In this document: one piece after another, positions 1 through 64,000 of the stretch | How positions within the stretch are numbered: the first letter of the stretch is position 1 | Layout of the letters: each line of letters opens with the position of its first letter | Assembly (NCBI GenBank): GCA_966211795.1 | Contig: CBIHNW010000025.1 | Location: 3,787 to 67,786, forward strand | Reading direction: 5' to 3' | Source of the DNA: an uncultured Bdellovibrio sp. | GTDB taxonomy: Bacteria > Bdellovibrionota > Bdellovibrionia > Bdellovibrionales > Bdellovibrionaceae | DNA length: 64,000 bases | Position numbers and translations under genes: made by a program | The notes under the pieces: model-generated | What the model was told of the DNA's origin: nothing | The model's database searches: none | The model's input: only the letters and a program-made list of their open reading frames with translations

Positions 1-14
1 ATCTTTCAGCGCAC

Positions 15-410
15 GTGGCTTCGGACGGCAGCAAAGAAGTGGCGCGGTCGAAAGCGCTCTTCCTCTATTTTGCCGATGCCGATCACGTGATTCCCGAGGG
101 AACTCCCTACACGAAAAATGTGTTTTACGGCATTGATAAAAACAAGGATGGAAAATTGGATGCCAGCGAAGTCAACATGAACGGAGCCTTCGTCGATGTG
201 GATAACTTTTTAAGCGTTGCCATTCATCCCTGCTCAAAAGAAAGATGTGCGCCTTTGAATCCCCTTGATGAAAAATGTCGGAACTTGTCGACGGCTGATC
301 AACAGATCCTTCGTCAAAGAGAGCTTCTTTTGAATCAATGGCGATTGGAAACTTCGTTTGAAGAAGAGCAGCGAATGCTTCCGCCGTCTGAAGTGACTGG
401 CTCTCACTAA
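15..410 (+). CDS. hypothetical protein with a canonical EF-hand Ca2+-binding loop (possibly 5'-truncated by the window edge)
   Basis: The frame stays open to the left edge, with no in-frame stop between nt 3 and 15. DKNKDGKLDASE fits the 12-residue EF-hand loop D-x-[DN]-x-[DN]-G-x-[ILV]-x-x-x-E. Confidence 0.5.
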   Translation: MASDGSKEVARSKALFLYFADADHVIPEGTPYTKNVFYGIDKNKDGKLDASEVNMNGAFVDVDNFLSVAIHPCSKERCAPLNPLDEKCRNLSTADQQILRQRELLLNQWRLETSFEEEQRMLPPSEVTGSH

Positions 411-488
411 TGGATTTGACTTTGGTTCGTGGGCAAATGCGCCAGAGATGCCGGTTGACCTGGACTGCATCCTTGCTAGGATTGCGGC

Positions 489-794
489 ATGAAAACTTTT
501 ATTCTCCCTCTGTTTTTCATTCTTCTGTCCTCAATCTCTGCCCACTCGATGCCAGATAAGACCGGGTGCAAGGTGGACGCGGATTGCGTGCCGGCCGCAT
601 GCTGTCACAACTCGGCAGCCGTCAATAAAGAATATGCACCGGATTGCCAGGACATGAGCTGCACGGGCGAATGCAAAAAACCTTATGACTGTGGTTGCAG
701 CGAAATTCTTTGCATCGAAAAAAAGTGCACGCTTCAAATCAAAGAATCGATGAAGGAAAATCCGCTCTGCGGCGGCACCCAGTCCTTCTATTGA
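489..794 (+). CDS. small secreted cysteine-rich protein
   Basis: N-terminal signal peptide MKTFILPLFFILLSSISAHS. The roughly 80-aa mature part has 12 Cys, including C-x5-C-x4-CC spacing. No family recognised. Confidence 0.6.
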   Translation: MKTFILPLFFILLSSISAHSMPDKTGCKVDADCVPAACCHNSAAVNKEYAPDCQDMSCTGECKKPYDCGCSEILCIEKKCTLQIKESMKENPLCGGTQSFY

Positions 795-840
795 AAAAAA
801 AAATCCAAAGGCCGGCGCGATTCGCAAGTGCTTTTCCTTT

Positions 841-1629
841 TTATTCCCAGGCAGGTTTTACTTTTGCCAGAAAAGCTTTCATGCCGATTTGACTTTCACT
901 GTCGGCAAAAGCTTTGCGATATGATTTATTCTCGAGCTCAAAAGCTGTTTCTGCCGATGCGCCGAAACTCTCTCGTAATACTTGTTTGCAAAGAGACACG
1001 GCATGCGGAGATTTTTCTTTGATCTCATTCAGGGTTTGCAAAGCGGCCCGGTTCATCTGGTCGCGATTTTCGAAGACTTCATTCACGAGATTCCATTCCT
1101 TTGCATTCGCTGCAGACACCCGTCGCCCGGTCATCATCAGTTCTTTGGCTTTGGCGAGCCCCAAGGCCCGCACAAATCGAATGCAGCCACCAAAGCCCGG
1201 GATCAAACCCAGGGCCACTTCGGGTTGTCCAAAGCTTGCGGACCGGGTTGCGTAAATAAAATCGCAGCTGAGAGCAAGCTCGCAGCCTCCGCCCAGGGCG
1301 ACGCCATGAACGCAAGCGATGACCGGAATTGGCAAAGACTCGAGAAGATCTCCGACCGCTTGACCCAAAAGTCCAAACTGGGCGCCTTCCTCCGGCGTCA
1401 TCTGAGACATCTCTTGAATATCGGCACCGGCTATAAAGGCGCGATCCCCCTCTCCGGTCAGCAAAACTCCCCGCAAGCGCCCGAATTCCTTTGCGTGAAT
1501 CTGCTGAAGAATTTCACGGAAATCTCGAAGCATCGAGCTGGAAAGGGCATTGGATTTTTCCGGTCGCGCAATGGTGACAGTTAAAATCTGGTCGGCCATT
1601 TCGCATTTGATAAATTCATATTTTTTCAT
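841..1629 (-). CDS. enoyl-CoA hydratase/isomerase (crotonase) family protein
   Basis: LTVTIARPEKSNAL, GEGDRAFIAGADIQEM and ALGGGCELALSCDF are typical crotonase-fold signatures. Start moved to the MKKYEF ATG at 1629, which has an AAGGGAAG RBS. The ORF track extends to 1674. Confidence 0.85.
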   Translation of the reverse strand: MKKYEFIKCEMADQILTVTIARPEKSNALSSSMLRDFREILQQIHAKEFGRLRGVLLTGEGDRAFIAGADIQEMSQMTPEEGAQFGLLGQAVGDLLESLPIPVIACVHGVALGGGCELALSCDFIYATRSASFGQPEVALGLIPGFGGCIRFVRALGLAKAKELMMTGRRVSAANAKEWNLVNEVFENRDQMNRAALQTLNEIKEKSPHAVSLCKQVLRESFGASAETAFELENKSYRKAFADSESQIGMKAFLAKVKPAWE

Positions 1630-1686
1630 ACTTCCCTTTGCGGACAGAATCATTTTGAACGGAGATCGATTCATTAAGATAAGACA

Positions 1687-3015
1687 CTAGGAATCCCAGA
1701 TCGCTCCGAAGGCCGGGATGCCACGGCTTTCCAACTCATGCACCACGTGCCAAGTGACTTTCTTATTCGAGATGCAGATCACGGCTTCGGCATCAAAATC
1801 TTGATAAGCCTTTAGCGCGAGCTTCACCAGATCCGGTTTCCCTTGCGCGTCTGTGTCCCAGATGACGGCTTCGGGTTGCGACTGATAAATTTCCTGAACC
1901 AATTCGTGTCCATAAGTTTTTTCCGGATTTCGAGTGGACCAGATCAACCGGGCCGGCACCTCTTTTGAAAAGAGATGCGGCAGACAAGGCCCAATGCCAC
2001 TGCCGGTTGCAATCCAGACCACCCGTTTAAAAAGTTTTTCAACATGACCGACACCGGCCACAGGAATCCCCTTCACCCACAGATCACGCGGCTTCTGATC
2101 GATCAATCGACCGGTCCAGTCCCCGGCCCGAGAGATCGTCAATCGAAATCCTTCTTGGGTTGGATGCGGAACATTGGCAAACGAATGCCACTCGAGCCAT
2201 GGGCTACGGCTCAGATCGGTGGATGAGCCGGCGAAAGGTTTGACTCCATACGAGAACGCCGCCAAGGCCACATGCGAGGACGGCGTCACGCAATCGACCC
2301 GCACCCGCCGAAGCCTGAGCCAAGGCAGGGCGACGCTGACGGTGGCGAGCATCAAAACCAGAGTCGTGAGCAGCTGGGCGCCAGACACTTGCGGCGAATT
2401 CAAGTGAAGATAAATCGTTTGCACCCAAAAGAGATAAAGCGACGTCCACAGTCCAAAGCGTCCGACGATTTCAAACTGATTGTGGAACCTGCTGCGAATC
2501 CTAGGAAGCGCCATCGTTATCATGATCAGAAGAACCGACAAGTGCACCACCAACAATCGAAACAGCGAGAGATCTCGAATCAGCAACGCCTGCAATCCCA
2601 TCCAACAAAACCCACTGAAGAAAGCGCCGACGTGAATTCCGCCAAAATGATAAACTTTGCCGGCCGCCCAGCGCAGACTGAGAGGCCAGCTCGGTGGCAT
2701 GCTGGTGGCGATGCGGAACAAGAGATTGATCGTCTCTTGTTGTCGAATGAAGATGGCGGTCGCAAAATTCGCCAAGACCAGATTTCGCGCGACATTCGCG
2801 CCTTCAGTCGGCGATAAGAAAAGAAAATCTTTGAAATGAAAAAACAAGGCAAGATTCAGCGAAGCCACGAGCAATGCCCAGCGATTGTAAGGCATCAACA
2901 GCGGATGCCGAAACAAGCAATACAGAAAGCCGCGCTTTTGCAAATTTCTTTTTCTCGCATGGCTTTGTTCGATGGATCTTTGAAGTGGCGGGAATGCCAG
3001 CAGTGCAGTTTTCAT
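1687..3015 (-). CDS. polytopic membrane protein with a C-terminal ferredoxin-reductase-like FAD/NAD(P)-binding module
   Basis: The N-terminal ~240 aa have about 6 hydrophobic helices with several His. The C-terminal ~200 aa carry a VWIATGSGIGP dinucleotide-binding motif of the FNR / ferric-reductase type. The start overlaps the upstream stop (ATGA at 3012-3015). Confidence 0.6.
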   Translation of the reverse strand: MKTALLAFPPLQRSIEQSHARKRNLQKRGFLYCLFRHPLLMPYNRWALLVASLNLALFFHFKDFLFLSPTEGANVARNLVLANFATAIFIRQQETINLLFRIATSMPPSWPLSLRWAAGKVYHFGGIHVGAFFSGFCWMGLQALLIRDLSLFRLLVVHLSVLLIMITMALPRIRSRFHNQFEIVGRFGLWTSLYLFWVQTIYLHLNSPQVSGAQLLTTLVLMLATVSVALPWLRLRRVRVDCVTPSSHVALAAFSYGVKPFAGSSTDLSRSPWLEWHSFANVPHPTQEGFRLTISRAGDWTGRLIDQKPRDLWVKGIPVAGVGHVEKLFKRVVWIATGSGIGPCLPHLFSKEVPARLIWSTRNPEKTYGHELVQEIYQSQPEAVIWDTDAQGKPDLVKLALKAYQDFDAEAVICISNKKVTWHVVHELESRGIPAFGAIWDS

Positions 3016-4598
3016 AAAAATCCTCCGATGCCAGCCTCAAGCATTCGGCTCTGCTGCTGTTGATGAGCGACCGCCAGGATCGTGAGGGCCCGCTTGTCGA
3101 TTTTACCCCGACTGGTGACCGGAAGCTCGTCCATCGCCAGCACCAAAGAAGGCGTGCAGTAATAAGGTAGCAAATGCGCGACTTGGTTTTTAGCGCTCTC
3201 AACATCGACGTGACCGGGTCTCACGAAGGCCACCAAGTTTCGGCTGTCGAGCTTCAAGGTCACGGCCTGCTCGATTTCAGGAATCTTCTCTAAAGCGGCC
3301 GACACCGAGTCCAGCTCCACCCGAAAGCCACGGATCTTCACCTGATCATCGGTGCGGCCAAAATGTTCAAGCTCCCCATCGGCGGTCCATCGGCCAAGGT
3401 CCCGGGTGCGAAACATTTTTCGTCCGCCACCCAAGAAGGGATCATCTTTGTATCGCTCTTCCGTCAGGACGGGATTGCCAATATACCCCAAGGACACACA
3501 GTCACCGCCCGCCCACATCTCGCCAATCTCGCCGATCGCACACGGTGTGAGATCTTCATTCAGAATGTAGACGCTATTATTGGGCGTGGGCTTACCGATA
3601 GTCAGTTTCCCTCTCTGTGGATCATACTCGTGAACCGTGTTGACGATCGTGACTTCGGTGGGCCCGCACGAATTGTGAAAGCGGCAAAACTGGGACCACT
3701 TCTCGGCTAAAGAGGCGGGGCAGGGCTCGCCGGCGACCGCGGCCACTTTGATATTTCGGCAAAGATTGGCATCCAATCCTGCTAGGATGCTTGGGGTTCC
3801 GATCACGACGTCGACTTGGCTGACGGCCTCTTGGATGCTTTTCCCCCGAATGATCAACTCGCAGCCATGCGACAAGGCCCCAAGAATTTCCCAAGCCGCC
3901 ATATCGAAGGCGATATTGAGAATCTGCGAAACCTTCTGACCGGCCCGCAAGCCTAAATCCCCAGGCGAGGTCAGTAGAATATTGCAAAGATTTTGATGCG
4001 TGACCATCACTCCATTGGGAAAGCCCGTCGTTCCAGAGGTGAACAAGACAAAGCAAAGCTGATGGGCCAAAGCCACATTTCCAGCATCGATTTGCGGATT
4101 CTCGGCTGGTGCGTCTGATTGTTTCTGCATGAATTCATCAATCGCCAGCAATGGAATGTCTTTGAATTCTGGCAATGTCGGCACAAGATCTTTCAGCGTC
4201 AGGATCATTTTGGATTTTGATGTTCGCGCAACGTGTTGAAGCTGAGGGCCCGGCGCAATCCGCGAATCTTGCGGGACATAGGCCGCGCCAGTTTTCAAAA
4301 TGCCCAAGATGCCCACAACCATGGAAATCGAGCGCTCTAGAAAAAGCGCAATGTGATCTCCCGGACGAACTCCTTGATGAATTAAATGTTTGGCCAGAAG
4401 ATTCGCCCGACGGTTCAACTCACCATAGGAAATCGTTTGGTCCAAGTGGGACACGGCCGGGGCCTGCGGATGCCGTCTCACCTGATCTTCAATCGCCCGG
4501 TGGATCAACGAATGCGGTGGCTTCACGCTTTCGGCGAAGCCAAATTTTTCAAAAAGAATTTGATCTTGATTGGATAAAGTTTGCAGTTGCGCTTTCAT
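3012..4598 (-). CDS. stand-alone NRPS-type adenylation (AMP-binding) enzyme
   Basis: Core motifs read in order: ISYGEL (A1), LKTGAAYVPQD (A2), FTSGTTGFPNG (A3), FDMAAWE (A4), NSCGPTE (A5), GEMWAGGDCVSLGY (A6), FRTRDLG (A7), GRTDDQVKIRGFRVEL (A8), LPYYCTPS (A9), SRGKIDKRAL (A10). The protein ends after A10 with no carrier domain. Confidence 0.85.
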   Translation of the reverse strand: MKAQLQTLSNQDQILFEKFGFAESVKPPHSLIHRAIEDQVRRHPQAPAVSHLDQTISYGELNRRANLLAKHLIHQGVRPGDHIALFLERSISMVVGILGILKTGAAYVPQDSRIAPGPQLQHVARTSKSKMILTLKDLVPTLPEFKDIPLLAIDEFMQKQSDAPAENPQIDAGNVALAHQLCFVLFTSGTTGFPNGVMVTHQNLCNILLTSPGDLGLRAGQKVSQILNIAFDMAAWEILGALSHGCELIIRGKSIQEAVSQVDVVIGTPSILAGLDANLCRNIKVAAVAGEPCPASLAEKWSQFCRFHNSCGPTEVTIVNTVHEYDPQRGKLTIGKPTPNNSVYILNEDLTPCAIGEIGEMWAGGDCVSLGYIGNPVLTEERYKDDPFLGGGRKMFRTRDLGRWTADGELEHFGRTDDQVKIRGFRVELDSVSAALEKIPEIEQAVTLKLDSRNLVAFVRPGHVDVESAKNQVAHLLPYYCTPSLVLAMDELPVTSRGKIDKRALTILAVAHQQQQSRMLEAGIGGFL

Positions 4599-4741
4599 TT
4601 TGTCTCCCGTTCATGCCAGCGACCCATCGGCGGATCACTTTCTCAGTTGGACCCCGTGTAATCGAGCTTGGGGCCGAGTAAAAGATACCCGGAATGAAAC
4701 AGGTGTTTCATATTTGGGGGCACCTCGGGTATCTTGCGGAA

Positions 4742-5680
4742 ATGCTAAGCGAATTGGCGTCTTTGAAATTTTACGACCTCGAAGTTTTTGTAGAAGTTTC
4801 TCGTGCGAAATCCATTCGCGAGGCCGGCCGCCGTCTCAATAAAACTTCGGGACAGATTTCAAAATCCATTCAGGGTCTCGAGAAAAGATTGTCGCGCAAA
4901 CTGCTCAAGCGCTCGGCCCAAGGCGTGATCTTGACGGAGCAGGGAATTGAACTTTTGGCAATGACCCAAGTTCTTTTCCAAGAGGCCGATAAGATTGAGC
5001 GCTGGGTTGGCGGCAAAAACAAAAATCAAGAGACCAAGGTCTTAGCCATCGCCAGCAATAGCTTTTTGAACAATCACCTGGTGGCGCCCACCAGCTCGAA
5101 ACTGAATTTCGATGCTGAAGGGATCAGCCTTCGCTTTATCGATTTGCCACCGGACCAATTGATCCCGCAGGGACTGCGCGGACTTTTTGAAGTGGCGGTT
5201 CACTATGGCAGCTTCTCGTGGCCGTCCACCTGGGTGAGCAAAGCCCTTGGAAAATCCAGGTGGGTTCTTTGCGCCAGAAACCAGCATCCCTTACCAAAAA
5301 AGCCAAATCTTGAACAAGTCCTTCAGTACCCTTTCGTCATCCCCGCCTATTCCAGCGCCGAAGGCCTGACCCGAGGAAATGACCAATTTCCACTGCCGTA
5401 TTCAAAACGCAAAGTGGGGCACGAAGCGACAACGGCCGATACGGCCATGGCGGTGGTCATGAATTCAGATCAAATGACTTTCATCCCCGAGATCTCCGCC
5501 AAATTTTTCCTGCAGACCGAAGTTTTACGCGAAGTGAAGATTCGCGACTTTCCGGCCAGCGAGAAAATCGAGAAAGAGATTTACCTTTCGGTGAAAGCAG
5601 ATTCGGTTCAACAGTCCGTCTTCATGAAGCTGTTTGAAGAAATGCGCAAAAGGTTGCAAGAAGGCCATCGCTTTCGTTGA
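4742..5680 (+). CDS. LysR-family transcriptional regulator
   Basis: N-terminal wHTH: LKFYDLEVFVEVSRAKSIREAGRRLNKTSGQISKSIQGLEKRL. It is divergent from the adenylation operon. The ATG at 4742 puts the HTH at the usual distance from the N-terminus. The ORF-track start is 4694. Confidence 0.85.
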   Translation: MLSELASLKFYDLEVFVEVSRAKSIREAGRRLNKTSGQISKSIQGLEKRLSRKLLKRSAQGVILTEQGIELLAMTQVLFQEADKIERWVGGKNKNQETKVLAIASNSFLNNHLVAPTSSKLNFDAEGISLRFIDLPPDQLIPQGLRGLFEVAVHYGSFSWPSTWVSKALGKSRWVLCARNQHPLPKKPNLEQVLQYPFVIPAYSSAEGLTRGNDQFPLPYSKRKVGHEATTADTAMAVVMNSDQMTFIPEISAKFFLQTEVLREVKIRDFPASEKIEKEIYLSVKADSVQQSVFMKLFEEMRKRLQEGHRFR

Positions 5681-5894
5681 TCCCTGACTTCGCCGCTCGC
5701 AACTTTTTCAATTCAGGCCAGGGCGTCTCGAGATGAAACGCGACCATCAAGCTTTTGGTTTTGGGAGCATCACAGAATGATTCGTTTTCGCCAATGATTG
5801 TACAAGCTTGGGACAAAATGAAAAAAAATAACCCTAAGATTTTATCAAGAAATTACGATGAAGAGAGAACATTTGAAAGCGAAGTGAATGTGCT

Positions 5895-6809
5895 ATGACA
5901 TACAATCGACGACAATCAGGATTCACAATGATCGAAATGCTGGTGGCAATCGGCATTCTCGGAATTGTGATCTCGGGTTTTATCTCGATGATGAGCTACA
6001 TGCGCCGAGAGCTTCAAGCCGCCAATCGAAAAGTGGAGGCCATCGAACTTCGCCGGACGGCCACGACTTATATGTCGGACCTTCCGACTTGCGGTTGTCA
6101 GCTGAATCTCAATGGCGGGACTTTTGATGCGACCCTCGTCGCACCAGCGGTTCCAGAAATGAACATTTCAAAATTGCAAACTGGTTGCGCGCCAACGGCG
6201 AGCTCGGTCCTGGAAGAAAATCAAACGGTGCCCGGTTCTTCGGCGAACCTTGCGGTTGAATCCGTCAAGCTTCAATCCATTGAAGCGACCGGCAGCCCGA
6301 ATCGGTATCGCGGCCGTCTGCACATTGAATTCAAAAGTGACTCGCAGACATACTCGACCCGTGGTTTTGAATTTGAAATTCGCTTTCGCACCGATCCCGC
6401 AACTCCGGACACGGCCAAGAAAGTCGTGGCGTGTGAATTTGTCGGAAGTTCGGACGGCGCCGGTGCGGCCGGCGGTGCTGGCGGCGGCATCACCGGCAAC
6501 TGCCCGCCTGGCCAGTACATGATGGGAATCCAAAACGGCATGGTGAGATGCTCGGCGGTCGCGGTCAATGGCGCCACTTCAAATTCCAACTCTGGCTCCT
6601 GGACGCTCACGACCCCTGGCCCTGGCTGTGAGGGAACTTCCTGCATCACCGGAGACTATGGTGTTTGCGAAGGAACAAGCTGCGTGACCAACGGAAATTA
6701 CTGCAATGGCGTGGACTGCGCCGCCTGTGGACCGACCCCGGCCTGCGATGGCACCAGTTGCAATGCTTCACGAGCCACCCTGTGTCCGCAATTTGGATTT
6801 CCGATCTAA
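5895..6809 (+). CDS. prepilin-type N-terminal cleavage/methylation domain protein with a Gly-rich and Cys-rich C-terminus
   Basis: RRQSG|FTMIEMLVAIGILGIVISG is a class-III (type IV pilin / pseudopilin) signal. The C-terminus has a GAGAAGGAGGG tract and about 15 Cys, with repeated GTSC. Confidence 0.75.
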   Translation: MTYNRRQSGFTMIEMLVAIGILGIVISGFISMMSYMRRELQAANRKVEAIELRRTATTYMSDLPTCGCQLNLNGGTFDATLVAPAVPEMNISKLQTGCAPTASSVLEENQTVPGSSANLAVESVKLQSIEATGSPNRYRGRLHIEFKSDSQTYSTRGFEFEIRFRTDPATPDTAKKVVACEFVGSSDGAGAAGGAGGGITGNCPPGQYMMGIQNGMVRCSAVAVNGATSNSNSGSWTLTTPGPGCEGTSCITGDYGVCEGTSCVTNGNYCNGVDCAACGPTPACDGTSCNASRATLCPQFGFPI

Positions 6810-6817
6810 GTTTTCAA

Positions 6818-7720
6818 TCACGGCGCAAGAAACGTGGCCAAGGATACGATGTCGGTCACGCAGTGGCCACCATACAGCGGACGCCACGTGATCTTAAGTC
6901 CCCTTGCGGCAGCTCTCTCGGCGAAAGCCTCATTGCCCTCGAAATTTCCATAAGCATCATACAGTCCCGAGCTTAAATAAAATTCGGGACTGGTGTGCGG
7001 ATCCACTTTTTCGATCAGCTGCAAAGGTGAAAATGCATTCCACTCTTTTTCGTCCGCCATAAATTCTTTCGCCATTTGAATCACGCCGAAAATAATTTTG
7101 GGATCAGCACCGGTGCGTCCCAAAAACTCTTCGATCTCGCCGACCGGCGCAAACGGTGACAATTTGTAAACCACCGGGCAACTGGCCGCGACTTTCTGGA
7201 ACAGCTGTCCCGTCTTCAAACCCATCACCAGTGCATTGATTCCACCCATCGATTCGCCAAAAAGCATTCGGGTTCGGGGCTTTCCGGTTTTCGCCTCCAC
7301 TTCGGGAATGACGGTCTGGGTGAAGACGTTCAAAAGACCGCTATTCTCCATCGCACCTTTTTCATTCAACAGCCAAACGGGACCGAAGGAAACCGTCACC
7401 ACGGTTGGCGGCGTAACTTTCTGCTTCTGCCAGTACTGCTGAATCATGGCCGTGTAAAAGGTGTCGTCGTTCCAAATGTTTTCATCGAGATTACGCCCGT
7501 GAAGAAGGTAAGCGAGATCCCCGTTCGTCGAGCCAACGGCCGGTTTGTGAATGCAGTACCGCCAAGGCCGCGAGCCGGAACCGGCGAAACATTCTTTGCT
7601 GGCGGGAATGTAGGACACCTTTTGATCCCCGCGAACCGCCGTGAGCTTGGCCCAAGCGAAATAGGAAATCAGGATCAAAGCTATAACGGTGAGGAGAAAA
7701 CTTTTTTTCTTCATGGGCAC
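6818..7720 (-). CDS. secreted alpha/beta-hydrolase (putative esterase family)
   Basis: Hydrophobic N-terminal leader. The nucleophile elbow GESMGG (G-x-S-x-G) sits in a typical esterase context. Confidence 0.7.
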   Translation of the reverse strand: MPMKKKSFLLTVIALILISYFAWAKLTAVRGDQKVSYIPASKECFAGSGSRPWRYCIHKPAVGSTNGDLAYLLHGRNLDENIWNDDTFYTAMIQQYWQKQKVTPPTVVTVSFGPVWLLNEKGAMENSGLLNVFTQTVIPEVEAKTGKPRTRMLFGESMGGINALVMGLKTGQLFQKVAASCPVVYKLSPFAPVGEIEEFLGRTGADPKIIFGVIQMAKEFMADEKEWNAFSPLQLIEKVDPHTSPEFYLSSGLYDAYGNFEGNEAFAERAAARGLKITWRPLYGGHCVTDIVSLATFLAP

Positions 7721-7814
7721 TTTTCCTTGTTTGAGAATTCACATTCGAGCACCGGATTTGCGAATTGGCAAGTGCGCGGCAAACTGAGACGGTTCAGCGA
7801 AATCGGGTCTCGTT

Positions 7815-9212
7815 TTGGGACGCAACATTGAAATCACGGGAGAAACCCAGTATTCTGATAGAGATAAGGGGAAGAGTCTGAAGTTACAATTACGCAGCAA
7901 ACACAAAGTTTGGGTTCTCGTAGCCATTTCTACATTGGTCACCTCTTCGCTTTTCACCAACTGTTCAAATGGATTCAAAGTTGAAGACGGAACCGGAGCG
8001 ACAGTCGAGCTCGGATTGGGTTCTACCGACCCCGGCACTCCCACCACCACTCCTCCGGTGGCCCCACCTCTTCCAGATGTGCCTACGCTTCCAAAAAATC
8101 CAAGCCAGCCACCTCCAGCCCCAGCGCCTGAGCCGATCACCATGACCAATCAGCCAGCTTGGATGAAGGGTAAAAGTTTGAATGAGTGGATCGAAATTCC
8201 GAACACCAGCGGCGCTGGTGGCTCAACTTTCAAATCTTTTAGCGGATTGGCTTTGCGTGAAGCGACCAGCGAAATCGTCATCGGTGCTGCCGGCGGGCAC
8301 GGAGATGGCGCCGACAATCGAGTCGTTTCCCTGGTGCTCGCCACGGACCAACCGAAATGGATTCTCCATATTGGCCCCAGTCCCGTTCCGGTGTTCAATG
8401 TGCCTTACTATACAGACGGCACACCTGCGGCCCGGCACACTTATCAAAACACTTATTACATCGAGTCTCTGCACCGACTGTTCCTGTTCGGCGCCAATTA
8501 TGTCCCAGGAAATGCCGTGCAATATCCGAATGTCGATGCCTTCTCGTTCGAGACCAATCAGTGGGATCCGCCCAACACATGGGCGCCGATGCCGGATTAC
8601 AGTTTCGGCGCGGTGAAAGTTCCAGGAACCGATGATGTTTTTTCGTCCAACTTAACCAAATGGTCTGCGGCCGATGCCTTGGCGGCCTATAAAGCCGGAA
8701 ATCCGGGGACAACCAGCGTGTTCTCGACACCGATCAAAGTTCGAACGGACAGTCAGGTGCGATGGCCTCTGGCTTTCGATAAAAAAAGAAATCAGCTTTA
8801 TTCACTGCAATGGGGTGACGGACAAGGATATAGCGGTCCGGCCATCAGCTCTTCGCGCATTGATCTTGCGACCGGCGTGCAAACCAAAGTGAGCATCAAA
8901 CCAAGTGCGGCCTTTGATCAATTCGCGGCGGAACGTCCCGTTTACGCCTCGATGGATTATGATCCAGAAAATGATCGGTTTTTATTTTACAGCGGTCTTG
9001 ATGCAGCCCTCGGCCGAATTTACGTGATCAAGCCGACTTCGCTCAACGAGTATGAAATGAGCATCTTTGCAACCATCGCATCTTCAAAAATGCCACCAGC
9101 CACGCAGGGATCCGGCATGCAATCGAATTTTAAATATGTTCCGGGACTAAAGGGATTTGTTTTATTGGCAACACCTGATGCCAATTTATTCTTTTTAAAG
9201 ACCGCTCAATAA
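7815..9212 (+). CDS. lipoprotein, paralog A (Pro-rich linker plus a probable beta-propeller-like body)
   Basis: Lipobox-like LFTNC and a Pro-rich PPVAPPLPDVPTLPKNPSQPPPAPAPEP linker. By eye about two-thirds identical to the 14813-16162 product. The start is uncertain: TTG at 7815, or CTG at 7878 behind an AAGGGGAAG RBS. Confidence 0.75.
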   Translation: MGRNIEITGETQYSDRDKGKSLKLQLRSKHKVWVLVAISTLVTSSLFTNCSNGFKVEDGTGATVELGLGSTDPGTPTTTPPVAPPLPDVPTLPKNPSQPPPAPAPEPITMTNQPAWMKGKSLNEWIEIPNTSGAGGSTFKSFSGLALREATSEIVIGAAGGHGDGADNRVVSLVLATDQPKWILHIGPSPVPVFNVPYYTDGTPAARHTYQNTYYIESLHRLFLFGANYVPGNAVQYPNVDAFSFETNQWDPPNTWAPMPDYSFGAVKVPGTDDVFSSNLTKWSAADALAAYKAGNPGTTSVFSTPIKVRTDSQVRWPLAFDKKRNQLYSLQWGDGQGYSGPAISSSRIDLATGVQTKVSIKPSAAFDQFAAERPVYASMDYDPENDRFLFYSGLDAALGRIYVIKPTSLNEYEMSIFATIASSKMPPATQGSGMQSNFKYVPGLKGFVLLATPDANLFFLKTAQ

Positions 9213-9226
9213 AAAGGCGACGACTG

Positions 9227-11392
9227 ATGATGAAAATTTCGAAACCGTCGAAAACATTTCTTCCTCGCCTGTTCGCCCTCGGCGCTCTCTCGATCTTGAT
9301 GATCAGCTTCAACAATTGCTCAGGCTTTCAATCTCTCGAGCTTGGCGGATCCGAAGAAGCTTCATCCTCTTCGACTCCTACTGTCCGCGAACCAGGGACT
9401 CTTCCTGAAATTCATTTGATAAGCCCAGTCTCACAAAATGCCGCCCCCTTCATGGTGGGACAAGCTTTTCGCAAGGGCGATGTGCCGGCCGGAAAAGGTG
9501 TCGAAGTTTCCGGAGCCGAAGCTCAGGTCATTGCCAAAAACGTGTGGCCTGATGGGTCTTTAAAATTTGCGATCATTTCCGGAACCGCGACAGTGTCGGC
9601 CAATACCCCGACAGAAGTGCAATTGTTTCGCACGAGCACACCGACCCCTTTGGGCGCCGCGCTGACCACCCAAGATCTACATGCGAAAGGTCTCACGGCC
9701 CGCATCGATGCCGGAAGCTTCGGCTCGGCCGCTTGGGCGAACACGGATTGGGATCAGGCATTTCAAACGTGGGTTTCCGGACCCCATATGTCTTCCTTCA
9801 TTTACCGAAAACAAGTTGGCGGTGACCCACACCTGGTGGCGTGGCTCGAGGTGCGCATTTTCTCAAATGGTGCGATCGAAGTCTTTCCCTGGATCGAGAA
9901 TGGATACCTGCTGGTTGCGGGCCCCACGATCAAAAGTGCCACTTATACTTTCACTTTGAATGGCCAGGAAAAATTCAATCAAGCGGTCGATCTCGGTCAC
10001 CACACGCGAACGCCATTGATCAGTGGCACGGCCCTTTCTTATTGGGTCGATGCCGATCCGCAAGTGACACCTCTGGAAGACGTTCAATACCTGCAAACGA
10101 CAGAGCTGGTTCCCAGCTACCAGTCGGCGATCGATCCGGCCATCATCACCGGATTGCCAAGCACCTATACGCCTCTGCAAGCGGGAAGCTACGTTTATGA
10201 TAGCGACTCGATGCCAAGCTCGGGCTTTCAGCGCCCGATCGGACTGCTGCCGAATCACGAGGTTCTCTTTTTATTAGCCGCAAATTCACAGCAAGCTTAC
10301 GAGTCCGTGATTCGCAACGGTTTTAGTGCGGGCCGCTACCCGATTCATTACCGCGATGAAAAAACTCAGCGCCCTTTGCGAATTTCCGCTTACCCGAATC
10401 TGGTGATCAGCGACGGCTCAGGTTTTAAAGACAATGGTGCTTCGTCCAAAAGTCAGTACACGCCTGCTGTCGTCGCTACGACCGGCACAAGAACTTGGGA
10501 CACGGCTCATTCGCCATCCATCGGATATCTGGCTTACCTTGTGACTGGGCGTTGGTACTTCATGGAAGAAACACAGTTCGCGGCCACCACCAATTACATC
10601 GGCATCACCGATACGGATATCATGCGCCACGGAGCTTTGGGCATCATGCATCCTGTGGCTGGCGCATTCCAAACGCGCAGTGCGGCCTGGGCCATTCGCG
10701 CCTTGGCACAAACTTTATCGGCAACGCCGGACGACGATCAGCCTCTGCGGGACGAGTTCAAAGCGTCCTTCGAAGCCAATGTTGAATTTTATCACACTCG
10801 CTACATCGCAAAGCCCAACAATCCCTACGGCATGATCATGCCCGGCGAAAGCTATGGCAACGGCGGCACTTCGGTCCTCGCTGTTTGGCAGCAGGACTTT
10901 GTCACCGCCTCTTGGGGCTACGCTCTTTCGATGGGCCTGCCAGTTTCCACCGTCAGCGCAAAAAAGATGTCCGAGTTTTTCCAGTGGAAGGCTCGCAGTG
11001 CCGTCGGCCGCTTGGGAAACGCCAGCGATTTTTGGTACGTGAATGGGGCGCCCTACACTCTTTCCGTCTCACCAGTGGCCAATCCAGATTGGGTGAATGG
11101 CACAGGGCCTTGGCATCAAAGCTGGAAGGACGTCTACAACGCCACCTACACTCCGGCACCGGCTTGGATGAGCTCAACCGAAGGAACGCTTGGCGCTGAA
11201 TACACGATCGATTCGTGGGCAAGGTCCATGTGGGGCAATATTCAGCCCGCCATTGCCTATGCGGTTCGCTACCAAGTGCCGGGCGCGAAGGATGCTTATG
11301 ATCGCATGTCTCACGCGGCCAACTGGGCCGAGATGATCAGCTACATGAAAACGGCACCAGTCTGGAGCGTTGTGCCTGCCGCGAATCCGTAA
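9227..11392 (+). CDS. large secreted lipoprotein, unknown function (possibly glycan-active)
   Basis: Signal plus lipobox (ISFNNC) and a Ser-rich linker. It lies 14 nt downstream of paralog A, so is probably co-transcribed. The N-terminal segment with WPDGSLKF recalls the beta-sandwich N-domains of some polysaccharide lyases, which is a weak memory-based resemblance only. Confidence 0.7.
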   Translation: MMKISKPSKTFLPRLFALGALSILMISFNNCSGFQSLELGGSEEASSSSTPTVREPGTLPEIHLISPVSQNAAPFMVGQAFRKGDVPAGKGVEVSGAEAQVIAKNVWPDGSLKFAIISGTATVSANTPTEVQLFRTSTPTPLGAALTTQDLHAKGLTARIDAGSFGSAAWANTDWDQAFQTWVSGPHMSSFIYRKQVGGDPHLVAWLEVRIFSNGAIEVFPWIENGYLLVAGPTIKSATYTFTLNGQEKFNQAVDLGHHTRTPLISGTALSYWVDADPQVTPLEDVQYLQTTELVPSYQSAIDPAIITGLPSTYTPLQAGSYVYDSDSMPSSGFQRPIGLLPNHEVLFLLAANSQQAYESVIRNGFSAGRYPIHYRDEKTQRPLRISAYPNLVISDGSGFKDNGASSKSQYTPAVVATTGTRTWDTAHSPSIGYLAYLVTGRWYFMEETQFAATTNYIGITDTDIMRHGALGIMHPVAGAFQTRSAAWAIRALAQTLSATPDDDQPLRDEFKASFEANVEFYHTRYIAKPNNPYGMIMPGESYGNGGTSVLAVWQQDFVTASWGYALSMGLPVSTVSAKKMSEFFQWKARSAVGRLGNASDFWYVNGAPYTLSVSPVANPDWVNGTGPWHQSWKDVYNATYTPAPAWMSSTEGTLGAEYTIDSWARSMWGNIQPAIAYAVRYQVPGAKDAYDRMSHAANWAEMISYMKTAPVWSVVPAANP

Positions 11393-11403
11393 AGGACGTT
11401 TTC

Positions 11404-11847
11404 TTGAAGGCGAATCCACTTGCATTTTTCATTCATCCCATTCCGCTCTCAGCTGTCGCCCTGATGGCCATCAACGATCATTGGCTCAAATTTCATTTCC
11501 CGGGATTTCTCACCGGAAAGATCAGCGATTTTTGTGGGGTCTTTTATCTGCCGATTTTCCTCTTGGCCCTTTCTGTTGGCGCCGGTCTTCTTAGGTCGCG
11601 ATCTTTTCAGGAAACTGGTGGCCGGTTGAACTGGAGAAATCTTTGGATCGCCATTTTATGCACAGATTTTCTTTTGCTCTCGGTGAAGCTGAGCCCGCTG
11701 ATCGCAAGTAGTGTGGAACATTTTTTTCAAGAATTTCTGTTTCGCATTCAATTGAATTCAGACCCCACGGATCTCGTGGCGCTGGTGATGAATCCGCTGA
11801 CGATTTTGTACATGCAACGTTTTATTTCGCCATCAAAACGCATTTAG
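11404..11847 (+). CDS. small integral membrane protein
   Basis: TTG start 7 nt after an AAAGGA. About 4 hydrophobic helices. No family recognised. Confidence 0.5.
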   Translation: MKANPLAFFIHPIPLSAVALMAINDHWLKFHFPGFLTGKISDFCGVFYLPIFLLALSVGAGLLRSRSFQETGGRLNWRNLWIAILCTDFLLLSVKLSPLIASSVEHFFQEFLFRIQLNSDPTDLVALVMNPLTILYMQRFISPSKRI

Positions 11848-12249
11848 CACGGCATCAAGCTCAAAAGAGACTTTGCAAACTTCGACACCATCTTCACTGC
11901 AGGTGTAGACATTGAGCTTCGTCTGATCGTGATCGATCAAGGCGTGGCGGCAGGTGCGCATCTTTTCGCCGATCCAACCGGAAAGAACATCCTCGTCGCG
12001 AAAACTGAGCAAAGAGGACGGCAAGCCAAATTCAGATGCATGCCGATTCTGTGGGGAAACGATTTCTTTGTTTTGAATGGTGACCGTATCGTAAGGCAAT
12101 GCCCCAGGGCACGAAGAGGCCACGAGATACACCTCTTGAGTTTTCGCCGCTTGCAATGGATCTTGATCACTCTTCTTTGAAGTCGCGATGGTCACAACCG
12201 AAGTCGCCAGCATGCAAGCAATGGTGAAAAGAACTTTCAGTTTCTGCAT
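11833..12249 (-). CDS. secreted hypothetical protein
   Basis: Start moved to MQKLKVLFTIACMLATSVVTIATS (signal peptide). This ATG overlaps the upstream stop by 1 nt (TGATG at 12247-12251). Confidence 0.55.
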   Translation of the reverse strand: MQKLKVLFTIACMLATSVVTIATSKKSDQDPLQAAKTQEVYLVASSCPGALPYDTVTIQNKEIVSPQNRHASEFGLPSSLLSFRDEDVLSGWIGEKMRTCRHALIDHDQTKLNVYTCSEDGVEVCKVSFELDAVLNAF

Positions 12250-12977
12250 CAGGATCCCGCCGCCGGTTTGGCTGAAGATGTCGAAGCATTCTCTGGTACG
12301 TATTTTAAAAGCACCGAAGTCTTCTGTCCGAGCTGGGCCGGGATCGCGCAGTTCGGTGTTTGGCAAGATGGATAGGTTCCGTGCCAACCGACGGTACTCA
12401 GACCGATATCCATCGAAATTTCATTCGGTGCGTGCTCGCCCACAAGCCCAATCTGAATCGGAATTTCAGAGGCCATATTGCTCATCACCAAGCTCACGTC
12501 GATTGCCGGAATGATGGCAGCGCTTGACAATTCGTAATAGCAAATGACTTCTTTGGATGAAAAAAGACCGCTATCGGTATAGCGCACGTAACTGAGCCGA
12601 GGGATTTCGATCTCTTCCGCTTCGTCTTGACAGAGTTCGTACATGATTCCGTATTGGGAGATTTCTGTTTTGCTGGCAAAGTAGCCCGAATCGACCTGCA
12701 TGTCTTGCATCTTTGGGCTTTGGCATTCGGAAGCCGAGCCTTCAACCAAGCGATAATGACCACGAGATGTGACGATCAGTTTTCGCTCGCGCCCGCCGGA
12801 AGTGATGATTCGATTCGCCATTTTCATCGACAATTGAATCATGCCCGACGCAGCCACCGCATTCTTCGCCGCTGTTTCCTGCGCCGTGAAAGCCCGGTTT
12901 TCAGTCTTATCAGCCGCCTGCGTGGAGGTCGCCGCCACCAGGAGCAAACTTCCTAAAATAGACTTGATCATGGGCAT
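12249..12977 (-). CDS. secreted hypothetical protein
   Basis: Signal peptide MPMIKSILGSLLLVAATSTQA|AD. Translationally coupled to the downstream gene. Confidence 0.6.
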   Translation of the reverse strand: MPMIKSILGSLLLVAATSTQAADKTENRAFTAQETAAKNAVAASGMIQLSMKMANRIITSGGRERKLIVTSRGHYRLVEGSASECQSPKMQDMQVDSGYFASKTEISQYGIMYELCQDEAEEIEIPRLSYVRYTDSGLFSSKEVICYYELSSAAIIPAIDVSLVMSNMASEIPIQIGLVGEHAPNEISMDIGLSTVGWHGTYPSCQTPNCAIPAQLGQKTSVLLKYVPENASTSSAKPAAGS

Positions 12978-13159
12978 CTCCTTCTACTCACTTGGGAAGC
13001 GACGATCATGCCACCAGGGACGCAGTCAAAACGAAGTTGTCGCAATCTCAAGCCGCTCGCCGCATTTGAGCCGACTTCGGGCGAGCAGGTGTTGAAAAGT
13101 TTAACAGGGTGGAGGTGAGTTCGGGGGTTGGTTCGGGGTGATGTTTGGGGGTTTTGCTT

Positions 13160-13208
13160 GTGGATGGTGGTTTGTGGATGATGGTTTGTGGATGGTGGTT
13201 TGTGGGTG
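13160..13208. repeat. 14-bp G/T-rich tandem repeat (GTGGATGGTGGTTT, about 3.5 copies)
   Basis: Units read at 13160-13173, 13174-13187 (one mismatch) and 13188-13201, with a partial fourth copy. GTTCGGGG-type G-runs precede it. Confidence 0.8.
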
Positions 13209-13260
13209 AAGTTGATTCCTGAGTACGTTTGCTGGGTGGTTCGCCGGATTCACGACTGGC

Positions 13261-13400
13261 ATGAAGATCTGCGCTGCAATCTTTGAGCTCTGGACGAACA
13301 TCAAACCGTGCTCTTGAATCTTGAAGACTCCTGCGCGCATGAAGCTTTGCGCTGGAATTTTAGAATCCGCGATGCACATAAAGCTCTGCGGAATATTTCT
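13261..13400. repeat. degenerate tandem array of the TGAAGCTTTGCGC-type motif (copy 1, about 5 units)
   Basis: Motif hits at about 13262, 13283, 13322, 13340 and 13378, with spacing of 18-60 bp. The same motif family forms the array at 35461-35790. Confidence 0.7.
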
Positions 13401-13410
13401 GCTAATGGAA

Positions 13411-13658
13411 TATTTATTTGACAGCATTTTCGTTCGGAAGCGCTTGAGAGGATTTGTTTTTTTAGGCGTCTCTCCGATGCCTTTCATTCGCGAGCATTAG
13501 CTTTGTATAGCGATTACTGATTGTGATTCGAGACCGCCCATAAATTTTCAAATTCATTTGAGCAGCTAGCCCACGAGCGTGTTCGTTTTCGCTTTTAAAT
13601 CTCGTGATAAGGTCGCTTTGAATTTATGAGAATTATTTTTTTAAGAGGAGATTTGAAA
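13411..13658 (+). other. conserved non-coding leader of HNH module 1
   Basis: It shares ordered blocks with 35802-36045: TATTTATTTGACAGC, GATGCCYTTCATTCGC, TTGATTCGAGRCC, TAAATTTT, AGCAGC, CTCGTGATAAGGTC, AAGGAGAT. No conserved ORF on either strand. Confidence 0.55.
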
Positions 13659-14645
13659 ATGAAGATTGAAACAGATAAAAAATTGAGCAAGATTTTGAAT
13701 ATCAAAAATTTAAGCGATTCTTTGTTGCTTGAAAAAACGAACGGCCTGGTCAAAGAAGAACGCGAAGTGCTGACAAATCTTTTGCATCACTTCCGCGAGA
13801 TCGAGCGGCGTCGTCTTTTCTGCGATTATAAATATGAATCACTTCGCGAGATGCTCGTGAAGCATTTTGGATATTCGGATGATGAAGCCTACCGAAGAAT
13901 ATCTGCCATGTGGTTACTTAAAGACGTGCCAGAAGTGGAAGAGAAGATCACAAATGGCGAACTCTCGCTATCACACTTAAGCATGGCTCAGTCTTTCTTT
14001 CGAAAAGAAGCAAAGATCCATAAAGTTGAGATTTCGAAAGAAGATAAGCTTGGTCTTCTGGCAGAGATCAGCGAGCAAACAATCCGAGAAGCGCAGAGAA
14101 TTATGCTCGCCCAGTCTTCAGCTCCGGAGGAACTGCGGCCTGACAAAGTCACGATCATTAGCGAAGCAAAAATTGAATTCCGGTTCACCGCGAATCAATC
14201 CTTGGAATCCAAAATCTCGGAAGTCAAAGGCCTGCTCGCCCACAAGCATCCAAATCTATCGATGGGAGAACTGCTAGAAGTGCTTTGCGAAATATCCATC
14301 GAAGCTTTAAAAAAAGAGAAGACTTCGACATCAAAAACTGAAAAGATCGCGACGCCCAGGAGAAGCTGCGTCAGTGAAACTCAGATCAGCAGTCCTCACA
14401 GCGATGCGACGTCCGTGGTAAAACCAAAATCCCAAGCTCAAATCAACCGCGAAGTCTGGCAAGAAAGCCAGCATCAATGCAGCAACTGCGGATCAAAGCG
14501 CGGACTCGAAATCGATCACAGGCATCCCAAAGCTAAGGGCGGAGAAAACTGCAAAGACAATCTCCGCATCCTCTGCCGAAAATGCAATCAGCGTGCGGCT
14601 ATCAAAGAATACGGGCAACTCAAGATGGATCTCTACCTGAATTAG
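13659..14645 (+). CDS. HNH endonuclease (DUF222-like N-terminal domain plus C-terminal HNH/Zn-finger), copy 1
   Basis: The C-terminus CSNCGSKRGLEIDHRHPKAKGGENCKDNLRILCRKCNQRA contains CxxC...DH...N...CxxC. AAGAGGAG RBS before the ATG at 13659. Close paralog of 36046-37119. Confidence 0.85.
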   Translation: MKIETDKKLSKILNIKNLSDSLLLEKTNGLVKEEREVLTNLLHHFREIERRRLFCDYKYESLREMLVKHFGYSDDEAYRRISAMWLLKDVPEVEEKITNGELSLSHLSMAQSFFRKEAKIHKVEISKEDKLGLLAEISEQTIREAQRIMLAQSSAPEELRPDKVTIISEAKIEFRFTANQSLESKISEVKGLLAHKHPNLSMGELLEVLCEISIEALKKEKTSTSKTEKIATPRRSCVSETQISSPHSDATSVVKPKSQAQINREVWQESQHQCSNCGSKRGLEIDHRHPKAKGGENCKDNLRILCRKCNQRAAIKEYGQLKMDLYLN

Positions 14646-14812
14646 AAATCTCTTTCCACATCAGGCTCCGCGCGAAAGTCCGCAGGGGACCACCCAGTAT
14701 GGTGGTGCCCGTTGCGTGCGCTCTCTCCATGGATCTTAGAAAGCTGCTTCAGGCATCAAGCTTTGTGCGAAAGCAAGCGAAGGCATACAGCCCTCGCCTT
14801 CAGGCGGAGAAG

Positions 14813-16162
14813 TTATTGCGCTGTCTTGATGAAAAAGAGATTCGAGTCCCTGGTTGGCAGAAGGACGAAGCCTTTCAGGGCTGGCACGTATTTAAAGTTT
14901 GAGTTGAGGCCGGCGCCCATCGTTGGTGGTGGCTTCACTGATGAAGCGGTGGTTTGCAGCAAGCTCATGTCCCACTCGGTGCTGGTTGAAGAGGGCTTGA
15001 TCGCGTACACTCTTCCCGCCGCGTCGCCAAGGCCGCTGTAAAAAAGGAAGCGATCATTCACGATGTCATAGTCCATCGCCGCGTAAACAGGAACCTCGGC
15101 GACAAACATACTGTAAGCGCTGCTGGGCTTGATCGTGATATCGGTTTGCACGCCCGAGGCGAGTTCGATCTTTGAGGCGAAGACGTTGGGAGCGTTGTAA
15201 CCCTGACCATCCCCATACTGCAAAGTGAAGATTTGATTGCGGGCCTTATCATAAGCCATCGGGAACCGGATCGCGGCATTGGTTCGCGTCTGAATCGGAT
15301 GAGACCAAACGCTGGTGGAAGATGGAGTACCGGCTTGATACATGGCCTTGGCCTGCGCCGCCGACCACTTGCTCAAGCCATTCGAATAAACATCATCGCT
15401 TCCCGGAATCTTGACGGAGCCGAACTCGCCAAGCACAGGCATCGGTGCCCAGGTGTCTGGTGGATCCCACTGATTGGTCTTAAACGAAAAGGCATCAACG
15501 GAAGTGAAAGAATAAGCATTTCCATAGGTGTAGCGAGCCCCGAATAAAAACAGCCGATCCAACGATTCGATATAGTACGTGTTTTGATACGAATGCCGGG
15601 CCGATGGAGTTCCATCTTGGTAATGTGAAACATTGAGATCCGCAAAAGGGCTCGGCGCTATGTGCAAGACCCACTTGGGCTGATCAGCGGCGAGCACCAA
15701 AGACACAACCCGATTGTCAGCCGAGTCCCCGTGTCCCCCGGCCGCACCGATCACGATTTCACTGGTCGCTTCTCGCATCGCCAGGCCGCTAAAAGCCTGA
15801 ATAGCGGCCCCACCCGCGCCGCCCGTGTTCGGGATTTCGATCCACTCGTTCAAACTTTTACCGGACATCCAAGCCGGTTGATTGGTCATCACAATCGGCT
15901 GGACCGGCGCCGGAGCTGGTTGGCTGGGAGTCGAGGGATTGGTGGTGGTGGTCGGAGCCGGTGAAATCGGCGAAGTCGAAGTCGAATCGCCCGAACCCGC
16001 GTCAGGAGTGCTCGATGCCAAGCTTTCAGTCGAAGTTTGCAGTTCGTTCGTGATAAAGCCCTGGGTGCAGTTATTGAAAGCCAGGATGCAAATGAGAAAT
16101 GAACCTGTCAGTACGAGCATTCTTCGCAAGCGTCGCTGGCGAACTGAATTCAGTTTGAACAT
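14813..16162 (-). CDS. lipoprotein, paralog B of 7815-9212
   Basis: Lipobox LAFNNC and a Pro/Thr-rich linker. Long colinear identity with paralog A, for example MTNQPAWM.GKSLNEWIEIPNT.GAGG and SEIVIGAAGGHGD.ADNRVVSLVLA.DQPKW. Confidence 0.75.
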   Translation of the reverse strand: MFKLNSVRQRRLRRMLVLTGSFLICILAFNNCTQGFITNELQTSTESLASSTPDAGSGDSTSTSPISPAPTTTTNPSTPSQPAPAPVQPIVMTNQPAWMSGKSLNEWIEIPNTGGAGGAAIQAFSGLAMREATSEIVIGAAGGHGDSADNRVVSLVLAADQPKWVLHIAPSPFADLNVSHYQDGTPSARHSYQNTYYIESLDRLFLFGARYTYGNAYSFTSVDAFSFKTNQWDPPDTWAPMPVLGEFGSVKIPGSDDVYSNGLSKWSAAQAKAMYQAGTPSSTSVWSHPIQTRTNAAIRFPMAYDKARNQIFTLQYGDGQGYNAPNVFASKIELASGVQTDITIKPSSAYSMFVAEVPVYAAMDYDIVNDRFLFYSGLGDAAGRVYAIKPSSTSTEWDMSLLQTTASSVKPPPTMGAGLNSNFKYVPALKGFVLLPTRDSNLFFIKTAQ

Positions 16163-16408
16163 TTTGGCATCCCCTTACCGAACTTTCATTGTACCCGAAG
16201 CATCAAAAAGAGCCAATCTCGCTGTCATCTCGAGATCATTTCGAGACATCCGCACGGATTCAGCAACGAAAATTCTAAACGGGCTTCATTGCCCACGGAA
16301 TTCAGTTCGGACTTCAGTCTGGCAGAGAGCCGTCTCATTTTGAGAAAGCTTTGCAAGCCACCAATCATCACCACTCTTCATTCGCAAGTGTTGCCACTGC
16401 ACCAGAAC

Positions 16409-17575
16409 CTAAATTTTCACTTCGATGGCGATGACGCCCACGAGGACGGCCCAGAATGGAGAGCCGATGCCGAGGAAGGTGACTCCAGAGGCCGCAATGA
16501 CGAAGGTCAAGAAGCCAGCTTCGCGGTGATTCGCCGTGGCCAAAGCTTTCTCGATTCCGCTGGCGACCGTTCCCAATAAAGCAAAACCCGCGATGGCGAG
16601 AATCATTTCTTTCGGAAATGCCGCAAACAACGAAGTGACGGCGCCGGCAAAAATTCCGATGACGGCGTACAGGCTGCCCGAGACGACGCCGCTGATGTAT
16701 CGTTTAGTCGGATCCGGATTCACTTCGGGGCCCATGCCGATGGCGGCGGTGATGGCCGCGAGATTGATGGAAAAGCCACCGAAACAAGCCGTCAGAAGAT
16801 TCATGAGCCCCATCCCCGTCAACACCACCGAGATCGGAGCCTGATACTGATGAGCCCGCAACACAGACAGGCCCGTCAGATTTTGCGAGGTCATGGTCAC
16901 GATAAAGAGCGGCACCCCAAGACTGAGCAAAGCCTGTAGCGAGAACTGGGGCTGAACCCAATGAAACTGGGTCAAAGTAAATCCGACCTGATCAAAGTGC
17001 AAAATCCCCAAAGCCATCGACACGATCATTCCCACCACCAGCACCAAGAGCATGGTCATGCGCGAGCGGATTTTTTTCCCGAGCAAATAGGCGCCGAGCA
17101 TGGCGCCAATCAAGACGCGATTCAGTTCAAACGCGTGAATGGCGTCCAGGCAAAAGTGCAGCAGCACTCCGGCCAGAAGCGCCGAGGTGAGAGAAACGGA
17201 AATGCGTCCCATGATTTTTTCAAACCAACCCGTCAGGCCAAACACCAACGTCATCGCGGCAACAAAAAGAAAAGCACCCATCGCTTCACCGAGCGAAAAA
17301 CCAGAGGCTCCACCAATCAACAAGACAGCACCCGGGGTCGACCAGGCGATCAAGACCGGAATCCGGTAACGAAGCGAGAAAAAAACCGTCAACACCCCGA
17401 GACCAATGCAAAGCGAGCCAAGCCATGAGCCCGCATCGCTGGCACTGGCACCGAAAGCCTGTGCGGCTTCAAAGACCACCACCGCCGAGCTTGTCATGCC
17501 AATCAAGACAACGATCAATCCCGCAATCACGGCCGATAAAGAAAAATCATTTCGCAGTCGATTCCACGCTGTCAT
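16409..17575 (-). CDS. benE: BenE-family benzoate/H+ symporter-like membrane transporter
   Basis: Polytopic protein of about 12 TM. The N-terminal FSLSAVIAGLIVVLIGMTSSAVVVFEAAQAFGAS and SLRYRIPVLIAWSTPGAVLL are typical BenE-family stretches. Confidence 0.8.
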   Translation of the reverse strand: MTAWNRLRNDFSLSAVIAGLIVVLIGMTSSAVVVFEAAQAFGASASDAGSWLGSLCIGLGVLTVFFSLRYRIPVLIAWSTPGAVLLIGGASGFSLGEAMGAFLFVAAMTLVFGLTGWFEKIMGRISVSLTSALLAGVLLHFCLDAIHAFELNRVLIGAMLGAYLLGKKIRSRMTMLLVLVVGMIVSMALGILHFDQVGFTLTQFHWVQPQFSLQALLSLGVPLFIVTMTSQNLTGLSVLRAHQYQAPISVVLTGMGLMNLLTACFGGFSINLAAITAAIGMGPEVNPDPTKRYISGVVSGSLYAVIGIFAGAVTSLFAAFPKEMILAIAGFALLGTVASGIEKALATANHREAGFLTFVIAASGVTFLGIGSPFWAVLVGVIAIEVKI

Positions 17576-17827
17576 GCTCTTGATTGTCGCGAGCCTTCAG
17601 CGAAAGCGCAAAATCTTTTCGCTGATTTCAAGAGACTCGACCAGCACAGTTTCCCGCTGATTTCGAGGGGCGGTCGGCGAAAGACTGGACAGTTGCTAAA
17701 AATATTGCACCCCTATCTCCCCGCGACCGAAACAAATTTGTTGGATTTACCTGTCAAAATAAAAACAGCATCTTTCAAAATACTTTTCGTTTACTTTGCG
17801 CCGACTTTTCAAAACGGGGTTTTTCAC

Positions 17828-18637
17828 ATGAAAAATATTTTGCTCACTGCCATTTTTGCTTTTCCAGTTTTCTTCACCCTCTCGGCATCCGCCGTGCTGC
17901 TTCCGGAAGAGCTTGTGCCCAATCAAAATTCATTCCTAGACCTGCCGGCCATTTATGCGGCGGCCGCCCAAAAGGGACAGAGCAATCTGGGAAAGCAATG
18001 CAAATTCGATTCAGCCGCCGAATACGAAGCTTACAAGAAAACCGTTTCCGATCCCGATCTTTTGATGTCCGACGAAGCCTTCAAAGCGAACATCCAACAA
18101 GTCGGACTGAGTTCGGGCGATCCGTCGGCGCTGGCCTATGAAACAAAAGATCTCTGCTTTATGAATTTCAAAGAGTACACGGCCCTTCGCTTGTACACGG
18201 GTTCTTTGTACATGATGCTGAACAACGCACTTCGAAACCACAACAAAGCCCAGGTTCAGCAGTACCGCATCGTCACCAAATTTCTGATGTCAGCCCTGAA
18301 CAAGTTGAAAAACTTTGTCGGCTACGTGAAACGCGGATCCACCTTGCCGGCGGATCAATTGGCGCAGCACCAAGTCGGCACCCAGATCGTGTACACGGGC
18401 TTCACCAGCACCTCGGTTGCTTCCGGGTTTGGCGGCAATGTTCGGTACGTGATTTATTCGCGCAGTTGCAAATACATCGCACCCTTCTCTTATTTTCAGC
18501 AAGAGGAAGAAGTTTTGTGCCTGCCTGGAATTCGTTTTCAAATTCGCTACCGCAATCTGCAAAATGGCGTGACCGAGCTTTTGATGGAAGAAACCGGGCA
18601 AGAGTTTGATGTCGATCAAGCCCTGCAGGCAATGTAA
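17828..18637 (+). CDS. secreted mono-ADP-ribosyltransferase toxin (R-S-E class, ADPrib_exo_Tox-like)
   Basis: Signal peptide MKNILLTAIFAFPVFFTLSASA. YTALRLYTGSLYMMLNNALR is a Y..Y...N..LR NAD-site helix. The catalytic triad motifs are VKRG (Arg), GFTSTS (STS) and QQEEEVLCLPG (ExE followed by VL.LP). Confidence 0.8.
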   Translation: MKNILLTAIFAFPVFFTLSASAVLLPEELVPNQNSFLDLPAIYAAAAQKGQSNLGKQCKFDSAAEYEAYKKTVSDPDLLMSDEAFKANIQQVGLSSGDPSALAYETKDLCFMNFKEYTALRLYTGSLYMMLNNALRNHNKAQVQQYRIVTKFLMSALNKLKNFVGYVKRGSTLPADQLAQHQVGTQIVYTGFTSTSVASGFGGNVRYVIYSRSCKYIAPFSYFQQEEEVLCLPGIRFQIRYRNLQNGVTELLMEETGQEFDVDQALQAM

Positions 18638-18645
18638 AATAAAGG

Positions 18646-19653
18646 ATGATCATGAACGCGATCGTTGCGAGCTGCCTGATATTTTTGGCCCTGAACCAAG
18701 CGCAGGCGAAGACCTATGAGATGCCTGAGCCACAAAGCGCGACGCTGTCATCGGTGAGCTACCGCTTCAATGAGATCCGCACGGTCCCCGGAGATGAAAT
18801 TCACTTTTCAGTTCCGCAAAATCTTCGCGGGCAAAAGCTCTCTTTTGTCATCCTAGGTCACCGCCAAGATCCGACCACCCACAAGGGCGGCACCCCCGGA
18901 CAAAAGCTAGATCAGATCCCAGGCCTTTCTGCCGTGCTGGTGCATTCCACCAATCTCAGCATCACGAATTCGCCAGATGCCTGGAGATACTGGGCCGGAA
19001 TGGCGTCTGGAAATTTCGGCGCCAAATTTGCTGAACCCCGCTTTGATCCCGAGATCGAAAATCTTTACGAGTGGAACAGTATTGGCTCTCGCGGTGTGCA
19101 AAGCAATGAGCTGTCTTTAACGCCGCTCATGATTGATCAAGTCACCGTCCGCAACGTGGGTCAGGACGAAGTGTTGGTGAGCCAGCTGACGCTGAAATTC
19201 ATTCCGCAGGACATTACGAGCCAGCAGGTTTTGGTGTATTCGCCAGGCACCCAGTTCAGCTCCGAATTCGGCGGCAAAGCCCATCTCGGTGGTGGACAGT
19301 CTTTTCAAGGAACCTTCCCGCAGGCGCTGGTGCTGAACGGGATTCAAGAAATTCCGTTGCAAGAGGGCCTGATCATCAAAGGGATCGAGGCCGCCATCGG
19401 CGACTCTCACCCCGATCAGATTTCAAATTCGGACGGCGGCTGGGGAACGCAGGGCTGGGCCAAATTTTCGATTGGGATTGGTCCAAACAGCTCCAACATT
19501 CAGTGGCTGACCGAGCGCGAGAATGTGCCACCCGAGGGATTGGCCTTGGCATTTCCCCTGACCGAAGCCCGCACCCAGGGAACCAAACTGTATTTGAAAT
19601 CCGAAAGCGACACCACCTACGTGATGGGCGTGCGGATTTCGTATCGAAAATAA
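18646..19653 (+). CDS. secreted hypothetical protein, probably co-transcribed with the ART gene
   Basis: It starts 8 nt after the ART stop. Signal peptide MIMNAIVASCLIFLALNQAQA. No recognisable family. Confidence 0.65.
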   Translation: MIMNAIVASCLIFLALNQAQAKTYEMPEPQSATLSSVSYRFNEIRTVPGDEIHFSVPQNLRGQKLSFVILGHRQDPTTHKGGTPGQKLDQIPGLSAVLVHSTNLSITNSPDAWRYWAGMASGNFGAKFAEPRFDPEIENLYEWNSIGSRGVQSNELSLTPLMIDQVTVRNVGQDEVLVSQLTLKFIPQDITSQQVLVYSPGTQFSSEFGGKAHLGGGQSFQGTFPQALVLNGIQEIPLQEGLIIKGIEAAIGDSHPDQISNSDGGWGTQGWAKFSIGIGPNSSNIQWLTERENVPPEGLALAFPLTEARTQGTKLYLKSESDTTYVMGVRISYRK

Positions 19654-19718
19654 TTCGCTCGTCCCTTCAGAAAAGCGTCTTGTCTCGACAAAGCCATGGG
19701 TGATAGATTTCCTGATCT

Positions 19719-20759
19719 ATGCGATCACGTGGGGCTTCACTCTTCCAAGCTGTCTTCATTTTTTTCCTGTTCTTAGCCGATGCCGGCGCTCAAGAAATCA
19801 AGGCCGACAAACCGAGCGATGAAACCGAGGGCCGCGCCTGGGCTTTCTACATCGAAAACGATTCGCACAACATCGGTGGCCCAGGATCAGATCAAGCGTA
19901 CTCGAACGGATTTAAATTCTCTTACATCTTTGCCGAAAACCGAGCGCCCCGATGGGCGGAGAAATCCACGCGCGCTTTGGATTTCTTAGATTCAAATCTC
20001 AATCACGCAAAAATGAATTTTGGCCTTTCCGTTGGTCAGCAGATTTACACGCCCAACGACACCGCGACCTCGGATCTGATCACCGATGATCGTCCTTATG
20101 CCGGTTGGCTTTATTTGGGATTGGCCGCGAGCTTCAAAGAAGAAAATGTTGGCCATTTTTTCGAATTGGATCTGGGCGTCGTCGGCCCCAGTGCCCTGGG
20201 CGAACAGGTGCAAAATAATTTTCATCGCCTGATTCAAGAAAGTCCGGCCGAAGGATGGAAAAATGGCTTGCATGATGAGCCCACCGTCGAATTGCTGTAT
20301 CAAAAAAGATTCAAGGCCTGGCAGAAATCGCAGTTCGACTTTGTCCCGTATTACGGTGGTGCTTTTGGAAACGTCAAAGTCGGCGTGCATGTCGGCGCCT
20401 TGGTCCGTGCCGGCATCAATTTACCGGATGACTTTGGCCCCAGCCGTCCTTCAGCCAGCGATGGAGACAGCTTCGTCGCGCCCAATCCCTCTCCCGAAAG
20501 CCGACAGAAAAGTTATTACGCCTTTGCCGGCAGTCGGGGAAACGCGGTTCTTCACAATATTTTTCTGGATGGAAACACCTGGCAACCAAGTCCGCACGTC
20601 AAAAAGTACCCGCTCACTTTCGAAACCGAATTCGGTGTTGGCTTCCAACTTCTTCCTTACTCGGTCGTCTGGAGATTCGTCACGCGCTCGCCCGAATTTG
20701 AAGAGCGAAGCCGCGTGAACAGCTTCGCTTCTTTGAATGTCATGTACTTTTTCAAATAA
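19719..20759 (+). CDS. LpxR-family (DUF2219) outer-membrane lipid A deacylase-like protein
   Basis: Signal peptide, then WAFYIENDSHNIGGPGSDQAYSNGFKFSY and DDRPYAGWLYLG, which are typical of the LpxR/DUF2219 barrel. It ends in an aromatic residue run (NVMYFFK). Confidence 0.7.
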   Translation: MRSRGASLFQAVFIFFLFLADAGAQEIKADKPSDETEGRAWAFYIENDSHNIGGPGSDQAYSNGFKFSYIFAENRAPRWAEKSTRALDFLDSNLNHAKMNFGLSVGQQIYTPNDTATSDLITDDRPYAGWLYLGLAASFKEENVGHFFELDLGVVGPSALGEQVQNNFHRLIQESPAEGWKNGLHDEPTVELLYQKRFKAWQKSQFDFVPYYGGAFGNVKVGVHVGALVRAGINLPDDFGPSRPSASDGDSFVAPNPSPESRQKSYYAFAGSRGNAVLHNIFLDGNTWQPSPHVKKYPLTFETEFGVGFQLLPYSVVWRFVTRSPEFEERSRVNSFASLNVMYFFK

Positions 20760-21627
20760 GGTTTTTATCGGGACGCGCTTGCAGCCGTTCCTTATCCGCT
20801 TCACTGAGCGGTTTGGCCTGGCGTGCTTCCATCGCCGCTCCTTGCTGCTCGGATATAAATCGCGACATCAGTGCTTGGATCTTATTCATCAAAGATCCGG
20901 CCACCACATGATCCTTACCAGCTTGCATGGCATCGTAACCCTGACGAGCAACCTCGGCCGCGCTGTCTTTTTTCGCCTGTCCGACTTTGGTGTCAAGCAT
21001 ATTGGCACGAGCAAAAAAGTTGGTTTCGGTGGCGCCTGGCTGCAACGCGGTCACGGTGATGCCGTGTTCTTTAACCTCGTAAGCAATCGCCATCGCGAAA
21101 GATTGCACAAATGCCTTGGATGCCGAGTACACGGCCTCGAAAGGTCCGGGTGTTTCTGCCGCAATCGATGAAGTGAAAAGAATCTTTCCTTCACCTCGAG
21201 ACACGAAATCTGGCAGTATTCGTTTGGTCAAGTGCACGACCGAAGTCGCATTGAGCTGAATCAGATTCAGCTCTTTTTGCAGATCGGTTTCAAGAAAGGG
21301 CCCGCCGCTGCCGACACCGGCATTCATCACGATGCAATCCAGTGGCACGCCTAAAGATTTGATCTCGCGGTAAAACGATTCAACACCGTCGTAATTCGAA
21401 AGATCGGCTTGAAAGGCCTGCACTTCTTGGCCGATGTTGCGGAACACGTCGGCCGCCTCGAAAATTCCGGGTTCTTCCGCCGTCACCAATAAATTATAGC
21501 CTTCTTCGGCAAATATTTTTGCAAGCTCGTAACCAATACCGCTGGACGCGCCGGTGATGGCAACCCATCCGCCGGGTTTGATGTCCGTGGTCTCAAAATC
21601 CGTTCGTCGTTCATTTTGATTTTCCAT
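20752..21627 (-). CDS. SDR-family oxidoreductase
   Basis: TGASSGIGYELA (TGxxxGxG) and the YSASKAF catalytic YxxxK. Confidence 0.9.
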   Translation of the reverse strand: MENQNERRTDFETTDIKPGGWVAITGASSGIGYELAKIFAEEGYNLLVTAEEPGIFEAADVFRNIGQEVQAFQADLSNYDGVESFYREIKSLGVPLDCIVMNAGVGSGGPFLETDLQKELNLIQLNATSVVHLTKRILPDFVSRGEGKILFTSSIAAETPGPFEAVYSASKAFVQSFAMAIAYEVKEHGITVTALQPGATETNFFARANMLDTKVGQAKKDSAAEVARQGYDAMQAGKDHVVAGSLMNKIQALMSRFISEQQGAAMEARQAKPLSEADKERLQARPDKNLI

Positions 21628-21642
21628 TTGTAATCTCCGGCT

Positions 21643-22815
21643 TTACTGCATGTTGATGATCACTTTGATGCATTCATCTTTTTGTTCGTTGAATTCTTTG
21701 TAAGCATTCGGACCGTCATCGATGCGGATTCGGTGCGTGATCACGAATGACGGATCGATTTTGTCCTGCAGAACCAAATCCAACAGGGGTTGCATGTATC
21801 TTTGCGTGTGCGTTTGACCCATTTTCAAGGTCAGACCTTTTCCAAACGCCGCACCAAACGGAATTTTATCCAACAGTCCGCCGTACACGCCCGGAATGGA
21901 AACGGTTCCGCACTTTTTGCAAGCCTGCAGCGCCTGTCTCAGAACATCGGGGCGATCCGTTCCCAGTCGCACCGCCATCTTCACGCGATCGACACTGGCG
22001 GTGAGCGTATGGCCATGAGCCTCGAGACCAACGGCATCGATGCAAGAATCCGGTCCTTCGCCGCCGGTCCGGTAAGAAATTTCATCTAAAATTCCATCCA
22101 CCTCATCGAAATTGATCACTTCCGCCCCGGCCTGCGCGGCCATATCCAGACGTGCTTTATAGTGATCAATCACCAAGACCCGTTCGGCGCCTAATAGAAA
22201 GGCACTGCGAATCGCCATCTGGCCCACGGGTCCAGCTCCCCAGATCGCGACCGTATCGCCGCGCTTGATGTTGCAGTTTTCCGCCGCCATGTAACCGGTC
22301 GGGAAAATATCGCTGAGAAAAAGAACTTTCTCGTCGCTGATTCCGTTCGGGATCACCAGTGAATTGGTATCGGCAAATGGCACGCGAATAAATTCCGCCT
22401 GCCCGCCCGCGTATCCGCCATACATGTGCGAATAGCCAAACAAGGCCGCGCCACCGTGACCGTATAATTTATCAGCCAACACCGCATTCGGGTTCGAGTT
22501 ATCGCAGGCCGAATACTCTTCATTTTCACAGTGGCTGCAATGACCGCAGCCGATATCAAACGGAATCACGATGCGATCGCCAACCTTGATCTTTTGAACC
22601 ATCGAGCCGACTTCCATGACTTCGCCCATCGTTTCGTGCCCGAGAATATCTCCTTTTTCCATGCTGGGAATCACGCCGTTATAAAGATGCAAGTCCGATC
22701 CACAGATCGCGGCCGTCGTCACCTTGATGATCGCGTCATGCGGGTTGAGAAGTCTTGGATCCCGAACATTCTTGACGGCGACATCATGCTTTCCTTGCCA
22801 ACAAAGTGCTTTCAT
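21643..22815 (-). CDS. zinc-dependent alcohol dehydrogenase (formaldehyde-dehydrogenase-like subfamily)
   Basis: [21 protein letters not shown], the structural-Zn Cys cluster [15 protein letters not shown], and the [10 protein letters not shown] Rossmann motif. Confidence 0.9.
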
Positions 22816-22833
22816 TTTTCCTCCTGATCGTTC

Positions 22834-23454
22834 TTAGTGTATTAAAGGTGCATCGGCCAAATCTTCATCGCGACCACTGGTCTGTCCTTCGATGGTGGGA
22901 ATTTCTCCCGTTTCCAACAAAGCTTTCAGACGTCGAAGATTGGTGAGTGTGAGATTGTAAGGATCTTCACCGGTGAATTTACCGGCGAGCTCGGTGAGCT
23001 TGCCACCGGGGACATGATAGTTCAGTTGCAAACGAACGATCGTGCCGCGATCGGCGGCGGCTTTCTCGAAACGCACGATGCCCGAGGTTTGCACTTGTGA
23101 GCCCTCGAGACTGCGCCACGAAATCAATTGTCCTGGAATTTCATCAACGATTTCGGCATCCCACTCGGCCGTGAGACCTGACTGGAATTTCAGTTTCCAA
23201 TGAGATTTGACATTGGTCATGACCTGCACTTCGGCCAGGTCCTTCATAAAACTTGGTAGATTTTTAAAGTCTCGCCAAAAATCGAAAACCATTTCCGGTG
23301 GTTTGCCGATCGTGACGGAAAAGAAATGCGTGTCGGTGGTTTTGGCCTTTTTTGCTGCCGGCGCTTTGGCTTTTTTAGCATTCGAGCGTTTGGTGCTCGC
23401 GGGGCTTGCGACATCCAGCCCTTCGGTCTCTGCCAGATTCTGATTGTTCTCCAT
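22834..23454 (-). CDS. SRPBCC (cyclase/dehydrase-like) family protein with a Lys/Ala-rich N-terminus
   Basis: VFDFWRDFKNLPSFM...WDAEIVDEIPGQLISWRSLEGS is typical of the SRPBCC fold. The ATG at 23454 follows a GGAGGAGAG RBS. The ORF track extends to 23544. Confidence 0.75.
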   Translation of the reverse strand: MENNQNLAETEGLDVASPASTKRSNAKKAKAPAAKKAKTTDTHFFSVTIGKPPEMVFDFWRDFKNLPSFMKDLAEVQVMTNVKSHWKLKFQSGLTAEWDAEIVDEIPGQLISWRSLEGSQVQTSGIVRFEKAAADRGTIVRLQLNYHVPGGKLTELAGKFTGEDPYNLTLTNLRRLKALLETGEIPTIEGQTSGRDEDLADAPLIH

Positions 23455-23598
23455 CTCTCCTCCTAGATCAGGTTGGTCGGTGATCGGCTTTGAAACTCCG
23501 GAATCATCCGTTTCCAAATTCGATCGTTCCCAAATCCGATGCAAAACCGATGCAAGAGAAGAGATGAAGGGGTTAAAAATGTTAGAAATCAGTTTTTA

Positions 23599-24165
23599 TC
23601 AATGAGCCGCTCGATTTTCAGCGATCTCTTTTTCATGAGGAGCATCTTCACCGCCCATCGCTTCGTACTTCGCACGAAGTTTCAGGTATTGCTCGCCCAG
23701 ACGTGCGCGGTCTTCAATCTTCGAGTGCTTTTTCACTTCTGGAAGCATCTCTTCCTCTTCTTCTTCAATATGGTGTTCAACCATTTCAGCCAGCACTTTT
23801 ACGCGCGCCGACCACAAGTCTTCATCGTCTTCGGTACGCTTGATCTCTTCGATCATTTGGTCAGCCAAGCTGTGCTCGACATCACCTTCAAATCCGTCTT
23901 CACGCAGCTCTTCATCATCTTTCATGAAAACGTAAAGGCTTTCTTCCTCGGGCTTTGCGTGGGACACCAACAAGGGAGCAAATTCTTCAAACGCCGCAGA
24001 TCTTTTCAGGAAACTTTGCTCAGAATCTTTCAAGACTTCGATCAATTCCTTCAAGGGCTTGTGATCCTCAAGAATCAATTTGATGATATCAGTTTCGGTC
24101 TTTTGAGGCGCCGCCTGTTTTGTTGCTGAACGCTTCGTCGATTTTTTGGCAGATTTCTTTGTCAT
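23599..24165 (-). CDS. hemerythrin (HHE cation-binding) domain protein
   Basis: ILEDHKPLKELI and VEHHIEEEEEEMLP motifs. The ATG at 24165 follows a GAAGGAG RBS. The ORF track extends to 24348. Confidence 0.7.
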   Translation of the reverse strand: MTKKSAKKSTKRSATKQAAPQKTETDIIKLILEDHKPLKELIEVLKDSEQSFLKRSAAFEEFAPLLVSHAKPEEESLYVFMKDDEELREDGFEGDVEHSLADQMIEEIKRTEDDEDLWSARVKVLAEMVEHHIEEEEEEMLPEVKKHSKIEDRARLGEQYLKLRAKYEAMGGEDAPHEKEIAENRAAH

Positions 24166-24369
24166 GGAGCACTCCTTCTCAAGTAATGTTAGGAAAGTGA
24201 TATTTGTCAGGAGCAAGAACGGTGCTGGGCCAACTGAAAACAAAGGGGACCATTTTGGGAAAGATGGGACACCGTGGGGCCATCTGGAACACATCCCGTG
24301 GCAATTAGCATAACTTTCAAAAGTGGAGAGGAAAGATGACGGGCCCAATCTTGCACGATCCCAACCATC

Positions 24370-24888
24370 ATGTGGACCATGAGCCTTTCCTTTTTCGAAG
24401 TCGTTCTCCGCGCTGGCACCATTTACGCCGCTCTCTTCATATTATTTCGCATTGCCGGAAAAAAGCAGCTTGGTGAAATGTCACCATTTGATCTGGTGCT
24501 CCTCTTGATCATCAGCGAATCCGTCAGCAACGGCCTCGGTGGCAACGACAACTCTGTCACCACGGGACTGATTTCGGCCTCGTCACTGGTGTTCCTCAGT
24601 TTTCTGATGGATCGCTTGGCCTTTCGCTCAAAAAAAATTGAAGGCTGGCTCGAGGGCGAAGCGCAGCTCATCATCGCCAACGGCAAAGTGCGCACCGAAC
24701 TGATGCAAAAAGAAAAAATCACCGAAGGTGAGTTGAAAGAAGCGATCCGGGCTCATGGTTTGGATCACATGGACCAAATTCAATACGCCGTCCTGGAAGC
24801 GAACGGAAAAATTTCCGTGATTCCCAAGCAGCGCTCGGGAACCGCAAGCCAAACTTTGAATCCCGAAGATTCCACCCTCAATAGCTAA
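24370..24888 (+). CDS. DUF421 (YetF-like) membrane protein
   Basis: LFRIAGKKQLGEMSPFDLVLLLIISE is the DUF421 signature region. Confidence 0.75.
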   Translation: MWTMSLSFFEVVLRAGTIYAALFILFRIAGKKQLGEMSPFDLVLLLIISESVSNGLGGNDNSVTTGLISASSLVFLSFLMDRLAFRSKKIEGWLEGEAQLIIANGKVRTELMQKEKITEGELKEAIRAHGLDHMDQIQYAVLEANGKISVIPKQRSGTASQTLNPEDSTLNS

Positions 24889-25058
24889 TGATCCCAGAAA
24901 TCCAACGCCCGCAATTCAAGTGACTTGATTGAGCCCCCCAAAATATTATTTATGGATCCAGCTTTTGGCCCAGCATAATTTAAAGATTTCCTTATTTTCC
25001 TCTCTCGCATGAAAATCTCGCTGCCAATGCGCCCGGCCCCTATGCTATACCCATTTCT

Positions 25059-26594
25059 ATGAACCCCAAAGATGTCAGCCTCCTGAGAAAAATCGCTCTG
25101 CCGATCAATCTTTTGTCGTTCGCTCTTTTGACCACCTTGGGCGTACTGTTGGTGCAAAGCAACGCCAAGTCCGTTCGCAATGCCATGCAATCAAAGGTCA
25201 CATCCCTGACCGAATTTATCGCAACGGCCAGCGCGCCTTATCTTAAAAATTACGATATCTACGCGGTGGATGGATTTGCCAAGCAAGCCATTCAAGATCC
25301 GGACGTGGCCTCCATTACCTTCTATCGCGACCAAAAATCGGTGGTCGAAGCCAAAAACCCAAAATGGGATGGCAGTGAAATTTTCGAGGCTCGGCAAGAC
25401 GTTATCGACCACGACGAAAAAGTTGGTGAAATTCGTGTGGGATTTTCAACAACGCGGATTCAAGCCTCGGTCCACGAAATCATCTGGATCGATGTGCTGA
25501 TTATCTTTTGTGAGCAGATCGCTCTTTTGCTGGGAGTCTTGTTCGTCACCCGCCGAATGACCAAACCCTTAATTCACTTCAGCGAAACGTTGCGACGGGT
25601 GGCGAGATCCGGTGATTATTCCGAACGACTGCGACAACAGCCGGATTTTGCGGCCAGCGCCCAAGAAATCAAAATCGTTGCCACCGAATTCGACCACATG
25701 CTGGCCGAAATCCAGCGCAAAGACCAAGAGATTCATCACGCCAAGCACGAGCTTGAGGCCAAGGTTGCCAGCCGCACCCTGGAGCTTGAGAAAACCATGC
25801 AGTCCTGGAAATCCACGCAACAGGCCTTGATCGAAACCAGCAAGTTCGCGGCCCTGGGCGAAATGGCCAGCGGCATCGCGCACGAGATCAACAATCCGCT
25901 GTCGATCATCAGCATGGCCAGCTCGCAGCTTTTAAACCAAGCTGAAAAGGGCCAGGTGGACGCCGCACTTTTAAATCGCACGGATGAAAGGCTGCAGGCC
26001 GGCGTGAATCGCATCTCAAAGATCATCAAGGGCCTGCGAAGCTTTTCGCGTGAAGCCAGCCTGGATCCCAAAAAAGAGGAGTCCGTGAAGGCCATTTTGC
26101 AAGACACCCTTTCCTTTTGCAAAGAACGCTTCAAGGCCGGCGGCATTCTTCTCAAGGTGGGTGACATTCCGGAAGACTATACGATTCTGTGCCGGCAATC
26201 CGAGATCTCACAGGTGCTGTTGAATCTTTTGAACAATGCCTACGACGCCGCCATCGACGCGCCGAAAAATTCAGGCTGGGTGCAGATCAACGCTCAGAAA
26301 AAAGAGAACTGGATCGAAATTTCGGTGGCCAATAATGGACCCGCCATTCATCCTTTGATTGCGCAGAAAATTTTCGATCCGTTTTTCACCACCAAACCGC
26401 TGGGACAGGGCACGGGCCTGGGACTCAGCATTTCCAAGGGCTTGGCCGAGGCCCACCACGGCACTTTGATTTTGGATTTAAGCCAGCCTGATACGACCTT
26501 CACGCTTTGTTTGCCGGTCGCGCACTCAATCGACGGCGATCATTTTTCCATCGACGATTTTCACCAGAAAGTTCCGCCGCAAGGCCTGGTGTGA
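25059..26594 (+). CDS. sensor histidine kinase (2 TM, HAMP, HisKA, HATPase_c), orphan
   Basis: H-box FAALGEMASGIAHEINNPL, N-box LLNLLNNAYDA, G-boxes DPFFTTK and GTGLGLSISK. No response-regulator gene is adjacent. Confidence 0.9.
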   Translation: MNPKDVSLLRKIALPINLLSFALLTTLGVLLVQSNAKSVRNAMQSKVTSLTEFIATASAPYLKNYDIYAVDGFAKQAIQDPDVASITFYRDQKSVVEAKNPKWDGSEIFEARQDVIDHDEKVGEIRVGFSTTRIQASVHEIIWIDVLIIFCEQIALLLGVLFVTRRMTKPLIHFSETLRRVARSGDYSERLRQQPDFAASAQEIKIVATEFDHMLAEIQRKDQEIHHAKHELEAKVASRTLELEKTMQSWKSTQQALIETSKFAALGEMASGIAHEINNPLSIISMASSQLLNQAEKGQVDAALLNRTDERLQAGVNRISKIIKGLRSFSREASLDPKKEESVKAILQDTLSFCKERFKAGGILLKVGDIPEDYTILCRQSEISQVLLNLLNNAYDAAIDAPKNSGWVQINAQKKENWIEISVANNGPAIHPLIAQKIFDPFFTTKPLGQGTGLGLSISKGLAEAHHGTLILDLSQPDTTFTLCLPVAHSIDGDHFSIDDFHQKVPPQGLV

Positions 26595-27674
26595 TTCCGG
26601 ACTGAAACCAATCCTCAATCCCGAAAGGTCCGCACCCGACATTTTTTCTTCCAGCGCCTTGCGAAATCGGTCGCGACTGAGATTTGGCCCGGCTCTTTTT
26701 AAGCCCTCGACCAGAATCATCGCGTCGATGTAGCCTTCAAGGCCGGCAATGTCGGGTTCAAGATGTTTGGCCTTAGCTTCGCGCAAGTACTGCTCGGTCA
26801 CTTTCAAAGACAGGTCCGATAACAAGGGTGTCCCGATCATCAAATACACGTCCGCTTTCAAATTCTTGATGCCTTCGAAAAACTCGGGATTGGCCAGTGT
26901 CGCATCTCCCATAAAAATCGGACTTAATTTTTCGGCACGTAGCTTTTCCATCAGTTTCAGGCTGGGCATCGCCCGCCCCCACAAGAGCACGGCTTCGGGT
27001 TTCGAATTTTGAATCACGGCAAGCGCCGCATCCACATCCAGCGAGTTTCGCGTGTAAGCTCCCGCGGCCGAAATGTCCAAACCCTTGGCCTGCAAAGCCA
27101 GCAGCGTGCCGTTTCGGCCTTCGTTTCCGTAAGAATCATCTTGGTAAAAAATCGAAATCCGCTTGAGCTTTTTCTTATCGACCAGAAAGTCGATCATGTC
27201 GGTCGCAATTTGATAATAGCCACGCTTGGTGAGGAAGACATTTTTCTTCGGCGGATTTCTCAGGAACTCGGCGCCGCTCGAAGGGCAGATCAGGGGAATG
27301 TCCTTGTCTTCAATGTAGGCCAGGGCAGCTTTAACCGTGGGTGTTCCATAGTACTTGAACAATGCGAAGACCCTGTCCTCTTCAACTAACTTCTTGGTAT
27401 TGGCCAAAGTTCGTTCCGGTTCATAGGCGTCATCGTACACGATCAACTCGATGCGACGTCCGTGGACGCCCCCCGCCGCATTGATTTTATCAAGATAGAG
27501 CTTCTGCCCCGCCAAAAGGTTTTTTGGCCGGGCCGCTTGGGGCGAACTCAGATCCGTGGATTCGCCGATCCGAATTCGCTTTTGCGAGACTCCAGGGGCC
27601 TTTGAGAGGGCTGCAACCGGGATCCCAAACCCGAACAGGATCAGCGCACCGAGAATTTGTTTTGGGATTTTCAT
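26526..27674 (-). CDS. periplasmic substrate-binding protein (LivJ / Peripla_BP_6-like)
   Basis: Signal peptide. KLYLDKINAAGGVHGRRIELIVYDDAYEPERT is typical of branched-chain amino-acid-type SBPs. No ABC permease or ATPase gene is adjacent. Confidence 0.85.
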   Translation of the reverse strand: MKIPKQILGALILFGFGIPVAALSKAPGVSQKRIRIGESTDLSSPQAARPKNLLAGQKLYLDKINAAGGVHGRRIELIVYDDAYEPERTLANTKKLVEEDRVFALFKYYGTPTVKAALAYIEDKDIPLICPSSGAEFLRNPPKKNVFLTKRGYYQIATDMIDFLVDKKKLKRISIFYQDDSYGNEGRNGTLLALQAKGLDISAAGAYTRNSLDVDAALAVIQNSKPEAVLLWGRAMPSLKLMEKLRAEKLSPIFMGDATLANPEFFEGIKNLKADVYLMIGTPLLSDLSLKVTEQYLREAKAKHLEPDIAGLEGYIDAMILVEGLKRAGPNLSRDRFRKALEEKMSGADLSGLRIGFSPESHQALRRNFLVKIVDGKMIAVD

Positions 27675-27818
27675 AGTGACCGAAGTACCGCAACCTGCAA
27701 AGCCGCGTCAGTCACTAACAGCCTGCGAAAACTGGAAAATCTCGGGTTCAGGCCCATAAAACATTTGCCAACACTTCTAAAGTCGACTTTAACACTGTGC
27801 CACAGGGGGGATTCACTA

Positions 27819-28592
27819 ATGTTCATGCAAAAATCAATGACAGCTTTGTTCGTGACGGCAGCTCTTTTGTCGGGCGTTGCTTGTTCAAAGACTCAAACAG
27901 CTTCTGAAGTGGCGGACGCTCAACACGCTTCGATCGTTAACGGCCGTCCCGTTCTCGCAACGGACGCATTTGCCAAGTACACGGTTGCCGTCGGCCCTGC
28001 TGACGAACCTCAGTGCACAGGCGTTGTGATCGGCGCTCACCACGTTTTGACCGCAGGCCACTGTGCCGAGGCCATCCAAGGTGGCGTGGTGATCTTTGCT
28101 CTGGATTATTCAAAGGCAAGCACCATCACTCGTAAGATCACAAAAATCACGGCACATCCACAGTACTGCCCCTCGTGCACCGAGAGCGTCAGCCTGGGCG
28201 ACACCAATGATGTGACAGTCGTTCAATTCGAAGGCGAATTGCCAGCGGGCTACGAAGTCGTCGAGTTTGCTCCGAAGAGCGCGATCGTTTCAAAGGCTCA
28301 AGTTCACTTGGCTGGTTTCGGCGCCAACGAAAATTATGACTATGAAACCATCATGAAGGTCACCGAAGTTCCGGTGAACGAAGTTGGAACTTCCGAATTC
28401 AACACCGATGAAACCAAATCTGGCAGCTGCAACGGTGACTCTGGCGGCCCAGCTTACTTGGAAATCAACGGCAAATTGACTTTGGCGGGTATCACCAGCC
28501 GTGGCGATTCTTACTGCCGCCAAATGGGCGTTTACACGATTCCGTCTGTCCACAACGAGTGGATCCAGTCGGTCATCAAAGCCGCTCACTAG
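27819..28592 (+). CDS. trypsin-like (S1) serine protease lipoprotein
   Basis: Lipobox LLSGVAC, His motif TAGHCAE, Ser motif GDSGGPA. Start moved to the ATG at 27819 behind a GGGGGG RBS. Confidence 0.9.
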   Translation: MFMQKSMTALFVTAALLSGVACSKTQTASEVADAQHASIVNGRPVLATDAFAKYTVAVGPADEPQCTGVVIGAHHVLTAGHCAEAIQGGVVIFALDYSKASTITRKITKITAHPQYCPSCTESVSLGDTNDVTVVQFEGELPAGYEVVEFAPKSAIVSKAQVHLAGFGANENYDYETIMKVTEVPVNEVGTSEFNTDETKSGSCNGDSGGPAYLEINGKLTLAGITSRGDSYCRQMGVYTIPSVHNEWIQSVIKAAH

Positions 28593-28621
28593 TCTAAAAA
28601 TTCAAATTTGAAATGAAAAAA

Positions 28622-28657
28622 AAGCCAGTCTGGAAACAGACCGGCTTTTTTATTTTT
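28622..28657 (+). terminator. rho-independent terminator
   Basis: AAGCCAGTCTG-GAAA-CAGACCGGCTT hairpin (one mismatch), followed by TTTTTTATTTTT and preceded by an A-tract. Confidence 0.75.
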
Positions 28658-29044
28658 CGACCCTCGCACCTGCTAGCAACAACCACCATAGAATCTTCAC
28701 CTCGCCACTCAATCTGCGCGCACTCCCCGCCGCAATGGCGACGATCACCACTGCCGGCATGACGATGTTCACCCTGTGGATGAACTCATCCCTGGGCTAT
28801 TGCGGTGAATCACCTTTAAAAATTAAAACGAGAGGGACTCATCCATGATCTTTGCCGTTGGTATAGCATGTTATCTTGGACTCAAGACATTGCATCGTGC
28901 CAACGGTCAAGATTGTGGATGGGCGACTGTTCGAGCAGCTCTGTCCATGAAGCATTGAAATCACCTGCGGGACGGACCATTCCTCACGGAAGAATGTCGC
29001 TAAGGCAATCAGCTGGACTTGGGATCTTCTCGTCCGACGACCCT

Positions 29045-29476
29045 TTAATGGGCGAGGGTGATTGGCAAGGACTGTGTTTCGGGATTGCTGCCATCAGCGG
29101 GCCGGAAGGTCACTCGCACTTCCCAGGTGCCGGGCATGGTGAAATAAAGTTTTGAGACTTGGTAATGGCCTGGTTCGGAAAGCTTTGCGATCTTGGTGGG
29201 TGAAGAGCCATGACCCATGTCCGGCATAAACAGAACGACTCGAAAATCACCGTCGATATCGACCGCTTGATCAGCGGCATTGAGCCACTGCACTTGCAAT
29301 TTCGACTCAGGACCAACAACCGCCGGATTCTCTGGCACCCAGCTCAGAGCGGCCTTTAAATTTCCGCCTTGGTAAGACAAAACCGCCGGTGACGAAGCCT
29401 CAACCTGCGCCATTGTTGGAGCTGCAAATGCAGTGATCAGGATCAGGCCGATGGTGGTGGCAAAAATATTTTTCAT
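29045..29476 (-). CDS. secreted YtkA-like/FixH-like Ig-fold domain protein
   Basis: Signal peptide MKNIFATTIGLILITAFAAPTMA. FMPDMGHGSSP and TMPGTWEVRVTF are shared with 30159-30647. The ORF-track N-terminal extension to 29851 is rejected. Confidence 0.65.
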   Translation of the reverse strand: MKNIFATTIGLILITAFAAPTMAQVEASSPAVLSYQGGNLKAALSWVPENPAVVGPESKLQVQWLNAADQAVDIDGDFRVVLFMPDMGHGSSPTKIAKLSEPGHYQVSKLYFTMPGTWEVRVTFRPADGSNPETQSLPITLAH

Positions 29477-29602
29477 CCGTTTTGTTCTCGCTTTCGGAGC
29501 GCCGATATACAACAGTTCCGCAAAAGCTGCCGCACAAACTTTTATTCTTCTCGCATCGTCCCAATGGATTTCGCCGCGACCTTTTTCAAGTACAAGCAAG
29601 GC

Positions 29603-30169
29603 ATGAAAAACACCGCACTGCTGCCACTTCTTCTGCTCGCGCTCAATGTGCTCTTTACGCCGACCGCACACGCCGCTTATTCGGTTCAAGGTGAAGACCT
29701 GCTCTCTGGCCAAAAGATCGAAGCCACGGCCAAAGCAAAAGGTTTGGTCGTGATTTTTCTCTCGTCTCGCTGCCCTTGCTCGGACAGCCATTTGCCGATC
29801 ATCGAAAAGCTCAGCCAGCAGTTCACCGATTTTCAGTTTGTCGGCATTCATTCAAACGCCGATGAAGGCAAAGAACAGGCGCAAACCTATTTTAAAAACG
29901 CGCACCTGAGCTTTCCGATCCTGCAGGATGAAAAATCAAAATGGGCGGATCAGTTGAAAGCTTCAAAGACCCCGCACGTGTTTGTGCTAAGCCCCGATGG
30001 CGAAACGCTGTACAAAGGGGGCGCCACGAGCTCGGCGCATGGGCCGACAGCCGAACATGCCTATCTTCAAGACGCCCTCACCGCCATTCAAGCCGGGAAA
30101 AAAGTGACAACGGCCGAGACAAGAACATTGGGCTGCGCGATCTCAAGGGGCGAGAAATATGTTTGGTAA
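29603..30169 (+). CDS. secreted thioredoxin-fold (redoxin/TlpA-like) protein
   Basis: Signal peptide MKNTALLPLLLLALNVLFTPTAHA. The active-site region is VVIFLSSRCPCSDSH, which is CPC rather than CxxC. Confidence 0.7.
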   Translation: MKNTALLPLLLLALNVLFTPTAHAAYSVQGEDLLSGQKIEATAKAKGLVVIFLSSRCPCSDSHLPIIEKLSQQFTDFQFVGIHSNADEGKEQAQTYFKNAHLSFPILQDEKSKWADQLKASKTPHVFVLSPDGETLYKGGATSSAHGPTAEHAYLQDALTAIQAGKKVTTAETRTLGCAISRGEKYVW

Positions 30170-30647
30170 ATTTCTTTTGCCGCTCGTCTGCGGTCTAACG
30201 CTTGCCTGCGCCCGTCCCATTTATCACGATACGGCCCCGAACCCAGATTCTGGGAATTCTCCGCACAGTGGGGACGCCAGCTCAGGCTCGCTGGATAAAC
30301 TGGAAAAGGCAGCCGCAAGTTTGGACCGCTTAGGGTTCAAACTTTCGATCGTGTGGATCAAAAATCAAACGGACGAGGAAACCGGATCTTTTCTTCTGAA
30401 ATTTTGGCGCCCCAACAAAGGCGATCAATCACCCGTCTTGCAAGATTTCGCGCAAACACTGAACGTTCGATTGTGGATGCCTTCGATGGGGCATGGCGCT
30501 TCGCCCGTCAGCCTTCAGCACATTGATATCGGAACCTACCAAGTGGATGACGTGTACTTTTCGATGGTTGGAGATTGGGAGATTCAAGTCGATCTTAAAA
30601 ACGGAGAAGAGCTCGTCGATGCCACCCAGATTCCGATTCATTTTTAA
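30159..30647 (+). CDS. YtkA-like domain lipoprotein
   Basis: Lipobox LTLAC. WMPSMGHGASP and SMVGDWEIQVDL are paralogous to 29045-29476. It overlaps the upstream gene by 11 nt. Confidence 0.65.
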   Translation: MFGKFLLPLVCGLTLACARPIYHDTAPNPDSGNSPHSGDASSGSLDKLEKAAASLDRLGFKLSIVWIKNQTDEETGSFLLKFWRPNKGDQSPVLQDFAQTLNVRLWMPSMGHGASPVSLQHIDIGTYQVDDVYFSMVGDWEIQVDLKNGEELVDATQIPIHF

Positions 30648-31533
30648 TTTCTTGGCACTCCTCTTGATTCTGGCCTCGCCATTGCTTGCTCGGGCCTCGG
30701 CCTGCTGTGGAGGAAATTTCTCGGGCCCAGCGCTCATCACCGGCGATGATCAAAGCCAGCTTTCTCAGTCCATCAATTATTCGCAGATCGATACCGATGT
30801 GGAAGCCAGTGGTCTTTGGCGAAAGCGCCCTGAACCCGAAATATTGAAAAGCTTCAATCTTCAGGCCTCGCGGGTGTTTCAGGATCGGTGGCAGGCAGGG
30901 CTTGGTGTTCCGGTCGTGCAACGCTCGCGCGGATCGGTTGTTGAAAGCGGCATGGGTGATGTGTCCACGAATCTTGGATATGAATATTGGAACGACTGGG
31001 ATTACCACCCGATCCGCCCCAAAGGCATCGGCTACCTGCAGCTGATCATCCCTAGCGGAAAATCAATTCAAGAATCAGATTCAAGATACCAGCTCGAAGC
31101 CCGCGGCCGCGGTTTCTGGGCCCTAGGGATTGGCACGGTGCTGACCAAAACATTCACCCGCTGGGATGCTTTTACCTCATTTGATCTGCATCGCAGTTTT
31201 GAGAAAACGGCCTCGCTCGCTCAAGGTTCCTCGAAATTGAAGCCGGGATTTGGTGGATCCGCAGGGCTTGGGGGCGGATATCATTTTGAGACGATTCGCC
31301 TGGGCACTTCGCTCAGCTGGAATTACGAGGATCCCGTGAACGTCGACGGCCCGGCTCCATCCGAGGGGACTTTGCAAAGATTTGTCACGGCGGCGGTCAA
31401 CCTGACCTACATCTTAGAGAACGAGTGGAGTGTGACCGCACAATATTCGGATCAGGGCCTGATTGGCAGCCCTCTAAACACGACCTTAAGCCAGAGCGTC
31501 TCACTTCAGCTCCAAAAACGTTGGCTTCGCTGA
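30619..31533 (+). CDS. outer-membrane beta-barrel protein with an N-terminal CC motif
   Basis: Signal peptide ...LLARA|SACCGGNF. Alternating amphipathic strands, ending in an aromatic/basic residue run (QKRWLR). Start uncertain. Confidence 0.5.
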   Translation: MPPRFRFIFNFLALLLILASPLLARASACCGGNFSGPALITGDDQSQLSQSINYSQIDTDVEASGLWRKRPEPEILKSFNLQASRVFQDRWQAGLGVPVVQRSRGSVVESGMGDVSTNLGYEYWNDWDYHPIRPKGIGYLQLIIPSGKSIQESDSRYQLEARGRGFWALGIGTVLTKTFTRWDAFTSFDLHRSFEKTASLAQGSSKLKPGFGGSAGLGGGYHFETIRLGTSLSWNYEDPVNVDGPAPSEGTLQRFVTAAVNLTYILENEWSVTAQYSDQGLIGSPLNTTLSQSVSLQLQKRWLR

Positions 31534-31606
31534 AAAAAAATCCGCTCGGTCGCAACCAGAGGACCTTGTTTGATCAAGTCCCGAACTTAAAATTCCGATA
31601 AAGCAA

Positions 31607-32614
31607 TTGATGTCGAGTTCAAAGCAGAACGGAATCGAAACTATTGCGGATCACCTGATGACAGAAGTCCCGAAGGACTTTTTCTTCGACGGCATGACGT
31701 TACCGGCTTCGATTTATCTCAAAATGAAAACATCGAATTATCTCGTGATCGGCAAGAGAACGGATAAGGCCAATTTCTCAAATCTGCACTCATTCAATAA
31801 TGAAGAAGCCCACGTTTTTGTGAAATCATCCGAATACCCGGCTTTGGTTGCGGCCGTCACCAGCTTGACCGGCAAAGTGCTCTCGCAAAAATCGGTTCCT
31901 GATTCGGTGAAGTTGAAATTTCTTTCAGGCCTGGCCGAGGACGCGATGACGTCCCTGAACGCGGCGGGCATGACCTCGGTTTCGAAAGTGCAAAAACTGG
32001 GAGAACTGGTCGATCAAATGAGCCGCTCTCTTTCCGCTTTCGAACAGATCATCGAAATCCTGCACCAGCTGCCAAATAATGAAGCCAAACATTCGATGAC
32101 GACCTGCCTGGTCTCGATGCTTCTGTGTGATGAGTTGCAAATCAACCTTCCCATGGCACGCGAAAAAGTGGCGATGGGATCCCTGCTGCATGACGTGGGT
32201 CTTCGCTTCGTGGCGCCCGAAATTTTGCAAAAGCCCCGACACCTATGGAGTCCCGACGATCTTGCAAGCTACGAAACTCATCCCATGAAAGGGATCGAGA
32301 TGCTGCGGGATATGAAGGATCTACCGAGCGACGTGCTCTTGATCGTGGCCGAACATCACGAGAATGCTCAGGGCACGGGCTTCCCGAAAAAAATGCGCGA
32401 CATCAAGATCAGTCCTCTGGGTAAAATCGTGGCGCTAGCCAATTATTACTCGAGCCTGCTGTTTGGTGAAAAGGCCGATGCCAAAACCTACACCCCGGAT
32501 GAAGCCGTCGCTTACATCGAAGAAGTGATGGGACAGCCATTTAACAAGCAGGCCTTCTTGGCACTTAAAAATATCATCAATAAGAAACACCTCGCCGACC
32601 GCACCGGCAGCTAG
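31607..32614 (+). CDS. HD-GYP-type phosphohydrolase domain protein
   Basis: HDVGL and VAEHHENAQGTGFPKKM, which is HHExxxGxG[YF]P, so the GYP reads GFP here. Confidence 0.8.
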   Translation: MMSSSKQNGIETIADHLMTEVPKDFFFDGMTLPASIYLKMKTSNYLVIGKRTDKANFSNLHSFNNEEAHVFVKSSEYPALVAAVTSLTGKVLSQKSVPDSVKLKFLSGLAEDAMTSLNAAGMTSVSKVQKLGELVDQMSRSLSAFEQIIEILHQLPNNEAKHSMTTCLVSMLLCDELQINLPMAREKVAMGSLLHDVGLRFVAPEILQKPRHLWSPDDLASYETHPMKGIEMLRDMKDLPSDVLLIVAEHHENAQGTGFPKKMRDIKISPLGKIVALANYYSSLLFGEKADAKTYTPDEAVAYIEEVMGQPFNKQAFLALKNIINKKHLADRTGS

Positions 32615-33344
32615 AACAAGACAGACATATTGCATCACCGGCTGTTGCCAGTGGACAAGGCTTGCGGCATCGATTTGAATGTCAGGTCTGTGAGCCAATC
32701 AAAAACCTTCTTTCAAGCCTATTTGCAAACGATCCAAAGAGTGGGCGTGGTTCTTTTCATCTTCGCCTTGGCCGGCACCTTTTTCGATCAATGGGTGACC
32801 AACCAAATGGCCTTGATGCTGGCAAACCCCCAAGGCACCAGCCACTGGGTGTGGTTCTACGGAGCCATTTCTTTGGTTTGGGGTGTGGTCTACCCACTTG
32901 CGAATTTGCTCTTGATCTTATCGGTCCTGCAGCCCCAGCCTTTGCTCAAATTTTGGTTCCAAACTTTCCCGCACGCCATGATCGAGCTCATGCGCTCTTG
33001 GGGCAAGTCCATGCTCTGGGCTTTTCTGCTGATCATTCCGGGCGTCGTCGCTTTTATACGCTACCTGTTTGTGCCCTTTATCGTCTGCCTGGATCCTCTC
33101 TACCCCCAAGGTGAGCGCGAGGCCCTGCAAAGATCCTGGGCCCTCTCGAAGGGTCGCATGTGGCGGCTCTTTGGATTTTTCATGCTCACTTCGCTGGTGG
33201 TGCCGGCCTTCTTGTCGGTCTTTGATGATTTGAAAATTTTGACCGAACACCCGGTGACGAGCGTATTGATTTGCCTGTTGGAGATGTTTTTGAATATTGC
33301 TTTCAGTCTCTGGCTCTGGAAAATCTATCAAAGGAGTGTGCAAA

Positions 33345-34397
<1,053 letters not shown>

Positions 34398-34558
34398 GAT
34401 ATTATGTTTCTTGAGTGCCTTGACCGAAACTGGACCATAGCTCTTTTGACCTGGACCTCGGGAACCGCTATTCTAATTTCACCTAGAAACGAGCTTTTTT
34501 GCTGCTCAGATTAGCTTCAATTTCAGGTTGTTCTGATTCTTTTATCCGACTTCGATAG

Positions 34559-34590
34559 AACCCGTTCCAAAAGAACGGGTTTTGTTTTTT
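34559..34590 (+). terminator. rho-independent terminator
   Basis: AACCCGTTC-CAAAA-GAACGGGTT followed by TTGTTTTTT. It lies about 160 nt after the upstream stop codon. Confidence 0.75.
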
Positions 34591-34632
34591 CTGCTTCCCG
34601 TCGGCGCGCTTGATCGGTCAACATCAAATGAT

Positions 34633-35421
34633 ATGGCAAAAATTGGCGTGTTTGATTCAGGTGTGGGTGGATTGACGGTTCTCAAAGAACTCGCCTCTCA
34701 CTTTCCCAAAGAAGAGTTTCTTTATCTCGGCGACACCGCCCGTCTGCCTTACGGCACCAAATCTGCAGAAACCATTCGCCAGTATTCGGAACAGATTCTG
34801 GGGTTTCTGACCGAGCGAAAGGTCGACGCCCTGGTCATCGCCTGCAACACGGCCTCATCGCAAGTGCCCAAGCGCGATTGGCAGGGCCTGCCGGTCTTCA
34901 ACGTGATCGAACCGGGTGCCGAGTACGCGGTCACCCACAGCCAGAACCAACGCATCGGCGTTCTCGGCACGCGCGCGCTGATCGCCAGTGGCGCTTACCA
35001 GAAGGAAATCCAAAAGCTCTCAGCAGGCGCCCAGGTCTTCGCGCAAAGCTGTCCTTTGTTCGTGCCGCTGGCGGAAGAGGGATGGCTCGAAGATCCGATC
35101 ACGAACTTGATCGCCTATCGCTACCTGCATCCCTTGCTCGAGTCGCAGATCGACACCTTGATCATGGGCTGCACGCATTATCCCTTGCTGAAAACCTCGA
35201 TCCAGCGAGCCTGCGGGGCGCATGTCAATCTCGTGGATTCCGGCAAAGCCTTGGCCTTGCAGCTGGAGAAGGCTTTTGACTCTCAACGTTTGCAACGCTC
35301 TTCTCGAGAGGCCGGAGAGATCCACATCCTGGCCACGGACCTGTCTTCGCACACGCAGGATCTCGCGGCGCAGATTCTGAATCCACTTCGGGTGGCTTCG
35401 TTTGAGGTTGTGCACTTGTGA
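34633..35421 (+). CDS. murI: glutamate racemase
   Basis: IGVFDSGVGGLTVL, LGDTARLPYG, the IACNTAS (Cys1) and GCTHYPLL (Cys2) motifs. Confidence 0.9.
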   Translation: MAKIGVFDSGVGGLTVLKELASHFPKEEFLYLGDTARLPYGTKSAETIRQYSEQILGFLTERKVDALVIACNTASSQVPKRDWQGLPVFNVIEPGAEYAVTHSQNQRIGVLGTRALIASGAYQKEIQKLSAGAQVFAQSCPLFVPLAEEGWLEDPITNLIAYRYLHPLLESQIDTLIMGCTHYPLLKTSIQRACGAHVNLVDSGKALALQLEKAFDSQRLQRSSREAGEIHILATDLSSHTQDLAAQILNPLRVASFEVVHL

Positions 35422-35460
35422 ATGGGATTTGGCTTGCGGAGGTTTTATCTCGTGTCGCGG

Positions 35461-35790
35461 ATGAAGTTTTGCTGTGATCTCGCGTAGGTCTCGCTCCGCA
35501 ACTGAAGCTTTACGCTGAAATCTTACGGGGATTTCTCCATAGCTGAACTTTATTTCTGCATCGTGGAACCGCTGCGCAAATGAAGCTCAGTGCCAGGCGG
35601 CTTCGATCTTTGCGATTGTCACGAAGCTTCGCGGCTGCATTTGAATTCCGCTGCGGACATGAAGCTTTGCACCGCCAGCGGCGGACGTGAATTTTGCGTT
35701 CGCATCAAGCTAGGCCCGCGCTGCACGCGAAGGCTTGCAGCCGTGTCTTGAGTGGCTTCTGCTGCGTGCGTGAAGCTCCGCGGAATTTTC
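35461..35790. repeat. degenerate tandem array of the TGAAGCTTTGCGC-type motif (copy 2, about 10 units)
   Basis: Motif hits at about 35462, 35503, 35544, 35581, 35622, 35642, 35660, 35688, 35705, 35728 and 35771, at 18-42 bp spacing. Confidence 0.7.
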
Positions 35791-35801
35791 GAGGTCATAG
35801 A

Positions 35802-36045
35802 TATTTTATTTGACAGCCATTCGGGGCGAGATCGCCTGATGTGAATTGGTTTTTCATGTTTTCTCTGTGATGCCCTTCATTCGCTCGCATTGGCTCTCTG
35901 TTGAGAGTGGCAATTTTGATTCGAGGCCCGTCGTAAATTTTTAAACTCGGAGTAGCAGCCAGACAGGCAGAGACCACGAATTCCGATTTAAAACTCGTGA
36001 TAAGGTCTCCGTGATATCACGATTTATTTTAAAGGAGATCTGCAA
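35802..36045 (+). other. conserved non-coding leader of HNH module 2
   Basis: Colinear conserved blocks with 13411-13658. It ends in AAGGAG plus 7 nt plus ATG. Confidence 0.55.
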
Positions 36046-37119
36046 ATGAAGACTGAGATGAACAAAGCGATGAACATTAAAAATTTGAACGACACTCTTC
36101 TCGTGCAAAAAACTGAAGTCTTGGTGAAAGAAGAGCGTGAAGTGCTGACGAAGCTTTTGCATTATTTCCGGGAGATTGAACGACGCCGCCTTTATTGCGA
36201 TTACAAGTACAAATCACTTCGCGAAATGCTGGTGAAACATTTTGGATATTCGGATCATGAGGCCTACCGAAGAATCTCTGCCATGTGGCTTTTAATAGAT
36301 GTTCCAGAGATGGAAGAAAAAATCACGAATGGTGCATTATCTTTAACTCACCTAAGCCTTGCACAGTCTTTCTTTCGAAATGAAGCAAAGATTCATCATG
36401 TTTCAATATCAAAAGAAGATAAGCTTGAGCTTCTCGCTGAGATTAGCGAGCAAACAATCCGCGAGGCGCAGAGAATTATGCTCTCGCAGTCTTCGGCTCC
36501 AGAGGAACTGCGGCCTGACAAGATGAGCGTCATCAGTGAGCAGAAAATAGAAATCCGGTTCGCCGCGAATAAATCATTGGAAGAAAAAATCTCGGAAGTG
36601 AAAGGCTTGCTAGCCCACAAGCATCCGAATCTATCATTGGGAGAATTGCTCGAGGTGCTTTGCGATCTTTCGATCAAAACCTTGAAGAAAGCAAAGACCG
36701 AGACCTTGTCGAAACAAAAGTCCGCGGCGCAAAGGAAAGGCCGCGTCACCAAAGTGCGAATGGATGATTCTCAAAAGCTTGAATCGCAGTCGAGCGTGAA
36801 CACAGATATTCATGATTCACGATCAGCGAAGCCAGACTTTCAAGCGCCACAAACAGCGACCACACCAAATATGGAGGACTCCGCCGAAAAGCTGAAACCC
36901 AAATCCCAAGCGCAAATCAGCCGCGAAGTTTGGCAGGAAAGCCAATACCAGTGCAGCAACTGCGGATCAAAGCGCGCGCTCGAGATCGATCACCTCAAGC
37001 CCAAAGCCAAAGGCGGCCTCAACACGAAAGAAAATCTTTGCGTCCTTTGCCGTGCCTGCAATCAGCGGGCGGCCATCAAAGAATTTGGGCAGCTCAAGAT
37101 GGATCTGTATTTGAATTAG
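36046..37119 (+). CDS. HNH endonuclease (DUF222-like N-domain plus HNH), copy 2
   Basis: By eye about 80% identical to copy 1 outside a variable linker. C-terminus CSNCGSKRALEIDHLKPKAKGGLNTKENLCVLCRACNQRA. Confidence 0.85.
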   Translation: MKTEMNKAMNIKNLNDTLLVQKTEVLVKEEREVLTKLLHYFREIERRRLYCDYKYKSLREMLVKHFGYSDHEAYRRISAMWLLIDVPEMEEKITNGALSLTHLSLAQSFFRNEAKIHHVSISKEDKLELLAEISEQTIREAQRIMLSQSSAPEELRPDKMSVISEQKIEIRFAANKSLEEKISEVKGLLAHKHPNLSLGELLEVLCDLSIKTLKKAKTETLSKQKSAAQRKGRVTKVRMDDSQKLESQSSVNTDIHDSRSAKPDFQAPQTATTPNMEDSAEKLKPKSQAQISREVWQESQYQCSNCGSKRALEIDHLKPKAKGGLNTKENLCVLCRACNQRAAIKEFGQLKMDLYLN

Positions 37120-37224
37120 ACGGGCTGACGAAGCCACGGTTGGGTTCGGCGGCCTTCCAGTGAAGTGGAAAGCCCTCTTGTGAATTGCAAACCCTTCCCG
37201 TCCGCCACATCGGGAGCCGCGGGA

Positions 37225-38418
37225 TTAAACGAAGATCTCCCTCGGTGGCGCGAATAGATTGTACGAGCTGGCCATCGAAGCGCCGTAGGCTCCAGCATCA
37301 GCCACCAGCAGCCAGTCGCCTTCTTGCACGCCTTTGAAGACGCGGTCTTTGCCGAGGAAATCTGAGGACTCGCAGACTGGGCCGACGACGTCGGCGGTGA
37401 ATTCTTCGCCGGCTTTCTTTTGCAAAGGCATGATGCGGTGGACAGCTTCGTACAGGGCCGGGCGAATCAGGTGGTGCATGCCCGAATTGCAGATCAGGAA
37501 ATTTTTGTCGGGCATTTTTTTGATATACTGCACCTGGGTGATCAGGACGCCACTGCGAGCGACCAGGAAGCGGCCGGGTTCAAGCTGAATTTGGGCCTCG
37601 AGACCCGCGAGCTCTTCTTTTAAAACTTGGCAATAATTTTCCATCCACTGCGCATCGGTCGAGGCATCCAGAGCGTAGTCAATACCAAGACCGCCGCCGA
37701 CATCAAAGGTCTGCATCGGAAAACCTTGGGCTTTCCAGGATTCGAAAACGCGGCGCTGGATTTGAATCGCCTCGCGCACGGCGGAAAATTCCATCAGCTG
37801 CGAGCCGATGTGGGAACTGACTCCCACCAATTGCAGGCTGGGATACTGTTTTAAAATTTCGAAAGCCAAAGCCAGCTGGGTTTCATCCATGCCGAATTTA
37901 TTTTCTTTGAATCCGGTCGAGATGTAGGGATGCGTTTTCGGATCGACGTTTGGATTGATGCGAAAAACGACCGAGACCTTTTTTCCCATTTGGTTCGACA
38001 CTTCGCCGATGCGCCGAAGTTCCGAAGCGCATTCGATGTTCAGCTGGCGGATGCCGGCCTTGAGACATTGCTGGATTTCGTCTTTGGTCTTAGCCACGCC
38101 CGAGAAAATAATTTGGTTGCCAAGAAAGCCAACTTCGAGCGCGCGGCGAAGCTCGCCACCGCTGACGATATCGACCCCGATATTTTGCGCCTTGAACAGT
38201 TTCAAAAGTTCGGGATGCGGATTGGCCTTCATGGCGTAATGCACGGAAAATCTTTGCGTCAACGCGCGGGCCACGTAAGACTGGAAAAGAAAAAGTCGGT
38301 CCTGCAAACCTTTTCGCGAATAGACATAGGCGGGCTCATCCCCGTCTTTCGCCAGATTTGAAAGACGCACACCATCGAGTTCCAATTCTCCATTTGAATT
38401 GTATTCCAGTTTTGACAC
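37225..38418 (-). CDS. lysA: diaminopimelate decarboxylase
   Basis: YAMKANPHPELL (PLP Lys), GGGLGIDY, CESSDFLGKD, GAYGASMASSYN. Confidence 0.9.
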   Translation of the reverse strand: MSKLEYNSNGELELDGVRLSNLAKDGDEPAYVYSRKGLQDRLFLFQSYVARALTQRFSVHYAMKANPHPELLKLFKAQNIGVDIVSGGELRRALEVGFLGNQIIFSGVAKTKDEIQQCLKAGIRQLNIECASELRRIGEVSNQMGKKVSVVFRINPNVDPKTHPYISTGFKENKFGMDETQLALAFEILKQYPSLQLVGVSSHIGSQLMEFSAVREAIQIQRRVFESWKAQGFPMQTFDVGGGLGIDYALDASTDAQWMENYCQVLKEELAGLEAQIQLEPGRFLVARSGVLITQVQYIKKMPDKNFLICNSGMHHLIRPALYEAVHRIMPLQKKAGEEFTADVVGPVCESSDFLGKDRVFKGVQEGDWLLVADAGAYGASMASSYNLFAPPREIFV

Positions 38419-38447
38419 GCGAAACCTTTTCTCCTAAATCTGAAGAG

Positions 38448-39173
38448 ATGACAAACGCAAACGCATCTTCGATCTCTTCAACAGTCTTCTCTTCCGTCTC
38501 GTCGACAGTATCTGCCTTTACCTTCGGCCACAGTCCCCTTGGACTGCCAATCCAAGCCTATCGCTTTTCCAATGGCGGCGCAAAAGTTCTGATTCTCGGC
38601 GGAGTGCACGGTGACGAAATCGAAGGCGTGATCGCAAGCCACGGTCTGCTGCGTGAGTTTTCACATTCATTTCCCTACAATCTCGACCTGGTGCTGGTCC
38701 CCACCTTCAATATCGAGGGCGTCTTGCACCGAACCCGCACCAACTCTCGCGGTGTCGACCTCAATCGCAATCTTCCCACCAAGGATTGGTCGCCCGAGGT
38801 GAAAACCCCGCGCTACCATCCGGGTCCGTTTGCCGGCAGCGAACCGGAAAATAAAGCATTAGCTCGGTTTATCGAAAGCGAAAGTCCCCAGTTTTTGCTG
38901 AGCCTGCATTCCTGGCATCCGGTCTTAAACGTCAATGGGGATTGCATGAGTGAGGCCGAATCACTGGCGCGCTGGACGGGCTACCGCATCGATGCCGATA
39001 TCGGCTACCCAACGCCGGGGTGTCTGGGAACTTTTGCGGGGCTTGAGCGCCAGTCGCCGACATTGACTTACGAAATCGAGCGCGGGCTTTCGGCCGAGAA
39101 AATTTTAGAGATCCATGTCCCCGCCATTTTGGAATGCCTGAAAGAAACGGAAAAAAGAGGAGCGCGACCATGA
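38448..39173 (+). CDS. M14-family zinc peptidase (MpaA / succinylglutamate-desuccinylase-like amidase)
   Basis: ILGGVHGDEIEG (HxxE Zn site), DLNRN, LSLHSW. The stop overlaps the dapD start (ATGA at 39170-39173). Confidence 0.7.
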   Translation: MTNANASSISSTVFSSVSSTVSAFTFGHSPLGLPIQAYRFSNGGAKVLILGGVHGDEIEGVIASHGLLREFSHSFPYNLDLVLVPTFNIEGVLHRTRTNSRGVDLNRNLPTKDWSPEVKTPRYHPGPFAGSEPENKALARFIESESPQFLLSLHSWHPVLNVNGDCMSEAESLARWTGYRIDADIGYPTPGCLGTFAGLERQSPTLTYEIERGLSAEKILEIHVPAILECLKETEKRGARP

Positions 39174-39994
39174 ACTCATCCCAAATCGATCAAATATTTT
39201 CGGATCTACAACAGGGCAAAAACATCGATGACCTGCACACCGAAGAGATCGCCGCCATCGAGCAAACCATTGCGGGACTGGATCAAGGAAAAATTCGCGT
39301 CTGCGAAAAGACGCCGGCCGGATACCAGACTCATCAATGGATCAAGAAAGCGATACTGCTTTACTTTCGTTTGAAAAAAATGGCTCCGGTTCGCGCTGGC
39401 GACCTTGAATTTTATGATAAAATTCCGCTCAAGACCTGGTCTCCCGAAATGAATGTCCGCGTGGTGCCGCATGCGTTGGCTCGCTACGGATCTTTTCTTG
39501 AGCCCGGCGTGATCTTGATGCCTTCGTTTGTGAATATCGGCGCACATGTCGGGAGTGGCACCATGGTCGACACCTGGGCCACGGTTGGAAGCTGCGCGCA
39601 GGTTGGAAAAAATGTGCACCTTTCAGGCGGCGTCGGCATCGGCGGAGTCTTGGAACCCGTGCAAGCGAATCCCGTCATCATCGAAGACAATTGCTTTCTT
39701 GGCAGTCGCTGCATCGTCGTTGAAGGCGTGATCGTCGAAGAGGGCGCGGTGCTCGGCGCGGGCGTCACGCTGACCGCTAGCACTAAAATTTTGGATGTGA
39801 CAGGATCCAGCGCACAGACCATGCAAGGCCGCGTACCAGCGGGCTCGGTCGTGATTCCGGGAACGCAAACGAAGAAATTTCCGGCGGGCGAGTTCGGCGT
39901 GCCATGCGCACTGATCATCGGCAAACGAAAACCCAGCACGGACTTGAAAACGTCATTGAATGAAGCCCTTCGCGATTATCAGGTCAGCGTTTAG
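39170..39994 (+). CDS. dapD: 2,3,4,5-tetrahydropyridine-2,6-dicarboxylate N-succinyltransferase
   Basis: A long match to the classical DapD core: GTMVDTWATVGSCAQVGKNVHLSGGVGIGGVLEPVQANPVIIEDNCFLGSR. Confidence 0.9.
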   Translation: MNSSQIDQIFSDLQQGKNIDDLHTEEIAAIEQTIAGLDQGKIRVCEKTPAGYQTHQWIKKAILLYFRLKKMAPVRAGDLEFYDKIPLKTWSPEMNVRVVPHALARYGSFLEPGVILMPSFVNIGAHVGSGTMVDTWATVGSCAQVGKNVHLSGGVGIGGVLEPVQANPVIIEDNCFLGSRCIVVEGVIVEEGAVLGAGVTLTASTKILDVTGSSAQTMQGRVPAGSVVIPGTQTKKFPAGEFGVPCALIIGKRKPSTDLKTSLNEALRDYQVSV

Positions 39995-40077
39995 GATTGG
40001 ATGGACGAGCGTCGGAAGAAACCCGGCGCTTCGTGTTTTGCGGTCGGCGAAAAGCAACCCGCGTTCAGCGTAAAGTT

Positions 40078-41898
40078 CTATTTCTTCTCGAGCCTCGTCC
40101 AATACTCGCGTTGGCCGGCGGCTTGCGCTTTAAAAAGATCAAGACCGCTGACGTAGGGCCGGCCATGCCGCAAAGCCCATTCGCGAGCCCGACTGTCTTC
40201 GCGGTAATTCAGATCCACCAAAATTTCAAAATTCACTTCGGGTGGAAAGTCATCTTCTGGACCGGCGGCCCACACCAACACCTGCACCGAAGCCGGCAAG
40301 CTTTGATCCGCGGATCGCGGCCGTCGCGTGCGGACTGAGACCGAAATGGCTTGCGGTAAAATTTCTTGAATGGCGCCCAGCGTGCCGCCACCTCCCCAGA
40401 TCAGAGCCGTCGCCCCCACGACGGGAACTTGGATGAGCCGACAGGCTTTTTCGATTTGCGCCCGCAGCCCCTTAAGATCCGTGTTATGGCCCGAGACCGT
40501 TTTGCTTGCGATCGACAAGGTGTTCACCGCCTGCAATCGCTGCGCTTCTGCCGACAACTGATCGCAGGCCTGAAATGCATCGCCTTTAAAAGGCGAGGTC
40601 ACGGCGGCGGCCGTCAATCCGAGTGAGATCAAAAATGGCAAGGCTTCTTTAAATTCAGTTTCTTCTAACAAAATCGGCCACACGGGTTGGTTTTTCGCAG
40701 CGAAGAATTCAGATTGCTCGATCATGGTGCGCGAATGATGGACCGGATTTCCGATCAAGGCCGCAAATGCCTGCGTTTTTTCCTGAGTGCTGAGCCATTC
40801 AAACAGCGTCGGCTGATCGGCGGCCGAGCCATCACTTTCCCGCCAGAAATTGATTTTCTGCCGTCCCTTCAAGTAAAGGCGAAGCCACATCCAGCGTCCG
40901 GCGACTCCCGCCGGCGATCGCGGCAAAACGCTTCGCTGCGATGGATTTTCGCTCTGCCACCTTAAAATTTCTTGGGCTTCCGCCAAGCTCTCGATCACGG
41001 GCGCGGCCTTGAGATGCTGTCCGGTAGACCCCGCTTTTTCCAGTCTTAACAAAAAGGCCGTCAGATTTTCTCCCGACAGTCTTTCATGACAAGACAAAAC
41101 CGAGATCTCGTTTGTTGGACAAGGACCCAGCTCTAGCGCCCAGTCGCTTTCCTGCGTTTGCGATAAATACCGAAGGTGATCCACGGACTTCTTCGGCAAG
41201 CGAAAGCTGAGCAGACGTTTCTCGTGTGGAACCTTTCGCCACAAAGTCGCATCCAAATCCAAGAGATCATCGCGAATTTCGTACAGAGCACAGCCAAATC
41301 GCTGGGCGCAAGTTTCGAATTTTCGCAGCTGCCACTCTTGCAAAGTGAGAATGCCCTGGGCCGCAAGCTCGATTGGTGATGCGGACCAAAGTTTTTCCTC
41401 GATCGGATGCGGCTGATCCAAGCCTTCTGGCAGCCAGTAGGCCTCGTCGGCCAGGGCCGAATAGATTTTCTGCCGCAGTTCGAATCGTTCCTTAAATTCT
41501 TGCAGCGGACTGACGCCCGCGTTCAATCGGGGTCGGTCCAAGAAAATGCGGCCGTGCTCGTCACTTTTGCGACGAAGCCAGATGACCTTGAGATCCTTGG
41601 ACTGGGCGCGGGACTGAGCCAGTTGAAATCCGCCCCCGACCGAAAGAACGTAGCTTGGATATGTCGCTTCGATCTCTCGAAAAACCTGTTGCTCGATTTC
41701 CCGAAACCTCGTCTCGCCGATCTCTGGGAAGAGCTTAATGATCGGGGTCTGCAAGCGCTTTTCAATCTCTTGATCGAGATCGAGAAAAGCAGTGGAGCTT
41801 GATTGCAAATAGGTTTTCAGTCTTAGCAGGAACTGGGATTTCCCCACGCCACGGTGGCCGATCACGATCCATTTCATCGACTCATTCTCCGACAGCAA
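40078..41898 (-). CDS. trifunctional shikimate kinase / type I 3-dehydroquinate dehydratase-like / shikimate dehydrogenase fusion
   Basis: N-terminus: P-loop GHRGVGKS plus LDLDQEIEKR (AroK). Middle: YEIRDD, LSFR, SCHE and LKAAP resemble the AroD ExRxD / His / Lys signatures. C-terminus: GNPVHHSRT, NTDLKG and WGGGGTLGA (AroE). Alternative start is the ATG at 41877. Confidence 0.8.
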   Translation of the reverse strand: MLSENESMKWIVIGHRGVGKSQFLLRLKTYLQSSSTAFLDLDQEIEKRLQTPIIKLFPEIGETRFREIEQQVFREIEATYPSYVLSVGGGFQLAQSRAQSKDLKVIWLRRKSDEHGRIFLDRPRLNAGVSPLQEFKERFELRQKIYSALADEAYWLPEGLDQPHPIEEKLWSASPIELAAQGILTLQEWQLRKFETCAQRFGCALYEIRDDLLDLDATLWRKVPHEKRLLSFRLPKKSVDHLRYLSQTQESDWALELGPCPTNEISVLSCHERLSGENLTAFLLRLEKAGSTGQHLKAAPVIESLAEAQEILRWQSENPSQRSVLPRSPAGVAGRWMWLRLYLKGRQKINFWRESDGSAADQPTLFEWLSTQEKTQAFAALIGNPVHHSRTMIEQSEFFAAKNQPVWPILLEETEFKEALPFLISLGLTAAAVTSPFKGDAFQACDQLSAEAQRLQAVNTLSIASKTVSGHNTDLKGLRAQIEKACRLIQVPVVGATALIWGGGGTLGAIQEILPQAISVSVRTRRPRSADQSLPASVQVLVWAAGPEDDFPPEVNFEILVDLNYREDSRAREWALRHGRPYVSGLDLFKAQAAGQREYWTRLEKK

Positions 41899-42970
41899 GT
41901 CTTTGGCAAAACTGAACCAGCTCGTCGATCTTCACATCATGAATGGGACAAAGTCCGGGACGCTGAATGAAAATAAATCGCAGGGCCCCTTGCTTCGACA
42001 TTTTTTTATCTTTCAAAAGATAATCGCGAACGTCGATTTTTTCCCGCTGAATGATTTGGACCAAATCCGCCCTCGACGGCAGAAGCTGCATCACCGGAGC
42101 CGACTCGAGCTTTTCCGCCTGAGTCTTCTTGAGCACGCCTTGATCTTTCGATAGCTCAAGCGCGGCGCGAATGCCGAAAGCCACCGCCCGCCCATGCGCG
42201 AGCCCCTGGGCGGCTTCCCATACGTGACCCAAGGTGTGACCCAAATTCAGCAAATGTCGGATCCCTTTTTTCTCGAGCGGGTCGCGTTTGACGATGCGGT
42301 ATTTGCCTTCAATCAATTGCGGCAGAAACTTCCAGGCGGTTTCATTGTTGAAGGATTTGATTTTGGAAAACTGCTCCCACAATTTCCCGCCGGTCAAAAG
42401 CGCCATTTTGATGGCCTCGCCAAAAGCTTCCTCGGCCCTTGCTGCCGGTTGCGCCAGCAAGATGGGCTTCACCAGTAATATTTTCCGCGCGGGATAAAAA
42501 GTGCCGATCTGATTTTTAAAGCCGCCGACATTCAAAGCGGTTTTCCCACCATGAGCGGAATCCATCGCCGAAAGCCAAGTGGTCGGTACGTGAACCAAAG
42601 GAAGACCGCGCTTCAGGATGCTAGCGACAAAGCCCGCAAAATCCCCGATGCTACCGCCTCCCAGACCCACAATCTGCACGCCCGACGCATTCATTTGGCT
42701 GTGAAGTTCAAGAATTTTTTCAAGGCGTGCGGGAAATTCCCGGAGATCTTTCAAGCTCTCGCCGCTTTCAAAGCCGATGCGAAAGGGAAAAGTCTCGATC
42801 CACTTTTTCACCTCACGCAATGAAGGCTCACCCGACTTTTCAAAATAAGAGTCATAAATTAAAAGACAAGGCCCACCAAAACTTTGCAGGCTTGGCCACT
42901 TGGTGAGAAATCGGATTTCACTCGCAGTCTTTTCTCTCGCAGTCGATTTCAAGCGGCATCCCCCGAGCAT
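41882..42970 (-). CDS. aroB: 3-dehydroquinate synthase
   Basis: GGGSIGDFAGFVA, VPTTWLSAMDSAHGGKTALN, LNLGHTLGH. An alternative TTG start at 42952 overlaps the upstream stop. Confidence 0.9.
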   Translation of the reverse strand: MLGGCRLKSTAREKTASEIRFLTKWPSLQSFGGPCLLIYDSYFEKSGEPSLREVKKWIETFPFRIGFESGESLKDLREFPARLEKILELHSQMNASGVQIVGLGGGSIGDFAGFVASILKRGLPLVHVPTTWLSAMDSAHGGKTALNVGGFKNQIGTFYPARKILLVKPILLAQPAARAEEAFGEAIKMALLTGGKLWEQFSKIKSFNNETAWKFLPQLIEGKYRIVKRDPLEKKGIRHLLNLGHTLGHVWEAAQGLAHGRAVAFGIRAALELSKDQGVLKKTQAEKLESAPVMQLLPSRADLVQIIQREKIDVRDYLLKDKKMSKQGALRFIFIQRPGLCPIHDVKIDELVQFCQRLAVGE

Positions 42971-44124
42971 CGAGGCTTTTCCGCGAAAAACTCGTTCAAA
43001 CGCAGGGATAATTTTTGGAGATCAGAATCGGACAACGTGATGGACATGCGCAGATGCAAAGGCATCCCGAAGGCTTCACCCGGCATGCAGGCGATCCCTT
43101 TCTTTTGCAAAAGGTCTTCCGCCACCTGCACCGAAGTGCGCGAGGCATCTTTCAAACGAATCCAGAGATAAAAAGCCCCTTGCGAAGTGTAGACTTGGAT
43201 GTGCGGAATCTGTTGCAGCTCGCGCGAGATCCATTGATGGCGATCCTTCATTTTCATTTTTAAATCTCGCACGAATTGATCACCAGACGCCAGCGCCTTC
43301 TCGGTCGCTTTTTGAATAAAGTCCGGAGTGCAGGTGAGACTTTGACTGAAAAACTGATTCAGTTTTCGAATGCATTCCGGATGCGCCGCAATCCATCCCA
43401 TGCGCCATCCCGTCATCGCATAGCTTTTTGAGACGCCGTGGACGATGATCAATCGCGCTTTTAATTCTTCATCCGCCACGTCCAGAAGACTGGGAGCGCG
43501 CGAAGCTTCATCAAAATTCAATTGATTGTAGATATCATCACAGATCACCATCACGTCGGGATGATCTTTCAAAACCTCTGCCAATGCCTGCAGTTCTGTT
43601 TTCGAATACACAGCGCCCGATGGATTGTTGGGCGAGTTCAGAATCAGCACGCGAGATTTTTCATTCAATCCGCGCTTTAAAACATCAGGGCTCAGTTTGT
43701 ATTCAGAATCCGGCGGCAAGATCCGAACGCTGGCACGCGCCATTTCTGCCAGCTGCTGATAGCTCACCCAATAGGGAGCCGGAATCAGGACCTCGTCACC
43801 CGCATCACACAGAATCTGCATCAAGGCATAAAGTCCGAATTTCGATCCGGGCGTGATCAGAATCTGTTCGGGGGTGTAGGTCGCCTGATAAACTTTTTGA
43901 AACCAGTTTGCCACCGCTTGCCGAGTGCTAAGAAGACCTTGCGCTGATCCGTACCGAGAGGTCTCTGTCATCACCTGATGGGCCAATGCTTGCTTAATCT
44001 CAAGATCGACATCACCATCAGGCTCGCCCACCGACGCCAAAATGATGTCTTCACCTTTCGCTTTGAGCTCTTGCGCTTTCAGCGTGGTGGTCATCGTTGG
44101 CGAGGCCGTTAAGTTTTGTGCCAT
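42949..44124 (-). CDS. class I/II pyridoxal-phosphate aminotransferase (aspartate/aromatic type)
   Basis: LNSPNNPSG and the SKSYAMTGWRMGW PLP-Lys motif. Alternative starts are GTG at 44139 (GTGA overlap with the aroC stop) or ATG at 44175. Confidence 0.85.
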   Translation of the reverse strand: MAQNLTASPTMTTTLKAQELKAKGEDIILASVGEPDGDVDLEIKQALAHQVMTETSRYGSAQGLLSTRQAVANWFQKVYQATYTPEQILITPGSKFGLYALMQILCDAGDEVLIPAPYWVSYQQLAEMARASVRILPPDSEYKLSPDVLKRGLNEKSRVLILNSPNNPSGAVYSKTELQALAEVLKDHPDVMVICDDIYNQLNFDEASRAPSLLDVADEELKARLIIVHGVSKSYAMTGWRMGWIAAHPECIRKLNQFFSQSLTCTPDFIQKATEKALASGDQFVRDLKMKMKDRHQWISRELQQIPHIQVYTSQGAFYLWIRLKDASRTSVQVAEDLLQKKGIACMPGEAFGMPLHLRMSITLSDSDLQKLSLRLNEFFAEKPRCSGDAA

Positions 44125-44135
44125 CTTCGAGAACT

Positions 44136-45191
44136 TCACACGCCCTCCGCGGCGATTCGATCTTGGCGCGCCCACAGGACGTGATCCGCCATCACCATCC
44201 AGGCCATTGATTCAAGAACCGGAATGGCACGAATGACGATGCAGGGGTCATGTCGACCCTTTTTCGCCGCATCCAAAACGGTGGATGTGGGTTTAAAAAA
44301 CACGCGAAATAAAATGGGCTCGCCCGAGCTGATGCCGCCGCGGATGCCGCCGTAATGTCGCTGGTCTTGCTGGCGATGAAACTGCGAACCTTCAGCTTCA
44401 GTCACGTCGCGACCATCACCCAATTCGACCCCGGCCGTCGCGCCGACACTCATAAATGCCGAGGCCATGTCCGCTTTTAATTTGTGAAATACGGGTTGGC
44501 CTAAGCCCGGGAACGGATTGGAAATGAAAACTTCGACTTCGCCGCCATAGCTGCGACCTTCCGTTTTTGCTTTCAATAAAAGGTCTTCGATCAAAATATT
44601 TTTTTCGGCATTCGGCATGCGCGAAGAAAACTGATCCACCCGCAATTGGCCGCTGCCGAGATCAGATTCGATTTTCAAGATCTCTTGATCATTCAAGGCG
44701 TGCGAAGCGATGCGGGTCGCAAACGCAAAAACCTGCATCTGCGGGCAAAGCTCTTTCAAAATCATCTGTGCAACTGCGCCGCCGATCACGCGCGACAATG
44801 TTTCCCGTCCCGACGACCGACCACCGCCGCGATGATCGGAATGCCCAAACTTGAGCCGCCACAGATCATCGGCATGCCCCGGACGGGGTTGAAAGGCGAT
44901 TTCTTTGTAATCTTCCGAACGGGTGTCTTTGTTGCGAACGATGATCGCAATTGGTGTCCCGAGCGTTTTTCCCTCGAAAACCCCGCTTAATACTTCGGGT
45001 CGGTCTTCTTCATTTCGAGGCGAGACGATCGAATTCTGACCAGGTCGTCGGCGCGCCAACTCTTTTTCCAAAAGGTCCATATCAAAGGGCACACCGGCCG
45101 GGCAGCCTTCGATGATGGCACCTAAGGCCACCCCGTGGCTTTCGCCAAAACTGGTGATTTGAAATCGGCTGCCGAAAGTATTTGCTGACAC
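44136..45191 (-). CDS. aroC: chorismate synthase
   Basis: TSFGESHG, GGGRSSGRETLSRV, RHDPCIV. Confidence 0.9.
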   Translation of the reverse strand: MSANTFGSRFQITSFGESHGVALGAIIEGCPAGVPFDMDLLEKELARRRPGQNSIVSPRNEEDRPEVLSGVFEGKTLGTPIAIIVRNKDTRSEDYKEIAFQPRPGHADDLWRLKFGHSDHRGGGRSSGRETLSRVIGGAVAQMILKELCPQMQVFAFATRIASHALNDQEILKIESDLGSGQLRVDQFSSRMPNAEKNILIEDLLLKAKTEGRSYGGEVEVFISNPFPGLGQPVFHKLKADMASAFMSVGATAGVELGDGRDVTEAEGSQFHRQQDQRHYGGIRGGISSGEPILFRVFFKPTSTVLDAAKKGRHDPCIVIRAIPVLESMAWMVMADHVLWARQDRIAAEGV

Positions 45192-45221
45192 TTGATGCCT
45201 CTCTCTTGTTGAACGACCGCT

Positions 45222-46424
45222 CTAGGCCGCCACCTTCTGCTGATCGATGATCTGCCAAAACTCGGGAAAACTTTTGTGCACGACTTCGGGATGCAGAATC
45301 TGGATCGATGAGGTCTGTGACGCCACCAATGCCGCGGCAAACGCCAACCGATGATCATGATCCGTATCATAGGAAAATGAGCTGGTCGGCATCACCAATC
45401 GCGCCGGTGGATGAACTTCCATTCCGTCCGGCAGGATCTTCGTTTGCACCCCGAGATGGCCAAGCAGTTCCGCCGTCTTCTGGATGCGATTGGATTCTTT
45501 AAACACCAAGTGCGGAGCCCCATCCAATCGGGACGGACCCTTCGCGAAAGCGCACAAGGTTGCAAGCACCGGAAAAAGATCCGGGCACTCGTTCAAATTC
45601 CAATGCACACCTTGCAATGATACCAGACCCGGAGTTTTTTGAAAGATGCGAACATGATCCGCTCCCGTCTCGACGCCGGCTCCCATTTTTTCGAGGATTT
45701 GCACAAACACCTTATCGGGTTGCAAGCTCTGAAAGGGGAAACTGCGAAACGTGGCCTCGCCATTCAAAGCGGCATAGGCCGCGATCGCGAAGCTTGAGCT
45801 TAAATCGCTTTCAATTTGGTACTGCCGAATCTGCACCTTCGAGTGAGCTGGGATCAAAACACCCTTCTCAAAATTTTCCAGGCGCATGCCAAAGTCCTTC
45901 ACGACCTGGGTCGACATCTGCCAATACCCTTCAGAAACGCCGGTCTGATCCCATTCGATCTTCAACGGAAAGTCCAGGTCCCAGGCATTGAGCAAAATGC
46001 CCGAGACAAACTGGCTTGATTTTTCGCGATTCACGCGAAGGCTCAGTTTTGGTTTTTGCCACCCGCGGCTGTGAATGATCAACCGATCGGTTTGAATTTC
46101 GATTCGCACACCGAGCTGCTTTAAAATCTCGACCAGATCTTCTTGCGGCCGACTGAGAAGTCGGGGCGTGCCTTTCAAAATATGCACGCCGGGGATTCTG
46201 GACGCTCGCAAAGCCAAGAACCGCAACACGGTGCCGGCACTGCCGCAGTCGTAAATTGACTCGCGCTGCAGACGCGCGAAGGCTTCTTTCATCTTCAAGA
46301 CGTCATCACAGGTCGACTCGCCCTTCAGGACGACCGAAGGCGCGTAAGAGCCGCAGATCAACGCTCGGTTGAAGTGCGACTTGGAAGCCGGGATGACGCC
46401 GTCATAGCGAAAAAGGCTTGGCAT
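45222..46424 (-). CDS. aroA: 3-phosphoshikimate 1-carboxyvinyltransferase (EPSP synthase)
   Basis: PASKSHFNRALI, DCGSAGTVLRFL, KESNRI. The start overlaps the upstream stop by 1 nt. Confidence 0.9.
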   Translation of the reverse strand: MPSLFRYDGVIPASKSHFNRALICGSYAPSVVLKGESTCDDVLKMKEAFARLQRESIYDCGSAGTVLRFLALRASRIPGVHILKGTPRLLSRPQEDLVEILKQLGVRIEIQTDRLIIHSRGWQKPKLSLRVNREKSSQFVSGILLNAWDLDFPLKIEWDQTGVSEGYWQMSTQVVKDFGMRLENFEKGVLIPAHSKVQIRQYQIESDLSSSFAIAAYAALNGEATFRSFPFQSLQPDKVFVQILEKMGAGVETGADHVRIFQKTPGLVSLQGVHWNLNECPDLFPVLATLCAFAKGPSRLDGAPHLVFKESNRIQKTAELLGHLGVQTKILPDGMEVHPPARLVMPTSSFSYDTDHDHRLAFAAALVASQTSSIQILHPEVVHKSFPEFWQIIDQQKVAA

Positions 46425-47473
46425 CAGGCCGCCTTTTTCTTTGGAATTTCGGTGACCACATTGCGATCCAATGCCGTCCCCATCGCTTTCAAGCGGGCCA
46501 TCAGTTGCGAAAAATCCGTCGGCAATAAAGCTTGCGGACCATCTGACAATGCCTCTTCGGGTTTGTCATGCACCTCGACGATCAAGGCATCCCCACCGGC
46601 CGCCATTCCGGCCAAGGCCATTGGTGACACCAAGTTTCGATATCCGGTTCCGTGACTGGGGTCGACGACGATCGGCAGATGCGTGAGCGATTTCAAAATC
46701 GGAATCGCGTTCAAATCCAGCGTGTTTCTGGAATATTGAGTGTCGAAAGTGCGGATGCCCCTTTCGCATAGAAGGACCTTGCGGTTGCCGCCTGCCAGAA
46801 TGTACTCGGCGCTCATCAACCATTCTTCGATGGTCGAAGACATGCCCCGCTTCAGCATCACGGGCTTATCGATCTGACCCAGCTCTTTTAAGAGCGAAAA
46901 ATTTTGCATATTGCGCGCACCGATTTGGATGATGTCGACATAATCCATCATCATCTTCAGGCCTTCTGAATCCATGGCTTCGGAAATCACCGGCATGCCG
47001 GTTTCCTCGGACGCCATTTTCAGGATCTGCAGACCTTTCTCACCCATTCCTTGAAATGAATACGGCGAGCTTCGGGGTTTGAAGGCTCCCCCGCGTAAAA
47101 CCGTGGCCCCCGCCTTGCGAACCGCGCGCGCAATGCGCATGGTTTGATCTTCACTTTCGACCGAGCAAGGTCCCGCCATCACGATCAACGAGCCAGCCCC
47201 CCCGATCTCGAGGCCCTTGACTTGAATCTTGGTGCCCTCGGGATTTGCCTGTTTGCTGGCAAGCTTGAAAGGTTTTGAAACGCGAAACACGCTTTCGATA
47301 AAGGGAAAGGTCTCAAATTCCTTGAGCTGAATTTTCTCTGTCTTCCCGAGCAAACTGATGGTGCACTGATTTTGTCCTTCGACCACATGGGCTTTCAAAC
47401 CCAGTTTCTCGATCTTCTGCACGACTTCGGCAATTTGTTCTTTGGTCACGTTCTGTTTGGTGACAATGATCAC
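46424..47473 (-). CDS. DAHP synthase, type I-beta with an N-terminal ferredoxin-like regulatory domain
   Basis: MAGPCSVES, GGAFKPRSSPYSFQG, VDPSHG. I place the start at the GTG at 47473, which forms a GTGA overlap with the upstream stop and follows an AAAGGGGG RBS. The ORF track extends to 47656. Confidence 0.85.
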   Translation of the reverse strand: MIIVTKQNVTKEQIAEVVQKIEKLGLKAHVVEGQNQCTISLLGKTEKIQLKEFETFPFIESVFRVSKPFKLASKQANPEGTKIQVKGLEIGGAGSLIVMAGPCSVESEDQTMRIARAVRKAGATVLRGGAFKPRSSPYSFQGMGEKGLQILKMASEETGMPVISEAMDSEGLKMMMDYVDIIQIGARNMQNFSLLKELGQIDKPVMLKRGMSSTIEEWLMSAEYILAGGNRKVLLCERGIRTFDTQYSRNTLDLNAIPILKSLTHLPIVVDPSHGTGYRNLVSPMALAGMAAGGDALIVEVHDKPEEALSDGPQALLPTDFSQLMARLKAMGTALDRNVVTEIPKKKAA

Positions 47474-48723
47474 GAGGCCCCCTTTTTCTGTTTGAGACTT
47501 TGAAATTGATGGTAAAACTGATTGGCCTCGATGAAGAGGCTTTGCTGCTGATCCTTCACATCCTGCGATTGGCTTTGGCAGGATTGAAGCTCTTGCACCA
47601 GCTGCGCCAAGGCCGTCTGCACGGCCTGGTGATTGCTGTTTAAAATGGATTCCCAAATGGTGAACGAAGATCCACTGACCCGCAACAAGTCACTGATCAC
47701 ACCCGGAAAAAATTCAGGATTTTGCGCGAACGATTTGTCTTTCAAACACACGGCCATCACGCTCGATAAAAGCTGCGGCAGGTGACTGGTCCACGCCAAA
47801 GCTTCGTCGTGCTCGTGAGCCTGGGTCCAAAACGGACGAGCACCCACAGCCAAAGCCAAAGCTTCACAGGTGGCTTTGCAGGAATCGCTGACGGACCCGG
47901 AAGCGGTCCAACAAAAAACTTTGTTATAAAAAAGCATGCTATCGGCGTTCTGAAAGCCCGAAACCTCTTTGCCGGCCAGCGGGTGACCGCCAACATAGAC
48001 AAATGAACTTGGTTTTTCTTTCTGTCTTCGCAGATAGGTTTTCTGCATCAGCTCTTTGGTGCTACCGAGATCCAAAACCAAAGCGCCGTTTGGAAATGGA
48101 AATTCTAACAGGTACTGCGCATTGATGTCGACCGAAGCGGCCAGCACATAGATCGCGGCCGGATGCATGTGCGATGGATCCGTAATAAAATGCAAATTGG
48201 AAAACTGATTCTCTTCTTTCCACTGAAGAAAGCTTGCCAGCGGCAATCCCGGATCAAGCACTTCGAATCGCCAATGCGGCAGAGCTTCGCTTAACGCTAA
48301 ATAGAAGCTTGCCCCCAGAAGACCAAATCCGCAAAGCGCCACCGTCTGACTTTTTGAAAAATCAAGATGCGCTTTCTCGACCATGGTTTCGACCAGGGCC
48401 TTTTGCACATGAGCGCCTTCTAAAAAGCGAAAGCGCTCCACCAGGGTCATAAACAAAGCTTCCATCTCAGAAGGAGACAGCGGTCCTTCGCTACCAGCAG
48501 CCTGACGGACCTTTTGGCGGATGCGACCCTCGCGGGCCGGATCGTAAATCGGCATCTGGCGTGCACGCTTGTACTCGCCGACCGAAAACACCAGCTGAGC
48601 ACGCTCTTTGAGCAAAGCGAAAAGTTGCTGATCCACGCGGTCGATACCCTGGCGCAGGTCTTCCAAATTCAGATCCTGAGCCGAATGCTGCCCGGGCACT
48701 TTGGCTTTGAGCGCAAAAGTCAT
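47470..48723 (-). CDS. tyrA: bifunctional chorismate mutase (AroQ) / prephenate dehydrogenase
   Basis: N-terminal LRQGIDRVDQQLFALLKERAQLVFSVGEYK (CM type II). The remainder is a Rossmann-type PDH (VALCGFGLLGASF). Confidence 0.85.
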   Translation of the reverse strand: MTFALKAKVPGQHSAQDLNLEDLRQGIDRVDQQLFALLKERAQLVFSVGEYKRARQMPIYDPAREGRIRQKVRQAAGSEGPLSPSEMEALFMTLVERFRFLEGAHVQKALVETMVEKAHLDFSKSQTVALCGFGLLGASFYLALSEALPHWRFEVLDPGLPLASFLQWKEENQFSNLHFITDPSHMHPAAIYVLAASVDINAQYLLEFPFPNGALVLDLGSTKELMQKTYLRRQKEKPSSFVYVGGHPLAGKEVSGFQNADSMLFYNKVFCWTASGSVSDSCKATCEALALAVGARPFWTQAHEHDEALAWTSHLPQLLSSVMAVCLKDKSFAQNPEFFPGVISDLLRVSGSSFTIWESILNSNHQAVQTALAQLVQELQSCQSQSQDVKDQQQSLFIEANQFYHQFQSLKQKKGAS

Positions 48724-48988
48724 TGCAATCTCCCAATGGTTTTCGAGGGTAATGAGTCTCTTTCGGTGGATTCAGCCCAGAGTTAAAGAACCCTCGGCGA
48801 AAATGATGAGGCCAAACTGTCTACGCCGTCGACACATTCACCAACCTCGAAGCATTTGGATTTGAGAATGAAAATAGCCCCGATCGTCAAAAACCTCGTC
48901 AAAAGTTTTTTAAAATTCTCAGAATGAAAATCGGCACTATTTGATAATCATGCGATGACTTGATAAATTATTTTTATAATCCCCGCGT

Positions 48989-49567
48989 TCAAAAACAGTC
49001 CTTCGCCAAAAAGTCGATGTGTTCGCGAATATCCTTGGGCCACGTCTGCACCATGCGATCAAAGGTCTTTCGATCATTGGCAAAAAGGCTGCGAAGGGCC
49101 TCTTCGTAATTTGGAAAATCACCCGCCTTGGTCGTCATGAATTTATAAGTCGCGTTTTGCGATTGACGAATTTCGTCTTTCACCCGACTTTTCTTTCGCG
49201 CCTCTTCGACCAATTTTCGCAACGTCACCGAAGCTCCACCCGGTTGGGTCGCAAGCCACTCCCACTGGTTTGGCAAAAGCCCAATTTCCCTCGAGACCAC
49301 GCCCAGCTTCGGTCTGCCGGGGCCGACCTTCTTTTCTGGATTCTGCCTTTCCATCTCAGCCTGCAGGCGCTCGAGAAGTGTCTCGGACTTTCGCCGCAAA
49401 TCGATCTCCACCAGCTCGCTGGTTTGGTTATCGAACAGTTCAATCTCGGCTTCTTTGTTTTTCTTCAAGTACTCGAGACTTTTTTCCACCACGCTCAGCA
49501 GATGTCCGCTGCCGACTTTCTTATTGCCGGCAAATGCCGTGCATTCCCGATCTATTCTTGGCTCCAT
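48989..49567 (-). CDS. DUF2239-family protein
   Basis: CTAFAGNKKVGSG at the N-terminus and GPGRPKLGVVSREIGLLPNQWEWLATQPGGASVTLRKLVEEA match my memory of DUF2239 sequences. Confidence 0.65.
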   Translation of the reverse strand: MEPRIDRECTAFAGNKKVGSGHLLSVVEKSLEYLKKNKEAEIELFDNQTSELVEIDLRRKSETLLERLQAEMERQNPEKKVGPGRPKLGVVSREIGLLPNQWEWLATQPGGASVTLRKLVEEARKKSRVKDEIRQSQNATYKFMTTKAGDFPNYEEALRSLFANDRKTFDRMVQTWPKDIREHIDFLAKDCF

Positions 49568-49588
49568 AAGGACCCCTCTTTCTGCTTT

Positions 49589-49638
49589 TAATATTACCCG
49601 GGTCTTATTAGCTTGTCAATATCACCCGGGTCATATTA
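49589..49638. promoter_or_regulatory. pair of 22-bp ACCCGGGT-centred palindromic operator sites overlapping the DUF2239 promoter
   Basis: TAATATTACCCGGGTCTTATTA (49589-49610) and CAATATCACCCGGGTCATATTA (49617-49638). On the minus strand, TTGACA-17 nt-TAATAT lies between and over the sites, about 30 nt upstream of the ATG at 49567. Confidence 0.6.
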
Positions 49639-49760
49639 TCCCCGCGCCCTTCATCCTGCCAATTCTGGGCAATTTTCCAAATGTTTGTCAGGCTCTAAGC
49701 CTCAACTGGCGCCTCACCCCTTGGCACGATTTGCATTCCCTCTGAGCCCGAGAGGTTTTT

Positions 49761-50912
49761 ATGAAAAACTGGATGCAAGTTTCAAAATTGATGATGATCG
49801 CTGCGGCTTCAGCCGCTTTGGCAAACCCGCAAGCGCTCGCCGCTCAAAGCACGGTCACCTCCGTAGATCACCCGATCGCCACTCAAAGCTCGGTCACCTC
49901 CGTAGCCAATGCCGTCACCGCCGAATCCTTGCTGCAATCTCGCATTCAGCGAGAAGCCGACGCCGGCGTTCCGCTCAAACACCGATCGATTCTCACCAGG
50001 GGACAAGGACACCCTTGCAAAACACTCTTGATGTTTCCGGGCCTGTACGAATCACCGGCGTATTTGAAGGGCTTGACCAAGTATTATACGAGCCACGGCT
50101 TTAACGTCGTGGCTTTGGGCCTGAGCGGCCACTTTCGCGCCGGCGATCCCGAGATGCGCCACTTCAGTTATCAGGACTGGCGTCACGACACGGAAGAGGG
50201 CTTAAAGATCGCCAAGCTTTTGGGACAGCCCGTTTTCGTTTTTGGTTACTCGACAGGCGGTACGATGGCCGCGGATCTGGCCCTGAGATTCCCGAAAGAC
50301 GTTTCCGGATTGTTTTTATTTGCGCCCGCCCTGGATGTCACCGATTCCGTTCGCAACATGGTTCACCTGGGCTCCTTGCTCAACATCCAACCGGTCGCAC
50401 TTTGCAATAAAGAGAAGCTAAGCCCCATGTGCAAAGCCATCGCCCACGTCGCCGCTGGCGGCGTGCAGAAAGCCCGCCCACTTCTGGCAGAAGGACTGTC
50501 ATGGTCCCCGTTTGCTGGTCTACAAGTGCATCGTTACGTTGAAGCGATCTACAAAGAGCGTTCCGCCGCTTACACCACACCAACCGGCAGTGGCGATGGC
50601 GAGCGAAGCCTCAGTCGCAGCGAAGTCTTAAGCCAAATTTACGGCCAGATCTCAGCGCCAACTTTCCTCGTGGTCGATGAAGGAGATCTTACGGTCGCAA
50701 CACCCTTGTCAGAAAAGGTCTTTGAAAATCTGCGCGGCCCAAAAGACATGATCGTCTACAAAGAGAAAGACGGCATCGCCCACACCAACATCACCAAATA
50801 TGCCGAAGACAGTTTCAAAGGATCGCCAGAGCATTACAACCACTTCACCGACGATCTTGAAAAACGAATGGACCGCTTCCTCGACCAAGTTTCAATTTCT
50901 TGCGAAAAGTAA
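49761..50912 (+). CDS. secreted alpha/beta-hydrolase
   Basis: Signal peptide. Nucleophile elbow GYSTGG. An N-terminal 13-aa tandem duplication (QSTVTSVDHPIAT / QSSVTSVANAVTA). Confidence 0.75.
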   Translation: MKNWMQVSKLMMIAAASAALANPQALAAQSTVTSVDHPIATQSSVTSVANAVTAESLLQSRIQREADAGVPLKHRSILTRGQGHPCKTLLMFPGLYESPAYLKGLTKYYTSHGFNVVALGLSGHFRAGDPEMRHFSYQDWRHDTEEGLKIAKLLGQPVFVFGYSTGGTMAADLALRFPKDVSGLFLFAPALDVTDSVRNMVHLGSLLNIQPVALCNKEKLSPMCKAIAHVAAGGVQKARPLLAEGLSWSPFAGLQVHRYVEAIYKERSAAYTTPTGSGDGERSLSRSEVLSQIYGQISAPTFLVVDEGDLTVATPLSEKVFENLRGPKDMIVYKEKDGIAHTNITKYAEDSFKGSPEHYNHFTDDLEKRMDRFLDQVSISCEK

Positions 50913-50949
50913 AACCGCTCCCGACTGTTCCACAGACGAAGGAAAGAAC

Positions 50950-51043
50950 GGCACTCATCCACGATGTTGACCGTCGGTACGGAGCGTTTTCGTGAATTCA
51001 AGATAACATGCCATACCAACGGCAAAGATCGTGGATGAGTGCC
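50950..51043. repeat. long imperfect hairpin (16-bp perfect outer stem) in a convergent intergenic region
   Basis: GGCACTCATCCACGAT (50950-50965) pairs with ATCGTGGATGAGTGCC (51028-51043). The next 14 nt inward pair at about 10 of 14 positions. Confidence 0.7.
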
Positions 51044-51161
51044 CTCTCAAGATTCAAACTCGAAGCTCTCACAGCAAATGCTTTCACGAACGCGGACTCG
51101 GGCTCGGGCCGGGCAGGTTCCACCACTATTGGGGCGACAAACAGGGTGCGGGATCTGAAAT

Positions 51162-52391
51162 TTAATTCTTAGCGCGCAGAGCTTCTGAGGGTGAAAACTG
51201 GGAGGCACGCTTGGCGCTGAAGTAACTGCCTGAGAGTGCGATCAACGAGCCGAAGAGAAAGATCATCAAGACAAATTGCCATTCAAGATAAGCCGGGATC
51301 TGCGAGTCATAGTAAATATCTGGCAACACGTTGAGCGGATGTTTTTCGATCCACAGGCTTGTGCCCGAGCCGATGATCAATCCGGATCCTAAGCCCAAAG
51401 CGGCCAGACACAGACCGATCTGCATGAAAAGTTTCTGTACGCCCATCGTGGAAAAGCCGATGGCGCGAAGAATGCCGATCTCTCGTCGCTTTTGCGAAAT
51501 CAACAAAATCAGAACTGAAATCATCGAAAGGCTTGCAATCAGGGCGGCAAGACTTAGAAACAAAGTGATCACAATTTTTTCCAGACGAAGCGCAAAGAAC
51601 AAAGCCGAGTTTCGCTCTTTCCAAGTCTGCACCCGCACCTCGGGAAATCCCTGCATCTCCGCTTTGTAACGATCCGCTTGCGAAGGATCAGGGGTCCAGA
51701 CTTCCATGCCGACTTGTCGACTGTCGGAATTTTGCAGGCGCTTTAGGGTGTGATCGCGAACGTAGAAAATATTTTGCGCGTCGACATCAGACAGACTGGT
51801 CGAGATCAGGCGCTTGACCTTTACGCGCTCGTACTTGGGCGTTTCACCGGGTGGCAGCAGCAAGCTTTCCGGCGGAATCACCATGATCGAGTCTCCTTCA
51901 AAAACGCCGAGACTGATTGCCAAATCCACACCCATCAAAATTTCACCAGGCCCCAGGACCTCGAGCTTTAAGGGTTCCGTTTTATTTTTGCTATCGAGCT
52001 TGTGCATGTCCTTCAACATGCGATCCAGGCTTTCTTGCGTCAATCCGCGCGCGACACCGCCGCGGAAATGCCCATCCAGCGTGCGGATGATGACGTCCTG
52101 GTTTTCAAAAATCTGCACACGCAGATCGCTTTGATTTTTAAGCTTCGTCGCCAGCGGATGTGCGTCCAAAAGTGCCGCTGACTTGACGCCCGGAATTTCA
52201 ACCGTCAAATGCGGTTCGACAGCGATGGTGCGCTCTTGAATGTTGCGATTCAAAGCCGTCATCACGGAAATAACGATGACCAGGGCGCTCACCGAAATGC
52301 AAAGCCCGATCACCGTGAGCCACGAGATCTTCTTCACCAAAGCGCCAGCCCGGCTCGAAAACAGGTATTTTTTAAAGAAATCCAGGAACAT
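51162..52391 (-). CDS. LolC/E-like (FtsX-fold, MacB-type) ABC permease
   Basis: N-terminal TM, a large periplasmic domain and 3 C-terminal TMs. The REIGILRAIGFS motif is typical of the LolC/E / MacB family. Confidence 0.85.
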   Translation of the reverse strand: MFLDFFKKYLFSSRAGALVKKISWLTVIGLCISVSALVIVISVMTALNRNIQERTIAVEPHLTVEIPGVKSAALLDAHPLATKLKNQSDLRVQIFENQDVIIRTLDGHFRGGVARGLTQESLDRMLKDMHKLDSKNKTEPLKLEVLGPGEILMGVDLAISLGVFEGDSIMVIPPESLLLPPGETPKYERVKVKRLISTSLSDVDAQNIFYVRDHTLKRLQNSDSRQVGMEVWTPDPSQADRYKAEMQGFPEVRVQTWKERNSALFFALRLEKIVITLFLSLAALIASLSMISVLILLISQKRREIGILRAIGFSTMGVQKLFMQIGLCLAALGLGSGLIIGSGTSLWIEKHPLNVLPDIYYDSQIPAYLEWQFVLMIFLFGSLIALSGSYFSAKRASQFSPSEALRAKN

Positions 52392-52405
52392 CCGGAAAGA
52401 CTAGC

Positions 52406-53386
52406 TTATTTGTCCTGGCTCGGCATGCGTTTTTTGTTTTTGGATCGCTGCGCTTCTTCTTCGCGCACTTCCTCGGCGTTTCCTTTGACCAGGAAGGACT
52501 TTTCCATGGCTTTGATTAGCACCACGGCCTCGTCCAAAGCTTCCAGCGCTCGGCGGCTGGACTGCGGAAGATCGGGCGCAATTTCAGCCAAGGCCGGAAT
52601 CACGACTTTGAACTCTTCCGTTAGCACGGCCAAATTGCCCACAAGCTTTGTCATGTCCTTTGCCATGTGGGGCGCTTCGCGATTGATCTCGGGAATGATT
52701 TGATTGAGCTCTTTCGTCGTCACGGCAAGCTCTTTTAGCACCACGCCCAAGTTTTCATCCTTAGTGGCCTGACGCGAAAGTTTGATCACTTCAAGCGACA
52801 TCGTGTTGAGGCTTTTCAGCAAGGGATCGATGCGGTCAAAGGCATTGATGAAGGCCTGCGTTCGATTTTTATCCAAAAACGCTTCCGCCAGAAACTTGAG
52901 ATTGTCCATCATTCCGCTCATGGTCTTTAAATAAGTGCCAAGCTCGCGGCCACTCATCAGCGTCAAGAGATCCATGCCTTCTTCAGACGCCATCGCGCTG
53001 CCATCGGCCAAGGGGCCGGCGGTGGTTGAGCCCACCGAAATGTCGAGCACGCGATCGCCGATGACGAAAGGTCGAATCAATTGGGCGACCGAATCGGTTT
53101 TAATTTTTCCTTCGAATTTGCTGAGCACGTAGAACTTGACCAAAATGCGGTTGTCGCTCGTCAGCTCCACTTCTTCGACGCTGCCGGCTTTCAGACCTTG
53201 AATCTGAACCGTCGTCCCCGGATGCACGCCATCACCTGAAACAAATGAAGTGGACCAATGAAGTTTGCTATCGAACCAGCCTTGCTTCACGGCGACGCTT
53301 AAAAGCGCCAGCACGAAGCCCGCGATCGAGGCCGCGACAAAAATGCCGGCGACACGTTCAAACTTATTGAACTTCACATGATTCAT
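52406..53386 (-). CDS. MlaD-like MCE-domain protein with a long helical C-terminal extension
   Basis: N-terminal TM anchor and the MCE core GVHPGTTVQIQGLKAGSVEEVEL. ATGA overlap with the upstream gene. Confidence 0.8.
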   Translation of the reverse strand: MNHVKFNKFERVAGIFVAASIAGFVLALLSVAVKQGWFDSKLHWSTSFVSGDGVHPGTTVQIQGLKAGSVEEVELTSDNRILVKFYVLSKFEGKIKTDSVAQLIRPFVIGDRVLDISVGSTTAGPLADGSAMASEEGMDLLTLMSGRELGTYLKTMSGMMDNLKFLAEAFLDKNRTQAFINAFDRIDPLLKSLNTMSLEVIKLSRQATKDENLGVVLKELAVTTKELNQIIPEINREAPHMAKDMTKLVGNLAVLTEEFKVVIPALAEIAPDLPQSSRRALEALDEAVVLIKAMEKSFLVKGNAEEVREEEAQRSKNKKRMPSQDK

Positions 53387-54093
53387 AAACTGACGACTTT
53401 CTTTTCCCCATCGATGACGTCTTGATAAATTGTGCCGCAATCAATGAAAATTTCTTTGTGCGGCAAACAGTTCATCAACTGTTCATCAAAGGAACTGATG
53501 AAGACGTGCTGGGCTTTGTCTTTTTTGCGAAGCTCTTGCACGCAATCGAAAAATTTCAAAATTTGATCCTGACCCAAACCCACGCTCGGATCATCCAAGA
53601 GCAAAACTTGGGGCTCTAACATCAGCGCGCGGATCAGGCACGCCATTTTGCGCACACCACCCGGAACGGTTGAAGGACGCAGGTTTGCAAACTTTTGCAC
53701 GCCCAGCATTCGCATGTACTCGGCTGCCCGATCTTCCGCTTGTGGCTTCGAACAAACCTTATGATACACCAATGGCAGAGTGATATTTTCAAGCAGCGTG
53801 CGGTTGTGCAAAAGCCCGCCGAAATCAAAGCCGTAACCGATGCTGGTGCGGTAGGGAAGAAATTCCTCGAATGACATTTCGGCCACGTTCACGTCGTTGA
53901 TCAGGTACTGACCCTTTTGGGGAACCACGAGCCCCGCCATGATTTGCAAGAGCGACGAGCGGCCCGATCCCGACGAAGCCTTCACCCACACGATTTCATT
54001 CATAGGGAAGTCAAAGTCCACTTGCTCGAACAAGGGCTCTTGGCCCTCGTGGTGAAAGGTCAAGCCTTCGAATTTTAAGCTTTGGATCTTCAT
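53383..54093 (-). CDS. MlaF-like ABC nucleotide-binding-domain protein with degenerate catalytic motifs
   Basis: NBD-length protein colinear with ABC ATPases. Walker A reads SSGSGRSS, the Q-loop region YGFDFGG, the signature VPGGV, Walker B LLLDDP, and the H-loop region FISSFD. Confidence 0.75.
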   Translation of the reverse strand: MKIQSLKFEGLTFHHEGQEPLFEQVDFDFPMNEIVWVKASSGSGRSSLLQIMAGLVVPQKGQYLINDVNVAEMSFEEFLPYRTSIGYGFDFGGLLHNRTLLENITLPLVYHKVCSKPQAEDRAAEYMRMLGVQKFANLRPSTVPGGVRKMACLIRALMLEPQVLLLDDPSVGLGQDQILKFFDCVQELRKKDKAQHVFISSFDEQLMNCLPHKEIFIDCGTIYQDVIDGEKKVVSL

Positions 54094-54908
54094 AGAACCC
54101 CCATTTTCATTAGCTGGCTGAGATAGAAAAGTGACGTCACGGTGAGATTGAAAATAACGACGTAGATGATGGAATTGACCACGGCCTGCGTGGTGACGAT
54201 CGGAACTTCGGTCGGACTGCGCTTCACCGAAAGCCCCTGATAGCAGGACACGACGAAAATGATCATGCCGCTAAAAGTGTTTTTCAAAAGAAAGAGCCAC
54301 ATGTCTTCAAACGCAAAAGCATTGGCCAAAGAATCCAGATAAAAGCTGGTCGGTAGATCATGCAAAAGCTTGGTCAGCAAAAATCCACCCAAAAGCGCCA
54401 TCGCCGTAAAATAAAACGAAAGGCAGATCACGCTGATCACGCCGCCCACCAGTCGCGGAAACACGATGTAACTGAGAGGATTGATGCCCATCGCTTCCAG
54501 CGCTTCGATCTCGCGATTGGCGCGCATGTTGCCGACTTCGCTGGCCACCGCCGTTCCGGACCTGGCAATCACCACCAGCGCCGTCATCAAAGGACCGAGC
54601 TCGCGCACGATGATCGCCACCAAAAGATTGCCGATCATTTGCGTGCCGCCAAACAGATGCAAATTCGAAGACGACTGCAGAATGACGACGCCGCCACTGG
54701 CCAGCGCCAGCACAGTGATCAAAGGCAGAGCTTGAAAACCGGTGAAATAAATCTGTGCCGAAATCACCGAGATGATGGTGCGAAGACCCTGAGATTGATC
54801 GCGCAAAGTTGCACGCAAAGACAGATACACCATCAAAAGAACTTTTGAGGTGTACTCGAGATTGCTAGTCACTGTGCGACCGAGACGGTCAATAGAGGCC
54901 CAAACCAT
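54090..54908 (-). CDS. MlaE-family ABC permease
   Basis: QIYFTGFQALPLI, REIEALEAMGINP and IVFPRL are MlaE hallmarks. ATGA-type overlap with the NBD gene. Confidence 0.85.
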   Translation of the reverse strand: MVWASIDRLGRTVTSNLEYTSKVLLMVYLSLRATLRDQSQGLRTIISVISAQIYFTGFQALPLITVLALASGGVVILQSSSNLHLFGGTQMIGNLLVAIIVRELGPLMTALVVIARSGTAVASEVGNMRANREIEALEAMGINPLSYIVFPRLVGGVISVICLSFYFTAMALLGGFLLTKLLHDLPTSFYLDSLANAFAFEDMWLFLLKNTFSGMIIFVVSCYQGLSVKRSPTEVPIVTTQAVVNSIIYVVIFNLTVTSLFYLSQLMKMGVL

Positions 54909-55028
54909 ACGGCTTTTATCGGTTTAGGCGGGACTTAAGTTAATTCAAGGAAGGGCCAGTTTCCGATGAAGATTTCGAGACGAGCCGCAAGTTTTCCATG
55001 TGGCTTGACCAAGCCCAAGGCGAAAGCC

Positions 55029-55598
55029 TCAATAAGCCCAGGTGGCGTAGAACATGGACTTCAGGACTTCGGTCGAGATTTCCCAAACGCTGGACTCGGA
55101 CCGACCGGGATTCACCGCGAAAGGAATCAGCTGAATTGTCTCAGGATAGCTCGCATGAAAGGTCTGCAGGGCGCGGTACATGTGAAAGTTCGAGGTCACG
55201 ACCGCCACGTCTCGACAGGACAGCGCTTCGACCAAAGGCAAAGTCTGCTGGGCATTTCCAAAAGTCGTCGTCGAGCGACGATCGAGCACCACATCTTTTT
55301 CGCTGACGTCACCGTAGAAGGGCCAAAGCGGAAAAATATCTCGCAATGTCGCATTGGCAAAAACGCCCGAGATGATCAGCTTCTTCACCTGCCCGCGCGA
55401 AAGAAGATCCAAGCCTTCCCGCACGCGGTTCGATCCACCCGTCAACACCACTGCACAGTCCGCACTGATATCATCCGTCCACGAATTGATCGGCTGCGAG
55501 GAAATGATTCGGTATTCACGGCCAAAGGCAATCGCGAAGCCAATGACCATAATCAGGACAAGGTAAAAAACTGGGCGCTTGGGCCAAGCCTTTATCAC
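55029..55598 (-). CDS. DUF218 (YdcF/SanA/ElyC-like) protein
   Basis: N-terminal TM, AVVLTGGSNRV, VVTSNFHMYRA. Confidence 0.75.
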   Translation of the reverse strand: MIKAWPKRPVFYLVLIMVIGFAIAFGREYRIISSQPINSWTDDISADCAVVLTGGSNRVREGLDLLSRGQVKKLIISGVFANATLRDIFPLWPFYGDVSEKDVVLDRRSTTTFGNAQQTLPLVEALSCRDVAVVTSNFHMYRALQTFHASYPETIQLIPFAVNPGRSESSVWEISTEVLKSMFYATWAY

Positions 55599-55605
55599 GC
55601 GGTCA

Positions 55606-55983
55606 TCACTTGGCGGCGGTCACTTCGATTTCAACGTTCACACCTTTTGGCAAAGCCGCGACCGCAACGGTCGAACGTGCCGGAGGTTGCTCGGTGAAAA
55701 AACGTCCGTAAACTTCGTTCACGGTTTGAAAATCACCCATGCTGGTCAGGTAAATCGTGGTCTTGACGACGTTCTTGAAAGTCAAACCGGCCGCTTGCAA
55801 GACCGCATCGATATTTTTCATCACCAATTCCGCTTGGCCTTTGATGTCGCCAGTGAAAACCTGATTGGTTGCTGGATCCAAAGGAATCTGGCCCGAGCAG
55901 AAAACCAAATTTCCGACTTCGATCGCTTGCGAGTAAGGACCGATTGGAGCTGGAGCGCTATTTGTCAAAATCACTTTTTTCAT
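55606..55983 (-). CDS. ridA: RidA-family reactive-intermediate deaminase
   Basis: APAPIGPYSQAI, FCSGQIP, the C-terminal ARSTVAVAALPKGVNVEIE. Start at the MKKVIL ATG at 55983. Confidence 0.9.
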   Translation of the reverse strand: MKKVILTNSAPAPIGPYSQAIEVGNLVFCSGQIPLDPATNQVFTGDIKGQAELVMKNIDAVLQAAGLTFKNVVKTTIYLTSMGDFQTVNEVYGRFFTEQPPARSTVAVAALPKGVNVEIEVTAAK

Positions 55984-56008
55984 GTTCAACCTCGATTGCA
56001 ATGATCGA

Positions 56009-56500
56009 TTAAAAGTAAAAAACAATTCCGGCATTCAAGAAAGAATCACCCAGCGTGCGAAAACGAGTTTTCTTCACCGTCGTGATCCCCATGCCTGTCT
56101 CAAAATTAAATCCCAAAGAATCAAGCCCCGGCAGAAAAAATTCGCCACCCACCACGGCCGCCACTTCGTAGCCCGAGTCCTTGCTGCTGGCAACCTCTTG
56201 ATTGACCATCGCCACGTGCCCGCCGCCAAAGAAATTCATATTTTCTTCCTTGAAGATCAAGCGCCGGACGCCACCAGCAAAGGCAAATTTCGAGTTGTTA
56301 TCTTCCGTGTCCACGCCCAAAGATCCAAAGACGTTAAAATCCGGAGATGGATAATAGAAAATCGCGACACTTGGAAGGCTCATGGTCACCAACGAGTTGC
56401 GATAGCCCACGCCCATACGGCTGGTGAGGTCCTTCGCATTTGCGGTTGCCGCCAATCCCAATGCGCTGATGAAAATACTGAATGCCAAAAAGAATCTCAT
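56009..56500 (-). CDS. small outer-membrane beta-barrel protein
   Basis: Signal peptide MRFFLAFSIFISALGLAATANA. Alternating strands and a C-terminal ...GIVFYF. Confidence 0.65.
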   Translation of the reverse strand: MRFFLAFSIFISALGLAATANAKDLTSRMGVGYRNSLVTMSLPSVAIFYYPSPDFNVFGSLGVDTEDNNSKFAFAGGVRRLIFKEENMNFFGGGHVAMVNQEVASSKDSGYEVAAVVGGEFFLPGLDSLGFNFETGMGITTVKKTRFRTLGDSFLNAGIVFYF

Positions 56501-56653
56501 GTCGTCTCCGTGCTGTATCAAAAAATGAACCCCTTTATTCAAGCGGCACTTGTCAAAATCAGCAACGAAAATGGCGTGAGGCAACATGTCATGCCACCAC
56601 TATGGACAAGCGCCAGGTCCTCAAGTACGGTTTTGAGAAGTCATTTTCAATGT

Positions 56654-56729
56654 GGGCCTGTAGCGCAGCTGGGAGCGCGCTTGCATGGCATGCAAGAGGT
56701 CGTCGGTTCAATCCCGATCAGGTCCACCA
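56654..56729 (+). tRNA. tRNA-Ala (anticodon GGC)
   Basis: Cloverleaf folded by hand: acceptor GGGCCTG/CAGGTCC with the G3:U70 alanine identity pair, D-stem GCGC/GCGC, anticodon stem CTTGC/GCAAG with loop ATGGCAT, T-arm GTCGG-TTCAATC-CCGAT, and an encoded CCA. Confidence 0.9.
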
Positions 56730-56747
56730 CTTTGTTCAAAGTCGCCT

Positions 56748-57341
56748 ATGCAACAGTTTGCGATCTCCATTTTAGCACTCATGGCGGTTTCACTGGCTGG
56801 AACTCCATCATTTTCTTCTGATAATGTCTTGCAAGGAAATTGGCAGGCTCAGTGTGCGCCTTTACCGGATCGACATTCGGCCCTTGGCAGCCTTCACTTG
56901 AACGAAGGAACTTTGACAGCTCATTTTGTTCTTTTTGCCGATAAGAGCTGTGAGACGCAAAATCTTACGATCGACATGAATTCTCAATACGTCGTCGTCA
57001 ACTCGCCAGGAATCGTCCGTAACATTGATTTGGTTCCAACTTCAGTTCAAATGACGCTGCTCAATCCTGACGTTGTTCAGTACTATAACAAAAATCAAAT
57101 CTGCAATCTCTCGGGTTGGGAATTGAATCAACCAAAAGACATTTCAGGGGCTAGCTGTCCCGCCTTCCATGCTCCCAAAAATGACCAAATCAATTACGAT
57201 ATTTTTCAAATATCAGCTGGAACTTTGAGATTTGGCGCTTTCCCAAACGCAGGCGCAACGATCCAAGAAGATCGCCCCGCGGACATTCAGAAAAGTCCAG
57301 AATTCAAAATTCAAACAGATCCCCGACCTCCCTATCTCTAA
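56748..57341 (+). CDS. secreted hypothetical protein
   Basis: Signal peptide MQQFAISILALMAVSLAGTPSFS. No family recognised. Confidence 0.55.
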   Translation: MQQFAISILALMAVSLAGTPSFSSDNVLQGNWQAQCAPLPDRHSALGSLHLNEGTLTAHFVLFADKSCETQNLTIDMNSQYVVVNSPGIVRNIDLVPTSVQMTLLNPDVVQYYNKNQICNLSGWELNQPKDISGASCPAFHAPKNDQINYDIFQISAGTLRFGAFPNAGATIQEDRPADIQKSPEFKIQTDPRPPYL

Positions 57342-57420
57342 CTTGCAGTTTTTGATTTGCTTGGTGAATATATTCAACAGGCACTTCAGAATTAAATCCG
57401 ATTCTGCCCAGGAGGCTTTC

Positions 57421-57768
57421 ATGAAGATCTTGATTTTCGCAACCGGCTTGCTTGTTTCGGTAATGGCGATGGCTCAATCTCCGACTGAAAATATCAGCGC
57501 GCAAATGGCCCAACAGGGGTGCGTCCCGCATCGGGATCAAAATGGCGAGATCTCTCGGCTCGATTGCAACAAACAAACCGGCAAGCAATATCAAATGCTC
57601 GGCGTCCGCAAATCAAATCAGCTCTTGCGAACAAGCCCAAATCAAAATGACCTCGATCAGAATTTTCAAAAGAGTTTAAGAAACAGCAGCCCCCAAGTTC
57701 AGCAAGCCTATTTAAAAGCGGCAAAAGAGCTCGAAGAGAAGAAAAAAATCGAATCTGAAAATCGATAA
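57421..57768 (+). CDS. small secreted hypothetical protein
   Basis: AGGAGG RBS. Signal peptide MKILIFATGLLVSVMAMAQS. Confidence 0.55.
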   Translation: MKILIFATGLLVSVMAMAQSPTENISAQMAQQGCVPHRDQNGEISRLDCNKQTGKQYQMLGVRKSNQLLRTSPNQNDLDQNFQKSLRNSSPQVQQAYLKAAKELEEKKKIESENR

Positions 57769-57973
57769 GATATGGGAGCCAACAAAATCTCGATTTCGGC
57801 ACTTCTTCTGTCGTTGGCGTAGTCATTTCGACGGAATGAGATTTTCTGAATTACAAACATTAGCACCCCGATCAACGTAGCATCCGTCAAACCGAACTAT
57901 GCCTTGGGTATTGACTCTGGAATACTCATTGCAAGATGGGCCGCTGGAATCAAATCGGCACCAGGGGGTCACT

Positions 57974-58492
57974 TTGAAAATTCGAAATTTTATTTTTGCT
58001 ATCGCATTTTTTCTTCTCGCCTATTTAACTGCAAGCGCCTGCCCATCCATCTGTGGCTCGCCAACCTGCAGCGGCTATGATGGTCCCGGCGGCCCATGCT
58101 ACAGCGGTCCCGGCGGACCCATGTATGCCGGACCCGGTGGCGCCATGTATGATGGCCCCGGCGGGCCTCGGTACTCAGGTCCCGGTGGTGCGTGCTACGA
58201 CGGCCCCGGCGGAGCCTGTTATGCGGGTCCTGGCGGACCTGATGATTCGGGCCCGGGCGGCGCATGTTACGACGGTCCCGGTGGACCTCGATATTCGGGC
58301 CCCGGTGGTGCGTGCTACGATGGACCGGGCGGACCGCTTTATGATGGTCCCGGTGGCCCCCGATATGACGGCCCTGGTGGCACTTGCTACGACGGACCGG
58401 GCGGCAATTGTTATAGCGGCCCCGGGGTTTACGGATCTGGCGCTCACTGCCCTCGCATCTGCACCAATCCTTGTCCCTGCCCAAACAACTAA
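57974..58492 (+). CDS. secreted GPGGxxYx octapeptide-repeat protein with Cys-rich caps
   Basis: TTG start 5 nt after AGGGGG. Signal peptide (M)KIRNFIFAIAFFLLAYLTASA. Then come 14 consecutive GPGG-x-x-Y-x units flanked by CPSICGSPTCSG and CPRICTNPCPCPNN. Confidence 0.6.
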   Translation: MKIRNFIFAIAFFLLAYLTASACPSICGSPTCSGYDGPGGPCYSGPGGPMYAGPGGAMYDGPGGPRYSGPGGACYDGPGGACYAGPGGPDDSGPGGACYDGPGGPRYSGPGGACYDGPGGPLYDGPGGPRYDGPGGTCYDGPGGNCYSGPGVYGSGAHCPRICTNPCPCPNN

Positions 58493-58566
58493 GCGTTGAA
58501 TCCGACATCGTTCCCAATCCATGTTCAGAAACGCTACGGACAAAAAATTTATTTTACACAACGAAG

Positions 58567-58596
58567 ACAGGCTCCTCAAACGAATGAGCCTGTTTT
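58567..58596 (+). terminator. possible terminator hairpin
   Basis: ACAGGCTC-11 nt-GAGCCTGT followed by TTTC. The T-tail is weak. Confidence 0.35.
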
Positions 58597-58882
58597 CAAT
58601 TACGCTCTTTGTTTGGCGCACTAGCGAACCTAATCTTCGACCTTAATGCAGACATGCGATTCAGGAGATTTGAATGGACCTTCAGACGAACGAAGCAATT
58701 CAAATGGATTGCTAAACGCAGGTTCGTTGGCGAAGCCGAACTAGATGTACTCATCGTCTCCTCAATGGTTAACACCTCTAACCCACTATTGCAGTCGAGC
58801 GCAGGCGCACGAATGAGCTGAGCCTCGCCGAACTGCTGGGCGATCGCCATGCATTCCCTTTTGGGGTGTACGGAGTATTCTT

Positions 58883-58935
58883 AAACAATAACACCCGGGT
58901 AATATTGACTTTATATTACCCGGGTGTTATTGTTT
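58883..58935. promoter_or_regulatory. perfect 23-bp inverted repeat containing two ACCCGGGT operator sites, overlapping the methyltransferase promoter
   Basis: AAACAATAACACCCGGGTAATAT (58883-58905), then TGACTTT, then ATATTACCCGGGTGTTATTGTTT (58913-58935). TTGACT (58905-58910)-17 nt-TATTGT (58928-58933) is embedded. Confidence 0.65.
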
Positions 58936-58941
58936 AGGAGC

Positions 58942-59829
58942 ATGAAAGCTAATAATTTGAAAGCTGATGAGGGTCCCATGGGCGAATTCATTCAACATGT
59001 TTCTGATACCTCTGCTTGGGTCGCACACTATCGTGCGATTGAATCCGAGCGCCCCGACTCCTTATTTAATGATCCCTTTGCTCGAATTTTGGTGGGCGAT
59101 CATGCGTTGAGTGTCGAGAAACTACAGTCTGAAGCGACAAAGTGGACTCGTTGGACAGTCGTGATGCGCACTTACATCATCGACCAAATGATCCAGGATC
59201 TGATTTCAAAGGGAGTCACCACATTTTTAAATCTGGGTGCAGGACTGGATAGCCGCCCTTATCGGATGAGCCTCGGAGCTGAAGTTCAGTGGATTGAGGT
59301 GGATTTTCCTCACATCATCGAACACAAGCAAAAGATCCTTCAGAAATTCAGCCCGAGCTGCAAACTGGAAAGTATTGGTCTCGATTTGTCGAACCGGGCT
59401 TTGAGGCTTTCTCTGTTTGAAGAGCTTGCCCACAAGTATCCGCAGATTGCTGTTCTAACTGAAGGAGTTTTGCCTTATCTAACACAGGAACAGGTTTCAG
59501 ATCTATCGGAAGATTTGATTCAGCAATCCAGTTTCAAATACTGGATTTGCGAATACATCTCTAAGAAATCCTATCGATATTTAAAAGATCCAAAGCGAAT
59601 GAAAGCTTTGAAAAATGCTCCATTTGAATTTTACCCGGAAAATTGGATGGGGTTTTTTGAGGAGCGTGGATGGCATCTAACGCAATCGCAGTTTTATACC
59701 GAAATTTCTGAAAAACTTGGACGTCCAACGCCGATACCGAAAGTTTTCAAATTTTTTGAACTCGTAATGGGAAAAAAATGGGCAACCCCTTTTAAGCAAA
59801 TGTCTGGCTTTTTGCTTTGGGAAAGATAA
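58942..59829 (+). CDS. class I SAM-dependent O-methyltransferase (LCM / TIGR00027-like)
   Basis: TSAWVAHYRAIESERPDSLFNDPFA and the SAM motif FLNLGAGLDSRPYR. The start is uncertain (58942, 58978, or the ORF-track GTG at 58924). Confidence 0.8.
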   Translation: MKANNLKADEGPMGEFIQHVSDTSAWVAHYRAIESERPDSLFNDPFARILVGDHALSVEKLQSEATKWTRWTVVMRTYIIDQMIQDLISKGVTTFLNLGAGLDSRPYRMSLGAEVQWIEVDFPHIIEHKQKILQKFSPSCKLESIGLDLSNRALRLSLFEELAHKYPQIAVLTEGVLPYLTQEQVSDLSEDLIQQSSFKYWICEYISKKSYRYLKDPKRMKALKNAPFEFYPENWMGFFEERGWHLTQSQFYTEISEKLGRPTPIPKVFKFFELVMGKKWATPFKQMSGFLLWER

Positions 59830-59873
59830 TTCGATGACGGAATCTACGGGCGGCTCATAATCACTCGTTTCGA

Positions 59874-60248
59874 ATGAAGAAGGCGCTCGATTGGCTAGCG
59901 CAATGTATATTTTTCGTACTTCTTTTTTATGTGACAGCCGCTCACGCCGAACCGATCAGCAGCGCAGGACTCATTTGGATCAATGCCAACGAGGCAATGA
60001 AGACTTGCGATCGGATGTTTAGTTCGAGCATCAAAAAGGCTGGTGAAATTGTTCTTGATATTCTGATAGATGAATCCGGATTGGTGAAAAATGCGACCCC
60101 AAATCAAAAGAAGTCTTCTATTAGAAATGAAAAATTAACTTCCTGTGTGATCAACTCTTTTAATGGCCACACTCTTCAAATGGATGCGACGGGAAAAGAG
60201 AAAACTATTTCGGCAACCTTTCAATTTCCAAGAAAATTTGACCAGTAA
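59874..60248 (+). CDS. small secreted protein, possibly with a TonB-C/AgmX-like C-terminal fold
   Basis: Signal peptide ending TAAHA|E. The pattern GEIVLDILIDESGLV...C...TISATFQF loosely resembles TonB_C-type domains. Confidence 0.45.
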   Translation: MKKALDWLAQCIFFVLLFYVTAAHAEPISSAGLIWINANEAMKTCDRMFSSSIKKAGEIVLDILIDESGLVKNATPNQKKSSIRNEKLTSCVINSFNGHTLQMDATGKEKTISATFQFPRKFDQ

Positions 60249-60337
60249 TCACTGATTTAATCAGTCGAGATTGCAATCAAGAGGCACTTGGAGGTTGACC
60301 GTTTATTGTTGAATAGCCGAAAGTATATAGAATAAAT

Positions 60338-60793
60338 ATGAGGAAAGTGCTCACTCGAATCAAAAATTTCTGTGGAATCTTAATCAGCAAAAGGCATTTC
60401 TTTCCGAAAAATTACCTTCTGTGGGTCTCTCTTTACTCTCTGATTGAATATTACAGACCAACAACGAATAATCCGTTCAGCAGTGAGCGCTTTAGTTCAA
60501 GCAAGCTTAGCTTTAACGAAGTTTTCCTGATCTTGCTCATTGCGCATCCTATTCTCATTTACATCGATACCTATAGCTTAGCTAAATTTTTAAAATCGAA
60601 TTTAGTCAGGGGGCGTTTCTACATCTGCATAGGCTTGGGAATATCCTTTGTCCTTTTCAAAATCCACATGGATAGATTTGAACATTTTGGCGACGACGGG
60701 CTTTTGTATTCGCTATTTTATGGATTGTCGTATCTGACGGTATTGACTTCGATTGTCGTTTCATTTTTCTTAGGAAGCCGCATCGTACGGTGA
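60338..60793 (+). CDS. hypothetical membrane protein (AT-rich region)
   Basis: About 4 hydrophobic segments. No family recognised. Confidence 0.4.
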   Translation: MRKVLTRIKNFCGILISKRHFFPKNYLLWVSLYSLIEYYRPTTNNPFSSERFSSSKLSFNEVFLILLIAHPILIYIDTYSLAKFLKSNLVRGRFYICIGLGISFVLFKIHMDRFEHFGDDGLLYSLFYGLSYLTVLTSIVVSFFLGSRIVR

Positions 60794-60987
60794 TCTTGGC
60801 GAATAATTTCGCCGCCCTTCCAACCACTTCGCTGACCTCAAATTTGATCAGTCGAGCTTAAGCACTTCTCTGGTCTGCGCAATTCCCGCCCATGATAAGC
60901 TCAGGATGCGTCGCCTTCTGAAGTGATAATTGTTTTGAACTTTCACCGGAAAAGAAGAATGGTAGGCAGAATTCATTGAGGACTTCT

Positions 60988-61362
60988 ATGAGAAAATATT
61001 TCGGCATTTTGGTGCTTCTTTCGTTATCTCAGGTGGCAGCCGCAGCTTCAGACGGAAGCTGCACTTCTAACTTTGGATTTGGGGTTATTCCAAATGGAGC
61101 AACCGTCTCTGGTTATTCGACTTCAATGTCGATGCCTGGCATTCCATGCTCAATTACGACGGTGACCTGCATTGATGGCCATTTCAACGGTCCAGATCTT
61201 TATCCAAGCTGTTCAGACATGATGCAAAGTTGCGATGGCATTCCCAATGGTGGCACAGCATCGGGCTATATTTCGCCCGTAGCTCCTTGCATCTTCACAA
61301 CAGTAACCTGCACGAATGGGGCACTGTCAGGCCCGATGCCATCTCCTTCTTGTACTGAATAA
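60988..61362 (+). CDS. secreted Cys-rich protein with an internal duplication
   Basis: GAGGA RBS and a signal peptide. Two homologous halves: IPNGATVSGYS..PCSITTVTCIDGHFNGP..PSC and IPNGGTASGYISPVAPCIFTTVTCTNGALSGP.PSPSC. Confidence 0.55.
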   Translation: MRKYFGILVLLSLSQVAAAASDGSCTSNFGFGVIPNGATVSGYSTSMSMPGIPCSITTVTCIDGHFNGPDLYPSCSDMMQSCDGIPNGGTASGYISPVAPCIFTTVTCTNGALSGPMPSPSCTE

Positions 61363-61518
61363 AAAGATGACCGCCACAGTTTGCGTATGACGTGAAGCCG
61401 CCATCTATTCGTTGGTGGAATCACACTTTCGAGCCCGTGTTTGGTGTCCGAATAGCAGCCGAGCAATGCTAGAAAAACTTTTGTTGAACATCTAGACCGA
61501 CGTTATTAAGCTCAAACT

Positions 61519-62238
61519 ATGATGTATCAACTGAGCTTCGCTTCATTATTCATTTCCATATTTCTACCTTTTATCTCGCAGGCTAGCTGGACGATGGATC
61601 CAAATTTGAAATCTGCAATCAAGTGCAGCCAGGAACTTTTTGGTGAAGAGGTGACGCCGGTAATTTGGAAACATGGCAATGACTTGCTAGCGATCTGCTC
61701 TTCGAGCAAGGTCAAACCAAACTCAAAGTTACTTTTAAAAGAAATGTTCCAAATCGAAGTGCGTCTGAATGGGAAAGAGCAGCGGCTAGCCTACGAGGGC
61801 GAGGTTGGCAACAAACCAAAAGAAATAAAGTTTTCTGGTGACGACATTTCAATCACCTCATTTTTAGGAGAAGGCGATTCGGCTTATTATACCCAGACTA
61901 TCACTTGCACTGGCAACAATTGCCAACTTTCAAAACCCAAGTGCCTTTTAAAGCATGAGACCAGTTCGCAAGCTGCAATCAATGAATTCGATAAAAAACT
62001 GACTCAAGCTGTGCCGGATAAAAAACTGCAAATATGGTCCTCCTATTTTTCCGGCGCAAAGAAAAATTCTAAAGCGGATAAAATTCTACGTGAAGCCATG
62101 CTTGGTAACGACCACGCAAAGAAACTTGTAACGACTGATGTCGGCGCTGACGGCGCAGATGCAGAAATTCAAGCCCAGCTAGCGTCTGATATCGAAGAAG
62201 CTCGAAAAATTTGCATGGATGTTTCAAAGAAGCCCTAA
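61519..62238 (+). CDS. secreted hypothetical protein
   Basis: Signal peptide MMYQLSFASLFISIFLPFISQA. No family recognised. Confidence 0.5.
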   Translation: MMYQLSFASLFISIFLPFISQASWTMDPNLKSAIKCSQELFGEEVTPVIWKHGNDLLAICSSSKVKPNSKLLLKEMFQIEVRLNGKEQRLAYEGEVGNKPKEIKFSGDDISITSFLGEGDSAYYTQTITCTGNNCQLSKPKCLLKHETSSQAAINEFDKKLTQAVPDKKLQIWSSYFSGAKKNSKADKILREAMLGNDHAKKLVTTDVGADGADAEIQAQLASDIEEARKICMDVSKKP

Positions 62239-62540
62239 CTCGAATACCGTGTGAGATTCGTTTACCATTAGCCTGTCGGCAAATAACTAACGGCCTTGAT
62301 ACCTGAATTCACAACACGATGGTTTGCCAGTATTCAAAATAAATTGCGTGCGAGCTTACCTGAACTTGTGAAAATCATCCAAGCAAAGGAGCGCATTCGA
62401 ACACAGGTGCCTGAGTGACAAACTAGGTGCTAATAAACTGTATTGAACATTCAAGTAGTTGAAGACTTTGATAGAGACTTTTCCAAAGGGATAACTTACT
62501 TTTTCTTTTGAAAGAAGTCCCGAAAGCTCGGATAGACATC

Positions 62541-62762
62541 TCAGCAATTTCGAAATCCGATTATAAGCGAGAAAGGTCCAAAGATAAACAGCACTACCCA
62601 TTGTTTGGTACTGAGTGCACTTGGAGTTCCCATTGCTCGGACTCCGGCCGGGAGAATCACTCCAAACCAAAATATTGTCGAAGGCGCAAGAAGGATTGGC
62701 CCGAAATTTTTTTTTAAACCAATATACGCGTTCTTCAACATCCACAACGGCACCTTGCCCAA
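62541..62762 (-). CDS. hypothetical small membrane protein (or a fragment)
   Basis: Two hydrophobic segments. It competes with the overlapping 62356-62772 ORF, which has a less protein-like composition. Confidence 0.3.
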   Translation of the reverse strand: MGKVPLWMLKNAYIGLKKNFGPILLAPSTIFWFGVILPAGVRAMGTPSALSTKQWVVLFIFGPFSLIIGFRNC

Positions 62763-62817
62763 AATGGAGCAAACAAGAATATGACTGCCTTACAAATAGT
62801 TTCAGCGAGAGAACTAA

Positions 62818-63081
62818 CTATAATTTTTTTCGGAATTTTAATCCAAAATATAAAAGCAAGTCGATGACTACAATACCGACTATATATTTAGTTGCCATTT
62901 TCTTTCCTTCATCTCCACAAAATTGTTTTGCAGAGACCGTGAATATTCCAGATACGCACCCGTCAAATGCGTAATCAGCATAAATCACCGCTGGTAGCGA
63001 AATCATTAAAAGTATCAACCACTTTTTGCTTGAAGCATTTCCCATACAGAAAATTTTAACTAGTCTCTTACGATTCTCCAA
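62818..63081 (-). CDS. hypothetical small membrane protein
   Basis: Two hydrophobic segments, in an AT-rich context. Confidence 0.3.
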   Translation of the reverse strand: MENRKRLVKIFCMGNASSKKWLILLMISLPAVIYADYAFDGCVSGIFTVSAKQFCGDEGKKMATKYIVGIVVIDLLLYFGLKFRKKL

Positions 63082-63175
63082 TATCTATATGGACTAGGAA
63101 ATGTATTTATACTCTTTAGAGCTTGAAACAAAAAGTGCCATCGCTGCCACTAATAATTCCATCTTCTATTTTGAT

Positions 63176-63655
63176 TTAAGATTTGCTCTGGAATTCATCA
63201 CGAGCCTTCTGAAGCTTTGCATATGCCGCTTTATAGCCTTCCTGGAACTCTTCCCTATTCAATGGAATTCCAAAACAAAATATGAATGGCTTTGAGTCTC
63301 TTTCAACATAAACGTCAATGCGTCCTCCAAACCAACTCTTCAGACGGGTGACCTCAGCCCACGAAAAAAACTGGTCGTCGAAACCTATGCCCCGATCCGT
63401 AGCGGTCACATTTTTTTTAAACCTAAGCACCCATGGCAAGGTGAAAACCAAACCTACAACAGCAAGTAATGCAATAAAGCCTGCAATAAATTTTGAATTT
63501 GTTTCCGCATAATTTGGAGACAAAAAGATTAAAATTATCAACATAGTCGAACAGAAAACGGCGATGCCAATGTGGTGCGCCCTACTTACCCTTGTGCGAT
63601 GGCCAACATTTGAGAAAATAACTTTTTCGCCCGTATTATTTTTGATCTTCATCAT
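63176..63655 (-). CDS. hypothetical membrane protein (2 TM plus a soluble C-terminal domain)
   Basis: Hairpin TM pair followed by a roughly 70-aa charged domain. Confidence 0.45.
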   Translation of the reverse strand: MMKIKNNTGEKVIFSNVGHRTRVSRAHHIGIAVFCSTMLIILIFLSPNYAETNSKFIAGFIALLAVVGLVFTLPWVLRFKKNVTATDRGIGFDDQFFSWAEVTRLKSWFGGRIDVYVERDSKPFIFCFGIPLNREEFQEGYKAAYAKLQKARDEFQSKS

Positions 63656-63793
63656 TTAACTCATTAGCTTTCTCATTCACATTCCTAGCATTTTTATCTT
63701 CTTGAGTTCGAATATGAAGTCTCTAACCTGGTCGGGCAAAAAGAATCTAGCTGCTAGAACTTTCATTCAAAGAGAAAAATTCAATTATTCCAC

Positions 63794-64000
63794 CTAACCG
63801 ACATATTTCAGATAAAAGCCAAAGGCGAACCAAAGCAATGCTGAAAACACAGTCACAAACTGTATTTTTTTGGTAAGGGGATCAATGGGCATTCCCCATC
63901 CAGCTTTAGTTAAAAATTTCTCTTTCAAGGAATTGTCTTTCATCGGTCTGGAATACTTTTTTTTGCAGTCGACTGAGCCTAATATTGCCCCAAATTGCAA
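63794..64000 (-). CDS. hypothetical membrane protein, N-terminus outside the window
   Basis: The ORF is open to the right edge, with a hydrophobic C-terminal segment. Confidence 0.3.
   Translation of the reverse strand: MQFGAILGSVDCKKKYSRPMKDNSLKEKFLTKAGWGMPIDPLTKKIQFVTVFSALLWFAFGFYLKYVG

Follow-up and report, generated by a model that had tools for sequence, protein, structure and literature searches.

A split-gene bacterial member of the TmpL/TmpB/NPS12 family in an uncultured Bdellovibrio sp.

Plant- and human-pathogenic fungi depend on the proteins TmpL, TmpB and NPS12 for normal sporulation, redox balance and virulence, and fungal genetics ties these homologues to an extracellular developmental signal as well as to redox balance. 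In all three, an adenylation (A) domain and a membrane oxidoreductase form a single polypeptide (PMC2766074, PMC4804170, PMC2823734). The recombinant FAD/NAD(P) domain of TmpL binds flavin, and fungal tmpL mutants build up ROS and are sensitive to oxidants (PMC2766074). An enoyl-CoA hydratase (ECH) gene is conserved beside tmpB in Aspergilli (PMC4804170). In bacteria, the stand-alone A domain Sare0718 of Salinispora arenicola CNS-205 was found to activate L-Ala in vitro (Km 0.12 mM), although only the 20 proteinogenic amino acids were tried and the authors warn that the substrate in vivo may differ; its gene has an ECH gene, a 'hypothetical' gene and a PPTase gene as neighbours (PMC3360062).

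The window analysed here is a 64,000-nt stretch of one contig from an uncultured Bdellovibrio sp. Three minus-strand genes follow each other in the order A enzyme, membrane protein and crotonase, and a LysR gene is divergent. All four open reading frames that the first-pass annotation had described were found in place, and the following features were assigned:

841 to 1674, minus strand: enoyl-CoA hydratase (crotonase), longest ORF of 277 aa (PF00378, E 3e-60)
1687 to 3015, minus strand: membrane flavoprotein of the TmpA/TmpL type (precomputed Pfam PF26733), 442 aa, from predicted fold, motifs and homology
3012 to 3015, minus strand: ATGA in which the A gene's stop and the membrane gene's start overlap (translational coupling), read in the sequence
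3012 to 4598, minus strand: stand-alone, carrier-less NRPS-type A enzyme of the NPS12/TmpL type, 528 aa (TIGR01733, PF00501)
4011 to 4040, minus strand: A3 P-loop TSGTTGFPNG with Asn195 replacing the usual Lys, read in the sequence
4599 to 4741, no strand: control region lying between the divergent A and LysR genes, with the 7-4-7 palindrome ATGAAACAGGTGTTTCAT at 4694-4711
4694 to 5680, plus strand: LysR-family regulator, divergent from the A gene (HTH_1 and LysR_substrate)

Relation to the fungal fusion proteins and conservation of the gene order

Residues 4-519 of the A enzyme align with residues 5-533 of an NPS12-type protein from Apiospora (P0158, 1025 aa; 40% identity, E 9e-124), and residues 43-442 of the membrane protein align with residues 620-1025 of the same polypeptide (38% identity, E 4e-83). 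The membrane protein and P0158 also have PF26733 in common (precomputed Pfam) and both terminate in ...DS, and a homologue from Mycena bears the database name 'nonribosomal peptide synthetase 12'. Judged from these alignments, each half of the fungal fusion has a full-length homologue here, one being the A enzyme and the other the membrane protein. The cassette is a new split bacterial member of the known TmpL/TmpB/NPS12 family, and we infer that its end product would be a small metabolite, either diffusible or membrane-associated. For the third gene the relation is looser. An ECH_1 neighbour lies beside the Apiospora gene, no neighbouring ECH was found at the Mycena locus, and the neighbouring fungal ECH shows only 25-31% identity to the bacterial ones. 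Given this weak identity and the Mycena locus without ECH, cross-kingdom orthology of the third gene is not established.

Conservation was analyzed in a sample of 80 loci/genomes from six phyla (Bdellovibrionota, Bacteroidota, Chloroflexota, Actinomycetota, Myxococcota and Gammaproteobacteria). The A gene lies immediately 5' of the membrane gene and on the same strand in about 76 of the 80 loci, and the crotonase gene follows immediately 3' of the membrane gene in 78. Fusion of the A and membrane genes into a reading frame of about 1005 aa was observed in 18 of the 80, and the two genes are fused in the sister lineage L001; at most of the unfused loci they overlap by 1-8 nt or lie within about 10 nt of each other. 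The ATGA overlap reported at the end of the A gene in the window was read again at 3015-3012. Such recurrence (about 76 of the 80 loci, six phyla) puts the order far beyond chance, and the pairwise identities of the A and membrane proteins co-vary (r = 0.84). One homologue (L003) stands without both partners, short TmpA-like members without an A domain exist, and one family member (P0125) has a regulatory cNMP-binding domain instead. A genome scan yielded 583 confirmed matches, and the cassette machinery is present in at least several hundred bacterial species. The expectation that the A/membrane pair would be conserved in other genomes was thereby borne out. The arrangement had also been called 'not a textbook arrangement', which overstated its novelty, as the single-polypeptide form was known from fungi (PMC2766074, PMC4804170, PMC2823734) and the same bacterial neighbourhood had already been recorded around Sare0718 (PMC3360062).

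The LysR gene, which had been listed with the operon as a divergent regulator, is local to this genome and lies outside the conserved cassette. A LysR homologue is found near the cassette in just one of the 80 loci, and cassettes of other lineages have other regulators nearby, e.g. two-component genes. Matches to PF00126 (52 bits) and PF03466 (54 bits) are both over their cut-offs. The HTH_1 match starts at residue 28 of the long LysR ORF, which makes the ATG at 4742 the likelier start. The control region 4599 to 4741 contains no good match to a sigma-70 promoter.

The adenylation enzyme, the membrane flavoprotein and the crotonase

Profile searches matched the A enzyme to PF00501 (E 1e-66) and to TIGR01733 with 334.6 bits, which passes the curated family threshold of 317.4. 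The ten core motifs A1-A10 can all be read, in agreement with the first-pass annotation, but two of them depart from the expected form: A3 (TSGTTGFPNG) has Asn for Lys and A7 (FRTRDLG) has Arg for Gly. Of 77 cassette A domains, 75 have the xPNG form of A3, as does the orthologue from S. tropica, and PKG is retained in five fusions that are fungal or probably eukaryotic (P0132, P0147, P0155 and P0158 among them). Sare0718, the S. arenicola counterpart of this A3-Asn S. tropica enzyme, is active in vitro (PMC3360062). Read from this distribution among sequences, the A3 Asn is a signature of the bacterial branch and no defect. The protein ends 25 residues past the A10 motif SRGKIDK. Neither the A enzyme nor the membrane protein gave a PP-binding match at E<=0.1, and a profile search found no carrier domain on the window's contig, which upholds the description of the enzyme as carrier-less.

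The pocket code of the A enzyme reads DMWIAASIVK (residues 232, 233, 236, 266, 287, 289, 310, 318, 319 and 499). D232 and K499 correspond to Asp235 and Lys517 in PheA numbering and are in register with FDxxxWE and SRGKIDK. Asp235 and Lys517 bind the alpha-amino and carboxylate groups of the amino acid. The register was anchored on the motifs known for PheA and not on an alignment with 1AMU, and the pattern that it gives is that of the code published for Sare0718; this code, DMWIAAAIVK, fits the pattern DMWIAA(S/C/A/G)I(V/I)K (PMC3360062), which was found in 69 of 77 bacterial A domains and also in the fungal P0132 and the fusion protein P0147, one of which is a named fungal NPS12. As the pocket is near-invariant in six bacterial phyla and two fusion proteins, a single small amino acid should be the substrate of all members, and by analogy with Sare0718 it would be L-alanine or a similar small amino acid. 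For the comparison with Sare0718 we used the published code, the neighbouring genes and the orthologue from S. tropica in place of the protein's own sequence. This orthologue shows 56% identity to the A enzyme and an identical code, and its locus consists of the A gene, a 4-nt overlap, a PF26733 gene and an ECH gene, adjoined by a PPTase gene.

The membrane protein has six TM helices followed by an FNR-like dehydrogenase domain, an arrangement that was recognized as a NOX fold by AF2 modelling (mean pLDDT 81.3, pTM 0.77) and Foldseek. The predicted model matched SpNOX (8qt6, TM 0.60/0.65), and DUOX1, NOX5 and NOX2 were also matched at E of about 1e-10. Key residues are H128, H178, E182, the FAD motif H277-S-F-A, GDWT, GSGIGP (338-343) and W440. 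In the family profile, W-H277-S-F-A and GDWT align with HPFT...GDWT of NOX2, with Ser replacing the Pro of HPF. GSGIGP, the GxGxxP NAD(P)H motif already pointed out in the first-pass annotation, and the C-terminal aromatic W440 are invariant or nearly so among 109 homologues, the S-T-R dinucleotide motif is likewise intact, and the long cytoplasmic TM2-TM3 loop is extremely conserved. On the evidence of its motifs and predicted fold, the protein carries a flavin/NAD(P)H module, as had been proposed. Such an FNR/NOX-type module stands for electron transfer and not for a thioester reductase, which, of the two products suggested (an aldehyde or a lipid head-group modification), makes the aldehyde less likely. 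With the two genes co-occurring in other genomes, no hidden carrier domain matched in either protein and FAD and NAD(P)H motifs in the membrane partner, the central idea of a carrier-less A enzyme paired with a membrane redox protein stood.

The only universally conserved TM histidines in the 109 homologues are H128 and H178; these two and E182 sit where TM3 and TM5 reach the cytoplasmic side. A second haem His pair was not detected, and no His follows 12-14 residues after H128 or H178; the haem His of NOX2 align with G188 and L189 (profile alignment). In a weak profile alignment H178 falls about 8-10 residues cytoplasmic of the inner-haem His of NOX2, which leaves a haem at the H128/H178 site uncertain. 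Because the NOX haem His are not conserved, electrons are unlikely to be relayed across the membrane to O2.

Both catalytic Glu of the crotonase are present (GGGCE132 and QPE152 in the numbering of the 277-aa ORF), as they are in 77 of 77 cassette crotonases. The protein falls into no named equivalog, the best NCBIfam match being short-chain enoyl-CoA hydratase (PRK05809) with 230 bits at a cut-off of 394. While the longest ORF begins 12 nt past the membrane gene stop, a second ATG at 1626, with AAGGGAAG in front, leaves a gap of about 60 nt, fits the 57 nt initially reported and matches the point where crotonase homologues begin to align. The ATG at 1626 is likely the true start.

Proposed reaction sequence and alternative readings

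The cassette is probably a bacterial split-gene TmpL/TmpB/NPS12 enzyme with a companion enoyl-CoA hydratase, serving as a small-molecule accessory cassette. The soluble A enzyme would dock onto the cytoplasmic face of the membrane protein and adenylate L-alanine or a similar small amino acid, as Sare0718 does. The aminoacyl group would then be handed on without a carrier protein, most simply to CoA/pantetheine or else straight to the membrane enzyme; transfer to CoA is suggested only by the constant presence of the crotonase. The flavoprotein may carry out one redox step, with electrons passing from NAD(P)H via FAD to a single haem or metal centre at the inner leaflet and without a transmembrane relay, and the hydratase would add water to, or remove it from, an enoyl-thioester intermediate. 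In this genome, the divergent LysR probably turns the operon on. More tentatively, these steps may constitute an undescribed carrier-independent route in which an NRPS-type A domain, directly or via CoA, feeds an activated, alanine-like small amino acid to a one-centre NOX-fold membrane flavoenzyme, which together with a crotonase yields a new class of metabolite that is also the TmpL/TmpB product. If so, the metabolite would be diffusible or membrane-bound and its chemistry conserved from bacteria to fungi.

A beta-oxidation-like route on an aminoacyl thioester is an unlikely alternative, in which the A enzyme would be an aminoacyl-CoA ligase and the membrane flavoprotein a dehydrogenase. Alanyl-CoA would lose two electrons into the membrane to give 2-aminoacrylyl-CoA, which the crotonase would hydrate to a seryl-, lactoyl- or pyruvoyl-type CoA product. 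The fixed order of ligase, membrane flavoprotein and two-Glu hydratase does mirror FadD/FadE/FadB, the missing outer haem pair speaks against a NOX-like outward electron relay, and the short A. nidulans homologue TmpA acts in one pathway with the 4CL-like acyl-CoA ligase AfeA (PMC4804170). Nevertheless, every characterised NOX/FNR-fold module draws its electrons from NAD(P)H, the GSGIGP and S-T-R motifs for the dinucleotide are intact, and acyl-CoA oxidation by this fold is without precedent.

Still less probable is a classical NRPS logic in trans of the kind known from DltA, VibE and YbtE, in which the A enzyme would load a carrier protein from another locus, and the membrane protein and the crotonase would be mere neighbours or would tailor the carrier-bound product. 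Homologues are often labelled 'D-alanine--poly(phosphoribitol) ligase subunit 1' in database entries, a PPTase gene adjoins the Salinispora cassette (PMC3360062), four ORFs with PP-binding matches lie on other contigs of the genome, and such an in-trans role was proposed by Bushley & Turgeon for bacterial stand-alone A domains (PMC2823734). Against this, the score of the A enzyme with the DltA NCBIfam models is far below the cut-off (195 versus 476 bits), a carrier gene is conserved in none of the 80 loci, the Salinispora PPTase has no counterpart in them, and the natural A/membrane fusions (18 bacterial loci and the fungi) show no PP-binding match. A search of the whole genome (94.6% complete) gave no match to the condensation domain (PF00668), and the A enzyme is the genome's only A domain over the TIGR01733 cut-off. 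Accessory small-molecule metabolism outside a peptide assembly line is the best explanation for the cassette, and A domains that carry the annotation 'DltA' or 'NRPS-like' across many genomes are part of another, carrier-less system.

There is an equally small chance that the membrane protein is an NAD(P)H-dependent reductase (e.g. of quinone, lipid or O2) for redox homeostasis with the A domain as an amino acid/ATP sensor and no intermediate, as the ROS and oxidant sensitivity of fungal tmpL mutants (PMC2766074), the cNMP-binding domain of P0125 and the short TmpA-like members may suggest, but the catalytic A residues (including the A10 Lys) and the strictly conserved pocket are kept over six phyla, ATP turnover with L-Ala is documented for the Salinispora enzyme (PMC3360062) and the constant canonical crotonase would be left unexplained.

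Comparison with known systems

Taken as a split TmpL/TmpB/NPS12 enzyme, the bacterial cassette is tractable. The operon is compact, with two or three genes, a near-invariant pocket and a hydratase partner at 78 of 80 loci; the soluble A enzyme has a close relative that was purified once, the crotonase is of standard type, and the 442-aa membrane protein resembles SpNOX, which was solved by cryo-EM. Once solved, the bacterial chemistry would probably solve that of the fungal proteins as well.

With the NADPH oxidases SpNOX, NOX2, NOX5 and DUOX1, the membrane protein shares six TM helices, an FNR-like dehydrogenase domain and GxGxxP, its FAD motif and GDWT are related to HPF(S/T)...GDWT, and an aromatic residue stands third from the C-terminus (W440 here, F397 of 399 in SpNOX; PMC11564096). 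Sequence identity is just 13-17%, and in contrast to the two b-haems of NADPH oxidases, held by two His pairs 13-14 residues apart on TM3/TM5, only H128/H178 is present. The Sare0718 system, judged from its S. tropica counterpart with the same A3 Asn, is the same cassette, except that in Salinispora a PPTase gene lies just upstream, which has no counterpart here or in the 80 loci. In the 2012 study (PMC3360062) the 'hypothetical' neighbour went unrecognised as a membrane oxidoreductase, and the connection to TmpL/NPS12 was not made either.

In TmpL (Alternaria brassicicola, Aspergillus fumigatus), TmpB (A. nidulans) and ChNPS12 (Cochliobolus heterostrophus) the three modules of the cassette recur in identical order: a carrier-less A domain of the NRPS type comes first, followed by six TM helices and an FAD/NAD(P) domain. 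For the phenotypes known from fungi (conidiation, ROS, virulence) there is no obvious counterpart in bacteria, and the fungal A domains have the A3 Lys and A7 Gly whereas the bacterial ones have the A3 Asn and mostly the A7 Arg. The crotonase gene belongs to the same operon here, while in Aspergilli and Apiospora an enoyl-CoA hydratase gene lies next door. TmpA and AfeA of A. nidulans, which genetics links to a developmental signal, combine a membrane flavoprotein of the family with a separate adenylate-forming enzyme, as in the window (PMC4804170); the partner of TmpA is 4CL-like (coumarate-CoA-ligase-like), and the partner in the window is an NRPS-type A domain. What TmpL, TmpB and ChNPS12 hold in one polypeptide is encoded in the window by two translationally coupled genes with a 4-nt overlap.

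Gene arrangement and its conservation

The first-pass annotation had placed four genes in this part of the window, with the LysR gene divergent, and the ORF list agrees:

3012-4598, minus strand: adenylation enzyme, 528 aa (PF00501, TIGR01733)
1687-3015, minus strand: membrane protein, 442 aa
841-1674, minus strand: crotonase, 277-aa ORF (PF00378)
4694-5680, plus strand: LysR regulator, 328-aa ORF

Judged by its sequence, the 528-aa protein is an NRPS-type adenylation (A) domain, matching PF00501 with E 1e-66 in the Pfam profile search and TIGR01733 with 334.6 bits (cut-off 317.4). It ends 25 residues past the A10 motif SRGKIDK, in agreement with the claim that it stops just beyond A10, and the reported overlap of its stop with the membrane-gene start can be read directly in the sequence, where TGA and ATG share ATGA (3012-3015). 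The crotonase matches PF00378 (E 3e-60) and probably starts at the second ATG, at 1626, with AAGGGAAG just before it. The likely LysR start is 4742, which leaves a divergent region of 143 bp between the A gene and LysR; a perfect 7-4-7 palindrome of 18 bp within this region (ATGAAACAGGTGTTTCAT, 4694-4711) is a candidate LysR operator. Promoter and terminator scans yielded sites no more numerous than in shuffles.

The gene arrangement is real and strongly conserved. More than 3,200 close homologues of the membrane protein (50-60% identity) were detected across phyla, all with the precomputed Pfam assignment PF26733. A scan that took one genome for each species confirmed at least 583 hits, and the best 80 loci, which span Bdellovibrionota, Bacteroidota, Chloroflexota, Actinomycetota, Myxococcota and Gammaproteobacteria, were fetched. 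In 76 of these 80, the gene immediately upstream, on the same strand, encodes an A-enzyme orthologue (47-65% identity to that of the window), so that the pairing singled out in the first reading is indeed kept in other genomes, and in 78 the membrane gene is immediately followed by a crotonase gene. The A and membrane genes are coupled physically or translationally: they form a single ORF of about 1005 aa in 18 of the 80 loci, and in most unfused loci they overlap by 1-8 nt or stand no more than about 10 nt apart. Pairwise identities of the two proteins co-vary (r = 0.84). The LysR gene is excluded as a member of the conserved unit, as a LysR gene was found near only one of the 80 loci.

Distribution is patchy, and within the phylum to which the window belongs the cassette occurs in 8 of 301 genomes. 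The tree places the window within a Bdellovibrionota clade (support 99), where the sister lineage carries the fused form. Its closest relatives in the tree (loci L001 and L002, Pseudobdellovibrionaceae) have fused A and membrane genes, in contrast to the split pair of the window with its 4-nt overlap, so a fission or fusion event must have occurred recently within the clade. Apart from these genes, a DUF6733 gene alone recurs as a neighbour: in 29 of 30 Bacteroidota loci it directly follows the crotonase gene (for example L006:12259-13005, plus strand). Its product of about 245 aa has a signal peptide, ends in ...IPF like outer-membrane beta-barrels and may serve in export or uptake of the cassette product. 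A separate case is locus L003 (8742-12284), from a MAG labelled as a cyanobacterium; its membrane-protein homologue falls within the Bdellovibrionota clade and is accompanied by neither A gene nor crotonase. The flanking genes encode a cyclopropane-fatty-acid-synthase-type methyltransferase and a metallo-beta-lactamase-fold protein, and the locus could reflect a lipid-modifying context, horizontal transfer or a mis-binned contig.

Substrate pocket and context of the adenylation enzyme

The specificity code of the window enzyme, DMWIAASIVK, was extracted with motifs A4, A5 and A10 as anchors for the ten Stachelhaus positions. This pocket is conserved: DMWIAA[S/C/A/G]I[V/I]K occurs in 69 of 77 bacterial cassette A domains and the remainder differ at one or two positions, and the code is shared by fungal NPS12 (P0132, DMWIAACIVK) and another fusion protein (P0147, DMWIAASIVK). 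The pocket is lined by the bulky residues M, W, I, I and V and would therefore fit a small side chain. A Lys to Asn exchange in motif A3 was considered as a mark of an inactive enzyme and rejected: it is found in 75 of the 77 bacterial domains and also in the Salinispora tropica orthologue of the active enzyme Sare0718, and thus marks the lineage rather than a defect. The A7 motif FRTRDLG (3345-3365, minus strand) has Arg for the usually invariant Gly of (Y/F)xTGDL; this Arg occurs in about 60 of the 77 bacterial domains, and Gly is kept in the fungal members.

The Salinispora version of the cassette is the one that has already been touched biochemically. A 2012 paper described Sare0718 of Salinispora arenicola as a stand-alone A domain with the code DMWIAAAIVK, flanked by ECH, a 'hypothetical protein' and a PPTase (PMC3360062). 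At the S. tropica locus the order is PPTase, A enzyme (548 aa), a 4-nt overlap, PF26733 protein (463 aa) and ECH, and the A domain shares 56% identity and an identical code with that of the window. The Sfp-type PPTase gene lies 246 nt upstream of the cassette (L083:4099-4755, CP000667.1). None of the 80 loci has an equivalent, so that, being confined to Salinispora, the PPTase is ruled out as a fourth conserved gene.

An NRPS role of the A enzyme in trans is unlikely, as neither a condensation domain nor another A domain above the TIGR01733 cut-off was found in the genome (94.6% complete), its four PP-binding ORFs all lie on other contigs, and A and membrane genes occur as fusions. A hidden carrier domain is ruled out, since no PP-binding match was obtained with Pfam in the window cassette proteins or in the natural fusions, which bears out the earlier statement that the enzyme lacks a thiolation domain; A10 is separated from TM1 by only a short stretch, weakly conserved and of low confidence. 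In JGI records many orthologues carry the name 'D-alanine--poly(phosphoribitol) ligase subunit 1'. This naming looks like systematic misannotation because the A enzyme falls far short of the cut-off scores of the DltA NCBIfam models and no DltB, DltC or DltD context was found.

Predicted fold of the membrane protein

The membrane protein sequence gave no match to local Pfam, NCBIfam or PDB sequences, and a literature search for PF26733 found nothing. In an AF2 model (mean pLDDT 81.3, pTM 0.77), six long TM helices lead into a beta-barrel and Rossmann module. When the PDB was searched with Foldseek, Streptococcus pneumoniae NOX (SpNOX, TM-scores 0.60/0.65), DUOX1, NOX5 and NOX2 matched over the full length, all with E of about 1e-10, and FNR-family reductases matched the C-terminal half. 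In the family profile, W-H-S-F-A...GDWT aligns with the NOX2 FAD motif HPFT...GDWT, and GSGIGP is the dinucleotide motif. The protein is therefore predicted to have a NOX fold with flavin and dinucleotide motifs, and the FAD/NAD(P)-type module recognized in the first-pass annotation is recovered by model, structure search and profile. Residue W440, third from the C-terminal end, takes the position held in SpNOX by F397 of 399 residues, which stacks on the flavin (PMC11564096).

SpNOX binds its two haems through two pairs of histidines, on TM3 and TM5 (PMC11564096). Among 109 homologues of the membrane protein (29-54% identity), the only conserved TM histidines are H128 and H178, and R91, R115, R174, E182, R186 and W190 are also conserved. 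No partner His was found 12-14 residues beyond either histidine, and in a weak profile alignment G188 and L189 stand opposite the haem histidines of NOX2. The reading as a canonical NADPH oxidase was rejected: the outer haem His pair is absent and the other pair is displaced. At most one redox centre (haem or metal) is inferred near the cytoplasmic face beside FAD. One relative from the search of cluster representatives (P0125, 607 aa) has a cyclic-nucleotide-binding domain ahead of the TM/FNR module in place of the A domain.

Possible chemistry and the fungal TmpL/TmpB/NPS12 family

The crotonase is a canonical hydratase, with both catalytic glutamates (GGGCE, QPE) kept in all 77 cassette crotonases, which points to a genuine hydration or dehydration of a 2-enoyl-thioester. 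As the A domain is the only cassette enzyme able to make a thioester, an aminoacyl-CoA or aminoacyl-pantetheine intermediate is inferred; isolated A domains are reported to yield aminoacyl-CoA. The cassette would then activate L-Ala or a similar small amino acid, hand it over without a carrier protein, and carry out one NAD(P)H/FAD-dependent redox step at the inner membrane face and one hydratase step on the thioester, giving a small product that may be diffusible or membrane-bound. A scheme like beta-oxidation, in which ligase, dehydrogenase and hydratase would act on alanyl-CoA, is attractive, although it would be unprecedented for the NOX fold.

An exhaustive search of cluster representatives with the membrane protein as query retrieved proteins of about 1000 aa whose C-terminal 400 residues match it and which carry an AMP-binding domain at the N-terminus. 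The Mycena homologue bears the name 'nonribosomal peptide synthetase 12', and others are from Apiospora, Tricholomella and Aspergillus. The homology extends over both modules: residues 5-533 of the Apiospora protein align with the window A enzyme (40% identity, E 9e-124) and residues 620-1025 with the membrane protein (38% identity, E 4e-83), and the latter two both terminate in ...DS. Fungal TmpL combines an AMP-binding domain with six TM helices and an FAD/NAD(P) domain shown to bind flavin, is without a T or C domain, and is required for redox homeostasis, conidiation and virulence (PMC2766074). Aspergillus nidulans TmpB takes part in a sporulation pathway, and a conserved enoyl-CoA hydratase gene adjoins the TmpB gene in Aspergilli (PMC4804170). 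An ECH_1 neighbour is also present at the Apiospora fusion gene, and none was found at the Mycena locus; the fungal neighbour is a distant relation of the bacterial cassette crotonases (only 25-31% identity).

Bushley and Turgeon found bacterial stand-alone A domains nested within the NPS12 clade (PMC2823734). In the open literature searched, we found neither the bacterial three-gene cassette equated with TmpL/TmpB and its ECH neighbour, nor reports of the near-invariant pocket code or the reduced His set of the membrane domain. By its sequence relationships, the window cassette is a bacterial split form of fungal TmpL/TmpB/NPS12. The arrangement is thus not a new kind but a bacterial representative of a family already known through genetic work in fungi, in which the fungal proteins unite the A and membrane modules in one polypeptide, whereas the window encodes them in two genes with a 4-nt overlap.

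Follow-up and report, generated by a model that had tools for sequence, protein, structure and literature searches.

The window, i.e. the whole 64-kb stretch of DNA that was analysed, contains two modules with the same order of parts, in which a degenerate repeat array and a conserved leader precede a gene for an HNH endonuclease, as had been noted in a preliminary description of the sequence. We consider the chances about even that these modules belong to a family of autonomous HNH cassettes that is specific to Bdellovibrionota and present in several copies per genome, that they diverged from each other long ago, and that the leader serves as looped or wrapped control DNA. The cassettes are probably selfish, and each would combine one gene with ∼250 bp of control DNA upstream of it. 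If this is correct, stand-alone HNH cassettes form a large and so far uncharacterised family in predatory Bdellovibrionota, with members that are swapped in and out of intergenic sites between housekeeping genes.

The HNH gene of module 1 is located at 13659–14645 on the forward strand and encodes a protein of 328 residues, and that of module 2 (36046–37119, forward strand) encodes a protein of 357 residues. An AGGAG ribosome-binding site is common to both modules (in module 1, GGAG is at 13647–13650). In both proteins, a disordered linker connects a helical N-terminal domain to a C-terminal HNH domain. In a BLASTP comparison they are 69% identical overall. Taken by region, the N-terminal and HNH domains are 82% and 84% identical, respectively, and the linker 21%, in agreement with the earlier estimate of ∼80% outside a variable linker. 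The Pfam HNH profile (PF01844) covers only the C-terminal ∼45 residues, with an E-value of 1e-9 and a score of 38.5 bits (the cut-off is 21.4). Residues C274, C277, D286, H287, N301, C306, C309 and N310, which correspond to two CxxC pairs, DH and N, are invariant in 40 family sequences, and the structural model matches McrA and Gme HNH in a Foldseek search of the PDB. By profile score, invariant residues and structural match, the proteins belong to the HNH endonuclease superfamily, and the HNH domain is, as judged from its sequence, catalytically intact. For the N-terminal domain, no significant structural match was found in the PDB or BFVD, and matches to sigma factors and GPCRs were weak (probability ≤0.12); this domain is probably a DNA-binding domain. 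No gene for a protein partner was found at any family locus examined.

At least 333 homologous proteins were identified, and every named match belongs to Bdellovibrionota. The genome scan gave 268 genomic loci, of which 80 were kept, including three to six per MAG, and most MAGs carry three to six copies or more. No relatives were found in IMG/VR or in phage or plasmid collections. A metagenome scan with a single protein gave no matches, and an alignment-based metagenome scan returned only relatives with at most 59% identity. The three-part order recurs in eleven other loci at 55–86% protein identity, and the non-coding parts accompany the gene in these relatives, as had been proposed: array and leader are present in L083–L087, L160, L162 and L163/L001, and in L081 and L082 the contig stops within or just upstream of the leader. 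The preliminary description did not recognise the architecture as a described element, and no account of it was found in the literature searched, but the gene type is not new, because stand-alone HNH genes in several copies per Bdellovibrionota genome have already been noted (PMC13147790). The paralogs are old, and no sign of recent movement within the genome was seen.

Identity at four-fold degenerate sites is 0.29–0.82 across pairs of loci and 0.54 between modules 1 and 2. The identity of the leaders (0.53–0.83) is higher in nearly all pairs. As the leader is still 53–83% identical when synonymous sites are near saturation, it is under selection, in line with the conservation that had been noted for it. 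Each module's protein is closer to copies from other assemblies (81–84% identity) than to the protein of the other module (69%). The identical order of parts and the ∼80% identical protein domains could in principle stem from a recent segmental duplication within the genome, but this origin is refuted by the four-fold site identity of 0.54, the closer copies in other assemblies and the unrelated housekeeping genes that flank the two modules, and the preliminary description was right to dismiss it.

Homology between modules 1 and 2 stops at the stop codon of the HNH gene. In six paralogs of one MAG from another clade, homology begins ∼260 nt before the ATG and ends ∼15 nt after the stop codon, with none beyond. 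None of the fetched loci is syntenic with the flanks in the window, and all their flanks are unrelated to it. The site of module 2, between murI and a decarboxylase gene, can be compared with the close relative L165, in which the nucleotide identity to the window is 87% on both sides of the site and MurI is 95% identical. Synteny with L165 breaks exactly at the stop codons of murI and the decarboxylase gene, and in place of the whole variable segment of module 2 (35423–37226, forward strand) L165 carries an AAA_14/DUF4143 gene rather than an empty site. The module is thus present in one relative and absent from the other at a fixed intergenic site, albeit with another gene in L165. Read from this alignment, the array, leader and gene are gained, lost or replaced as a whole unit, and the presence/absence difference fits a selfish or homing-type cassette, one of the possibilities raised at the outset. 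In the window's clade, neither a target site nor terminal repeats nor exact cassette ends at the nucleotide level were found, as the sole site that allows a comparison differs over its entire intergenic region.

These properties are similar to those of the free-standing HNH homing endonuclease genes of T4-type phages, in which a single HNH gene with its own expression signals lies between conserved genes, is present, absent or replaced between close relatives and has no transposase or partner gene. Unlike those genes, the family described here is chromosomal in Bdellovibrionota and absent from the phage, viral and plasmid collections searched, has several old paralogs per genome and contains a distinct N-terminal domain that is unmatched. 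To our knowledge, no upstream geometry comparable to that described below has been reported for T4-type free-standing HNH genes. In the explanation that we favour, the cassettes lie at unrelated intergenic sites between housekeeping genes, where they would come and go intact, much as free-standing homing-endonuclease genes do. The DUF222-HNH proteins of Actinobacteria (the '13E12 repeat family', REP13E12) likewise combine ∼220 helical residues at the N-terminus with an HNH domain at the C-terminus, and are also encoded by several dispersed copies per genome, but they belong to another phylum. Neither window protein matches Pfam DUF222 (PF02720) at E ≤0.1. Two of 40 family members match it, with a best E-value of 0.018, and remote homology with DUF222 is possible.

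Measured between TTGACA and the ATG, the leader of module 1 spans 242 nt and that of module 2 spans 237 nt. Three blocks are common to both leaders: the exact block TTTATTTGACAGC at 13413 and 35805, GATGCCyTTCATTCGC at 13476 and 35869, and the exact block CTCGTGATAAGGTC at 13601 and 35994. The first of them is part of a distal box, which in module 1 (13405–13432, forward strand) comprises an A/T-rich run, TTGAC (13418–13422) and TTTT, and is located 38 nt past the last array unit. The corresponding box of module 2 is at 35797–35824 on the forward strand, with TTGAC at 35810–35814, and the family-wide consensus is Aaaattt.tTTGAC.....tTT. As a motif, the TATTTATTTGACAGC block corresponds to a distal box that is found across the family and has no −10 partner. 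A sigma-70 promoter at TTGACA is excluded by the lack of a −10 element downstream (TAnnnT 16–19 nt after TTGAC was found in 0 of 67 loci) and by a promoter scan, which detected no sigma-70 promoter in either module. A small ORF in the leader is likewise excluded by single-nucleotide indels between the copies.

The CTCGTGATAAGGTC block forms a proximal box at 13601–13614 in module 1 and 35994–36007 in module 2 (both on the forward strand), and in module 1 it contains the extended −10-like sequence TGaTAAGGT. Upstream TGnTAnnnT is found in 42 of 103 loci (the expectation is 0.07 per search window), and the last hexamer position is T in 50 of 81. As in an extended −10 element, the motif lies a short and variable distance before the start codon, which is 25–109 nt across the loci with fixed spacing. 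Based on this match to the consensus, the proximal box is a candidate extended −10 promoter that probably drives the mRNA. Because the block is extended −10-like, most of what was termed the leader is probably located upstream of the mRNA start.

The two boxes are separated by a spacer of fixed length, located at 13423–13604 in module 1 and 35815–35997 in module 2 (both on the forward strand), so that the distance from TTGAC to TG is 187–188 nt and 188–189 nt, respectively. The spacer of module 1 includes an inverted unit-like block, GATGCCTTTCATTCGC, at 13476–13491, and that of module 2 has one at 35869–35884. Across the family, the TTGAC-to-TGnTA distance is 185–188 bp in 58 of 110 loci and 176–178 bp in one clade, with almost no background; in ∼40% of the family loci, TTGAC and TGnTA do not both occur as exact motifs with the spacing expected. 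The shorter spacing corresponds to one turn less and, being confined to a single clade, represents one event. The spacing of 186 bp is kept within ±2 bp even though the sequences have diverged beyond alignment, and its length is under selection, as the adjacent 5′ UTR varies between 25 and 109 nt. The A/T phasing of the spacer, taken as a family average, has a power of 0.76–0.88 at 11.0–11.25 bp, compared with an 11-bp power of 0.26 for random segments and 0.35–0.40 for 138 other intergenic segments. The phasing is a property of this average, and the two spacers of the window itself show little 11-bp periodicity (0.2–0.5).

The array of module 1 (13255–13392, forward strand) is composed of ∼39-nt units, with strong cores at 13255, 13333 and 13372 that score 21.7, 31.5 and 22.7 with a position weight matrix for the unit GCGCACATGAAGCTTTGCGCT. 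The array of module 2 (35455–35784, forward strand) has approximately nine unit positions, with strong cores at 35455, 35496, 35574, 35615, 35653 and 35764. Weaker units lie between the strong cores, and the period is 38–41 nt. With the threshold of 16 for the matrix, which was trained on these same units, no further units were found outside the two arrays on either strand of the 64-kb window. This confinement to the arrays excludes a genome-wide REP-type repeat. The 'spacers' between the cores are homologous to each other (the cTTGGAGCTcgc sub-unit), which excludes spacers of the CRISPR or TIGR type. The units are degenerate, and their number differs between loci. The array always lies on the strand of the gene and is found only in the clade with at least 55% protein identity, and most family members lack it. 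The view of the module as a three-part unit therefore applies to one clade, as the array is not a property of the whole family. In eight loci (55–100% protein identity), the last array unit is 37–39 nt from TTGAC. From its unit spacing, the array reads as the decayed product of tandem amplification, with units repeating every ∼39 nt in register with the TTGAC box.

These observations bear on a simpler explanation, in which an ordinary cellular or selfish HNH gene is expressed from an ordinary promoter, the array and the microsatellites are neutral, functionless scars of slippage or repair in a long intergenic region, and the fixed spacing reflects a compact regulatory region. The degeneracy, variable unit number and clade specificity of the array agree with it, as do the microsatellites of other clades, which are unrelated and occur at the position of the array in only ∼11% of loci, and the spacers of the window, which have no strong A/T phasing. 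However, neutral scars would not be expected to keep 37–39 nt between the last unit and the distal box or cores that are recognisable despite saturated synonymous sites, and a tolerance of ±2 bp over 186 bp requires selection on length, next to a 5′ UTR that varies from 25 to 109 nt. We consider this explanation unlikely.

In the autonomous-cassette model, the leader would act mainly as DNA, through the distal box (A-rich run, TTGAC and T-run) and the proximal TGnTAnnnT located 186 ± 2 bp apart. A looped or wrapped protein–DNA complex, possibly involving the N-terminal domain of the nuclease, would join the two boxes and thereby tightly control the expression of a potentially toxic nuclease. 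The array would most likely supply extra binding sites of the same kind, similar to iterons, or be a by-product of repeated duplication at the left edge of the cassette. If the model is correct, the family offers a clear case in nature of DNA geometry under selection, with two promoter-like boxes kept 186 ± 2 bp apart across sequences that cannot be aligned. A more far-reaching version, which we regard as distinctly unlikely, is that the upstream region represents a new type of promoter architecture that belongs to a family of selfish nucleases. Here, partnerless −35-like (with an upstream A-tract) and extended −10-like boxes would be separated by a length-constrained segment of ∼166 extra bp (∼15 repeats of 11.1 bp), curved on the family average, which the N-terminal domain or a nucleoid protein would loop or wrap to switch transcription, and the array would extend this scaffold. 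Two sites at a fixed, phase-sensitive distance on A/T-phased DNA are also a feature of operator loops (lac, gal, ara), and the upstream direct repeats with an inverted unit-like copy within the control region recall the iterons and inverted repeat at plasmid rep promoters. The boxes described here resemble promoter halves instead of palindromic operators, and the loci are not replicons, so the parallel is one of resemblance only.

The preliminary description also proposed an endonuclease with a cis-acting RNA partner. In such a system, the leader and/or array would encode a guide or scaffold, as in IscB–omegaRNA (OMEGA) or TIGR-Tas, and the HNH protein would be RNA-guided. The HNH domain is indeed of the Cas9/IscB type: among NCBIfam profiles it best matches the HNH part of that for IscB (E-values of 1e-9 to 1e-10), its PDB sequence matches are Cas9, IscB and a group II intron maturase, and conserved non-coding DNA directly 5′ of the gene, here with a tandem array, is also found in IscB loci. 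The match to IscB (NF040563) is nevertheless restricted to the HNH segment, with 37–42 bits against a cut-off of 175 for the whole protein, and no RuvC (Pfam, PDB), PLMP or Nop domain was found in the window proteins. Searches of both modules against Rfam, at gathering thresholds and at E ≤10, gave chance-level matches only. Folding z-scores were near 0 for 8 leaders and for 51 leaders on both strands, with energies that match those of shuffled sequence. RNAalifold found no supported helices or covariation in three alignments, one of 8 close leaders, one of 6 paralogs from another clade and one of 51 diverse spacers. By the same measures (Rfam at E ≤10, z-scores near 0, no covariation), no HEARO-type omegaRNA was detected upstream of the genes. 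The leader thus does not look like structured RNA and looks instead like unusual control DNA, and the structured RNA partner finds no support.

The array period of ∼39 nt is near the 36 nt of TIGR arrays (PMC12045711), and Foldseek aligned the window proteins with TasH (9w04), but over only ∼63 columns of the HNH domain, and the N-terminal domain had no match to Nop or snoRNP proteins. The HNH domain lies at the N-terminus of TasH (PMC12045711) but at the C-terminus of the window proteins, and TIGR systems are known from viruses and CPR bacteria (10.64898/2026.09.09.750476). Membership in TIGR-Tas is excluded, as the Nop domain is absent and there are no unique spacers, where two variable spacers with box C/D would be expected (PMC12045711, 10.64898/2026.09.09.750476). 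Given also that the array 'spacers' are mutually homologous, that the cores are degenerate and that most of the family has no array, an RNA-guided system is very unlikely. With an IscB/Cas9-type HNH domain, a leader and an array but no sign of an RNA partner, the family is a useful negative control in searches for RNA-guided nucleases.

The array could alternatively be the RNA antitoxin of a pair resembling type III toxin–antitoxin systems of the ToxIN type, transcribed and processed into units that neutralise the nuclease. As in those systems, a nuclease gene is preceded on the same strand by short tandem repeats (here three to nine unit positions with a period of 38–41 nt), and the lack of a protein partner gene at every locus also agrees with this reading. 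ToxI-type repeats are near-identical. The units in the window, in contrast, are strongly degenerate (matrix scores of 16–31) and are separated from the gene by ∼240 nt of conserved DNA, with no predicted terminator between array and gene and no promoter predicted upstream of the arrays. The nuclease has an HNH (DNase-type) fold rather than that of ToxN, and the array is absent from most family members. An antitoxin role of the array is accordingly extremely improbable.

Two further elements are located next to module 1. A single weak unit-like sequence with a matrix score of 12.7 is present 3′ of HNH gene 1 (14749–14769, forward strand), and its membership in the module is uncertain. At the left border, a G/T-rich 14-nt tandem repeat of 3.4 copies (13158–13205, forward strand; TRF score of 89) is the strongest non-coding tandem repeat that TRF reported in the window. 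Tandem repeats are ∼8-fold enriched upstream of family members.

The two modules are members of a multi-copy family of autonomous HNH cassettes that is specific to Bdellovibrionota. Every cassette has its own constrained control region of fixed geometry, to which the window's clade adds a repeat array in register with an A-rich TTGAC box (the distal box). As the preliminary description had reported, the module is present twice in the window with a like order of array, leader and HNH gene (about 13240–14645 and 35440–37119). HNH gene 1 (13659–14645, plus strand) encodes a protein of 328 aa, and HNH gene 2 (36046–37119, plus strand) one of 357 aa. Protein identity is 69% overall and differs by region, at 82% for the N-terminal domain, 84% for the HNH domain and 21% for the linker. 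In the AlphaFold model (mean pLDDT 84.7), the N-terminal domain is all-helical apart from one small hairpin and is followed by a disordered linker (residues 227–251) and the HNH fold, and in both proteins the C-terminal HNH domain accounts for the only Pfam match. Foldseek alignments of the N-terminal domain with sigma factors were weak and non-significant (probability ≤0.12). The protein is under purifying selection, and its catalytic and zinc-binding residues are invariant in 40 diverse members. The gene type is already known. In the order of its domains and in its copy number, the family resembles the DUF222-HNH proteins of Actinobacteria, whose Pfam model it does not match. For both window proteins, the best NCBIfam match of the HNH domain was to the corresponding HNH portion of IscB (E 1e-9 to 1e-10), far under the family cut-off and without any RuvC part.

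The leaders of modules 1 and 2 align across 237–242 nt, from TTGACA to the ATG, and share as exact blocks TTTATTTGACAGC, GATGCCyTTCATTCGC, CTCGTGATAAGGTC and an AGGAG ribosome-binding site. Homology between the modules ends at the stop codon. Module 1 is flanked by a 242-aa gene that matches nothing in Pfam and by a Kelch-repeat gene, past which comes BenE, and module 2 lies between the glutamate racemase and PLP-dependent decarboxylase genes, with GMP reductase close by; the flanks of the two modules are housekeeping genes unrelated to each other. These unrelated flanks and an identity of only 54% at four-fold degenerate sites show, in line with the earlier view, that the copies are not a recent segmental duplication. 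Among eight close relatives, four-fold site identity is 29–82%, with many pairs near saturation, and leader identity (53–83%) is above synonymous identity in almost every pair (0.63 in the leader and 0.29 at synonymous sites for the relatives' loci L084 and L086). Judged from such comparisons, selection acts on the leader. It is kept in all eight aligned loci (the two window copies and L082–L087 from other assemblies), and the order unit–TTGACAGC–TGnTA recurs in L160 and L163. The array, for its part, stands upstream of all members of at least ~55% identity with upstream sequence (L083–L087, L160, L162 and L163/L001), so that leader and repeats do travel with HNH homologs elsewhere.

A cis-acting structured RNA partner, which the preliminary description had considered, found no support. 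An Rfam search of both modules gave no match, and the minimum free energy of the 190-nt leader equalled that of dinucleotide shuffles in eight close copies. Likewise, 51 diverse family members had a mean folding z of +0.20 (plus strand) and −0.34 (minus strand). The RNAalifold covariation terms, +0.17 for the close clade and +2.5 for a second clade, gave no sign of covariation, and no consensus structure at all emerged from the 51 sequences on either strand. The leader is thus probably not a structured RNA. The modules are not IscB/OMEGA, TIGR-Tas or type III toxin-antitoxin loci, since for each of these systems a defining feature was looked for and proved absent. A conserved small ORF in the leader was ruled out because single-nt indels separate the copies in the eight aligned loci. 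The six paralogs of another clade (L024, L028–L030, L032 and L033) have in common, ~115 nt before the ATG, a short hairpin of the GAGCCATCGGGATGCTC type; compensatory changes are visible by eye in two of them (CATC/GATG to CATT/AATG), and RNAalifold predicted only part of the stem and counted no compensatory pair.

The control region is organized around two boxes. TTGACA, CTTGAC and TTGACG are the top enriched hexamers upstream of family members, and the distal box around TTGAC has the consensus Aaaattt.tTTGAC.....tTT. This box has a perfect −35 look, but an ordinary sigma-70 promoter was ruled out because TAnnnT never occurs 16–19 nt past TTGAC (0 of 67 loci). The proximal box nearer the gene (ttTtaAAAccCrTGnTA..., the CTCGTGATAAGGTC block in the window) is common to almost all members and lies 25–109 nt before the start codon. 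In 42 of 103 loci, where 0.07 would be expected, it fits the TGnTAnnnT pattern of an extended −10 element; it would serve as the mRNA promoter. TTGAC and the proximal-box TG keep a tightly conserved spacing, 185–188 nt in 58 of 110 loci and 189–190 nt in four more, with the window copies within this main peak (187–188 and 188–189 nt). A second small group, at 176–178 nt, is one clade and therefore represents a single change, by roughly one helical turn; outside the peaks there is almost no background. As the spacing is constant despite spacers that are unalignable between clades and an adjacent 5′ UTR that varies four-fold in length, it implies selection on length. Across the family, A/T-rich dinucleotides in the spacers are periodic at 11.0–11.25 bp with a power of 0.76–0.88. 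Random segments drawn from these loci gave 0.26 (0 of 200 control sets reached the observed value), and 138 further intergenic segments matched in A+T content gave 0.35–0.40 (Mann–Whitney p ~1e-7 for spacers versus intergenic segments, relatedness of loci ignored). The window's own two spacers are without clear 11-bp phasing (power 0.2–0.5). The distal box and spacer may form a looped or wrapped protein–DNA complex that controls nuclease expression, which could mean autoregulation through the N-terminal domain of the nuclease, or a nucleoid protein. The resemblance of the two-box geometry to repression loops and iteron-controlled promoters is one of form alone. The literature that could be searched contains no description of the family or its distribution or, most notably, of a 186 ± 2 bp spacing that separates a −35-like box lacking its partner from an extended −10-like box.

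The array, with the unit consensus GCGCACATGAAGCTTTGCGCT, lies upstream of both leaders, with three strong copies in module 1 and six in module 2; the gaps between them hold weaker copies, and the period is 38–41 nt. A scan of both strands of the 64-kb window with a position weight matrix gave no further high-scoring unit sites. The array is always on the gene's strand and is absent from family members more distant than ~55% identity. In eight loci (protein identity 55–100%) the last unit precedes TTGAC by 37–39 nt, and the distal box is therefore the next array position; the two cores are similar (TGACAGC in the box, TGAAGCT in the unit). The units may be further sites of this kind. The segments between unit cores are akin to one another (cTTGGAGCTcgc sub-unit), which marks the array as a decayed tandem duplication and rules out a repeat-spacer array. 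An inverted block, GCCCTTCATTCGCGCGCA, ~60 nt into the spacer and the start-codon region, gcaaATGAAGac, are also unit-like, although both similarities are short and could be due to chance, and a weak unit-like sequence lies at 14749–14769, 104 nt downstream of HNH gene 1.

Tandem repeats number 0.22 per kb upstream of family members versus 0.03 per kb elsewhere. A G/T-rich 14-nt repeat (TTGTGGATGGTGGT, 3.4 copies, 13158–13205) adjoins the module 1 array on its left, and in other clades unrelated microsatellites or minisatellites take the array position in ~11% of loci. At the corresponding upstream position, individual family loci carry a 6-mer ×10 microsatellite with a run of N inside (L057), a 4-mer ×8 (L060), a 7-mer ×8 (L068), a 15-mer ×17 (L080) and GTTT ×5 (L086). 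Such repeats could confer phase-variable expression or be scars left by successive duplications at the edge of the cassette. L162 (1620–1790) has an extra tandem repeat with units of 27–40 nt (GGCGCAAGCCGGAAATTAA...) between unit and distal box, again repeat formation at the cassette's left edge. In L083 (~4045–4145), a second tandem array with a period of ~20 nt lies downstream of the HNH gene, and its unit, GAGCTCCGTnTGCG, is similar to the upstream unit's right half.

Protein searches returned at least 333 relatives, and every organism-named match was from Bdellovibrionota; searches of IMG/VR viral contigs, GenBank phages and PLSDB plasmids yielded no relative. A genome scan gave 268 loci, of which 80 were kept, and with 3–6 copies per MAG among these the module is multi-copy beyond the window. 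Contigs often break within it, as expected for repeated, multi-copy DNA: L081 (1–99) inside the leader and L082 (1–330) ~70 nt upstream of the distal TTGAC, where the array is expected. In six paralogs of one MAG from another clade, homology extends from ~260 nt upstream of the ATG to ~15 nt past the stop and no further, which defines a discrete cassette of ~1.2 kb. At the module 2 site, a close relative (L165, MurI 95% identical) matches window positions 33001–35422 and 37227–39498 at 87% nucleotide identity. The 1804 nt from the murI stop to the decarboxylase stop (35423–37226), comprising array, leader and HNH gene, are replaced there by 1316 nt (5791–7106) with a gene for a 325-aa AAA_14/DUF4143 ATPase. 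The three-part block therefore behaves as one insertion/replacement unit. The comparison with a relative proposed in the preliminary description thus shows the block swapped whole but does not yield nucleotide-level ends, as the entire intergenic segment differs. Because L165 holds the ATPase gene instead of the HNH module, the site looks like a hot spot at which single-gene cassettes are exchanged. By analogy, the cassette would work most like a free-standing HNH homing-endonuclease gene, and cassettes may spread or persist as such genes do. Two Peredibacter strains are reported to carry 10 and 13 HNH endonuclease genes, only six of them at shared sites (PMC13147790); these may or may not belong to the present family. 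We consider the overall picture, an HNH cassette family with looped or wrapped control DNA and homing-like spread, to be evenly balanced between right and wrong, and any single mechanistic step to be much less probable than that.

Elsewhere in the window, a tRNA gene (56654–56726) is the sole Rfam match above the gathering threshold. Within the ORF at 57899–58492, coding tandem repeats of 24/48/72/120 nt (58076–58425), which are unrelated to the HNH modules, encode a Gly/Pro-rich repetitive protein.

Follow-up and report, generated by a model that had tools for sequence, protein, structure and literature searches.

A predicted exported ADP-ribosyltransferase and its recurrent beta-sandwich partner in a Bdellovibrionales-like bacterium

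The locus described here raises the question of what a small exported ADP-ribosyltransferase (ART), and the secreted protein encoded directly beside it, would do for a Bdellovibrio-like bacterium. The way in which such predators disable their prey, and which Sec-exported proteins act on the prey cytoplasm, is largely obscure, and the ART locus offers a concrete candidate; a 2025 review notes the limited experimental evidence for secreted enzymes and secretion systems in Bdellovibrio-like predation (PMC12428579), and our literature search found no published description of an ADP-ribosylating predation effector. The ART and its previously undescribed partner, which recurs beside toxin-like enzymes, may constitute a two-part toxin of a new kind that is turned against prey. 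The best reading, to which we give an even chance of being right, is that of an exported enzymatic ART with a targeting or binding partner, the two being aimed at prey.

The window, that is the whole stretch of 64,000 nucleotides that was analysed, comes from an uncultured organism that is Bdellovibrionales-like, as placed through the relatives of window genes; those of the ART, of the partner and of the window AroA are all Bdellovibrionales or Bdellovibrionota. The original prediction had assumed a periplasm-invading or epibiotic predator, the taxonomic side of which is borne out by these relatives, whilst the predatory lifestyle itself we infer from phylogeny alone. No cultured carrier of the pair was returned by one pattern-based scan of GTDB species representatives, in which the Bdellovibrionota matches were nearly all MAGs. 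Origin from a horizontal-transfer island, a plasmid or a phage was considered and rejected, the GC content not being anomalous and the window being ordinary chromosome; a plasmid search gave distant Ralstonia matches alone.

The ADP-ribosyltransferase and its export

The features of the ART gene and its neighbour are collected in Table 1. A longer ART reading frame with a TTG start at 17693 is unsupported, because all homologues begin at the methionine of MKN. Against its 81% homologue the gene has a dN/dS of 0.10. The Pfam search placed the protein above the curated cut-offs of both families that the original prediction had named, PF01129 (E 7.3e-13, 48.8 bits, cut-off 22.3), which is the ecto-ART family and the best-scoring model, and PF03496 (E 2.7e-8, 33.8 bits, cut-off 23.4), and found the ART domain alone with no second domain. 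The PHROG matches of the protein were solely to ART domains embedded in phage virion proteins.

Table 1. Coordinates of the features at the ART locus, numbered from the first letter of the window
Feature	Position	Strand	Basis
Divergent intergenic region, benE (-) / ART gene (+)	17576..17827		Gene layout; presumably holds the operon promoter
ART gene, 269 aa + stop (ATG 17828; TAA 18635-18637)	17828..18637	+	ORF/translation, Pfam, Tre1 match, AlphaFold model, Foldseek
Sec-type signal peptide, residues 1-22, predicted cleavage between ASA and V	17828..17893	+	Inspection; low pLDDT; relatives
Second Cys pair C58 + C110, N-terminal helical extension	17999..18157	+	Conservation
Conserved helix YTGSLYMMLNNALR, residues 122-136	18191..18235	+	Hallmark of PF03496/PF01129
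Putative catalytic Arg R169, in VKRG	18332..18334	+	Invariant in alignment A1; matches YRG Arg of Tre1
S194-T195-S196, in GFTSTS	18407..18415	+	Invariant in A1; aligns with Tre1 STS; model strand 193-196
Predicted disulfide C214-C231, flanking ExE	18467..18520	+	Covariation
E226-E227-E228, ExE motif of the ARTT loop with putative catalytic Glu, in QQEEEVLCLPG	18503..18511	+	Aligns with Tre1 E-A-E
Partner gene, secreted two-beta-sandwich protein	18646/18652..19653	+	ORF; likely true start ATG 18652, giving 333 aa

The complete R-STS-ExE signature that had been predicted is present as R169, S194-T195-S196 and E226/E228 and is conserved across 44 non-redundant ART relatives, with both glutamates kept in all 44, S194 in 43 and R169 in 42. 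These counts, the Pfam scores and the dN/dS lie far outside what chance would give. In the conserved helix YTGSLYMMLNNALR, which aligns to TNEGYTALNPALR of Tre1 and lies within the model helix 114-136, residues Y123, N132 and L135 do not vary, and R136 hardly varies, in the ART alignment (A1). An ExE motif predicts arginine specificity in ARTs (PMC11606950; PMC8120803), and the association of the two in the original prediction agrees with this literature (PMC11606950).

The confident AlphaFold model of the ART (pLDDT 87.2, pTM 0.81; residues 1-35 below 50) has the ART fold, with the arginine, the STS motif and the two glutamates in the correct order upon it. Foldseek with this model gave 6dre_B, which is Tre1, as the top match (E 1.3e-13, TM 0.81, 31% identity); the best 50 PDB matches are all ARTs, and the matches include Tre1, XopAI, Vis, HopU1, ExoS, C3 and ART2.2. 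Tre1 (6DRE_B) is also found by sequence, with E 1.9e-16 over residues 124-255 and with R, STS and ExE aligned, and the closest characterised relative, both by sequence and by modelled fold, is this antibacterial FtsZ-modifying toxin of Serratia. The original prediction had proposed a superposition on SpvB, C3 and iota Ia; the ART fold is there and C3 is among the matches, but the top match is Tre1, which takes the place of iota/VIP2/SpvB as the nearest frame. The protein is confirmed by family, fold and residues as an ExE (arginine-type) mono-ADP-ribosyltransferase of the R-S-E clade, its activity being predicted.

Among the structural relatives XopAI, HopU1, ExoS and C3 are effectors directed at eukaryotes, and the WWE, PARP and calpain heads found on partner-like domains (see below) have a eukaryote-associated flavour, all of which would suit a target in grazing protists or a host instead of bacterial prey. 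That the best match in both sequence and structure is the antibacterial Tre1, and that the occurrence across taxa centres on predatory-type Bdellovibrionota, makes a eukaryotic target highly improbable.

The N-terminus of the ART, MKNILLTAIFAFPVFFTLSASA followed by V, opens with a basic n-region, continues in a hydrophobic core of 16 residues and closes with the cleavage motif A-S-A; the signal peptide was called by inspection of the sequence together with the same feature among relatives; a leader consisting of MK, a hydrophobic stretch and AxA recurs in the Bdellovibrionota ART relatives though their sequences diverge. The Sec-type leader is as had been predicted, the mature protein comes to ~247 aa where about 245 aa had been given, and there is, again as predicted, no T3SS, T6SS or CDI module in the ART protein. 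Nor did T6SS families turn up, either in genes up to 10 kb away or in the remaining window genes that were sampled. Outside the Bdellovibrionota the ART domain is mostly C-terminal in proteins of ~550-1600 aa (L007, L008, L016, L020), and these large proteins, with the ART domain as their C-terminal tip, are built like polymorphic toxins.

Two pairs of cysteines are conserved in the ART. C214 and C231, the latter sitting three residues past the putative catalytic E228, covary perfectly over the 44 relatives (22 with C+C, 22 with G+F, none mixed) and probably form a disulfide. C58 and C110 both occur in 18/18 members of the compact clade with signal peptides, and the pair is absent from all remaining relatives. 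Four conserved cysteines, together with the strict covariation of C214 and C231, fit with an oxidising compartment.

The signal peptide and these disulfide-type cysteines, along with an ecto-ART family as the top Pfam model and an ART that has no recognisable translocation device, would also suit an ecto-enzyme, that is an ART which, in the manner of the vertebrate ecto-ARTs, stays in the envelope or the prey periplasm and modifies predator or envelope proteins with NAD+ leaked from the damaged prey. Such a modification would signal that the predator is inside its prey, and might be of the partner itself, in which the arginines of LGHRQDP and WRYW are invariant or nearly so. This we consider improbable, the nearest characterised ART relatives being toxins and the domain forming, outside the Bdellovibrionota, the tip of the polymorphic-toxin-like proteins described above.

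A partner gene that recurs beside ARTs

The partner gene starts 9-15 nt past the ART stop with a ribosome binding site, AAAGGA, at 18641-18646, and the two genes form a two-gene operon, predicted from this layout to be co-transcribed. A sigma-70 consensus scan of the + strand in the region upstream of the ART found no convincing site, and a promoter and terminator scan gave counts that did not exceed those of shuffled sequence. The partner, too, has a leader, ending in FLALNQAQA before K. The original prediction had held that the ART has only a Sec signal; a Sec leader without a delivery module is indeed what is found, but a conserved secreted partner is co-encoded and recurs with ARTs in many unrelated loci, so that the description understates the system.

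The partner has no match in Pfam, NCBIfam, PHROGs or PADLOC, its sequence profile has none in the PDB, and neither Binary_toxB nor PA14 was hit by Pfam in the partner and 36 homologues. Its AlphaFold model (pLDDT 93.6) is all-beta with two beta-sandwich (jelly-roll) domains, for which Foldseek against PDB and BFVD returned generic two-jelly-roll matches alone (best TM 0.25-0.29), namely PNGase F, PHM, capsids, receptor-binding proteins and CBMs. Homology to PNGase F is not claimed, the TM being < 0.3 and the matches generic jelly rolls. The family runs to 240 representatives in a profile search and to 69 clusters, the latter from Bdellovibrionota in every named case, and a metagenome scan for further loci returned 4. 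Certain homologues bear a PPC pre-peptidase tail, typical of secreted proteins, and beside one such partner (L038) is a gene for a 746-aa protein without Pfam or PDB match. Strongly conserved polar residues of the partner are H72, D89, E130, E136, D253, H255, D257, N261, D263 and E297; against the reading that we favour, these could equally mark an enzymatic or metal-binding site.

Partner genes adjoin R-S-E ART genes in the window and at L025, L027, L029, L030/L037, L032, L034 and L036, which makes 9 loci in about seven independent contexts, and an R-S-E ART lies within 5 kb in 9 of the 11 partner loci having enough flank. The flanking genes vary between these loci, both gene orders occur, and certain pairs overlap or have closely spaced stop and start. 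In an all-vs-all comparison of the partner loci the ART and the partner were the sole recurring gene families; a third conserved component of the module was rejected on this ground. LpxR was rejected as part of the module because it is missing from the 81% homologous locus. Furthermore one partner gene adjoins that of a 1436-aa DUF3626 (SopF-type ART) protein, and in fusion proteins the partner domain stands C-terminal to a PARP catalytic domain (P0209) and to a HipA-like kinase, and the C-terminal part of it is joined to calpain and WWE heads, an architecture that would be expected for a targeting or delivery module. The N-terminal heads of the class A fusions could not be recognised as ART; both hhalign against A1 and a profile search of the PDB were negative, with one weak match to Tox-ART-HYE1 (E 0.005). 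The best explanation is that the partner, which accompanies ARTs of three different branches of the superfamily as well as several further toxin heads, is a new family without a Pfam model, used time and again as an accessory module to toxin-like enzymatic heads.

These associations bear on whether the ART is a stand-alone exoenzyme of the C3 type, with the partner a separate predatory protein, likewise secreted and perhaps a binder or modifier of glycans, that happens to share its operon. The ART is one compact domain with its own signal peptide, ARTs of the clade without a partner exist, the partner family with its 240 representatives outnumbers the close ART clade, and by structure the partner comes nearest, if weakly, to two-domain enzymes of the PNGase F and PHM kind. 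We nevertheless find this quite doubtful; R-S-E ARTs lie near the partner at most of the loci, in unrelated contexts and in both orders, a SopF-like ART neighbour and a fusion to PARP add to these cases, and co-location of two rare genes so often makes chance implausible.

In 7 of the 8 pairs compared the partner is conserved more strongly than the ART, for example 65 against 49%, 59 against 47%, 46 against 35% and 46 against 29%, with the L036 pair equal, and in this it departs from the usual immunity protein. Of the syntenic pair L004/L029, whose ARTs are 71% identical, only L029 has the partner gene, the partner-less ART being intact, and several ARTs of the same clade, P0005 among them, have no partner nearby; the partner is either not obligatory or encoded elsewhere in such cases, which also counts against the reading that we favour. 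Both observations count against a toxin-immunity pair, in which the partner would be a periplasmic inhibitor or modification eraser that shields the producing cell or its siblings in the way that Tri1 acts against Tre1. The fusions to PARP-like and HipA-like kinase heads, and of the C-terminal part to calpain, would also be out of character for an immunity protein, and NAD+ for self-intoxication would not be expected in the periplasm. The partner resembles neither ARH nor macrodomains, nor is there a gene for either within 10 kb of the ART. On the other side, the two genes are tightly adjacent and predicted to be co-transcribed, their products share an export compartment, the conserved acidic and histidine residues of the partner could make a catalytic cleft, the partner accompanies three different ART branches, and Tre1-family toxins are found in operons with an immunity protein (PMC8120803). 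On balance we regard an immunity role as unlikely.

How the pair may act on prey

In the reading that we favour both the ART and its partner would be exported by Sec and would then leave the predator, the partner acting as a binding or targeting ("B-like") component and the ART using the NAD+ of the prey to ADP-ribosylate arginines of prey proteins, which would help to disable the prey. Because the fold of the partner has no close structural relative, its proposed binding role is an analogy, drawn from the likeness to beta-sandwich receptor-binding domains of other toxins. Against this reading, it offers no explanation of how a Sec-exported protein would cross the predator outer membrane or the prey inner membrane.

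A wider proposal, which we advance tentatively as a possibility, is that the ART and the partner are a new two-component exported toxin of predatory Bdellovibrionota, with a disulfide-latent ART and with the double jelly-roll partner as a general, hitherto overlooked targeting or delivery module for interchangeable warheads. To the R-S-E ARTs the partner module would be a separate subunit, and to PARP-like ARTs, HipA-like kinases and calpain-like proteases a fused domain; it would direct these warheads onto or into bacterial prey without a T3SS, T4SS or T6SS injection machine, whilst the disulfide beside the catalytic glutamate would keep the ART latent until it met the reducing prey cytoplasm. 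Should the partner prove to deliver or target, it would add a further route to those by which bacterial toxins are known to reach targets in bacteria; should it instead prove an inhibitor or eraser, it would be a new fold controlling ADP-ribosylation.

Comparison with known systems

The C3-like exoenzymes (C. botulinum C3, C. limosum C3 and S. aureus EDIN) resemble the ART in being single-domain, signal-peptide ARTs of ~25 kDa with the same fold and no delivery domain of their own. C3 enzymes have a QxE motif and modify an Asn of Rho GTPases, whereas the ART described here has ExE, as do all 44 of its relatives, and is only 15-18% identical to them; to our knowledge C3 enzymes have no conserved partner gene. 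With the vertebrate ecto-ARTs (ART1 and ART2.2; PF01129), which are extracytoplasmic, contain disulfides and are arginine-specific, the ART shares R-S-ExE, and ART2.2 is among its fold matches; its own signal peptide and four conserved cysteines may point to a comparable setting, but it is only ~20% identical, has no GPI anchor, and is bacterial and operon-encoded.

The binary toxins (iota Ia/Ib, C2I/C2II, VIP2/VIP1 and CDT) are similar in form only, as an adjacent gene pair with both products exported, one an ExE arginine-type enzymatic component and the other a separate non-enzymatic component. Their enzymatic component has a duplicated ART fold, where here there is one domain in 269 aa, and their second component is a PA-like pore former of ~80-100 kDa, where the partner is a 35-kDa double jelly-roll without Binary_toxB or PA14. 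The fusion P0209 joins a PARP-like head to the partner domain and is in this analogous to the single-chain AB toxins exotoxin A, cholix and diphtheria toxin, in which an ART head is joined to one or more beta-sandwich domains; fusions of this type differ in having no recognisable translocation domain, in their order of head at the N-terminus and sandwich at the C-terminus, and in showing no detectable homology.

Finally, Tre1 of Serratia proteamaculans (PDB 6DRE/6DRH) is an antibacterial ART that is delivered by a T6SS and modifies Arg174 of FtsZ. The ART described here has a homologous catalytic domain in which R, S-T-S and ExE align, but a Sec leader in place of any PAAR, Rhs, VgrG or T6SS context, an added N-terminal helical extension with a cysteine pair, and a predicted disulfide at the ARTT loop; and where Tre1 has an ARH-type cytoplasmic immunity protein as its neighbour, the ART is accompanied by a secreted beta-sandwich protein.

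A compact ADP-ribosyltransferase with a predicted Sec leader

The ADP-ribosyltransferase (ART) gene is intact, and a longer reading frame from TTG 17693 is unsupported, because all homologues begin at the MKN methionine. All four motifs of the original prediction, which proposed a compact Sec-secreted toxin with an R-STS-ExE signature, are present in the order stated. By inspection the N-terminus (MKNILLTAIFAFPVFFTLSASA followed by V) shows all three regions (n, h and c) typical of Sec leaders, with neither a twin arginine nor a lipobox cysteine, and the same type of leader recurs in relatives that have little leader sequence in common; cleavage would leave a mature protein of about 247 aa. 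At four other loci from Bacteriovoracaceae and Silvanigrellales (L012, L013, L014 and L015) the ART leader is lipoprotein-like rather than plain Sec, with a cysteine after the hydrophobic core (...AALAC in L014).

Coordinates of the features (window positions unless another locus is named)
Feature	Position	Strand	Remarks
ART gene	17828-18637	+	intact ORF, 269 codons and stop
ART conserved helix	residues 122-136		YTGSLYMMLNNALR, from sequence
ART VKRG	R169		from sequence
ART GFTSTS	S194-T195-S196		from sequence
ART QQEEEVLCLPG	E226-E227-E228		from sequence
Partner gene	18646-19653, start probably ATG 18652	+	RBS AAAGGA upstream
LpxR lipid A 3'-O-deacylase	19719-20759	+	PF09982, E 1e-86
Kelch_3-like protein	7815-9212	+	weak match
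Kelch_3-like protein	14813-16162	-	weak match; leader and Thr/Pro/Ser-rich linker
Small gene	11464-11847	+	no Pfam match
Small gene	11833-12249	-	no Pfam match
HNH endonuclease	13659-14645	+	328 aa; lower-GC stretch (0.43-0.45)
HNH endonuclease	36046-37119	+	357 aa
Aromatic amino-acid cluster	40078-48723	-
L004 syntenic region	2081-2986
L029 syntenic region	3075-5011
L025 Y1 transposase	4920-5495		IS200-type
L036 five-gene run	4405-10913		one strand; 199, 386, 180, 513, 367 aa
L019 ART paralogues	2303-3091; 3262-3861		tandem

The two profile searches suggested as a check both exceed the curated Pfam thresholds (PF01129, 48.8 bits, E 7.3e-13; PF03496, 33.8 bits, E 2.7e-8), and Pfam finds no domain beyond ART in the protein. 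Among solved structures, the best sequence match is to Tre1 from Serratia proteamaculans (6DRE_B/6DRH_B, E 1.9e-16, residues 124-255), in which YRG, STS and E-A-E align with R169, S-T-S and E226/E228. A confident AlphaFold2 model built with 18 homologues as input (pLDDT 87.2, pTM 0.81, disorder limited to the leader) has the ART fold, and Foldseek again places Tre1 first (E 1.3e-13, 31% identity, TM 0.81 on the target) and then lists XopAI, Vis, HopU1, ExoS, C3, ART2.2, Plx2A and a Listeria ART-ARH toxin. All of the 44 non-redundant relatives keep both E226 and E228, 43 keep S194 and 42 keep R169, and dN/dS against the 81%-identical homologue is 0.10. Given the Pfam and Tre1 matches, the model and this conservation, the ART fold and conserved motifs on which the original prediction depended are both found, and on every sequence and fold feature considered the protein is assigned to the R-S-E ART clade. 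ExE is the motif of the arginine type (PMC11606950), and Tre1, likewise an R-S-E enzyme, modifies several bacterial proteins, FtsZ (at Arg174) among them (PMC8120803); a eukaryotic target for the window ART is the least likely of the four rival explanations weighed here. In two tandem paralogues from a Bacteriovoracaceae MAG (L019) the catalytic Arg169 is replaced by Ser while STS and EEE are kept; these paralogues may be inactive or have changed chemistry.

The ART has four cysteines in total, C58, C110, C214 and C231, the last of which lies three residues past the catalytic E228. Positions 214 and 231 covary, the 44 relatives having either C+C (22) or G+F (22) and never a mixture. The other two cysteines, C58 and C110, occur together in every one of the 18 members of the compact signal-peptide clade. 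Such a pattern would be expected if an exported protein carried two disulfides; of these predicted disulfides, one would brace the ARTT loop, and a redox switch is speculation.

The partner gene and its linkage to the ART

The neighbouring gene, starting 9-15 nt after the ART stop, encodes a partner protein with a leader of its own and no match in Pfam, NCBIfam, PHROGs or PADLOC. Its model, of very high confidence (pLDDT 93.6), consists of two beta-sandwich domains, and the structural matches, all at TM <0.3, are generic jelly rolls (PNGase F, PHM, HA70, Vip3 domains, capsids and phage receptor-binding proteins). Grouped at 90% identity the family falls into 69 clusters, and at 50% identity it has 240 representatives; its members share sharp motifs: LGHRQDP, WRYWxGxASGxxGAKFAE, EIENLYEW, GGGQ, GDSHPDxIxNSDGGWGTQGW and ENVPPEG. 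Some homologues have PPC tails, which point to true secretion.

A partner gene adjoins an R-S-E ART gene in the window and at L025/26, L027/28, L029, L030/L037, L032, L034 and L036; the flanks are unrelated, the gene order runs both ways, some pairs overlap, and only the ART and the partner recur across these loci. An R-S-E ART lies within 5 kb of the partner in nine of the 11 loci with enough flank, and in a tenth, L039, the neighbour, of 1436 aa, has the DUF3626 domain that is also found in SopF, an ART of Salmonella. Chance would not give so frequent a linkage in such varied contexts, and therefore the ART does not appear to work in isolation. In L036 the partner lies within a run of five same-strand genes whose functions are unassigned, with the ART 3.5 kb beyond, and in that lineage the system may be larger. 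The lpxR gene directly downstream of the window partner is missing from L025, the 81%-homologous locus, and so probably lies outside the module; in L025 a transposase gene precedes the ART by about 500 bp, and there the upstream synteny with the window breaks.

The partner domain is also found in fusions (P0209, P0174/P0185/P0219/P0237, P0204, P0227 and P0130/P0139/P0147/P0151/P0154/P0159). In P0209 it follows a PARP catalytic domain that scores above the Pfam cut-off and contains the motifs WHGT and GHGSVYLAENSSKS; other heads are HipA-like kinases without signal peptides and a signal-peptide-bearing one of about 300 aa and no assigned identity, whilst a calpain protease and a WWE domain are each fused to the C-terminal part of the domain. 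Two giant proteins (5193 and 6027 aa) also carry a partner-like domain, or its C-terminal half, close to their C-terminal end.

The likeliest of the four rivals is that the partner is an immunity or inhibitor protein; however, it is better conserved than its ART in seven of eight pairs compared (equal in L036), with a dN/dS of 0.095. With this conservation, and with its fusion to several unrelated enzymatic heads, it behaves as a "B-like" component for targeting or binding would, and not as a fast-evolving cognate immunity protein would. The best explanation, to which we give an even chance, is that both proteins would be exported, the partner would serve as the targeting component and the ART would ADP-ribosylate arginines on prey proteins with NAD+ supplied by the prey. 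Against this, the modelled partner fold offers no specific clue to function, and its conserved acidic and His residues could form a catalytic or metal site; that the partner is an unrelated co-secreted enzyme is the second likeliest rival. Also against it are clade ARTs without an adjacent partner, such as P0005 and the ART of L004. The latter is syntenic with L029, sharing the upstream gene, an intact ART (71% identity) and a downstream YchJ-like gene, yet only L029 has the partner, and in L004 the next gene follows the ART after just 88 bp; the partner is thus either an accessory or has its gene elsewhere.

Organism and genomic setting

Contigs of three samples encode an identical ART protein. 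Within GTDB, the genomes with ART relatives are chiefly MAGs of Bdellovibrio sp., Pseudobdellovibrionaceae, Bacteriovoracaceae and Silvanigrellales, named partner homologues are without exception from Bdellovibrionota, and the named relatives of the window AroA (at most 68% identity) are Bdellovibrionales, Bdellovibrio or Pseudobdellovibrionaceae MAGs, with one exception labelled "Proteobacteria bacterium". The organism guessed from the sequence is thus borne out to order level, and we infer a predatory lifestyle for this uncultured lineage. Beyond the ART and its partner, the window is ordinary chromosome with an aromatic amino-acid operon, benE, lpxR and dehydrogenases, and no T3SS or T6SS genes were found among the genes sampled; with ART as the protein's sole Pfam domain, this agrees with the lack of such delivery domains noted in the original prediction.

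The aromatic amino-acid cluster (shikimate kinase/dehydrogenase fusion, EPSP synthase, chorismate mutase-prephenate dehydrogenase) indicates that the lineage retains biosynthetic capacity. Two small convergent, overlapping genes have homologues a few kb from the ART-partner module in both L025 and L027. The window also encodes two HNH endonucleases of similar size and two Kelch_3-like proteins that may be secreted beta-propeller paralogues.

In Bdellovibrionota the ART domain is nearly always found in proteins of 200-470 aa, behind a leader of the Sec or lipoprotein type. In Actinomycetota, Colwellia and a single very large protein of Bacteriovoracaceae, the domain forms the extreme C-terminus of chains of about 550-1600 aa, a polymorphic-toxin layout. 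These architectures fit a role in conflict or as toxins, with another delivery solution in predators.

Relation to known systems

Our literature search found no paper on an ART effector of Bdellovibrio-like predators, whose secreted effectors are little known according to a recent review (PMC12428579). The enzyme by itself is of a known type; what is new is Sec-only export in predators, the covarying active-site cysteine pair (a predicted disulfide) and chiefly the partner family, for which Pfam has no model and which shows linkage to three ART branches and fusions to other toxin heads. The predation hypothesis is testable and the accessory domain new, each functional step being inferred.

The best Pfam model for the window ART is that of the vertebrate ecto-ARTs, with which it would also share an extracytoplasmic, disulfide-bearing character; an ecto-ART with a signalling role ranks third among the rivals. 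C3 exoenzymes are similar in size and Sec export but have QxE where the window ART has ExE. Binary toxins (iota, C2, VIP) differ in that the window ART has a single ART domain and its partner is not PA-like. From sequence and model the window ART is predicted to work most like Tre1, although it differs from Tre1-type T6SS effectors in having no T6SS module, no T6SS context and no ARH immunity gene nearby.

Follow-up and report, generated by a model that had tools for sequence, protein, structure and literature searches.

The non-coding array at 35422-35790 is a decayed 40-base tandem repeat that heads an inserted HNH-nuclease cassette. Together with a TTGAC-containing box that follows them (box A), its units may be iteron- or operator-like docking sites bound by the cassette's own protein, a tentative reading, the best supported of those considered, to which we assign a probability of about 0.4. 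The stretch analysed (the window, 64 kb) holds two such modules, in which the arrays sit upstream of the paralogous genes HNH-1 (module 1) and HNH-2 (module 2). The cassette insertion, the register of the units with the TTGAC box and the ~186-bp distance from this box to a promoter-like box E are additions to the original prediction.

The array of module 2 (35422..35790, + strand) consists of about 10 degenerate tandem units with a period of 39-41 nt, in which a core of 16 nt, CATGAAGCTTTGCGCT, is conserved. Units in both arrays were placed with a position weight matrix (PWM) refined from a seed unit. The refined matrix sets unit starts at 35460, 35501, 35579, 35620, 35658, 35726 and 35769, with weaker matches at 35601 and 35703, and decayed units are found at ~35422, ~35542 and 35690-35705 (all on the + strand). 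Because the 38 nt before the first scored unit (35422-35459) read, by eye, as one further decayed unit, the array begins 1 nt past the murI stop codon (35421) and occupies the full interval up to 35790. The array of module 1 (13260..13416, + strand) contains four units, at 13260, 13299, 13338 and 13377, with an exact 39-nt period. All array units are oriented on the + strand, the same strand as the HNH gene. The sequence and the PWM confirm the degenerate units predicted at 35461-35790 and 13261-13400, about 10 and 4 in number. The irregular spacing of 18-42 bp that had been attributed to them has to be replaced by a tandem period of 39-41 nt, evident from the unit positions and from base autocorrelation, which has its maximum at 39 nt in module 1 and at 41 nt in module 2. 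Good units are separated by 38-43 nt, or by multiples of this where a unit has decayed, and the short gaps of 17-23 nt are due to weak half-unit matches.

Alignment of 28 units gives a full unit of ~40 nt with the consensus CATGAAGCTTTGCGCTGG-aaTCTTG-...-GCG.a. Mean pairwise identity is 66% in the 16-nt core, a figure that is inflated since the units were found by their core, and 41% in the remainder of the unit with shifts allowed. Many units are heavily decayed, and their PWM scores show no gradient of quality with distance from box A. The parts between the cores are homologous to one another (TCTTG and GCG blocks) and therefore are not unique spacers. With a core identity between units of only 66% and no cas genes or leader nearby, a CRISPR array is rejected, as it had been from the outset. 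The array was also correctly taken to be non-coding: no open reading frame (ORF) accounts for it, the ATG in the first module 1 unit meets a stop after 18 codons, and the period is no fixed multiple of three. Just upstream of the module 1 array lies a G/T-rich 14-nt tandem repeat (TTGTGGATGGTGGT, 3.4 copies, 13158..13205, + strand), which may be an expanded mutated core, since it matches the unit core with 10-13 bits. The G/T skew was tested as a deamination signature; it is seen in module 1 and is not general.

Two deflationary accounts had been raised together with the original prediction, namely a REP-like element unlinked to HNH genes and a motif no more frequent than composition predicts. 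Neither describes the 64-kb window. The sequence TGAAGCTTTGCGC, with up to three mismatches (<=3), has 57 matches against 34 +/- 6 expected. Of the 21 PWM matches of at least 12 bits (>=12), 10 fall inside the 0.7 kb of arrays and 11 outside, the latter corresponding to the background level (7.5 +/- 3 expected). A hidden Markov model (HMM) of the 40-nt unit reaches E < 0.2 only inside both arrays and only on the + strand; it was trained on these very units, and its informative part is its silence elsewhere. Since significant copies in 64 kb are confined to the two HNH-linked arrays, the motif is not a REP/BIME-type element. The extra match predicted downstream of HNH-1 (CATCAAGCTTTGTGCGAA, 14754..14771, + strand) is real, a single unit-like sequence of 15.5 bits with an expectation below 0.001 for the 167-nt flank. 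The 3' flank of the cassette in module 2 (37120..37224), which ends at the stop codon of the convergent decarboxylase gene, holds no significant unit, and the downstream flanks of seven relatives hold no significant unit-like match; units flanking the cassette on both sides are ruled out except for the single match after HNH-1. A pattern scan of metagenomes for two adjacent units returned 120 loci, all of them unrelated repeats and none with an HNH relative; most had periods in multiples of three and were read as coding, which makes the scan uninformative for the array. The copy number of the array units is identical in all three runs that contain the locus, and the runs that hold it are DNA metagenomes only, with no RNA runs among them.

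The cassette of module 2 has as neighbours murI, an IMPDH-family gene and a PLP decarboxylase gene, and the only adjacent nuclease is the stand-alone HNH protein. In the relatives L289/L290 the orthologous murI/decarboxylase junction is empty, the convergent genes being 3 nt apart; in a further relative the two genes are separated by 270 nt, and a sister strain (95% MurI identity) carries a different gene (AAA_14/DUF4143) at the junction and no units. An otherwise conserved locus thus has the nuclease gene in some genomes and lacks it in others, as is typical of a free-standing homing endonuclease cassette. The same kind of array is carried by all six close relatives of the HNH gene for which upstream sequence is available, with 3-5 units in L081, 5 in L083, 3-4 in L084 and 7-9 in L085, and the genomic context of these four arrays differs each time. 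Because close relatives carry arrays and the junction is empty elsewhere, array, leader and HNH gene constitute one insertion. Their joint absence from the orthologous site indicates that the three travel or arise as one unit, and the proposed tie between the array and the HNH gene is strengthened by both observations. The interval 35422-37224 is thus a single insertion of ~1.8 kb, with the array as its 5' part, and it sits among housekeeping genes of a Pseudobdellovibrionaceae-like bacterium. No target-site duplication is visible, neither a ParA nor a Rep gene is present in the 1.8-kb cassette, and a protein search started from the ORF that precedes module 1 yielded no relatives.

The cassette continues with a layout common to ~40 Bdellovibrionota loci whose proteins are down to ~35% identical. 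Its first element is box A, an A-tract with TTGAC. In module 2, box A (35791..35817, + strand) consists of an A/T tract followed by TTGACAGC, with TTGAC at 35810-35814, one repeat period (41 nt) after the last unit, and an imperfect inverted repeat (GGTCA at 35794, N13, TGACA). In module 1, box A (13410..13425, + strand) has TTGAC at 13418-13422, 41 nt after the last unit. The second element, box E, has the motif AAAAtTT..TTTAAAAC-nn-RTGnTAnnnT and is located 185-189 nt downstream of box A (40 loci), followed at 20-100 nt by a Shine-Dalgarno sequence and an ATG (~40 loci). The module 2 box E (35976..36006, + strand) reads AAAA..TTTAAAAC-tc-GTGaTAAGGT, with TG at 35998-35999 and the hexamer at 36001-36006; in module 1 (13583..13613, + strand) TG is at 13605-13606 and the hexamer, TAAGGT, at 13608-13613. 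By its sequence, box E is an extended -10 promoter-like element, from which the HNH mRNA is putatively transcribed.

Among the DNA motifs of the family loci, TTGAC is conserved best. Box A does not qualify as a sigma-70 -35 element, since a TAnnnT follows at the right spacing in no more than 3 of 40 loci, and a generic promoter scan found no promoter at box A and none recognisable upstream of the array. Box A is often one arm of an inverted repeat, which reads TGTCA-N13-TGACA in the window's clade, CGTCGAAA-N~13-TTTGACG in another clade and TTGACnnnGTCAA in L058 and L067. Being invariant and often part of an inverted repeat, it has the features to be expected of a protein site.

The non-coding spacer between the two boxes (35815..35997 in module 2, 13423..13604 in module 1) is of constant length, ~186 bp, with 187 nt from TTGAC to the box E TG in module 1. 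Its sequence is extremely divergent among loci, and its A/T content is phased at ~11 bp: the periodicity of 11.0-11.25 bp is reached by none of 1000 shuffles, and its phase is coherent with respect to box A (R = 0.83, n = 29). The spacer contains no conserved small ORF in any frame or strand (42 loci); the 67-aa minus-strand ORF that one gene caller placed in L081 is not conserved. We read the spacer as helically phased DNA that would be constrained in length rather than in sequence, and the constant distance, the 11-bp phasing and the lack of ORF and RNA signals fit a DNA-architectural link of site and promoter. This constant, phased spacer of 186 bp is the more surprising observation, and it is family-wide.

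The conserved length of the leader is also what could be expected if the array, or the array plus leader, acted as RNA, either as a CRISPR-like or omega-RNA-like guide or as a structured 5' leader. In line with such a role, the HNH domain is closest in sequence to those of IscB, Cas9 and group II intron maturases, and the guide RNA of IscB likewise lies 5' of its gene, so that the cassette resembles IscB/HEARO elements in combining an IscB-type HNH domain with a conserved non-coding region 5' of the gene. Against it, Rfam has no family at gathering score in the array region (only noise at E < 10), and the array folds no better than shuffles (z = -0.3 on the + strand and -1.35 on the - strand). 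The mean z of 40 folded spacers is about 0 on both strands, and RNAalifold consensus folds for two clades (-8.6 and -10.9 kcal/mol) have a covariation term near zero. The repeated RNA element considered in the original prediction, and a structured RNA leader with it, are rejected on these grounds. Unlike IscB, the HNH proteins have no RuvC or PLMP domain, only their HNH region matches IscB (42 bits against a cut-off of 175), and there is no Rfam match to HEARO and no RNA structure signal. As the inter-core parts are not unique and no promoter precedes the array either, we consider a function as RNA highly improbable.

In both modules, and in L081, L084 and L085, the unit closest to box A starts 40-42 nt, or one period, upstream of TTGAC, which puts array and box A in register. 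The core of this proximal unit, CA(T/A)GAAGCTTTGCG, and the 40-42 nt distance also occur in the distant loci L001 and L074, whose proteins are 49% and 36% identical and whose spacers cannot be aligned with those of the window; that core and distance are kept under these circumstances argues for selection on the core. In module 1, box A and the array units share the pattern TGA(C)AGC..TTT..CG, which has three occurrences in 128 kb (both strands), in two units and in the module 1 box A. Common descent of units and box A is suggested by this sequence likeness. The stronger proposal that units are copies of the box A segment is partly supported only, the regular expression being very specific and the unit HMM not matching box A segments. 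The by-eye registers of the repeats in L005 and L050 with box A are weak.

HNH-2 (36046..37119, + strand) encodes a protein of 357 aa with an N-terminal helical, ParB/Noc-like helix-turn-helix domain (1-225), a disordered linker (228-281) and a C-terminal HNH domain with the motif CxxC...DH...N...CxxCN. HNH-1 occupies 13659..14645 (+ strand); the mechanical ORF starts at 13626, and translation most likely begins with the ATG at 13659 (MKIETDKK...), which is preceded by GAGGAG. Pfam recognises only the C-terminal HNH domain in both proteins and gives no ParB/Noc support for the N-terminal domain; DUF222, the domain that precedes HNH in REP13E12-like proteins, gives a match in only 1 of 37 family members (E = 0.05). 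AlphaFold models show a confidently helical N-terminal domain (pLDDT 88), for which the top three PDB matches are the DNA-binding domains of ParB/Noc proteins (7ng0, 7o0n and 6y93), with probabilities of 0.87-1.0; the E-values are weak (0.07-0.4), the matches themselves consistent with one another. The modelled domain thus resembles the ParB/Noc DNA-binding fold, and the suggestion that it is helical and DNA-binding-like gains support from these predicted structures. No protein motif of the family is better conserved than the domain's putative recognition helix, (D/E)(E/Q)AYRRIsAM. In some paralogues the unit core resembles the codons for DEAYRR (GATGAAGCTTACCG), a likeness judged to be chance, as it is absent from the window's own genes. 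The catalytic residues of the HNH domain (D315, H316, N330 and N339) and its zinc-binding residues are invariant in the family, and the disordered linker varies in length.

The family is plentiful in metagenome-assembled genomes of Bdellovibrionota, which often carry several copies each; relatives were located with the family alignment as query, a contig scan with a single protein having found none. The N-terminal domain alone matches 4848 representative clusters. No full-length relatives were found in IMG/VR, and viral contigs give HNH-domain matches only.

The anatomy, the linkage of array and gene, the insertion, the register with box A, the constant spacing, the better conservation of the core and the likeness in fold are established by these results; we infer the identity of the binding protein, and the effect of its binding, as follows. 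The units and box A would be docking sites for a sequence-specific DNA-binding protein, the likeliest candidate being the cassette's own HNH protein, through its ParB/Noc-like helix-turn-helix domain. The array, with its 4-10 direct repeats of ~40 bp (about four helical turns), would load several copies of the protein beside box A. So bound, the protein would autorepress a potentially toxic nuclease at a distance, through the phased spacer, and might also keep the nuclease at its own locus. In favour of such docking are the regular tandem structure with its conserved core, the strict linkage to the gene and its strand, the register with box A, the inverted repeats at box A, the fold matches, the constant phased spacing and the joint absence of array, leader and gene in relatives, as well as, indirectly, the parallel between the recognition helix as the most conserved protein motif and TTGAC as the most conserved DNA motif. 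Other observations tell against it, among them the weak E-values of the fold matches, the lack of HMM matches in the box A segments, the even unit quality along the array and the unvarying copy number in three runs. The array units have TGAAGC in place of TTGAC, and with a nearly invariant recognition helix they may be poor sites. Furthermore, the unit type does not follow protein similarity: L074, at 36% protein identity, shares the array unit, whereas L002-L005, at 47-50%, have a different upstream box.

Repeats also occur at the equivalent place in other clades. L038 and L003 have units of 33-35 nt and unrelated sequence upstream of box A, L005 has a 41-nt repeat and L050 a 54-nt repeat at the array position, and L058, L067 and L051 have 7-nt microsatellites there; L085 contains a (GTTT)n repeat in addition to its units, as module 1 contains its 14-mer. 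In about half of the loci no array can be detected. The presence of unrelated repeats at the same place is the strongest argument for a duplication-prone region, and it weighs against docking sites, because unrelated repeats and many arrayless loci also resemble the outcome of a mutational tendency. The main rival to docking is accordingly that the array is a functionless minisatellite, a neutral and decaying by-product of slippage or repair duplication upstream of box A, where a tightly bound protein or a nick might cause the duplication. The varied periods of the unrelated arrays, a unit copy number of 3 to 10 among paralogues, the heavy decay of many units and the many arrayless loci all agree with this explanation. 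What makes it somewhat doubtful is that the core is far better conserved than the rest of the unit, that orientation and phase are uniform across units, and that L001 and L074 have kept the proximal core at its distance of 40-42 nt from box A.

That the repeat period equals the distance between the proximal unit and box A can also be accommodated if the units are targets or relics of the nuclease, a record of its cutting, or a recombination substrate for gene conversion. The HNH domain, carried on its long flexible linker, would cut or nick at a fixed distance from box A, and repair would duplicate the ~40-bp interval; as a recombination substrate, the units would spread or homogenise cassettes. 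The intact and invariant catalytic residues, the disordered linker of variable length between DNA-binding and nuclease domains, and the insertion of the cassette at a site that is empty in relatives point in this direction. So does the segment upstream of box A in L082 and L083, paralogous loci from one sample, which is nearly identical in the two, and so do the 10-13 strain-variable HNH endonucleases per Peredibacter genome reported in a genome comparison of Bdellovibrio and like organisms (BALO; PMC13147790). However, a decay gradient away from box A is absent, the units lie on one side of the cassette (barring the single match after HNH-1), and no target-site duplication is visible, which leaves a role as nuclease target or relic unlikely. 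A bolder version, which we hold to be quite unlikely, is that the cassette is an undescribed selfish element of Bdellovibrionota in which the box A-bound HNH protein nicks, by way of its long linker, at a fixed ~40 bp away and repair adds units singly. The array would then record the action of the nuclease and at the same time serve the protein as a sink or operator, and a pre-bent loop formed by the phased spacer of 186 bp would couple array occupancy to the promoter.

The failure of the unit type to co-vary with the HNH protein would be understandable if the array were bound by a host factor instead, such as a nucleoid-associated protein or a global regulator, that insulates or silences the cassette independently of HNH. 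The in-phase A/T tracts and the A-tracts by box A are typical of nucleoid-protein sites, and the array directly adjoins the 3' end of murI, from which read-through would run on into the cassette. Yet the site of a global regulator should recur, and the core is absent elsewhere in 64 kb; the core is also G+C-rich, unlike H-NS or Fis/IHF sites as their consensus is generally known. Binding by a host factor is for these reasons very unlikely.

Predatory Bdellovibrio-like bacteria have many strain-variable HNH endonuclease genes (PMC13147790), and the work on the array exposes a conserved non-coding architecture in the compact cassette of one large family of them, in the order repeat array (in some clades), TTGAC box, 186-bp phased spacer and extended -10 promoter. 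Should the HNH protein indeed dock at its own array and box, the cassette would offer a tractable model for the restraint of a selfish nuclease, and new DNA-binding modules could be obtained from it along with their binding sites. Even as mere slippage debris, the array would point to unusual DNA dynamics beside a nuclease gene.

Among known systems with repeats in front of a gene, the contingency loci hmw1A and hmw2A of Haemophilus have 7-bp repeats upstream. The cassette is alike in having tandem repeats upstream of a promoter whose expression their number could tune, and some of its relatives have 7-nt microsatellites at the array position. By contrast, degenerate units of forty nt slip rarely, and their copy number did not vary in three runs.

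Free-standing homing endonuclease genes share with the cassette a lone selfish nuclease between conserved genes, with empty sites in relatives, and a two-domain protein made of a DNA-binding domain, a flexible linker and a nuclease. The HNH family differs from them in being cellular (Bdellovibrionota), with several diverged paralogues per genome, and to our knowledge no homing endonuclease gene described so far has an equivalent of the upstream repeat array. I-TevI represses its own synthesis through an operator that resembles its target, and by analogy it is plausible that the HNH gene is self-regulated through the DNA-binding domain of its own product.

Repression at a distance is known from KorB of RK2, a ParB-family protein, acting at OB, and from the lac, gal and ara loops. 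In these systems the operator lies ~100-200 bp from the promoter, as does the putative operator here. In the cassette, however, the distance stays at 185-189 bp in loci that differ widely in sequence, the spacer has the 11-bp A/T phasing, and no second operator is evident at the promoter.

The closest likeness of the array itself is to the centromere and iteron arrays of ParB- and ParR-type systems. With its regular tandem direct repeats of 39-41 nt and 16-nt conserved core, it has the make-up of this class; membership of a partition system fails because the cassette has no ATPase partner. The sopC site of plasmid F consists of 43-bp tandem repeats that are bound by SopB. Arrays of this type differ from the one described here in belonging to systems with a ParA-type ATPase, and the cassette is chromosomal, multi-copy and dispersed, with far more degenerate units and with a protein that carries an HNH nuclease and no recognisable ParB CTPase domain. 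What they have in common are tandem direct repeats of ~40 bp in varying copy number, an imperfect inverted repeat in each unit, and a position next to the gene of a helix-turn-helix protein, which in sopC-type systems is a ParB-family binder of the array and in the cassette, according to the structure models, a ParB/Noc-like candidate for this part.

The distance from the TTGAC of box A (an A-tract followed by this motif) to the extended -10-like box lying downstream (box E, RTGnTAnnnT) is constant at 185-189 nt in about 40 highly diverged HNH-family loci (among L001-L085). Both modules of the window carry this segment, at 13418-13613 in module 1 and at 35810-36006 in module 2. The spacer between the two boxes was searched for an ORF and for an RNA stability signal, and neither was found; its A/T content shows a coherent 11-bp phasing. 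At one locus of a relative (L027, about 2440-2500), an operator-like box and TTGACG lie only ~35 nt ahead of the HNH ATG, and both the 186-nt spacer and box E are missing, an arrangement that is apparently a natural deletion variant. Directly 3' of the putative -10 box in module 2, the 5' UTR of HNH-2 contains a perfect 12-bp palindrome, CGTGATATCACG (36010-36021), which is not present in module 1.

Just upstream of the array in module 1, a G/T-rich stretch (13100-13215; local GC skew +0.39, T-over-A skew +0.27) includes a 14-nt tandem repeat, TTGTGGATGGTGGT, in 3.4 copies. In its sequence, this repeat resembles a unit core (the conserved 16 nt of the array units) mutated by A>G and C>T changes. 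Codons of the conserved DEAYRR motif (GATGAAGCTTACCG), located at ~+186 to +222 of the HNH ORF, are also similar to the unit core, scoring 12-14 bits (L001, L013, L068, L082). This likeness was not found in the window's own HNH genes, and is therefore probably due to chance. Some HNH genes have additional tandem repeats on their downstream side, consisting of ~20-nt AGAGCTCCGTGTGCG-like units (L083, 4030-4160) or ~70-nt units (L085, 4000-4290). Many MAG contigs break off no more than ~300 nt ahead of where the HNH gene starts (L013, L015, L029, L031, L048, L052, L063, L068, L076, L082, L086), as would be expected if short-read assemblies are interrupted by the leader or array that these loci share.

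Elsewhere in the window, nested tandem repeats of 24, 48, 72 and 120 nt, rich in GGCCC/GGCGG (58076-58425), lie within an ORF (57899-58492, +) whose product looks like a Gly/Pro-rich repeat protein. Within a few kb after tRNA-Ala(GGC) (56654-56729), G+C falls from about 0.52 to 0.38-0.45 (59000-64000), and this region may be a foreign island adjoining the tRNA gene.

The junction of the convergent murI and PLP-dependent decarboxylase genes (34582-38418) is an insertion hot spot. Comparison with relatives (L287, L289, L290) shows that the junction is empty in one of them, measuring 3 nt; in a sister strain with a 95% identical MurI it is occupied by an AAA_14/DUF4143 ATPase gene, and in the window by the HNH cassette, comprising array, leader and HNH-2 gene.
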